In this document: positions 1 to 14,657 of the stretch, in pieces | How positions within the stretch are numbered: the stretch's first letter is position 1 | Layout: each line of letters begins with the position of its first letter | Assembly: GCA_050010515.1 (NCBI GenBank) | Contig: JBEKKX010000051.1 | Location: 1 to 14,657 of the forward strand | Length of the DNA stretch: 14,657 bases | DNA from: Candidatus Bathyarchaeia archaeon | GTDB lineage: Archaea; Thermoproteota; Bathyarchaeia; Bathyarchaeales; Bathycorpusculaceae | Direction: 5' to 3' | Translations under genes and position numbers: made by a program | Notes under the pieces: model-generated | Told to the model about the DNA's origin: nothing | Database searches by the model: none | What the model saw: only the letters and a program-made list of their open reading frames with translations

Positions 1-77
1 GTAAATTCTACCGTTCAATTGGCCAGGTCAATGCTGAAACAATCAAACGCTACATAGAACAATCTAAGCATCCATAA
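1..77 (+). CDS. tnpA: IS200/IS605-family Y1 (HUH) transposase TnpA, C-terminal fragment (5' part outside window)
   Basis: Frame from nt 3 reads KFYRSIGQVNAETIKRYIEQSKHP* (TAA 75-77). This matches the conserved TnpA C-terminus (y/f..svG.v..e.i.rYIe.Q) with the catalytic Tyr. Not in the supplied ORF track. Confidence 0.9.
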   Translation, partial: KFYRSIGQVNAETIKRYIEQSKHP

Positions 78-119
78 TTTTTCTGAAGATACCGCAACCG
101 TAAGGTTGCGGTCATTCAT
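1..119 (+). mobile_element. Right end of an IS200-type (tnpA-only) insertion sequence
   Basis: tnpA stop at 77, then hairpin ACCGCAACC-GTAA-GGTTGCGGT (91-112), then CATTCAT (probable TTCA/TCAT cleavage motif, ending about 118-119). There is no room for tnpB. Confidence 0.85.
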
Positions 120-1500
120 TTTGGTATTCTGCAAAGAATCCATCTTTGATTTTTTCCCATAAGCAGTTTATCAGGGTTCCGTCCATGCTGTTGGCTTTTT
201 CTTCTATCTTAGCACGTTGAAATGCCTTGGCGTTATCCGTGATTATGGTTCTTAAGTCAGGTTCGTATTCTGACAAGGCTAACATTGGTAATAATGTAGC
301 AATTAAACGGTGATCAGTTAAGTCGTCTATCCACTGTGACTTATCAATGTTAACGCTTTTGTAATAGATCATTCTGAGATAGATTAGCTTGTTCTGTAAT
401 TCGTAGCCTTCGTTAAGCATTTCGTCAGTTTCTAACACTGGGATTTTCTTGTCTGTAGCTTCACTATAGTAGGGTAAGGCCCTGCTCTCGGTTGCGTTGT
501 CATCAAACGGTTTACGCTGCGTACAGATTGTTATTCCGAAGTTTGCGAAGGTATCCGTGTATTTTGGGTTCTTTGGGTTTTGTCTGCTTACTGGTGTGCC
601 TGTAGCTCTACAGTTTAGGAAATGGATAAGTTCGCTTTTTTCGTTAGTGTTAGCGAAATCTGCCTCATCCAATACTAAAGTGCCTTGCCAAATGTCTAAT
701 GGTCTGTATAGGCTCGGTATTCTGTAGGTGCTCATTTCAAAATAGGGTCTATAACTGATTAATCGTAGAATGAAGGCTAGTCGGTTCTTTCCAGTTTGGC
801 TAGGTCCACGAATCGGGATAATAGGCGCGAATTTTCCAGCTCCAGCTATATCGTATTTTGGGTCTTTAACGAATCTATCAAGGAACCATGAACCAACAGT
901 AACACGTGTTAGCAAAGTAACTATGTTCTCTTGACCGCATGCATCATAAGCAGTTGAAGCTAACTTGTCTATGTCCTCAAATACTTCTTTAAAGCTAGTT
1001 TGTGTATAACCTGAAGGCACAATAACTAAGCCTTTCTTTAACGCTTCATTGTTTATAGGCACGTAAACTATGTTTTGCCCTTTCTTGTTTGTTTCACCTA
1101 ACCCGATTTCTTCCACGGTGTCGAAGGCTTTAGATGCAAAATTATATCTCAAGTATTGAGGATTTGCTTCTCTGTTCCATATTTCTTCAGCTATAAAATC
1201 AGCTGTTACGATTGAGGCTCGCTGAATGAATACATCTTTTTCTTCTTTCTCTCCGTCTTGCTCTGCCTTTATTCTTGCTGCATCGGCTAAGTCTTTTGCT
1301 GTCGGCTCAGTCATTTGGCTTTCTGATTTCTCGTTATTTTCTTGTTGTGATTCCTCTCTATGCTTTATGGGTTTAGCTGTTCTGTGTCCTTGCTCACAAG
1401 CATACCATTGTTGCTGGATATCATCTTTGTAACTCTCTATTACTGGGCCTTGGCAAGTTGGACATAATAAAATGATTTTTTCGGTGTCGGCGACGGTCAT
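112..1500 (-). CDS. Zn-ribbon plus P-loop NTPase, putative replicative helicase of the element; C-terminus probably truncated by the IS200 insertion
   Basis: Likely start is ATG 1500 (GAGGAG RBS, just after the stop of the upstream gene). N-terminal CPTC...CEQGH, Walker A GPSQTGKN, Walker B LVLDEAD. The context PSLYRPLD..GTLVLDEAD resembles helicases of mobile elements (DUF3631-associated type). The stop codon lies inside the IS right end. Confidence 0.75.
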   Translation of the reverse strand: MTVADTEKIILLCPTCQGPVIESYKDDIQQQWYACEQGHRTAKPIKHREESQQENNEKSESQMTEPTAKDLADAARIKAEQDGEKEEKDVFIQRASIVTADFIAEEIWNREANPQYLRYNFASKAFDTVEEIGLGETNKKGQNIVYVPINNEALKKGLVIVPSGYTQTSFKEVFEDIDKLASTAYDACGQENIVTLLTRVTVGSWFLDRFVKDPKYDIAGAGKFAPIIPIRGPSQTGKNRLAFILRLISYRPYFEMSTYRIPSLYRPLDIWQGTLVLDEADFANTNEKSELIHFLNCRATGTPVSRQNPKNPKYTDTFANFGITICTQRKPFDDNATESRALPYYSEATDKKIPVLETDEMLNEGYELQNKLIYLRMIYYKSVNIDKSQWIDDLTDHRLIATLLPMLALSEYEPDLRTIITDNAKAFQRAKIEEKANSMDGTLINCLWEKIKDGFFAEYQNE

Positions 1501-1504
1501 GGCT

Positions 1505-2389
1505 TCAGCTCTCCTCGTCAGGTGAATACGCATCATACCATTCTTCAAACTGTTCCTTCCATCGGTCAACGACTTCTTGACCGCGCCTCTGTTCTTCCAA
1601 CATTTCTATGAGTTTTTCTCTGTCAATGTATTTTCTGACGGCGTCTTGAATTAGAGTAATCATTCTGTCGGGTTCTATTGCTTCCAACTGAGTGTCTGGC
1701 AAATTCCACTCCCTTACTTGCTCATTGGTAAGAGCAACCCGAACAACTTCAGCGTCGACTTCAAAAAACTCAAAAGCATCTTGAATGTTCTTTGTCATGT
1801 TCCTGCCGTAGTCATCGGCGTCCGCGAAATGGAGAATTACTATTTTCCTACTAGTCTGTTTTAATCTCTGTGCAGACTCGTAAAAGTTACTCCATGAATT
1901 TCGTCCCCTGGTGAAATACAGCGTTACAGGATAGTTTTCCAAAGCCTTCTTGAACAGTGGTTGTAAGCCTTCATGCTCAGACCACACTTCAACTAGGTAT
2001 TCCTGATTTGTGTATTCGGGTTGATGATACCCAGATAAGCTATCTATGAAGTCCTTTGCCCAATATCTGATCCAATCTTCTGGCGTTAATTCCGTGTGAT
2101 ACTCTAACTTCGTTGGCTTTCTTGTTAGGTCAACAATTCTATCCCATTTTATCCATGCGTTTTTTCTGTGTTGGACAAGTTGCTTGTCCAGATATTGATA
2201 GTTGTTTTCCGTCTTGTCCAGCGAATATTTTCCTACTAGTCGATAAAAAATCTGTCTAATAGTAAGGGGTAGATCACCGTACTCTTTCAGTATTGCAGGA
2301 ATAGCGATTTCTATAATGTATGCCCATTTAGCCCCCAGTCCTTTTGGCCTTCCACTTTTACCCCTATGACGAATTTGAACTAGGTTCAT
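1505..2389 (-). CDS. Topoisomerase VI subunit A/Spo11-like protein (Mini-A type; 5Y-CAP plus Toprim)
   Basis: LTIRQIFYRL (catalytic-Tyr helix), WDRIVDLTR, Toprim Glu in VEVWSEH, DxD motif in ILHFADADDYG, and RVALTNEQVREWNLP / QLEAIEP motifs typical of this mobile-element family. Confidence 0.8.
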   Translation of the reverse strand: MNLVQIRHRGKSGRPKGLGAKWAYIIEIAIPAILKEYGDLPLTIRQIFYRLVGKYSLDKTENNYQYLDKQLVQHRKNAWIKWDRIVDLTRKPTKLEYHTELTPEDWIRYWAKDFIDSLSGYHQPEYTNQEYLVEVWSEHEGLQPLFKKALENYPVTLYFTRGRNSWSNFYESAQRLKQTSRKIVILHFADADDYGRNMTKNIQDAFEFFEVDAEVVRVALTNEQVREWNLPDTQLEAIEPDRMITLIQDAVRKYIDREKLIEMLEEQRRGQEVVDRWKEQFEEWYDAYSPDEES

Positions 2390-2613
2390 GGCTTGGGCTC
2401 CAGGTTAAGGTTTAGTGGGTCTTGCTTGGCTACGCTTGTGAATTTGCATATATCGCAAACTGTGATTTCTTGACGTAAAAGTGATGCTAAAGAGTTCTTG
2501 CTGATTAAGCCGATAAAATTCTTGTTTCCTTCATTGTCTAAAGTATAGACTTTGTAGGATCGCCCAGTGTTTGAAGGCATTACTAAGCCGGTAACGTAAA
2601 AGGTTCCTGGCAT
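2386..2613 (-). CDS. Hypothetical protein (75 aa)
   Basis: AGGTGA RBS upstream. ATGA overlap with the Mini-A start indicates translational coupling. Confidence 0.7.
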   Translation of the reverse strand: MPGTFYVTGLVMPSNTGRSYKVYTLDNEGNKNFIGLISKNSLASLLRQEITVCDICKFTSVAKQDPLNLNLEPKP

Positions 2614-2786
2614 GGTAGTTCTTCACCTATTATTTTTTTTGCGGTTGCAAACTGTTTGATTTGCTCAATTATGGCAAAACGATAAAATCCCGATATGCTT
2701 AACCCTAACTGCTTCCGTATTGCTTCAGCTTTTGCGTCTAGTTCGTTTGGCATCCAGATTACGCGTCTTTTGCCTTTTTCGGTCAT
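2583..2786 (-). CDS. Ribbon-helix-helix (CopG/Arc-like) DNA-binding protein
   Basis: KRRVIWMP (strand), NELDAKAEAIRKQLG (helix), LSISGFYRFAIIEQI (helix): classic RHH pattern. First gene of the leftward operon. Confidence 0.75.
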   Translation of the reverse strand: MTEKGKRRVIWMPNELDAKAEAIRKQLGLSISGFYRFAIIEQIKQFATAKKIIGEELPCQEPFTLPA

Positions 2787-2886
2787 AACATCATACCTAT
2801 GTAATTGACTTCTTAGTTATATATTCATAGGTTATTCAAAACTTATAAATACTTGCGTGTGTAGTTAAATACATAGATGAAAAACC
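2787..2886. promoter_or_regulatory. Divergent archaeal promoter region
   Basis: Plus-strand TATA-like TTATAAAT at 2843-2850, preceded by a purine run. Minus-strand ATATATAA at 2824-2817, about 30 nt before the RHH ATG. Confidence 0.55.
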
Positions 2887-3750
2887 GTGATAAAAAGAGG
2901 CATAGGCGCGGATCAAATAAAAAAATCCGAGTTATCAACACAAAAAATATTAGCAGTTCTAAAAGACGGTGCCTGGCATCGTTACATGGAGATTCTGAAA
3001 GAAACCAAAATCAGCCCTACAACATTAACCAAAAGACTTAAAGAATTAGAAAAAGGCATAGTGGAAAGAAAACTTGATACTGAAGGCAAAGAATATCCTC
3101 CTCCAGTGGCATATAGAATTAGGAACTCTGAATTAGCCTCAAGCATTGAAAAGGAAATAGAACAAGCTAAAAAAGTCGCTTCTCTGATATCTAAAAATAG
3201 AAATGTCACTTATTCAGCAATAGCCTATTTCCTTAAAACCGCGCAATTAAATTTTAACATACACTTACTTCTTAACTTACAGTTGTTTTTCTGGAAGGCT
3301 AAAAACGAAGGTGATCCGCGAACTGAAGAAGAAACAAAAGCATCCAGGGAAAATGCCTACACACAATATTTAGAGAGCCTAATAATGCCTAATTTTACAA
3401 ATTGGCTTAGCATACTTAAAGAAAAACTTGAGGATTTAGAAAAACAAGGGGTTAATGTTACAACTTTGTTAAGGGACGCAAACATTCAAGTAATGAAGGA
3501 TGGTCTTCCAGAATTTGGAATAATAGTGAAATTTCCCGAAAAAGACGTATGTACGCATGACGCGTCTGTGTCGGCTAAGTTCTCAGAGGAACTTCAAAAA
3601 CGGAAGGAAATTGACGCTAAAATTTTTGCGGTAATGTGTGATGGAAAACCACATACTGACGAGGAAATCAGCGAAAAAACTAAGCTGCCGGCTACCGAAA
3701 TATCGAGTTATTTTTCTCGTAGCAAAAAAGAAGCTGAGAAGGTGAGCTAA
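2887..3750 (+). CDS. Winged-helix transcriptional regulator (HxlR/ArsR-like N-terminal wHTH, probable second HTH at the C-terminus)
   Basis: KILAVLKDGAWHRYMEILKETKISPTTLTKRLKELEKGIVERK...VAYRI is a wHTH. C-terminal KIFAVMCDGKPHTDEEISEKTKLPATEISSYF resembles it. Confidence 0.75.
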   Translation: MIKRGIGADQIKKSELSTQKILAVLKDGAWHRYMEILKETKISPTTLTKRLKELEKGIVERKLDTEGKEYPPPVAYRIRNSELASSIEKEIEQAKKVASLISKNRNVTYSAIAYFLKTAQLNFNIHLLLNLQLFFWKAKNEGDPRTEEETKASRENAYTQYLESLIMPNFTNWLSILKEKLEDLEKQGVNVTTLLRDANIQVMKDGLPEFGIIVKFPEKDVCTHDASVSAKFSEELQKRKEIDAKIFAVMCDGKPHTDEEISEKTKLPATEISSYFSRSKKEAEKVS

Positions 3751-3753
3751 AAA

Positions 3754-4149
3754 ATGGTTGACCCTAACGTTATCGGTGCTTTTTTAGTTGTGGTCGTTGT
3801 TGGAATAATCGCTCTCTACGCGTGGTCGGACCTTAAAAAAAGACCTCAGTATTCAACAAGTTATCCCCCAAAACATGAACTCTCAGGGCAAAAATGCGAA
3901 AACTGTGGTGGCACTACTGAAAGATTAGACGCTGAAAAAATACGCTGCCAATATTGTGGCCGAGTTTTTGATAAACCCTTACCTGAGAAACCAGTAACCG
4001 TTAGGGAAACTCAAGAAGAAAGAAAACAAGAGAACAAACAAAAGCGCATAATTTGGGAATATGACCCGATAGAATATGAGTATGCCTCTAAAGACCCCTT
4101 ACTTGACTTCGCTGAAGATGCAAATAAGACACAAGAGAATGAGTATTAA
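3754..4149 (+). CDS. Membrane-anchored zinc-ribbon protein
   Basis: N-terminal hydrophobic helix VIGAFLVVVVVGIIALYAW, then CENCGG...CQYCG. AGGTGA RBS upstream. Confidence 0.75.
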   Translation: MVDPNVIGAFLVVVVVGIIALYAWSDLKKRPQYSTSYPPKHELSGQKCENCGGTTERLDAEKIRCQYCGRVFDKPLPEKPVTVRETQEERKQENKQKRIIWEYDPIEYEYASKDPLLDFAEDANKTQENEY

Positions 4150-4343
4150 CTAGGTGCTTCTAGTAAAGCCCAAAAAATAACTTTCTCTGATACCCTGCTT
4201 GGAACTGCTCCGCTATTAATTACTCTCCAACCTTCTTTCGCATGTTTGTTAAGTAAATCATTCCATATTCCAGTTTCTTTATCATGTAAAGGCTGTACGA
4301 TGTCATTGAAACTAAAAGTTTTTAGAATTGTCAAATATTTCAT
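4146..4343 (-). CDS. DUF4177-like small protein (65 aa)
   Basis: Start ATG 4343 with AGGAG RBS. MKYLTI...LLNKHAKEGWRVIN...IFWALLEAP matches the 'LN..g.eGW.lv' signature. Confidence 0.65.
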   Translation of the reverse strand: MKYLTILKTFSFNDIVQPLHDKETGIWNDLLNKHAKEGWRVINSGAVPSRVSEKVIFWALLEAPS

Positions 4344-4489
4344 AGTTCTCTCCTTCCACTTTGTTTTAAGTCTATTCGGTAAATTAAACATATCTTTAAA
4401 CAAGAAGTTAAAAGACTATTTCTTAGAGTTTGACTTGTGCGATAAGGTTAAGGTTGTAGAGAGTGGTTTATCGAGGGGTAATTGGTGCT

Positions 4490-4830
4490 ATGGCTGTTGA
4501 TAGTCCAAAATATACAAAAAATGCGATTGAGCACATACCGACATATATAGATAAGTAATTAAAAGAAGGATAAAAAAAGCTCCGATTGTTTGTTAACTAT
4601 GTTAATTCACTCTTAGACATGAAAGAAGGAATTGGAAATATTAACTAACCATACCTTTTAGTTGTGGATTCGCATTAAGTTATAGTTGCCACACAGCGTG
4701 ATAGCTGTAGAACGCAAATCGAAAACTGGGAGAGAACCAAAGAGGTTAAATACTTACGTAAACATACGGAAATTGTGCAATTGCTGTCATTGATGCATAA
4801 TTCATAAGAGATATAGCCAAAATGGGAATA
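4490..4830 (+). pseudogene. Possible decayed ORF
   Basis: ATG 4490 after a GAGGGG RBS-like tract. The frame reads protein-like (MAVDSPKYTKNAIEHIPTYIDK*LKEG*KKLRLFVNYVNSLLDMKEG...) but has several in-frame stops. No homolog recognised. Confidence 0.25.
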
Positions 4831-4851
4831 AGACAGTATAATAAGACAGTA
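4827..4851 (+). repeat. Tandem 12-bp direct repeat AATAAGACAGTA x2 (13-bp period)
   Basis: Copies at 4827-4838 and 4840-4851. Confidence 0.8.
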
Positions 4852-4902
4852 CACACGTATGTAGGAGATTACGTTTACAGAGAGTTAGGAGAGATATAAG
4901 AA

Positions 4903-5157
4903 ATGACTGAAATATTATCCATAAAAAACATGCCTGTTAGTTGTAAGATTTTCTTGCTTCAAGAACTTGGTTTTAGCTCAGATGGAACTTTTGTTTTAGA
5001 TAAAAAAGGCGAAAGAGTGTTAGATAAATACACGAATGAGCCTGTCCGACTTGCGAATATGGCAATACTACCTGGAAGTACTATAATATTGGACGATAAT
5101 CCTTTGAGTATCGCCTCGTTCTTGGAAGAATATGGAGATGTCATCCGATCCAGTTGA
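4903..5157 (+). CDS. Hypothetical protein (84 aa)
   Basis: AGGAG RBS, protein-like composition, overlaps the next gene. Confidence 0.75.
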   Translation: MTEILSIKNMPVSCKIFLLQELGFSSDGTFVLDKKGERVLDKYTNEPVRLANMAILPGSTIILDDNPLSIASFLEEYGDVIRSS

Positions 5158-5809
5158 AAGTGCAGCTAAAGGCGTAGCGGAAGCTTTTCTTGATTGGGCA
5201 CCAGAAAAAATAAAAGAATACGTCCAGAAATTCAGACATAAAGACCTTGCTTTTGTTCAAGATGTTGAGACAATCGAGGAAGCGCTAAAGCAGAGAAAGA
5301 CTACTGAATGTGCTATTTTTAAGCAAAATATTGAAGACGAAAACCTGCGTATTTGTTTTCTATTGGGATTAACTTTACGAGGAATGGAGAGCGATAAGGA
5401 AAAGTGCATAAACCTAAGAAACAGGATACTTAAGACACATGGCGCTTATGGATTACACGTAGCCCAGTTTGTTCAAAACGGTATTTTTGCAAAATTTATT
5501 GGTCGCTATTTAGAAGAGGCATTAACTCCAAACCAAATGAAACAAGAAATCGAAAACTTATTTAAAAATATTGAACTAACAAATAGTTTTATCCAATACG
5601 TCGATGACATAGGCATGGAAGCCAATAAGATAGTAACCAGAATCCAAAGTCATGCGCCTAAAACGTACGTAATTAGTGGATTAGGCTCAGTTAAGGAAAA
5701 CTGTCGAGAAATTGCTGACGAAGTTATGTATCGAATTTCTGGGTATTCCCGCGAAACTTACGAAACAGAATTGAAAATAATAATTTTCTTAAATAGAATT
5801 GAGAGTTAA
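5132..5809 (+). CDS. Hypothetical protein (225 aa)
   Basis: Long ORF coupled to the 84-aa gene and followed by a T-rich tract. No motif recognised. Confidence 0.8.
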   Translation: MEMSSDPVESAAKGVAEAFLDWAPEKIKEYVQKFRHKDLAFVQDVETIEEALKQRKTTECAIFKQNIEDENLRICFLLGLTLRGMESDKEKCINLRNRILKTHGAYGLHVAQFVQNGIFAKFIGRYLEEALTPNQMKQEIENLFKNIELTNSFIQYVDDIGMEANKIVTRIQSHAPKTYVISGLGSVKENCREIADEVMYRISGYSRETYETELKIIIFLNRIES

Positions 5810-5812
5810 AAA

Positions 5813-5825
5813 TCTTTTTTTCTTG
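5813..5825 (+). terminator. Oligo-T archaeal terminator candidate
   Basis: TCTTTTTTTCTT directly after the stop at 5809, between convergent genes. Confidence 0.4.
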
Positions 5826-5852
5826 ATTAAGCCTTTCGCTCTCCCCAAAAAC

Positions 5853-6608
5853 TTAGCTTATGGCTGCTCGCATTTTCTTAGCAAGGTTAGAGGCTCCCAG
5901 CCTTGAGTAGTGTAAAGCTGTGTTATAATCCAACCATCCAAAATATTCCATCAAGTCGGCTTCAGTAAAACCATAATCGCTTCTAAGTTCGCTTGCTCTC
6001 TGTGCTCTAAACCAATGCTGCCACAAGTGGATTATATCGCTAAGTTTGTCACCTGTTATTTTATCCCTGAAAGGCTGATTTAATCCTAGCTTGTTGAAAA
6101 GGGGTTTAGGTATTTCGTCATTCAAGCGCCTTATGAATTTATAGCCCCAACTTACAGTTAACGGTTTATGTCCTTTGTATGGGCTTGTGAAAAGTGGGCC
6201 TTTATCTAGAGAATCCAGTTGTTCTTGTAACAAGTTAGTTAAGGGTTCTTCTAGTAGAATTGGAAAAGGTTTTCGGATTGCGTTTATAGTTTCTGTATCT
6301 CGTTTGCCATTGAGTAAGAGTAAAGCCTTCTTTGTAATTGGATCTCGCTTAGTTCGATAACGTTTTTCTAAAAGCATATTTTGGCATAGCAATATTTTTT
6401 GGTGTTTGTTTACGCTAAAGTTTTCTCTAGTAAGATTAAGAACCTCTCCAGCTCTGCCTCCAGTTTTGATTAAGCTGTTTGTATAAAGTTCGTTGCGTGG
6501 TGTTCCGCTATATTTTATTAATTCTTCTATCGGTTCCCAACCGCAAAACTCATTGACATAATCGTAAACGTTTAGTCTATGATAACTTGTTAACGGTTGA
6601 ACTAGCAT
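5853..6608 (-). CDS. Tyrosine recombinase/integrase (essentially the catalytic domain only, 251 aa)
   Basis: TGGRAGEVL (Arg I), LEKR (Lys), HWFRAQRAS (HxxR), YFGW (H/W), TALHYSRL (catalytic Tyr). GGTGA RBS upstream of ATG 6608. Confidence 0.9.
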   Translation of the reverse strand: MLVQPLTSYHRLNVYDYVNEFCGWEPIEELIKYSGTPRNELYTNSLIKTGGRAGEVLNLTRENFSVNKHQKILLCQNMLLEKRYRTKRDPITKKALLLLNGKRDTETINAIRKPFPILLEEPLTNLLQEQLDSLDKGPLFTSPYKGHKPLTVSWGYKFIRRLNDEIPKPLFNKLGLNQPFRDKITGDKLSDIIHLWQHWFRAQRASELRSDYGFTEADLMEYFGWLDYNTALHYSRLGASNLAKKMRAAIS

Positions 6609-6665
6609 GGAAAAACGTCACCACTTTTTAACTCGTTTAGACTAGGTTTAGCGCTCACATTTTGC

Positions 6666-7742
6666 TTAGTCAATTTTGACATCTCCATATTTCTCTTTTA
6701 GAGCCTTGACTTTTTCGGCTTGTTGCTCTGGAGTGCGTGTTTGCATAATTATCTTGAGAGTTTCAAAACCTAAATCGGTTAAGTCATAACAGTAAGCGCT
6801 TGAGGTTCCAGGTTTCTTAGCTGGAGTTACTAGACTTCTCGATTTAGATTTCTTTAGAACTTCTAAGAGCTCAGGGTGTTTAAGGTGAATCCAATTTTTA
6901 TCAAGTGGGCCTCTAATTTGTATGAGGTCTAAAAATTCTATGTCTATTGGTTCTGAGCGCTTTATTATTTTTGCGCTTTCGTTATCAACCATACAATCTT
7001 TCATCATTTGCTTTAGTTCCTCAACTAATAGCAAACGGTTTTCGTCATATTCCTTGTAAACATCCATTGGAACCATATCAAACGTGAATGAATCTTGCCA
7101 TTTCTTTTTTGTTCTCGGAGCCCATGATCTAAAACTTTGTTCCCAATCACACTTATCATATTTTGCTAATCCCTTTGTTGGCACAAAAATTTCGCCAGTG
7201 TATTTGTCGGTTAACTGTTGGGTAATACTGTTTGCGGTGCCCATACTTGAAAGGAAAACACCGAAAGAAGTCGCTAAAGTGTCAATCATTCCTTTGAAAA
7301 TATCCATCGCGCTTGTGTGCTGGGTCACAGCTTTATTGAATCCAGCGCCAAAATCATCCGGCATAATTAGGGGTACTCGGTTATGAAGTAAGTTTCGTGT
7401 CCATATTCGGCAAGGAACACCATGATCCATATGATAAAGAATTTGGGAAAGGTTGTAAATGAAACTTTGTAAAACAGCATCCCAATCGCCATAAACCGCA
7501 AAGGCTATGTCCATTTGAACTGTCGTTTTTCCAGTTCTCGGTTTTCCGTGGATACAAATATTTTCCCAGCTATCCCCTAAAATAGCATCCCAAACGTCAA
7601 TAACTACTCTGGGAGCTGGGAGTTTTTCTTGAGCCTTTGCGCTGTGTGGATTTTCTTCTATTGCCTTATCAATTTCTTTAGCTGTCGCTATCCATTGTTC
7701 TGCTTGCGCTATGTTTATTCGATTATCTATTGATTCAATCAT
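6666..7742 (-). CDS. P-loop ATPase resembling fusellovirus SSV1 B251 / pSSVx ORF288, with C-terminal wHTH-like extension
   Basis: ICIHGKPRTGKTT (Walker A) followed by AVYGDW, and Walker B PLIMPDDFG, as I recall for the B251 family. C-terminal YCYDLTDLGFETLK is a wHTH wing signature. Confidence 0.7.
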   Translation of the reverse strand: MIESIDNRINIAQAEQWIATAKEIDKAIEENPHSAKAQEKLPAPRVVIDVWDAILGDSWENICIHGKPRTGKTTVQMDIAFAVYGDWDAVLQSFIYNLSQILYHMDHGVPCRIWTRNLLHNRVPLIMPDDFGAGFNKAVTQHTSAMDIFKGMIDTLATSFGVFLSSMGTANSITQQLTDKYTGEIFVPTKGLAKYDKCDWEQSFRSWAPRTKKKWQDSFTFDMVPMDVYKEYDENRLLLVEELKQMMKDCMVDNESAKIIKRSEPIDIEFLDLIQIRGPLDKNWIHLKHPELLEVLKKSKSRSLVTPAKKPGTSSAYCYDLTDLGFETLKIIMQTRTPEQQAEKVKALKEKYGDVKID

Positions 7743-8158
7743 TTCGGTTTATTTCCTAAATGTCCATCGGCTCCATAAGCTGGCTTTCCCATGTTTAAGT
7801 GGACTTCTAAAATATTTGGCCATATCCATGCGTATGCGGTTTCATAAACGCTATCAAGGGCAGTAAATACTTGTCTTTGAGTAACACCATCAGTCAATAT
7901 TAAATCAACGTAAATTTCTTCCCATGGAAAACCTTTTAGTCGTGGTTCTTTAGAAATCATGTATTCTTTGCCTTTTGGTGGCAAATAATCAATTAGGGCT
8001 TTTAAAGCGTAAAAAGACTCTCTCATAACACCTCTTCCATTGTATCGTTTCCCTGAAATGAATTGGTATCTTAAGCATAATTGGTTTAACGAATTAGCAT
8101 AGTTATTACTGTACGGTGCATCTAAATCGTAATTCGCTATTTTATCTTCCATGCTCAT
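7739..8158 (-). CDS. Hypothetical protein (139 aa), coupled to the ATPase
   Basis: AGGTGA RBS and ATGA overlap with the ATPase start. Confidence 0.8.
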   Translation of the reverse strand: MSMEDKIANYDLDAPYSNNYANSLNQLCLRYQFISGKRYNGRGVMRESFYALKALIDYLPPKGKEYMISKEPRLKGFPWEEIYVDLILTDGVTQRQVFTALDSVYETAYAWIWPNILEVHLNMGKPAYGADGHLGNKPK

Positions 8159-8175
8159 TGTTTTTTTTCACCTTC

Positions 8176-8286
8176 CTAACTTAAGATTCCTTTGTAGATT
8201 GTTTTGCTCATTTCCTCTAGCTTTTTTGCTTGGTCGTTGTGGTCTTGGACTTGGTTTGGTTGATTCTGATTTTTCTTTCTCGTCAT
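8176..8286 (-). CDS. Small protein (36 aa) MTRKKNQNQPNQVQDHNDQAKKLEEMSKTIYKGILS
   Basis: GGAGG RBS at 8301-8297. Fills the gap in the operon. Not in the ORF track. Confidence 0.6.
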   Translation of the reverse strand: MTRKKNQNQPNQVQDHNDQAKKLEEMSKTIYKGILS

Positions 8287-8301
8287 TGACTTATCGCCTC
8301 C

Positions 8302-8427
8302 TTAAATAAGATCATCCATTATTATCGAATAATAAACAAGATCGGCGAAGGGGTCGCAAAAGTCTAACATCGCGTCACCATTTCGTTTTTTTGGATTCTG
8401 CTTTTTCTTTCTCTTTCCCATTTTCAT
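8302..8427 (-). CDS. Small protein with basic N-terminus and acidic/aromatic C-terminus (about 41 aa)
   Basis: MKMGKRKKKQNPKKRNGDAMLDFCDPFADLVYYSIIMDDLI. The GAGGT RBS favours a start at 8427 or 8421 over the track's 8502. Confidence 0.6.
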   Translation of the reverse strand: MKMGKRKKKQNPKKRNGDAMLDFCDPFADLVYYSIIMDDLI

Positions 8428-8434
8428 AACCTCA

Positions 8435-8641
8435 TTAATTGCTAAATAGTCGGGGAGGCTCAAAATATGTCCAGAGCGCTGGATTCCAGTCGCGTGGTTC
8501 ACTTTTCAATGCGTGGCTCTCCAGCCAATCACGTTTGAGCTCGCGTTTATTTCCTTCAGAAAAATATGTTAAATAATTATGGTCTGGCTCTGAGTCTGGG
8601 CAAGGCTCCAGTTTCTTTTTTTTCCTACCGTTATAACCCAT
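8435..8641 (-). CDS. Small basic hypothetical protein (68 aa)
   Basis: TAATG overlap with the upstream Zn-finger ORF; part of a tightly packed operon. Confidence 0.65.
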   Translation of the reverse strand: MGYNGRKKKKLEPCPDSEPDHNYLTYFSEGNKRELKRDWLESHALKSEPRDWNPALWTYFEPPRLFSN

Positions 8642-8814
8642 TATTCAACATCATCCTTTGAAACAATAAATAAACTGTCAAAGCATTTTTGATGCCATCT
8701 TCGCGTTCCACGTGTCACATGCGGTTCAAATAAATTTGAGTTTTCTATTTTCTTAACTTCAAAACCGCACACTTGGCAAGGCCCATATTTCTTATGTGTT
8801 CCAGGGTAGCCCAT
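8641..8814 (-). CDS. Small zinc-finger protein (57 aa, CxxC...HxxC)
   Basis: MGYPGTHKKYGPCQVCGFEVKKIENSNLFEPHVTRGTRRWHQKCFDSLFIVSKDDVE. ATG abuts the upstream stop and the stop overlaps the next ATG. Not in the ORF track. Confidence 0.75.
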   Translation of the reverse strand: MGYPGTHKKYGPCQVCGFEVKKIENSNLFEPHVTRGTRRWHQKCFDSLFIVSKDDVE

Positions 8815-9000
8815 TTAAACCACATACGCTCCTGGGTCACGTTTAGATTCTAAATCAAGAGAAGTTTGAATCCGCGCAAAGATTAAGTCTTTTTCCGAAC
8901 ATCTTTTCCCGTTCCTGTGAAAGACATATTTTTTTCGGTGTTTTTGAACCACTTTTTGCGGTTTTTCTTTAGGTTTAAATCGCCTAAATCTTACGCTCAT
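8815..9000 (-). CDS. Small highly basic protein (61 aa)
   Basis: AAGGTGA RBS, K/R-rich, stop abuts the next ATG. Confidence 0.7.
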   Translation of the reverse strand: MSVRFRRFKPKEKPQKVVQKHRKKYVFHRNGKRCSEKDLIFARIQTSLDLESKRDPGAYVV

Positions 9001-9014
9001 TCTTTCACCTTATC

Positions 9015-9467
9015 TTAAAACCCAGGATCGTAAAAATCCTCAAAAGAGTAGTACTGGTGTTTTTTCTTTTTGTGTTTTTCGTGTTCTTCTTTAGCACGTG
9101 TGCTTATTTTTATGGTTTGGTGGTCGGTGTGGATTGTGGTAGTTTGGCTTTTGGGTTTAGGCTTTTTCGGTGTTAGCAACCAACTGTTAAAAGGGTCAAG
9201 GACGGGCTCAATTCTTGGAGTTCTGCCAGCAAATTCAGCGTAGCCTCTTACGCTTTTGCGATTTCTATTTGCGCTATAACTGTTGGATTCGCGCTGGGCT
9301 GTGTGTTTGCCATGTTCTCTTGCTAAACGTATTCTCTCTTCTACTCGCGCCTTCATTTCTTCTCTTTTTTCCGTTTGCCTTTGCTCTTTTCTTTCATGAT
9401 AGCTTTCTCGACTTTGCTTCATCTGTTTAGATATTTCTTGGCGTGCTTGATGTGGCACGTTTTTCAC
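9015..9467 (-). CDS. Basic, coiled-coil/disordered protein (150 aa from GTG; possibly 165 aa from ACG at 9512)
   Basis: K/R/E-rich ORF in the operon. The frame is open to 9539 and a GAGGT RBS lies 7 nt before an in-frame ACG. Confidence 0.7.
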   Translation of the reverse strand: MKNVPHQARQEISKQMKQSRESYHERKEQRQTEKREEMKARVEERIRLAREHGKHTAQRESNSYSANRNRKSVRGYAEFAGRTPRIEPVLDPFNSWLLTPKKPKPKSQTTTIHTDHQTIKISTRAKEEHEKHKKKKHQYYSFEDFYDPGF

Positions 9468-9517
9468 TCGTTCTTTAATTTTGTTTGATAAACTTTGCTT
9501 TTTCTCACTCGTTTTTA

Positions 9518-9625
9518 TTACCTCACTTTTGGATTTTTTTTAACAAATTCAACCATCTTATAAGATTGCGATCTATCTCTGAACCATAGACCGTTTTTGA
9601 CTGTTGACACTTGGCCTCTGTTCAT
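9518..9625 (-). CDS. Small protein (35 aa) MNRGQVSTVKNGLWFRDRSQSYKMVEFVKKNPKVR
   Basis: ATGA overlap with the upstream 29-aa ORF. Not in the ORF track. Confidence 0.5.
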   Translation of the reverse strand: MNRGQVSTVKNGLWFRDRSQSYKMVEFVKKNPKVR

Positions 9626-9711
9626 TTCTTTTTAGCCTTCTCTTTCTCTTTACGTTCTTCTTGTTTTTGAAGCCGCCAGTATTTTCTCATGCTGGGTGTT
9701 GACTTTGGCAT
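9622..9711 (-). CDS. Very small basic peptide (29 aa) MPKSTPSMRKYWRLQKQEERKEKEKAKKK
   Basis: First ATG downstream of an AT-rich TATA-like region (about 9743-9770). The stop overlaps the next ATG. Confidence 0.5.
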   Translation of the reverse strand: MPKSTPSMRKYWRLQKQEERKEKEKAKKK

Positions 9712-9800
9712 ATCTTATCTAAAATGTAGTTTTTACATGTTGCTTATTAATAGCGTATAATAATTATAAGAAAGTCTAAGAAAAAGTCTTAGAAAAACAT
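9712..9800 (-). promoter_or_regulatory. Promoter/operator region of the long leftward operon
   Basis: Minus-strand TATTAATA at about 9752-9745. Inverted repeats ATGTA-N5-TACAT (9724-9738) and TCTAAGA-N5-TCTTAGA (9775-9793). Confidence 0.5.
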
Positions 9801-9849
9801 AAAAAAAGTATAGTAACGAAAAAAAATTAGGGGTTGAACCCGAGGTTGC

Positions 9850-10227
9850 CTATCTTGAGTCTAGCACGCAGTCATAAGGTTCTTCATAGAAAATTGACCT
9901 GTCTAATATGTTTAAGATCAGGCCAGAGTTTATTTTCAGTGCTAGTAATCCTTCGTTGGTTAAGCGGTACATTTTTTTTTCAAGATGATTTTGTTCAGAG
10001 TTATCTTTTTTGTATGATATTAATTTTGATTCCGTTAGTCTCCATAAGCAACGGTAAACTGTTACATTGTTAACTGAGATGCCGAGTTTAAGTTTAATCT
10101 GTTTTTTCATTTCGTAACCGGTCATTGGCTTATGTCCAAGCATTATCATTTCGATTAACTCAATATTTCTTATGCATACCTTACGGTATGATTCTTTGTT
10201 GTTTGTTGCTAAAATATTTCTATTCAT
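9850..10227 (-). CDS. PadR-family winged-helix DNA-binding protein
   Basis: KPMTGYEMKKQI...ISVNNVTVYRCLWRLTESKLI...KKMYRLTNEG is a PadR signature. Start likely ATG 10227 (GAGGA RBS) rather than 10284. Confidence 0.85.
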   Translation of the reverse strand: MNRNILATNNKESYRKVCIRNIELIEMIMLGHKPMTGYEMKKQIKLKLGISVNNVTVYRCLWRLTESKLISYKKDNSEQNHLEKKMYRLTNEGLLALKINSGLILNILDRSIFYEEPYDCVLDSR

Positions 10228-10231
10228 TTTT

Positions 10232-10696
10232 TCAATCCTCTTTTTGGCGATATCTGTTAGTAATCTTTTTTGTTTTTGCTCCATGGCCTATTCGCGCTAT
10301 GTTTTGTCCAATTCTCCTTCCGTTAGGTCCTGATGTTCTGTCAACCCATACAGATTTGAAAAACTTATCAGCCCTATATTTTTCAGCATCGGCATCGCTT
10401 ATTTTTATTGTTGTAATTTCATCGACGCCCAAACGCCGATAAGCTTCAATTCTATGGTAGCCATCGTAAGGTGTAATTTTTCCATGTTCGTTATCGACTA
10501 TAACTGATGCCAATTTTTTACCAGACTTAATGTCTTCCATATATCTTTTGATTGTTGGTTCATTCAAGTTCCAGCTTGGTCTGGAAAAGTTGTTTATTCG
10601 TGACGTTGTTGGAAAACCATCTACTTCTATAAGTTCTTTGGTATATGGGTGAGTGAACACTCCACGCACAATTTTTATACTTTTTGATGTTTCCAT
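10232..10696 (-). CDS. ParB/Sulfiredoxin-like N-terminal domain protein
   Basis: IKRYMEDIKSG..LASVIVD...PYDGYHRIEAYRRLG (DGxHR box). AGGAGG RBS. Confidence 0.85.
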   Translation of the reverse strand: METSKSIKIVRGVFTHPYTKELIEVDGFPTTSRINNFSRPSWNLNEPTIKRYMEDIKSGKKLASVIVDNEHGKITPYDGYHRIEAYRRLGVDEITTIKISDADAEKYRADKFFKSVWVDRTSGPNGRRIGQNIARIGHGAKTKKITNRYRQKED

Positions 10697-10821
10697 TTTT
10701 CTTTTTCCTCCTTAGTTTCGTATGTGGTTATCATACAAGTGCATATATAAAATATCATATTAAGAAACAAACATAAAACTACATAAATACGTGGATAAGT
10801 CATATAGATGTGTGCAAAAAT

Positions 10822-10968
10822 ATGAACCCTGACATGCCTAAAAAACGAGTAACCATAAGCATAACACCTGAATGTTTAGCGTGGATTGACGGCCAAGTGC
10901 AAAAGCGAATCTATAAAGATCGTAGCCATGCCGTTGAAAAGTTGATTTATGATAAGATGCAACCATAA
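10822..10968 (+). CDS. Ribbon-helix-helix (CopG/Arc/MetJ-like) protein, 48 aa
   Basis: MNPDMPKKRVTISITPECLAWIDGQVQKRIYKDRSHAVEKLIYDKMQP: alternating strand VTISI, and RS.av helix start. Not in the ORF track; exact start uncertain. Confidence 0.85.
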   Translation: MNPDMPKKRVTISITPECLAWIDGQVQKRIYKDRSHAVEKLIYDKMQP

Positions 10969-10986
10969 TTTTATGTGATAAATTTT

Positions 10987-11190
10987 TCACTCAGAAACAG
11001 CTTTTTTAATCTCTTTTAAAACATCTATCAGCTTATTTGTTAGGTTATCGCATTTTTCAGGGTTTCTTTTCTGAAACCTCTTAAGACGATAACGATAACG
11101 CATTAAACTATTTTGCTCTTTCTTTTTAGTCGTGCTGCCGTCAATAAGCAAACTTGGCAGTTTACGCTTTACCCTTTCAGCGTCAACCAT
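10987..11190 (-). CDS. Small basic hypothetical protein (67 aa)
   Basis: ORF with GGAG upstream, convergent with the RHH gene. No motif. Confidence 0.5.
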   Translation of the reverse strand: MVDAERVKRKLPSLLIDGSTTKKKEQNSLMRYRYRLKRFQKRNPEKCDNLTNKLIDVLKEIKKAVSE

Positions 11191-11460
11191 GCTTAGAAGG
11201 CTCCAAAAAAAGAAAAAGGGAATTGTGCGCGGGAGATGTTAAGTGGTGACAGTTGATATAACTTTATTGCTAACTTGGTTAGCCTCCAAATCCAAAAATT
11301 TTAATTAACTGTCCTATTAACAATATCTGTAATGATAACTTTGTCAACTTTAAAAAACGCAATTTTTACATTAAATGGGAAATTTGATAGTTTTACTAGA
11401 AAAATATATCAAGGTATTTGACTATCTAATGAGAAAAACACATTTGGAGAAAAGGATTAT

Positions 11461-12024
11461 TTGAAAAACATGATTGAGTTCAGATGGCATGGTAGAGGCG
11501 GTCAAGGAGCATGGACAGCCAGCGAATTACTGGCAAGAACAGCCCTTGATGAAGGCAAATATATTCAATCATTCCCTGAATTTGGTCCTGAACGAATGGG
11601 CGCGCCAGTGACTGCCTTTACAAGAATAAGCACTGAACCAATAAGATTGCATTGCGCCATTTACGAACCAGATGTTGTTGTCGTTTTAGATAACACGCTG
11701 CTGAAAACAGTTCCAGTTACAGCTGGATTAAACGATGACGAAGACATACTAATTATTAATTCAACCGAGGAACCGGCTGCCCTAAAAGAAAGCCTTAGGG
11801 TGACAAAAGGCAAAGTGTGGACAGTTCCAGCAACCGAAATTGCCCTAAAAATTTTGGGAGCACCAATAACCAACACAGCAATGCTGGGCTGTGTCGCTAA
11901 GGCAACTGGAATAGTCACTTTAGAAGGCATAGAGAAAACGCTGAAGGGACGTTTCAGAACAGACTTAGCAGAGAAAAACTTCGCGATTATCAAGGAAGCG
12001 TATGAGGAGGCAAAATCCGAATGA
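11461..12024 (+). CDS. porC: Pyruvate/2-oxoacid:ferredoxin oxidoreductase gamma subunit (porC, also called porG)
   Basis: EFRWHGRGGQGA, SFPEFGPERMGAPV, NTAMLG motifs. Start TTG 11461 or ATG 11470. Confidence 0.95.
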   Translation: MKNMIEFRWHGRGGQGAWTASELLARTALDEGKYIQSFPEFGPERMGAPVTAFTRISTEPIRLHCAIYEPDVVVVLDNTLLKTVPVTAGLNDDEDILIINSTEEPAALKESLRVTKGKVWTVPATEIALKILGAPITNTAMLGCVAKATGIVTLEGIEKTLKGRFRTDLAEKNFAIIKEAYEEAKSE

Positions 12025-12302
12025 GTCGAGAGAAAAGCTGGAAAGAAATCTCTATAGCTGGAGTATGCTCAAAATCCAGCGTTGGATTCATGACAGGCGA
12101 CTGGAAAACTTACACGCCAATACGAGACCTGGAGAAATGTACAAAATGCTTAACATGCGTGATGTTTTGTCCTGAAGGAGCTATAAAGTGGCGTCCAGAG
12201 ATGGGCGACATCGAGTTTGACTTTAGCTTCTGCAAAGGCTGCGGAATATGCGCCAACGAGTGCCCAACTAAAGCAATAACAATGAAGATAGAAGGGGAGT
12301 AA
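12021..12302 (+). CDS. porD: Pyruvate/2-oxoacid:ferredoxin oxidoreductase delta subunit (2x[4Fe-4S])
   Basis: TGDWK..P, CTKCLTCVMFCPE and CKGCGICANECP. ATGA overlap with gamma. Confidence 0.95.
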   Translation: MSREKSWKEISIAGVCSKSSVGFMTGDWKTYTPIRDLEKCTKCLTCVMFCPEGAIKWRPEMGDIEFDFSFCKGCGICANECPTKAITMKIEGE

Positions 12303-12308
12303 AAGGAC

Positions 12309-13541
12309 ATGGAAAAACAAGCTAAACAGGAAACTATAGCTTTAAACGGAGATGAAGCAGTTGCATTCGCAGTTAAGCAATGTGATGTTGACGTAGTTGC
12401 AGCTTACCCAATTACGCCTCAAACAATCATTGTTGAAAAATTCAGCGAATACGTCGCCAACGGAGAGGTCCAAACAGAGTTTGTCTGCACGGAATCAGAG
12501 CATAGTGCGATGACCGCTTGCCTTGCTGCTTCAGCTACGGGTGCAAGAACTTTCACTGCCAGCGCTTCTGCAGGTTTAGCGTTGATGCATGAGATGCTTT
12601 TTGTTACGTCTGGTTGTCGAGCGCCAGTTGTGATGGCTATTGCTAACCGCGCTTTGTCTGCGCCGCTAAACATTCATGGTGACCAATCAGACAGCATGGC
12701 AGAAAGAGACAGCGGATGGATACACATTTACGTTGAGAACGCTCAGGAGGCATATGACTCTATTATTCAAGCGTTCAAGATTGCTGAGGATGTTGATGTG
12801 TCTTTGCCGATTATTGTTGGATTAGACGGGTTTACGGTAAGTCACACGTTGGAGAACGTCGATGTACTTTCTGAAGACGCGGTGAAGCAGTTTGTTGGAG
12901 AACGCCAACTGCCCAATGTACTTACGCATGAAGGTAAAACAGTGCCGTTTAAGCTTGATCCAGATAATCCGATGACTATGGGACCGATTGCTTTTCAAAA
13001 CTACTATTTTGAGTTTAAACGCCAGCAGGAAGAAGGCATGAAGAACGCGTTAAAGCGAATACAAGAGGTTAACACTGAATATGCCAAAGTCACTGGCAGA
13101 AGCTACGGCAACGGCCTAATAGATGCTTACAAGCTTGAGGACGCTGAAATTGCAGTGGTGTGCGTTGGCTCAACTTCTGGAACACTAAAAGTAATTGTTG
13201 ACGAATTAAGGCAAGAGGGCGTTAAAGCTGGGCTTCTACGACTACGTACGTTCAGGCCACTACCCGTCGAAGAACTTCGAAAAGCATTAAGCAACAGCAC
13301 TGCAGTTGCGGTTATGGATAAAAGTATGAGTTTCGGCGGTTTCGGCGGCGCAGTTTTCACTGAAGTTCGCCATGCGCTTTACGATGATAAGAAGCATCCG
13401 TTTATTGTGAACTACATTTACGGTTTAGGCGGGAGAGATTATAGTCCCCGTGAACTACGAACAATCTTCGAAGAGCTTACGAATATTGCAAGAACTAGAC
13501 ATGTTGAAAGCCAAATTCACTATTTAGGGTTAAGGGAGTAA
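12309..13541 (+). CDS. porA: Pyruvate/2-oxoacid:ferredoxin oxidoreductase alpha subunit
   Basis: GDEAVA, AAYPITPQT, ESEHSA, NRALSAPLNIHGDQSD, YGLGGRD motifs. Confidence 0.97.
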   Translation: MEKQAKQETIALNGDEAVAFAVKQCDVDVVAAYPITPQTIIVEKFSEYVANGEVQTEFVCTESEHSAMTACLAASATGARTFTASASAGLALMHEMLFVTSGCRAPVVMAIANRALSAPLNIHGDQSDSMAERDSGWIHIYVENAQEAYDSIIQAFKIAEDVDVSLPIIVGLDGFTVSHTLENVDVLSEDAVKQFVGERQLPNVLTHEGKTVPFKLDPDNPMTMGPIAFQNYYFEFKRQQEEGMKNALKRIQEVNTEYAKVTGRSYGNGLIDAYKLEDAEIAVVCVGSTSGTLKVIVDELRQEGVKAGLLRLRTFRPLPVEELRKALSNSTAVAVMDKSMSFGGFGGAVFTEVRHALYDDKKHPFIVNYIYGLGGRDYSPRELRTIFEELTNIARTRHVESQIHYLGLRE

Positions 13542-13559
13542 TTTAGGAGGAAAAACAAA

Positions 13560-14528
13560 TTGACAACTCAAGAATGGAGATTCACAGCCAAAGACATTGC
13601 GTCTAAACCAGATTTGTTCCTTTCAGGTCACCGGGCATGTGCAGGTTGCGGACCAGCATCAGTGCTGCGTTTGATAATGAAAGCTACACGTGGACCAACA
13701 ATTGTGACTGAAGCAACTGGCTGCATGGAAGTAGTCTCATCAATTTACCCTTACACGTCTTGGGCTGTGCCATGGTTGCACACGGCTTTTGAGAATGCCG
13801 CTGCAAACGCTTCAGGTATTGACGCTGCATTGAAAGCTATGCGTAAGAAGGGCAAAGTGAAGCAAGAGCACATTGATATTATTGCGATTGCTGGTGACGG
13901 TGGAACTTTCGACATTGGCTTGCAAGCGTTGTCTGGTGCTGTTGAACGTGGACATGACTTCTTGTTTGTGCTGTATGATAATGAGGCTTACATGAACACT
14001 GGTATCCAACGTAGCGGTGGAACACCGACTGGTGCAGCGACGACGACGACTCCTGCTGGCTTAGTTATTCCTGGAAAACTCGAGAAGAAGAAGCCGATTA
14101 CTGAGATTATGTTGGCGCATGACATGGAGTACGTGGCTACTGCATCACCATACTACTGGAAAGACATGCTGACAAAAGTTCGGAAAGGCTTAGAAGTGAA
14201 TGGACCAGCGTTTCTGCATATATTTGCTCCTTGTCCAAGGGGTTGGCGTTGTGAACCAAGCAAAGCCATAGAGTACTCCAAGTTGGCTGTGGAATCCTGC
14301 GTGTTTCCAATTTGGGAAGCAGTAAACGGCAAACGGCAACTTTCAACACCAAGCAAACTGATTGCTTTGGCACCGCAAAAGAAGAAGCCAGTTAAAGATT
14401 ACCTTGCTGGCCAAGGAAGGTTTAGGCACCTGTTTACCCCGCAAAATAAGCACGTGCTGGATGAGATGCAACGTTTAACTGATGAACATTGGGAACGGCT
14501 TCTCCAAAAGTGCGAGCCAAGCAGCTAA
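13560..14528 (+). CDS. porB: Pyruvate/2-oxoacid:ferredoxin oxidoreductase beta subunit (TPP-binding)
   Basis: GHRACAGCG, ATGCMEV, GDGGTFDIG...DNEAYMNTGIQRS, PCPRGW. TTG start with AGGAGG RBS. Confidence 0.97.
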   Translation: MTTQEWRFTAKDIASKPDLFLSGHRACAGCGPASVLRLIMKATRGPTIVTEATGCMEVVSSIYPYTSWAVPWLHTAFENAAANASGIDAALKAMRKKGKVKQEHIDIIAIAGDGGTFDIGLQALSGAVERGHDFLFVLYDNEAYMNTGIQRSGGTPTGAATTTTPAGLVIPGKLEKKKPITEIMLAHDMEYVATASPYYWKDMLTKVRKGLEVNGPAFLHIFAPCPRGWRCEPSKAIEYSKLAVESCVFPIWEAVNGKRQLSTPSKLIALAPQKKKPVKDYLAGQGRFRHLFTPQNKHVLDEMQRLTDEHWERLLQKCEPSS

Positions 14529-14541
14529 ACTCCTTCTTTAT

Positions 14542-14657
14542 TAAAACTTGACGAGAATACTGCAACCGTTAGGTTGCAGATGAATCGGCAGTAGGTTCTT
14601 TTGCTAACTCGCTAAGTGTGTTTCCTAGACGGCAGGTTGCGTCTACCGTCTAGGAGG
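14542..14657 (+). mobile_element. Left end of an IS200-type element (same family as the right end at 1-119), running off the window
   Basis: Hairpin CTGCAACC-GTTA-GGTTGCAG (14560-14579) is near-identical to the right-end hairpin CCGCAACC-GTAA-GGTTGCGG, and ATA precedes the C in both. The window ends in AGGAGG (putative tnpA RBS). Exact cut site uncertain (14538-14553). Confidence 0.75.
14621..14657 (+). promoter_or_regulatory. Hairpin sequestering a putative tnpA Shine-Dalgarno sequence
   Basis: TCCTAGACGGCAG (14623-14635) pairs with CTACCGTCTAGGA (14643-14655) with one mismatch. The 3' arm overlaps AGGAGG. Confidence 0.6.

Follow-up and report, generated by a model that had tools for sequence, protein, structure and literature searches.

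The finding of a P-loop ATPase of the kind carried by archaeal viruses, beside a tyrosine recombinase and in a stretch of DNA with no recognizable capsid gene, raises the question of what sort of mobile element the ATPase belongs to and how such an element might spread. The original prediction, made on the 14,657-nt stretch analysed here (hereafter, the window), was that an ATPase like B251 of the spindle virus SSV and a coupled upstream partner belonged either to a virus satellite or to part of an undescribed provirus, in a host outside the Sulfolobales. The host is most likely a member of the Bathyarchaeia, since four of four contig relatives belong to that class and helicase homologues come from sources named Bathyarchaeota, Bathyarchaeales or Bathycorpusculaceae, which agrees with the expectation that it would not be one of the Sulfolobales.

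Most of a complete element of ~13.6 kb, integrated site-specifically between a radical-SAM gene and the pyruvate:ferredoxin oxidoreductase (POR) operon, lies in the window; the genome is 98.5% complete (G000; C9, C14, C15 and C32 are its contigs). The element is bounded by a 13-bp direct repeat, with attL on C9 and attR in the window, and is laid out as follows (window coordinates unless a contig is named).

1–121: one terminus of a multicopy MITE-like repeat (~0.57 kb), which cuts into the helicase gene and causes the break in the assembly
112–1569, minus strand: N-terminal ~482 residues of a primase-helicase-family NTPase (Zn ribbon and P-loop), the replication module
1505–2389, minus: Topo VI-A-like "DNA topoisomerase" protein, 294 aa (phrog_6247, E 1.7e-33)
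2386–2786, minus: two small ORFs of 75 and 67 aa without family match
2887–3750, plus: wHTH-domain protein of 287 aa, a regulator (Pfam HxlR, E 5.2e-5; HTH_24, E 1.3e-4)
3754–4149, plus: Zn-ribbon protein of 131 aa with a single N-terminal TM segment
5132–5809, plus: 225-aa protein without matches
5853–6608, minus: short tyrosine recombinase, 251 aa, third gene of the conserved module (phrog_1, phrog_216)
6666–7742, minus: B251-family P-loop ATPase with C-terminal winged helix, 358 aa
7739–8158, minus: helical partner protein, 139 aa, coupled translationally to the ATPase through an ATGA overlap
8302–9467, minus: small, mostly basic ORFs of 66, 68, 57, 61 and 150 aa, with one weak PHROG match as their only family match
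9850–10284, minus: PadR-family wHTH regulator (Pfam PadR, E 3.6e-11)
10232–10696, minus: 154-aa protein with weak similarity to a ParB-like nuclease domain (phrog_26754, E 1.6e-4)
10810–11190: right-edge small ORFs of 52 aa (plus) and 67 aa (minus)
11255–11267, plus: attR, 13-bp core GATATAACTTTAT
G000:C9:66568-66580: attL, same 13-bp core
11461–14528, plus: host flank with the POR gamma, delta, alpha and beta genes (Pfam POR, Fer4, POR_N, PFOR_II, TPP_enzyme_C)
14537–14657: other terminus of the same multicopy repeat

Both borders are supported by comparison with relatives. Empty sites with a gap of 190 to 460 bp were found in about 20 of 40 same-genus genomes, and alignment of the element's flanks to the empty site of G410 places the end of the left flank at 229 and the start of the right flank at 217, an overlap of 13 nt. 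In run X8, abundant relatives part from the window exactly before position 11255. A 471-aa tyrosine integrase sits at the edge of the element, 46 nt from attL, so that the element shows the three features that mark a tyrosine-recombinase integrative element: a border integrase, att sites in direct repeat, and relatives in which the site is empty. Insertions of unrelated cargo occupy this site in G417 and G038 and have the edge integrase and att core in common with the element. A tRNA-Asn gene on C9 was considered as the target site and rejected, since it is not adjacent to the element and matches none of the repeats.

Both ends of the window are copies of the ~0.57-kb repeat. Sequence of 119 to 123 nt identical to the repeat terminus occurs at 10 other contig ends of the genome, each of four runs holds a 575/576-nt Logan contig that ends with window positions 1–121, and the depth of the repeat's Logan contig is 14 to 20 times that of the element contigs. 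The repeat splits the primase-helicase gene, whose last ~158 residues are on C9: the helicase reading frame runs on into the end of that contig, and residues 460–590 of a full-length homologue (P0076, 639 aa) share 43% identity with the fragment on C9 (E 2e-28). Because the repeat now splits this gene, the copy may no longer replicate on its own, and the element may be inert as a consequence of the break. The element is nearly unchanged in at least 15 sequencing runs that hold half or more of its sampled words, six of which are possible sources; no RNA run was among those listed as containing it.

Much of the element resembles a plasmid. Among the 120 listed of the helicase protein's 191 homologues, the Prim-Pol domain PF09250 was found in 8 and PriCT_1 in one, and a primase-helicase-family NTPase of this kind qualifies as a plasmid-type replication module. 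The Topo VI-A-like protein shares 25% identity over 196 aa with the chromosomal gene on C15 and is probably of the Topo mini-A kind, a label that we take from the literature; Topo mini-A occurs in archaeal mobile genetic elements according to the accessible portion of a bioRxiv preprint. The 471-aa edge integrase, the primase-helicase-family NTPase, the Topo VI-A-like protein and the regulators together make up a plasmid-like backbone.

The ATPase ORF and the 139-aa ORF upstream of it are present as originally noted, and the motifs first noticed in the ATPase are conserved in an alignment of 54 sequences (A1). At least 90% conservation was found in that alignment for G66, P68, R69, G71, K72 and T74 of Walker A (GKPRTGKTT), for Y84, D86, W87 and D88 of the VYGDW motif, and for D129 and D130 of Walker B (MPDDFG), in which G132 is invariant; the protein thus fits the P-loop NTPase pattern of a GxxxxGK[ST] Walker A and an hhhhDD Walker B (GKPRTGKTT, LIMPDD). 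Its proposed membership in the B251 family is upheld by a match to phrog_5484, "DnaA-like" (E 1.1e-8, profile positions 19–234 of 239), and by an hhalign match of the 54-sequence profile to the B251 orthologue of SSV-Lassen, C250 (97%, E 1.2e-10, 199 columns, residues 23–243 of 250). The same profile matches a pleomorphic-virus ATPase (96%, E 2.9e-9), and weak tblastn matches of the ATPase were mostly to archaeal spindle, gutta, bicauda and pleomorphic viruses. A structure search of BFVD returned five matches at E ≤ 1e-3, headed by ATV ORF286 (E 7.2e-6), with low TM-scores (0.29/0.36). The ATPase has no TM segment. Its ~100 additional C-terminal residues form a predicted winged helix, and a 45-residue N-terminal helix is confined to its 12 closest homologues in A1.

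The layout of the ATPase, a core of putative AAA+ initiator-like or pI/Zot-like fold followed by a C-terminal winged helix, resembles that of replication initiators, but membership in the Orc1/Cdc6 or DnaA families is not supported by its sequence: the protein has no match in Pfam, NCBIfam or PADLOC, and the 54 members give only weak P-loop matches. Searches of PDB sequences by phmmer and by profile gave chance-level rows only, the profile search returning RFC5 alone, at E about 0.9 and over the P-loop, and Foldseek of the model against the PDB gave no row at E ≤ 1e-3. The whole-length Foldseek rows did include ORC/Cdc6 chains, with E between 4e-3 and 1e-2, and the results of VIA-align with the whole model were filled by the winged-helix domain.

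The minus strand reads ...AAACCGAAATGATTGAA..., and therefore the TGA stop of the partner and the ATG of the ATPase share 4 nt, ATGA. The 139-aa protein belongs to a conserved partner family, newly defined here: its own family (A5, 15 sequences) matches the partner family of the related loci (A2) by hhalign at 95.6% (E 1.1e-8, 122 columns). When a single profile was first tried, the ORF matched this family only weakly (hmmsearch E 1; hhalign E 0.0027 to 0.013), and the link became significant only once 13 further homologues had been added. The partner adjoins the ATPase in 32 of the 43 related loci that have at least 350 nt on both sides of the ATPase (21 upstream on the same strand and 11 convergent downstream), counts that overstate independent support because many of the loci are near-duplicates (L010–L018). 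The AF2 model of the partner is a helical bundle (pLDDT 87.9). Homology of this ORF to fusellovirus A154, which the original prediction had put forward for checking, was not supported by sequence: hhalign of the partner profiles A2 and A5 against SSV-Lassen B150, the protein at the A154 position, gave E 0.27 and 0.79. The partner model had no BFVD match at E ≤ 1e-3 (best E 0.55) and no fusellovirus protein among its best 50 BFVD rows, and the partner sequence had no match in Pfam, NCBIfam or PADLOC. Prediction of a complex between ATPase and partner gave a median score of 0.17 relative to a mark of 0.32 (runs of 0.46, 0.02 and 0.17) and counts for neither side.

The predicted integrase downstream of the ATPase is the short tyrosine recombinase, which matches phrog_1 (E 1.9e-9), phrog_216 (E 1.8e-8) and an HMM of ATPase-linked short integrases (family 5, E 1.9e-12). 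Of the 63 related loci whose flank is 900 nt or longer, 39 have an integrase-like ORF no more than 2.5 kb from the ATPase. Partner, winged-helix ATPase and short recombinase, all intact ORFs that keep their conserved motifs, constitute a virus-type module of three genes, and by BLASTP the other ORFs of the window had no homologue beside the ATPase in related loci. The ATPase module is found in loci that differ widely in content, some of them apparently chromosomal or plasmid-like. Small proteins of 2 to 4 TM segments cluster beside the ATPase-partner pair in relatives L047, L008, L029, L032 and L034; L047 looks like a virus locus, in which an ATPase of 42% identity is accompanied by small membrane proteins.

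The lack of a capsid gene is true of the window, as first noted, and also of the reconstructed whole element. Within 6 kb of the ATPase the only called genes with hydrophobic segments are those for the 131-aa protein (3754–4149) and a 52-aa opposite-strand ORF, and the complete element encodes neither a small protein with two hydrophobic helices nor a spike-like protein with a signal or anchor. A two-helix major capsid protein beside the ATPase, which is absent here, is a trait of virus context and not of the protein family. The element therefore holds an incomplete virion module, with the ATPase present and the capsid protein absent. The suggestion that structural genes of an undescribed provirus lay on the adjoining contig is refuted because the complete element contains no capsid or membrane-protein module; up to the att site, C9 adds only the remainder of the helicase gene and an integrase. 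The genome, in which the ATPase has one copy, yielded no helper virus, and a k-mer scan for CRISPR arrays gave only one 3-copy repeat, on C14. Episomal viruses would be missing from a binned genome. The suggested comparison with IMG/VR was carried out and gave no relative of the ATPase among 68 candidate stretches.

Several known systems share parts of this architecture. With the fusellovirus B251 (SSV1) family, which includes homologues in Guttaviridae, Bicaudaviridae, monocaudaviruses and archaeal pleomorphic viruses (PHROG 5484), the ATPase has in common the P-loop core with its Walker A GK[ST] and a Walker B ending in DD, a profile match over nearly the whole length of the orthologue, and the lack of a TM domain. 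Gene order is also similar, in that SSV Lassen has B150-C250-C64-integrase, with a small upstream ORF and a nearby tyrosine integrase as here. In contrast, fusellovirus B251 (about 250 aa) lacks the winged helix that ends the present protein, the aligned part is only about 26% identical, and the host here is a mesophilic peat and wetland archaeon. The pleolipovirus-like viruses Geoglobus ahangari pleomorphic virus 1 and ThalV2 provide a parallel to the gene pair, as the start of a homologous ATPase of 342 aa (gp25) is overlapped by a 121-aa ORF (gp26); that pair lies downstream of VP3/VP4-like genes, which the element lacks, and comparison of gp26 with the partner profile revealed no similarity (E 0.54). 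In Bathyarchaeia, the spindle-type provirus "Huangdivirus" (proposed Huangdiviridae) has a tyrosine integrase adjoining such an AAA+ ATPase, for which the ATV ATPase is the best match; the likeness is drawn from the description in the accessible part of the report, which gives the virus VP1–VP3 structural proteins where the element has none (PMC10541130).

B251 and A154 are fusellovirus core genes that are present in pSSVx as well, according to the accessible text of one source (PMC9608457), and plasmid-derived SRCE satellites bear an ATPase, according to that of another (bioRxiv 10.1101/2025.02.15.638363). As far as these sources describe them, pSSVx of Saccharolobus islandicus and the haloarchaeal and nanohaloarchaeal SRCEs combine a plasmid-type replication gene with a virus-type ATPase and have no major capsid protein, as here. 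The element differs in being integrated in the chromosome by its own 471-aa integrase, in carrying a second, short recombinase, in its size (13.6 kb versus the 2.7 to 9 kb given for SRCEs), in having no known helper, and in its partner, which has no detectable relation to the A154 of which pSSVx is described as carrying a homologue.

We favor a reading of the element as a plasmid-virus hybrid without capsid genes, like pSSVx or the haloarchaeal SRCEs, and put the probability of that statement as a whole, including its helper-dependent mechanism, at roughly 45%; in the anatomy, family assignments and borders of the element we have high confidence. The pairing of a plasmid-type replication gene with a virus-type ATPase pair in a capsid-less element, as in pSSVx, agrees with the pSSVx-like option of the original prediction, and by analogy the element may be a satellite. 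We propose that, after excision, the winged helix of the ATPase would recognize element DNA, and that the ATPase and its coupled partner would then feed this DNA into the apparatus that a related helper virus, spindle-type or pleomorphic, uses for assembly or extrusion, in a lifestyle like that of pSSVx and the SRCEs. Points that run against this explanation are that no helper was found, that the partner has no detectable similarity to the fusellovirus protein at the A154 position, that the ATPase module turns up in loci of widely differing content, that the split helicase gene may leave the element inert, and that a role in replication or maintenance, in keeping with the Orc1/Cdc6-type layout, fits the same facts.

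That last role defines the most serious competitor, a plain integrative plasmid in which the winged-helix ATPase and partner act, in the manner of Orc1/Cdc6 or DnaA, as a replication initiator or a maintenance/partition factor, multimers are resolved by the short recombinase, and a helper virus plays no part. We regard it as a substantial possibility, at well below even odds. The initiator layout and the ORC/Cdc6 Foldseek rows speak for it, as do the label "DnaA-like replication initiation protein" that PHROGs and RefSeq virus records give the family, the occurrence of the ATPase module both with and without membrane-protein blocks, and the lack of a helper in the genome. Against it, a replication gene of the primase-helicase family and a Topo VI-A-like gene are already present in the element, the ATPase matched none of the Pfam initiator families, and the PDB profile search reached only RFC5.

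It is improbable that the locus is a decaying composite, in which recombinase, ATPase and partner would be the non-functional remains of a virus-derived module that an unrelated integrative element had captured or that had come to nest within one. Such an origin would be in line with two distinct tyrosine recombinases, with the unrelated cargo that shares the edge integrase and att core in G417 and G038, and with the split helicase gene, but it sits poorly with the intact state of the three module genes, with the near identity of the element across those sequencing runs, and with the window's single match to the att core (up to 2 mismatches allowed), which leaves no third copy inside it. Least probable is an autonomous virus of a new kind with its structural proteins among the unannotated small ORFs at 8302–9467, 2386–2786 and 4903–5809. 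Searches of Pfam, PHROGs and NCBIfam gave no family match for roughly half of the element's ORFs, and structural proteins of archaeal viruses are often unrecognizable; against this, the complete element encodes no two-helix or spike-like protein, unlike L047, L008, L029 and L034, its small ORFs are basic and hydrophilic, and IMG/VR holds no relative.

Returning to the plasmid-virus hybrid, a bolder form of the idea is rather unlikely but worth stating: the element would be an integrated virus satellite of Bathyarchaeia, the winged-helix ATPase and helical partner would serve as a portable "packaging ticket" for spindle-type or pleomorphic helpers of the same genus, and the three-gene module would be exchangeable. 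If so, this would be the first such satellite beyond the Sulfolobales and the haloarchaeal and nanohaloarchaeal systems, and the partner-ATPase-short recombinase module would repeatedly turn plasmids into satellites. The job of B251-type ATPases is still unsettled between replication and morphogenesis. The present version, with its own predicted DNA-binding domain, comes with a partner family that stays adjacent to it despite changes of orientation, and the DNA target of the winged helix and docking of the partner's conserved C-terminal KP..HLG tail on the ATPase are handles for experiments. Very few satellites of archaeal viruses are known, namely pSSVx, pSSVi and, by a recent proposal, the haloarchaeal SRCEs, as set out in the accessible part of bioRxiv 10.1101/2025.02.15.638363; here, a fully delimited capsid-less element is added from an abundant uncultured lineage of sediment and peat. 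The trio of partner, ATPase and recombinase can also serve as a marker for finding further plasmid-virus hybrids in metagenomes. Distribution is patchy, at 10 of 401 genomes of the class and 2 of 39 other genomes of the same genus. In the carrier genome the ATPase is single-copy, and the 67-aa right-edge ORF has a homologue on C32 that is 56% identical.

The window is an entire contig (C51) of a 2.38-Mb genome in 66 contigs (G000), and no tRNA or Rfam family lies within it. The G+C content is 34–40% in an island reaching to ~11.4 kb and ~45% in the POR operon, compared with 42.6% for the genome.

Main features of the window
112-1569, minus strand: helicase-family gene, split; the rest of the gene is on contig C9
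1505-2389, minus strand: Topo VI-A-like protein, 294 aa (phrog_6247, E 1.7e-33)
5853-6608, minus strand: tyrosine recombinase, 251 aa, 57 nt downstream of the ATPase ORF
6666-7742, minus strand: ATPase ORF, 358 aa
7739-8158, minus strand: partner ORF, 139 aa, ATGA overlap with the ATPase ORF
11461-14528: POR operon, host flank

The element's other genes are those for wHTH and PadR regulators, one for a protein weakly resembling ParB, and small basic ORFs. The original prediction of a coupled ORF upstream of the ATPase and an integrase downstream is borne out by the ATGA overlap and the 57-nt spacing, and so is its statement that a capsid gene is lacking, in that none of the element's called genes encodes a protein with two hydrophobic helices or one laid out as signal plus anchor.

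The 358-aa protein belongs to the B251 family of ATPases and has, in addition, a predicted DNA-binding winged helix. We assign it to this family because PHROGs, profile–profile, tblastn and BFVD matches agree on archaeal-virus ATPases, as had been proposed from the sequence. It matched phrog_5484, "DnaA-like replication initiation protein" (E 1.1e-8, profile positions 19-234 of 239), and its profile matched C250 of SSV Lassen, the fusellovirus B251 orthologue (97% probability, E 1.2e-10, residues 23-243 of 250), and the 342-aa ATPase of Geoglobus ahangari pleomorphic virus 1 (96%, E 2.9e-9). Among 50,697 phage and archaeal-virus records, tblastn found 24 with weak matches (best E 1e-3, none with 80% query coverage), most of them from Sulfolobus and Acidianus spindle, monocauda and bicauda viruses, guttaviruses and two archaeal pleomorphic viruses; five Prevotella phage rows and one Lactobacillus phage row were rejected as noise (E 4-5). 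The top BFVD match of the AF2 model (pLDDT 81.1, pTM 0.73) was ATV ORF286 (E 7.2e-6), one of five at E <= 1e-3. Pfam, NCBIfam and PADLOC gave no match for the ATPase, and IMG/VR gave no relative. A word-indexed search of 5.8 billion proteins yielded 54 relatives from 3150 candidates, all metagenomic or MAG proteins without Pfam domains. The motifs conserved in their alignment are Walker A, VYxDWD, Walker B (PDD), an invariant NKAxTQH and, within the C-terminal domain, YDLTDxG. Fusions of ~900-937 aa join a B251-like ATPase to a C-terminal ABC-ATPase-like/GNAT-like part in three related loci (L032:9992-12703, L036:1024-3747 and L042:5852-8665). Stand-alone homologues of that part lie near two G000 contig ends (C29:29200-30492 and C32:27572-27811), one adjoining a homologue of window ORF 10987-11190.

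Queried alone, the 139-aa partner found one relative in a word-indexed search and had no match among the ORFs upstream of the ATPase in related loci. Those ORFs make up a separate family (BLASTP clusters 38 of the 52; alignment A2). With a two-sequence profile, a full HMMER scan of 1.84 billion representatives recovered 15 proteins at E <= 1e-3, whose alignment (A5) shares the A2 landmarks ALxxLIxxLPPKG and a C-terminal KPxY..HLG tail and matches the A2 profile (95.6%, E 1.1e-8, 122 columns). By the merged-family HMM, the partner gene adjoins the ATPase in 32 of 43 loci with at least 350 nt on both sides of the ATPase (21 upstream on the same strand, 11 convergent just downstream), while 10 have no partner gene and 1 has it 1.3 kb away; several of these loci (L010-L018) are near-duplicates, so the 43 are not all independent cases. 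The partner is modelled as a bundle of helices whose conserved tail is floppy (pLDDT 87.9), and the model has no significant structural relatives. The likeness to fusellovirus A154 stays one of position, as partner profiles showed no similarity to the protein in the A154 position (E 0.27 and 0.79); none was seen to the pleomorphic virus protein gp26 either (E 0.54). Two archaeal pleomorphic viruses (L087:4977-6363 and L088:5035-6433) have a 121-aa ORF that overlaps the start of a homologous ATPase by 8 nt, an arrangement that echoes the partner–ATPase coupling, although these small proteins have no detectable kinship to the partner.

The 251-aa recombinase matches an HMM of short integrases encoded beside the ATPase elsewhere (E 1.9e-12). 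Of 63 loci with 900 nt or more of flank, 39 have such an ORF no further than 2.5 kb from the ATPase, so the partner, ATPase and short recombinase constitute a recurrent module. The layout is that of B150-C250-(C64)-integrase in SSV Lassen and of the integrase–ATPase pair reported for the Bathyarchaeia provirus Huangdivirus (PMC10541130). Beside the partner–ATPase pair, L047, L008, L029, L032 and L034 encode series of small 2-4-TM proteins together with larger ones of the signal/anchor or Ig-domain kind, which are likely virion modules. In L047 (6492-9298), the pair is immediately preceded by genes for seven small proteins in a row (75-162 aa, each with 2-4 hydrophobic segments), on a virus-like contig that also has DUF5131, ParB-MT-A70 methylase, HNH and radical-SAM genes; the seven are candidates for spindle-virus capsid proteins, and the contig possibly represents a helper type.

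The window's first ~121 nt recur at 10 other G000 contig ends and its last 121 nt at 8. Each of four public runs contains one 575/576-nt contig that reads window 14537-14657, then 334 other letters, then window 1-121, at 14-20x the depth of the element contigs. The window ends are thus the two termini of a short MITE-like repeat of ~0.57 kb, present in many copies and not long enough to encode a transposase. Its subterminal sequence GCAACCGTAAGGTTGC is a hairpin, and the repeat causes many of the assembly breaks in G000. At the left end it cuts ORF 112-1569(-) three codons before an apparent stop. Of the eight contig ends with a matching terminus, only that of C9 continues the frame plausibly, giving a ~640-aa protein; residues 460-590 of a full-length homologue (P0076, 639 aa) are 43% identical to the C9 fragment (E 2e-28). 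Beyond the fragment on C9 lies the gene for a 471-aa tyrosine integrase, which matches Pfam Phage_integrase and DUF7838 as well as phrog_1 (E 2.7e-16); a radical-SAM gene comes next. This reconstruction refutes the alternative of a complete virus with its structural genes on the adjoining contig.

Because C9 continues the frame and the C9 and window flanks overlap by a 13-nt core at an empty site, the element consists of C9:66581-68460, the ~0.57-kb repeat and window ~122-11254, about 13.6 kb in all. At that site, in genome G410, the C9 flank covers positions 1-229 and the window flank 217-499; the overlap, GATATAACTTTAT, occurs once at each element end. In run X8, far more abundant relatives part from the window exactly before 11255. 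By our own reading of two tables, the radical-SAM and POR-gamma genes lie 190-460 bp apart on one contig in about 20 of the 40 further genomes of the genus that were searched; seven have a gap of 0.7-18 kb. Insertions with unrelated cargo are found in G417 (L103, C8:75700-93900; 17.6 kb, flanked by the same core, integrase 82% identical) and G038 (L104, C2:70500-86500; 15.8 kb, integrase 85% identical to that on C9). The site between the radical-SAM and POR-gamma genes is a hot spot for integration, which the 471-aa integrase serves.

The split gene belongs to a large family common in Bathyarchaeia (191 matches). A Prim-Pol domain is present in 8 of the 120 homologues listed, one of them named "bifunctional DNA primase/polymerase" at its source; the gene here has a Zn ribbon at the N-terminal place that Prim-Pol occupies in some homologues, and it is broken in the G000 copy of the element. 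The Topo VI-A-like protein, whose gene overlaps the helicase-family gene start by 65 nt, is shorter than cellular Topo VI A and is a candidate of the Topo mini-A sort described in archaeal MGEs.

We take the element to be a plasmid–virus hybrid in integrated form, because its make-up matches those of pSSVx (PMC9608457) and the haloarchaeal SRCE elements, the latter proposed as satellites (bioRxiv 10.1101/2025.02.15.638363). All combine a plasmid-type replication gene with a virus-type ATPase pair and have no capsid gene. The module would most likely serve a satellite lifestyle. No helper virus was found in G000, and IMG/VR was blank. The ATPase-plus-winged-helix layout would suit a replication initiator just as well, and the helicase gene of this copy is broken. 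Already in print are the ATPase family, the idea of plasmid–virus hybrids and a provirus of Bathyarchaeia that carries an ATPase of this kind. Searches of the literature on Bathyarchaeia integrative elements and plasmids and on pSSVx/pSSVi satellites, supplementary tables excepted, turned up no account of such an element in Bathyarchaeia. New here are the capsid-less element, delimited in this lineage, a B251-family ATPase in winged-helix form, the definition of the partner family and three-gene module, and the integration site.

Of 401 genomes sampled across the class, 10 have the ATPase; within the genus, 2 of 39 other genomes do. Such patchiness is as expected of a mobile element. Element DNA is present in peat and wetland metagenomes, with 15 runs containing at least half of the sampled words, 6 of them possible sources.

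What the first reader, a model, noticed from the sequence alone, without database searches (positions are those of the whole stretch)
8176..9711. Tightly packed run of eight tiny basic ORFs, four absent from the supplied ORF track
Seen, in transcription order: 29 aa (9711), 35 aa (9625), 150-165 aa, 61 aa, 57-aa Zn finger (8814), 68 aa, 41 aa, 36 aa (8286). They are joined by ATGA/TAATG overlaps, abutting codons or clear GGAGG/GGTGA RBSs, which tile the region almost without gaps and argue they are real. Most have K/R-rich N-termini (MGYNGRKKKK, MGKRKKKQ, MTRKK, MSVRFRRFK). Inference: a microprotein array at the head of the ATPase/integrase operon, acting as genome-condensing proteins (analogous to SSV1 VP2), host-takeover effectors or anti-defence proteins.
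Basis: partly seen in the sequence, partly recalled or inferred. Interest (0 to 1): 0.7.

Follow-up and report, generated by a model that had tools for sequence, protein, structure and literature searches.

The report
Small genes heading a mobile-element operon
A run of tiny, mostly basic genes sits in front of the replication ATPase and integrase of a virus- or plasmid-like element in an archaeal genome; most look real, but the layout is ordinary for archaeal mobile elements and their function is still unknown.

Summary
The eight minus-strand ORFs exist as described. ORFs of at least 29 aa cover 95.5% of the 1536 bases, against 49 +/- 13% in 1000 dinucleotide shuffles; none reached the observed value.

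Support differs by ORF:
- The 150-aa ORF has four clear homologs (E 3e-22 to 1e-5).
- The 68-aa ORF has one 84%-identical homolog with an in-frame indel.
- The 61-, 39- and 36-aa ORFs have Shine-Dalgarno 5-mers.
- The 57-aa ORF has only stop/start coupling and a CxxC...HxxC pattern, with no homolog.
- The 29- and 35-aa ORFs have no independent support.

Codon statistics do not separate the small ORFs from composition-matched chance ORFs.

The downstream ATPase belongs to the DnaA-like (SSV1 B251-type) family. Its ~130-aa partner is conserved in relatives, whereas the region upstream of that pair varies.

The closest analogue is the tightly packed small-ORF operons T5 and T6 of SSV1. No ORF resembles VP2.

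One new lead: the 150-aa family and the 39-aa ORF share a lysine run followed by a PIP-box-like tail. This is untested.

Verdict: real, ordinary, a new member of a known kind.

The parts
9712..9849 (-). Intergenic control region: an oligo-T cluster that probably terminates the upstream PadR-like gene, then an A/T-rich TATA-like stretch with tandem half-repeats, ahead of the first small ORF
   Evidence: T runs of 8, 7, 5 and 5 lie at 9826-9781 on the minus strand. Sequence read. A roughly 48-bp piece (9742-9789) is shared with other, otherwise unlike contigs in 4 of 4 runs laid (loose ends). Promoter function is inferred.
9622..9711 (-). 29-aa ORF (pI 10.4); weakest support, may be an untranslated leader or a uORF
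   Evidence: ORF. No SD. Codon-model p = 0.15 against composition-matched chance ORFs. Exact sequence gene-called on 10 contigs. No family match.
9518..9625 (-). 35-aa ORF (pI 11.1), overlapping the 29-aa ORF by ATGA; weak support
   Evidence: No SD. Codon-model p = 0.14. No structured RNA alternative: fold z-score -0.64 for 9468-9740.
9015..9467 (-). 150-aa gene, member of a small unnamed family: long N-terminal helix, KPKPK plus a beta-hairpin, a lysine run, and a C-terminal hydrophobic/acidic tail motif
   Evidence: Homologs P0073 to P0076 at E 3e-22, 4e-19, 2e-14 and 1e-5. Alignments. Weak syntenic relatives in L047, L051 and L021. Model: helix 6-63 with pLDDT about 90, hairpin 108-123, the rest of low confidence. 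No ORF of 150 aa or more appeared in 400 shuffles.
8815..9000 (-). 61-aa basic gene (pI 10.6, net charge +12)
   Evidence: GGTGA lies 4 nt before the ATG. Codon-model p = 0.09. No hit in the 83 related loci. I did not search it against the large protein databases.
8641..8814 (-). 57-aa ORF with a CxxC...HxxC pattern (possible small zinc-binding protein). It is in the same frame as the 61-aa ORF and separated from it only by TAA
   Evidence: No homolog other than itself. No family. Low-confidence beta-beta-alpha model. The Atlas look-alikes are leads only.
8435..8641 (-). 68-aa gene, conserved in one related element
   Evidence: P0071 is 84% identical (58 of 69), 90% positives, with one in-frame 2-aa indel. 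TAATG overlap with the 57-aa ORF.
8302..8421 (-). 39-aa gene: a lysine run followed by the same tail motif as the C-terminus of the 150-aa family
   Evidence: GAGGT lies 7 nt before the ATG. BLASTP against the C-terminus of P0075 gives E 3e-4 for that single comparison. Exact 39-aa form is in the collection.
8176..8286 (-). 36-aa ORF with a strong SD but poor codon statistics
   Evidence: GGAGG lies 10 nt before the ATG. The codon model prefers another frame (margin -5.5; p = 0.66).
7739..8158 (-). 139-aa conserved partner gene of the ATPase (context)
   Evidence: GGTGA SD. ATGA overlap with the ATPase. An ORF of 107-177 aa sits directly before the ATPase in 15 of 21 related loci, and also in L061 and L051.
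6666..7742 (-). DnaA-like (SSV1 B251-type) P-loop ATPase (context)
   Evidence: phrog_5484 'DnaA-like replication initiation protein', E 1.1e-8, profile positions 19-234 of 239. tblastn hits to the DnaA-like genes of SMV3 and SMV4, E 1e-3. BLASTP against SSV1 B251, E 2e-4. 54 homologs.
5853..6608 (-). Short tyrosine-recombinase-like gene ending the operon (context)
   Evidence: Weak Phage_integrase hit, E 0.02, below the cut-off. GGTGA SD. T5 runs follow at 5851-5847 and 5812-5808.

Best explanation
The 1.5-kb stretch is the promoter-proximal, fast-changing accessory part of a roughly 3.9-kb minus-strand operon. The operon belongs to a virus- or plasmid-like mobile element lying next to host por genes in an archaeal genome; the host is probably Bathyarchaeia.

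The conserved core of the operon is a ~130-aa protein, a DnaA-like (SSV1 B251-type) AAA+ ATPase and a tyrosine recombinase. In front of it the element carries a lineage-specific run of small, hydrophilic, mostly basic proteins. They would be translated through SD sites or stop/start coupling.

Most likely (inferred, not shown) they are small nucleic-acid-binding or adaptor proteins. They would regulate or assist the element's own replication and gene expression, as the variable small-ORF operons T5 and T6 do in fuselloviruses.

Shown: the ORFs, their packing, the non-random openness of the strand, the SD sites, the homologs of two ORFs, and the identity of the ATPase family.

Inferred: translation of each ORF, operon structure, and all functions.
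For: 1. Tiling: 95.5% of the strand is covered by ORFs, against 49 +/- 13% in shuffles; 0 of 1000 shuffles reached the observed value.
2. Strand: the codon model ranks the annotated frame best of six for 7 of 8 ORFs.
3. SD 5-mers with a 3-12 nt spacer precede 3 of the 8 small-ORF starts, plus the 139-aa, integrase and 154-aa genes. The genome-wide rate is 293 of 1737 long-ORF starts (16.9%) against 27 of 838 random ATGs (3.2%). The other junctions are -4, 0 and -1 nt.
4. The 150-aa ORF has homologs at E 3e-22 to 1e-5. Weaker relatives lie just upstream of the partner+ATPase pair in L021 and L047, and one gene further upstream in L051.
5. The 68-aa ORF has an 84%-identical homolog with an in-frame indel and mostly conservative changes.
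6. The ATPase matches phrog_5484 (DnaA-like), E 1e-8, and SSV1 B251, E 2e-4.
7. SSV1's annotated T5 and T6 operons show the same style: ORFs of 45-132 aa (T6) and junctions of -8 to +15 nt, including small zinc-finger, RHH and HTH proteins, with T5 ending in the integrase. A review calls T5 and T6 the flexible, mostly non-essential part of fusellovirus genomes, and B251 and A154 absolute-core genes (PMC9608457, passages read).
8. Only T5 runs occur inside the operon, whereas runs of 8 and 7 T lie just upstream of it.
Against: - Codon statistics do not distinguish the small ORFs from chance ORFs in composition-matched shuffles. Host-trained p values are 0.15, 0.14, 0.09, 0.28, 0.40, 0.11 and 0.66 for the 29-, 35-, 61-, 57-, 68-, 39- and 36-aa ORFs. 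The test has little power here, since the ORF with a clear homolog scores p = 0.40.
- Per-codon margins (0.05-0.25, and -0.15 for the 36-aa ORF) are below those of the neighbouring genes (0.32-0.60).
- tblastn against 83 related loci found nothing for five of the ORFs.
- The 57-aa ORF has no homolog among 5.8 billion proteins, although its downstream neighbour has one.
- The closest relative with DNA in hand (L061, ATPase N-terminus 75% identical) has no such run; a divergent integrase-like gene sits there instead.
- No DNA-binding domain was recognised in any ORF.
- All public copies laid are identical, so there is no evidence on selection.
- The choice of the 39-aa start was made knowing where the SD lies.
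Confidence: 0.5

Rival explanations
1. Anti-defence or host take-over microproteins: fast-evolving small proteins that inhibit host CRISPR-Cas or other defences, or redirect host machinery.
For: - The ORFs are small, lineage-specific and poorly conserved, sit at the promoter-proximal end of an operon, and lie just downstream of a PadR-type wHTH gene.
- A preprint on Asgard viruses suggests that small orphan proteins next to HTH genes may be anti-CRISPRs (10.1101/2021.07.29.453957, passages read).
- Weak N-terminal similarity between neighbouring ORFs (57/68 aa, p = 0.026 uncorrected; 27-nt and 22-nt repeats) would fit local duplication and divergence.
Against:
- The 150-aa family is syntenic with the replication pair in relatives, which fits a role in the element's own replication better.
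- The paralogy signals do not survive correction for 28 comparisons.
Confidence: 0.2
2. Virion nucleoproteins that condense the genome, analogous to SSV1 VP2.
For: - Five of the eight ORFs have pI of at least 9.6 and net charge +3 to +14.
- The ATPase family is that of spindle-shaped viruses.
- A Bathyarchaeia spindle-type provirus is reported with a VP2 homolog two genes from its ATPase (PMC10848311, passages read).
Against: - BLASTP against SSV1 VP2: best E 4.1 (the 61-aa ORF), i.e. no similarity. No PHROG hit.
- No hydrophobic capsid-like ORF in the run or elsewhere on this strand of the window.
- VP2 is dispensable and patchy even within fuselloviruses (PMC9608457).
- High A content (41%) of the coding strand by itself favours lysine codons.
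Confidence: 0.08
3. Part of the run is not coding. The 29- and 35-aa ORFs, and possibly the 36- and 57-aa ORFs, would be chance ORFs in an A-rich, T-poor 5' leader or spacers, or remnants of decayed genes. Only three to five real genes would lie in the stretch. This rival is not exclusive of the best explanation.
For: - No SD, no homolog and non-significant codon scores for the 29- and 35-aa ORFs.
- The codon model prefers another frame for the 36-aa ORF.
- Shuffles of this T-poor strand yield 6.6 ORFs of at least 29 aa each, and 1.1 of at least 57 aa.
- The 61- and 57-aa ORFs share a frame and are split only by TAA. A TATA-like stretch about 25 nt before the GTG of the 150-aa gene could make that gene the first real cistron (my reading).
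Against: - Overall coverage is far above every shuffle (0 of 1000).
- The 36-aa ORF has a perfect GGAGG at 10 nt.
- The 57-aa ORF starts with the same MGYxG...PC N-terminus as the validated 68-aa gene, exactly at its Met.
- No structured RNA explains 9468-9740 (z = -0.64; no Rfam family).
Confidence: 0.3

Closest known systems
[quoted passage not shown]
   Same: - Runs of 7-10 small ORFs packed with overlaps or gaps of a few nt: T6 has ORFs of 45-132 aa with junctions of -8 to +15 nt.
- T5 ends in the integrase.
- The genome also carries a DnaA-like B251 ATPase next to the integrase.
- The region is flexible and mostly non-essential among relatives (PMC9608457).
- It contains small zinc-finger proteins (A-79 and B-129, as annotated).
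   Different: - No sequence similarity between any of the eight ORFs and any SSV1 protein.
- Four of the ORFs here are shorter (29-39 aa) than any SSV1 ORF in T5 or T6.
- Here the small ORFs lie in the same operon directly upstream of the ATPase and its partner, which is not the SSV1 order.
- No capsid genes are in the window.
- No RHH, wHTH or C2H2 domain is recognisable.
SSV1 VP2, the basic DNA-binding virion protein
   Same: Small and basic; encoded by elements that carry a B251-type ATPase.
   Different: No sequence similarity (best E 4.1) and no PHROG match. Not adjacent to capsid genes. A virion role is untested.
C-terminal PIP-motif proteins of archaea (Fen1, RFC, NucS, NreA) and the small PCNA binder TIP
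   Same: In 8 of 8 sequences examined, the 150-aa family ends with a lysine run followed by a hydrophobic-x-x-aromatic/hydrophobic pair at or near the C-terminus. This is the core of the QXXhXXaa PIP motif as defined in PMC4929162 (passages). TIP shows that a 64-aa archaeal protein can regulate PCNA (same paper).
   Different: The conserved Q is at its proper position in only 1 of 8 sequences. 'h' is usually Phe rather than Leu, Ile or Met. Binding to PCNA is untested. The family is unrelated in sequence to any known PCNA partner.
Orphan small proteins and non-orthologous Zn-finger proteins of Asgard-archaeal viruses and MGEs
   Same: Those authors describe multiple small orphan proteins next to HTH genes, non-orthologous Zn-finger proteins and a Topo mini-A gene in the same elements (10.1101/2021.07.29.453957). 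The window also has a weak Toprim hit in its 294-aa gene.
   Different: Different host lineage; no sequence relation was tested; functions there are also only proposed.

Membership tests
SSV1 VP2-like virion DNA-binding protein | Detectable sequence homology to VP2 | tested here: not met
   BLASTP of all eight ORFs against the VP2 translated from NC_001338: best E 4.1. No PHROG family at E <= 1 with a structural annotation. A profile-profile (HHblits-type) comparison was not possible.
SSV1 VP2-like virion DNA-binding protein | Genomic linkage to spindle-virus capsid genes (VP1/VP3, two hydrophobic helices) | tested here: not met
   No hydrophobic small ORF in the run: GRAVY is -0.64 to -2.34 for all eight. 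None was seen among the window's ORFs of at least 70 aa on this strand. The element is cut by the contig end, so a capsid module elsewhere cannot be excluded.
Fusellovirus-type variable small-ORF operon (T5/T6-like) | Tight packing of many small ORFs on one strand, with overlaps or gaps of a few nt | tested here: met
   Junctions of -4, +50, +14, 0, -1, +13, +15 and +17 nt, against SSV1 T6 junctions of +15, -4, -8, +3, -4 and -4.
Fusellovirus-type variable small-ORF operon (T5/T6-like) | Linkage to a B251/DnaA-like AAA+ ATPase and a tyrosine integrase | tested here: met
   ATPase: phrog_5484, E 1.1e-8; SSV1 B251, E 2e-4; SMV3/SMV4 DnaA-like genes, E 1e-3. The integrase is only a weak Pfam hit (E 0.02, below the cut-off).
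Fusellovirus-type variable small-ORF operon (T5/T6-like) | Recognisable small DNA-binding domains (RHH, wHTH, C2H2 zinc finger) among the ORFs | tested here: inconclusive
   No Pfam, PHROG or NCBIfam domain. Only a CxxC...HxxC pattern in the 57-aa ORF, with a low-confidence beta-beta-alpha model.
Fusellovirus-type variable small-ORF operon (T5/T6-like) | Homology of the ATPase's upstream partner to A154 | tested here: not met
   BLASTP of the 139-aa protein against SSV1 A154 gave no hit at E <= 10. A more sensitive comparison was not done.
PIP-motif PCNA-binding proteins | QXXhXXaa motif, typically at the extreme C-terminus (PMC4929162) | tested here: inconclusive
   The h-x-x-a-a core follows a lysine run in 8 of 8 family sequences. 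Q is at the proper position in 1 of 8 (L047). The 39-aa ORF carries the same core internally.
PIP-motif PCNA-binding proteins | Physical binding to the host sliding clamp | not testable with these tools
   The host PCNA gene was identified. Binding needs a bench assay.
DnaA-like / B251-type ATPase of archaeal spindle-shaped viruses (context gene) | Walker A and B motifs and profile match over most of the family model | tested here: met
   GKPRTGKT and MPDD are present in the translation and conserved in 23 aligned homologs. phrog_5484 is matched over positions 19-234 of 239.

The most novel reading that the evidence does not exclude
The 150-aa family and the 39-aa microprotein are docking proteins built from short linear motifs. 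A coiled-coil or a bare lysine run would present a PIP-box-like tail (and an internal DPF-x-x-W/F-L box) that captures the host sliding clamp PCNA, or another replisome hub, for the element's DnaA-like initiator. The 39-aa ORF would be a free-standing decoy copy of that tail. The run would then be an evolving toolkit of replisome-hijacking microproteins in an uncultured archaeal lineage.
Probability: 0.12. Interest if true: 0.6.

Novelty: new member of a known kind. Interest (0 to 1): 0.3.

Why it matters
Small orphan genes make up much of archaeal virus and plasmid genomes, and almost none has a known role. This case adds little as a category, because tightly packed small-ORF operons next to a DnaA-like ATPase and an integrase are textbook for fuselloviruses.

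It does deliver three concrete things:
1. A graded list of which of the eight ORFs deserve annotation.
2. A small new protein family (the 150-aa gene and four clear homologs), syntenic with the replication pair in an unclassified group of elements. The only named genomes carrying such elements are Bathyarchaeia MAGs.
3. A cheap testable idea: that a shared C-terminal motif docks a host replication factor.

If that idea held, it would give a first handle on how such elements recruit the host replisome in an uncultured, environmentally abundant archaeal class.

Tried and rejected
I could not fetch the contigs of the closest relatives (ATPase 71-86% identical, P0002 to P0012; the 68-aa homolog P0071), so synteny and dN/dS could not be computed.

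Viral collection. Three scans of viral contigs found no relative: the ATPase alone, the ATPase alignment and the 150-aa alignment.

Genomes. The ATPase was found in 1 of 60 relatives beyond the window's own genome. The 150-aa profile found no credible match in the 400 other genomes searched of the class; four marginal hits at E 0.002-0.008, three of them with internal stops.

Population variation. Read laying on 4 runs gave only pieces identical to the window: 0 other letters in the 32 listed pieces, with 22 more not shown. No polymorphism was available to test selection. The low word shares reflected fragmented cover, not divergence. Stretches without cover say nothing.

Expression. No RNA holder is listed among the runs.

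Complex prediction. Host PCNA (alignment A3) with residues 85-150 of the 150-aa protein (alignment A4) gave 'no answer (no support, and no evidence against)', score 0.00, controls not run. This is neither for nor against binding.

Structure and look-alikes.
- The 57-aa model has pLDDT 55, too poor for a fold search, so none was run.
- The 150-aa model is a single long helix plus low-confidence parts; no fold search was run.
- Atlas look-alikes of the 57-aa ORF score 0.95 with 155-160 shared features. One row carries DUF2175 on 43% of its members. Those of the 68-aa ORF score 0.86 or less. Both are leads only.

Families. Pfam, PHROGs and NCBIfam gave nothing above chance for any of the eight ORFs.

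RNA alternatives. No Rfam family in the window. The leader region folds no better than shuffles (z = -0.64). The sigma-70 promoter scan was at chance level, 8 found against 7.4 +/- 2.7, and is not relevant to archaea.

Paralogy. Pairwise local alignments against shuffles gave 57/68 aa p = 0.026 and 39/150 aa p = 0.019. The 29/39 aa pair at p = 0.001 reflects lysine runs. With 28 comparisons none is convincing. The short DNA repeats D2 and D4 may be chance.

Anti-SD.

Promoter copy. The 86-bp promoter region has no second copy in the window's genome (best other E 0.33).

P0067 (415 aa), listed in the 39-aa ORF's cluster, is an unrelated protein.

Supplements were closed. Supplementary Table S4 of PMC10848311 (gene list of the spindle-type Bathyarchaeia provirus) could bear on the VP2 question and was not seen.

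Searches for prior description. None of the listed papers describes this element or the 150-aa family. I read passages only of PMC10848311, PMC9608457, PMC4929162 and 10.1101/2021.07.29.453957. The other papers I saw only as search listings.


Full report
**What is there.** The window is one whole contig (C51) of a 2.38-Mb, 66-contig genome. The minus strand from 9711 to 8176 carries eight ORFs of 29, 35, 150, 61, 57, 68, 39 (or 41) and 36 aa. Their junctions are -4, +50, +14, 0, -1, +13 and +15 nt, and +17 nt to the next gene.

Downstream on the same strand follow:
- a 139-aa gene, overlapping the ATPase gene by ATGA;
- a 358-aa P-loop ATPase;
- a 251-aa recombinase-like gene.

Upstream lie a PadR-like gene (PF03551, E 3.6e-11) and a 154-aa gene. 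Between the PadR stop (9850) and the first small ORF (9711) there are minus-strand T runs of 8, 7, 5 and 5 (9826-9781). Inside the operon only three isolated T5 runs occur down to 8011. So the small ORFs plausibly head a separate transcription unit that runs to the recombinase. That is an inference.

From about 11.4 kb the contig carries pyruvate:ferredoxin oxidoreductase-like host genes, and G+C rises from 0.33-0.38 to 0.45.

**Is it more than chance?** As a whole, yes. ORFs of at least 29 aa cover 95.5% of the 1536 bases on this strand. The best non-overlapping chain covers 86%. In 1000 dinucleotide-preserving shuffles coverage was 49 +/- 13% (maximum 85%) and the chain 45 +/- 12% (maximum 81%). 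None of the 1000 reached either observed value.

A host-trained 3-periodic Markov model puts the annotated frame first of six for 7 of 8 ORFs; the exception is the 36-aa ORF.

ORF by ORF the picture is much weaker. Against chance ORFs of similar length from the shuffles, the frame margins give p = 0.15, 0.14, 0.09, 0.28, 0.40, 0.11 and 0.66 for the 29-, 35-, 61-, 57-, 68-, 39- and 36-aa ORFs. Only the 150-aa ORF stands out, and partly by length, since no ORF of 150 aa or more arose in 400 shuffles. The test has little power here: the 68-aa ORF, which has a clear homolog, scores p = 0.40.

Per-codon margins of the small ORFs (0.05-0.25, and -0.15 for the 36-aa ORF) lie below those of the neighbouring genes (0.32-0.60).

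**Translation signals.** In this genome an SD 5-mer (from AGGAGGTGA, a recalled generic consensus) with a 3-12 nt spacer precedes 293 of 1737 long-ORF starts (16.9%), against 27 of 838 random ATGs (3.2%). Three of the eight small ORFs have one: GGTGA (61 aa), GAGGT (39 aa) and GGAGG (36 aa). So do the 139-aa, recombinase and 154-aa genes. By my arithmetic, three or more of eight at a 3.2% background has a probability of about 0.002; the 39-aa start was chosen knowing where the SD lies.

The 35-, 57- and 68-aa ORFs have stop/start overlap or abutment instead. The 29-aa ORF and the GTG of the 150-aa ORF have neither.

**Conservation.** All eight exact sequences are gene calls in the public collection and recur on 4-15 contigs, except that the 39-aa form has no contig count. 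These are copies of the same element. Contig pieces from four runs of four studies (wetland, peat, soil, peat) were identical to the window, so they give no evidence on selection.

Among diverged relatives:
- The 68-aa ORF has one homolog (P0071, 70 aa): 58 of 69 identical, 90% positives, one in-frame 2-aa indel.
- The 57-aa ORF has none.
- The 150-aa ORF has four clear homologs at 43, 65, 37 and 35% identity: E 3e-22, 4e-19, 2e-14 and 1e-5. A fifth, repetitive hit at E 6e-4 I regard as spurious.

tblastn of the window's proteins against 83 related loci (found through the ATPase) matched the ATPase in 83 of 83 and the 139-aa protein in 3. The 150-aa protein matched weakly in 3. The 61-, 57-, 68-, 39/41- and 36-aa ORFs matched in none. 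The single hits of the 29- and 35-aa ORFs are short and of low complexity.

**Context.** The ATPase matches phrog_5484, 'DnaA-like replication initiation protein' (E 1.1e-8, profile positions 19-234 of 239). It also matches the DnaA-like genes of Sulfolobus monocaudaviruses SMV3 and SMV4 (E 1e-3) and SSV1 B251 (E 2e-4).

It has 54 homologs in metagenomes. The only named genomes carrying relatives are Bathyarchaeia MAGs (3 loci), so the host is probably Bathyarchaeia. It is in any case an archaeon, with PCNA next to a primase large-subunit-like gene.

In 15 of 21 related loci with enough upstream DNA, an ORF of 107-177 aa sits directly before the ATPase, and likewise in L061 and L051. That pair is the conserved core.

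What lies upstream of the pair varies:
- Most loci have opposite-strand genes there, often for membrane proteins.
- The closest relative with DNA in hand (L061, ATPase N-terminus 75% identical) has a divergent integrase-like gene and no small-ORF run.
- Four loci (L021, L047, L064, L069) have other same-strand small K/R-rich ORFs.
- Weak relatives of the 150-aa protein lie directly upstream of the pair in L021 and L047, and one gene further upstream in L051. Relative to those, the 61-57-68-39-36 block (825 nt) looks like a lineage-specific insertion between the 150-aa gene and the pair. This is inferred.

**The individual proteins.**
- *The 150-aa family.* It shares a long N-terminal helix (model: residues 6-63, pLDDT about 90), an invariant KPKPK followed by a beta-hairpin (108-123, pLDDT 65-76), a lysine run and a short C-terminal tail. 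The rest of the model is of low confidence.
- *The tail motif.* In 8 of 8 sequences the tail reads hydrophobic-x-D-hydrophobic-hydrophobic at or near the C-terminus. A second DP-hydrophobic box lies at residues 91-98.
- *The 39-aa ORF.* It is a lysine run followed by the same tail box. BLASTP against the C-terminus of P0075 gives E 3e-4 for that single comparison.
- *Resemblance to the PIP motif.* The core matches the h-x-x-a-a part of the PCNA-interacting motif QXXhXXaa (PMC4929162, passages). The Q is in place in only one sequence. This is a lead, not a finding.
- *The 57-aa ORF.* It has a C-x2-C ... H-x2-C pattern and a low-confidence beta-beta-alpha model (pLDDT 55). It shares an MGYxG...PC N-terminus with the 68-aa gene (p = 0.026, uncorrected).
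- None of the eight ORFs matches Pfam, PHROGs or NCBIfam.

**How it most likely works.** The stretch is the variable, promoter-proximal accessory part of the replication/integration operon of a virus- or plasmid-like element. It encodes several small basic proteins that probably bind nucleic acid or dock partners, in the service of the element's own replication and regulation.

My estimate is about 0.75 that at least five of the eight ORFs are real genes, and about 0.4 for this functional class. Combined confidence is 0.5.

Rivals:
- anti-defence or take-over effectors (0.2);
- VP2-like genome condensers (0.08; no similarity to VP2);
- a non-exclusive rival that the 29- and 35-aa ORFs, and perhaps the 36- and 57-aa ORFs, are not translated (0.3).

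**Comparison with what is known.** The nearest known arrangement is in SSV1. Its annotated T5 and T6 operons are runs of small ORFs (T6: 100, 132, 80, 79, 45, 102 and 129 aa; junctions +15, -4, -8, +3, -4, -4). They include RHH, HTH and zinc-finger proteins, and T5 ends in the integrase. A review calls these the flexible, mostly non-essential parts of fusellovirus genomes, and calls B251 and A154 absolute-core genes that the satellite pSSVx also carries (PMC9608457, passages).

The present run works like that kind of region but shares no sequence with it. The 139-aa partner shows no BLASTP similarity to A154. Small orphan proteins and non-orthologous zinc-finger proteins are also described for Asgard-archaeal viruses and MGEs (preprint 10.1101/2021.07.29.453957, passages).

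**Novelty and score.** This is a new member of a known kind. Nothing found here points to a new mechanism. The 150-aa family with its shared tail motif is new and unnamed but rare: there was no credible match in the 400 other genomes searched of the class. Interest 0.3.

**Limits.**
- The look-up of encoding contigs was closed, so the closest relatives' DNA was not seen.
- Five ORFs were not searched in the large protein databases.
- Supplements of the papers were closed.
- No expression data exist for this element in the runs on offer.

Noticed in passing
window 9742-9789: In 4 of 4 runs laid, contigs that are otherwise unlike the window match only this roughly 48-bp piece of the promoter region, with loose ends on both sides. 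This suggests a conserved promoter or operator shared with another element in the same communities. The window's own genome has no second copy.
   Followed up: partly
window 8812-8817: The 61-aa and 57-aa ORFs are in the same frame, separated only by a TAA (TAA-ATG). Read through, they would give a 119-aa product. The 57-aa ORF nevertheless begins with the same MGYxG N-terminus as the 68-aa gene.
   Followed up: partly
L050:536-2027: One related locus carries four tandem ORFs (131, 117, 132 and 115 aa) before the ATPase. They form two alternating types; the 117- and 115-aa ones are those that matched the window's 139-aa partner.
   Followed up: no
L042:6872-9757 and L045:5852-8665: In two related loci the ATPase domain is the N-terminal part of much longer ORFs, 961 and 937 aa.
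   Followed up: no
L069:657-1351 and L030:2971-3138: Distant relatives carry other runs of very basic small ORFs (K+R up to 0.39). These include 55-aa proteins with a basic N-terminus and a hydrophobic C-terminus, which could be virion or membrane proteins.
   Followed up: no
window 1-14657: The same contig recurs in independent assemblies with nearly the same length: 14657, 14667 and 14695 bases. Not tested here.
   Followed up: no
window 10232-10696: The 154-aa gene upstream of the PadR-like gene has a GGAGG SD but no Pfam or NCBIfam match.
   Followed up: partly
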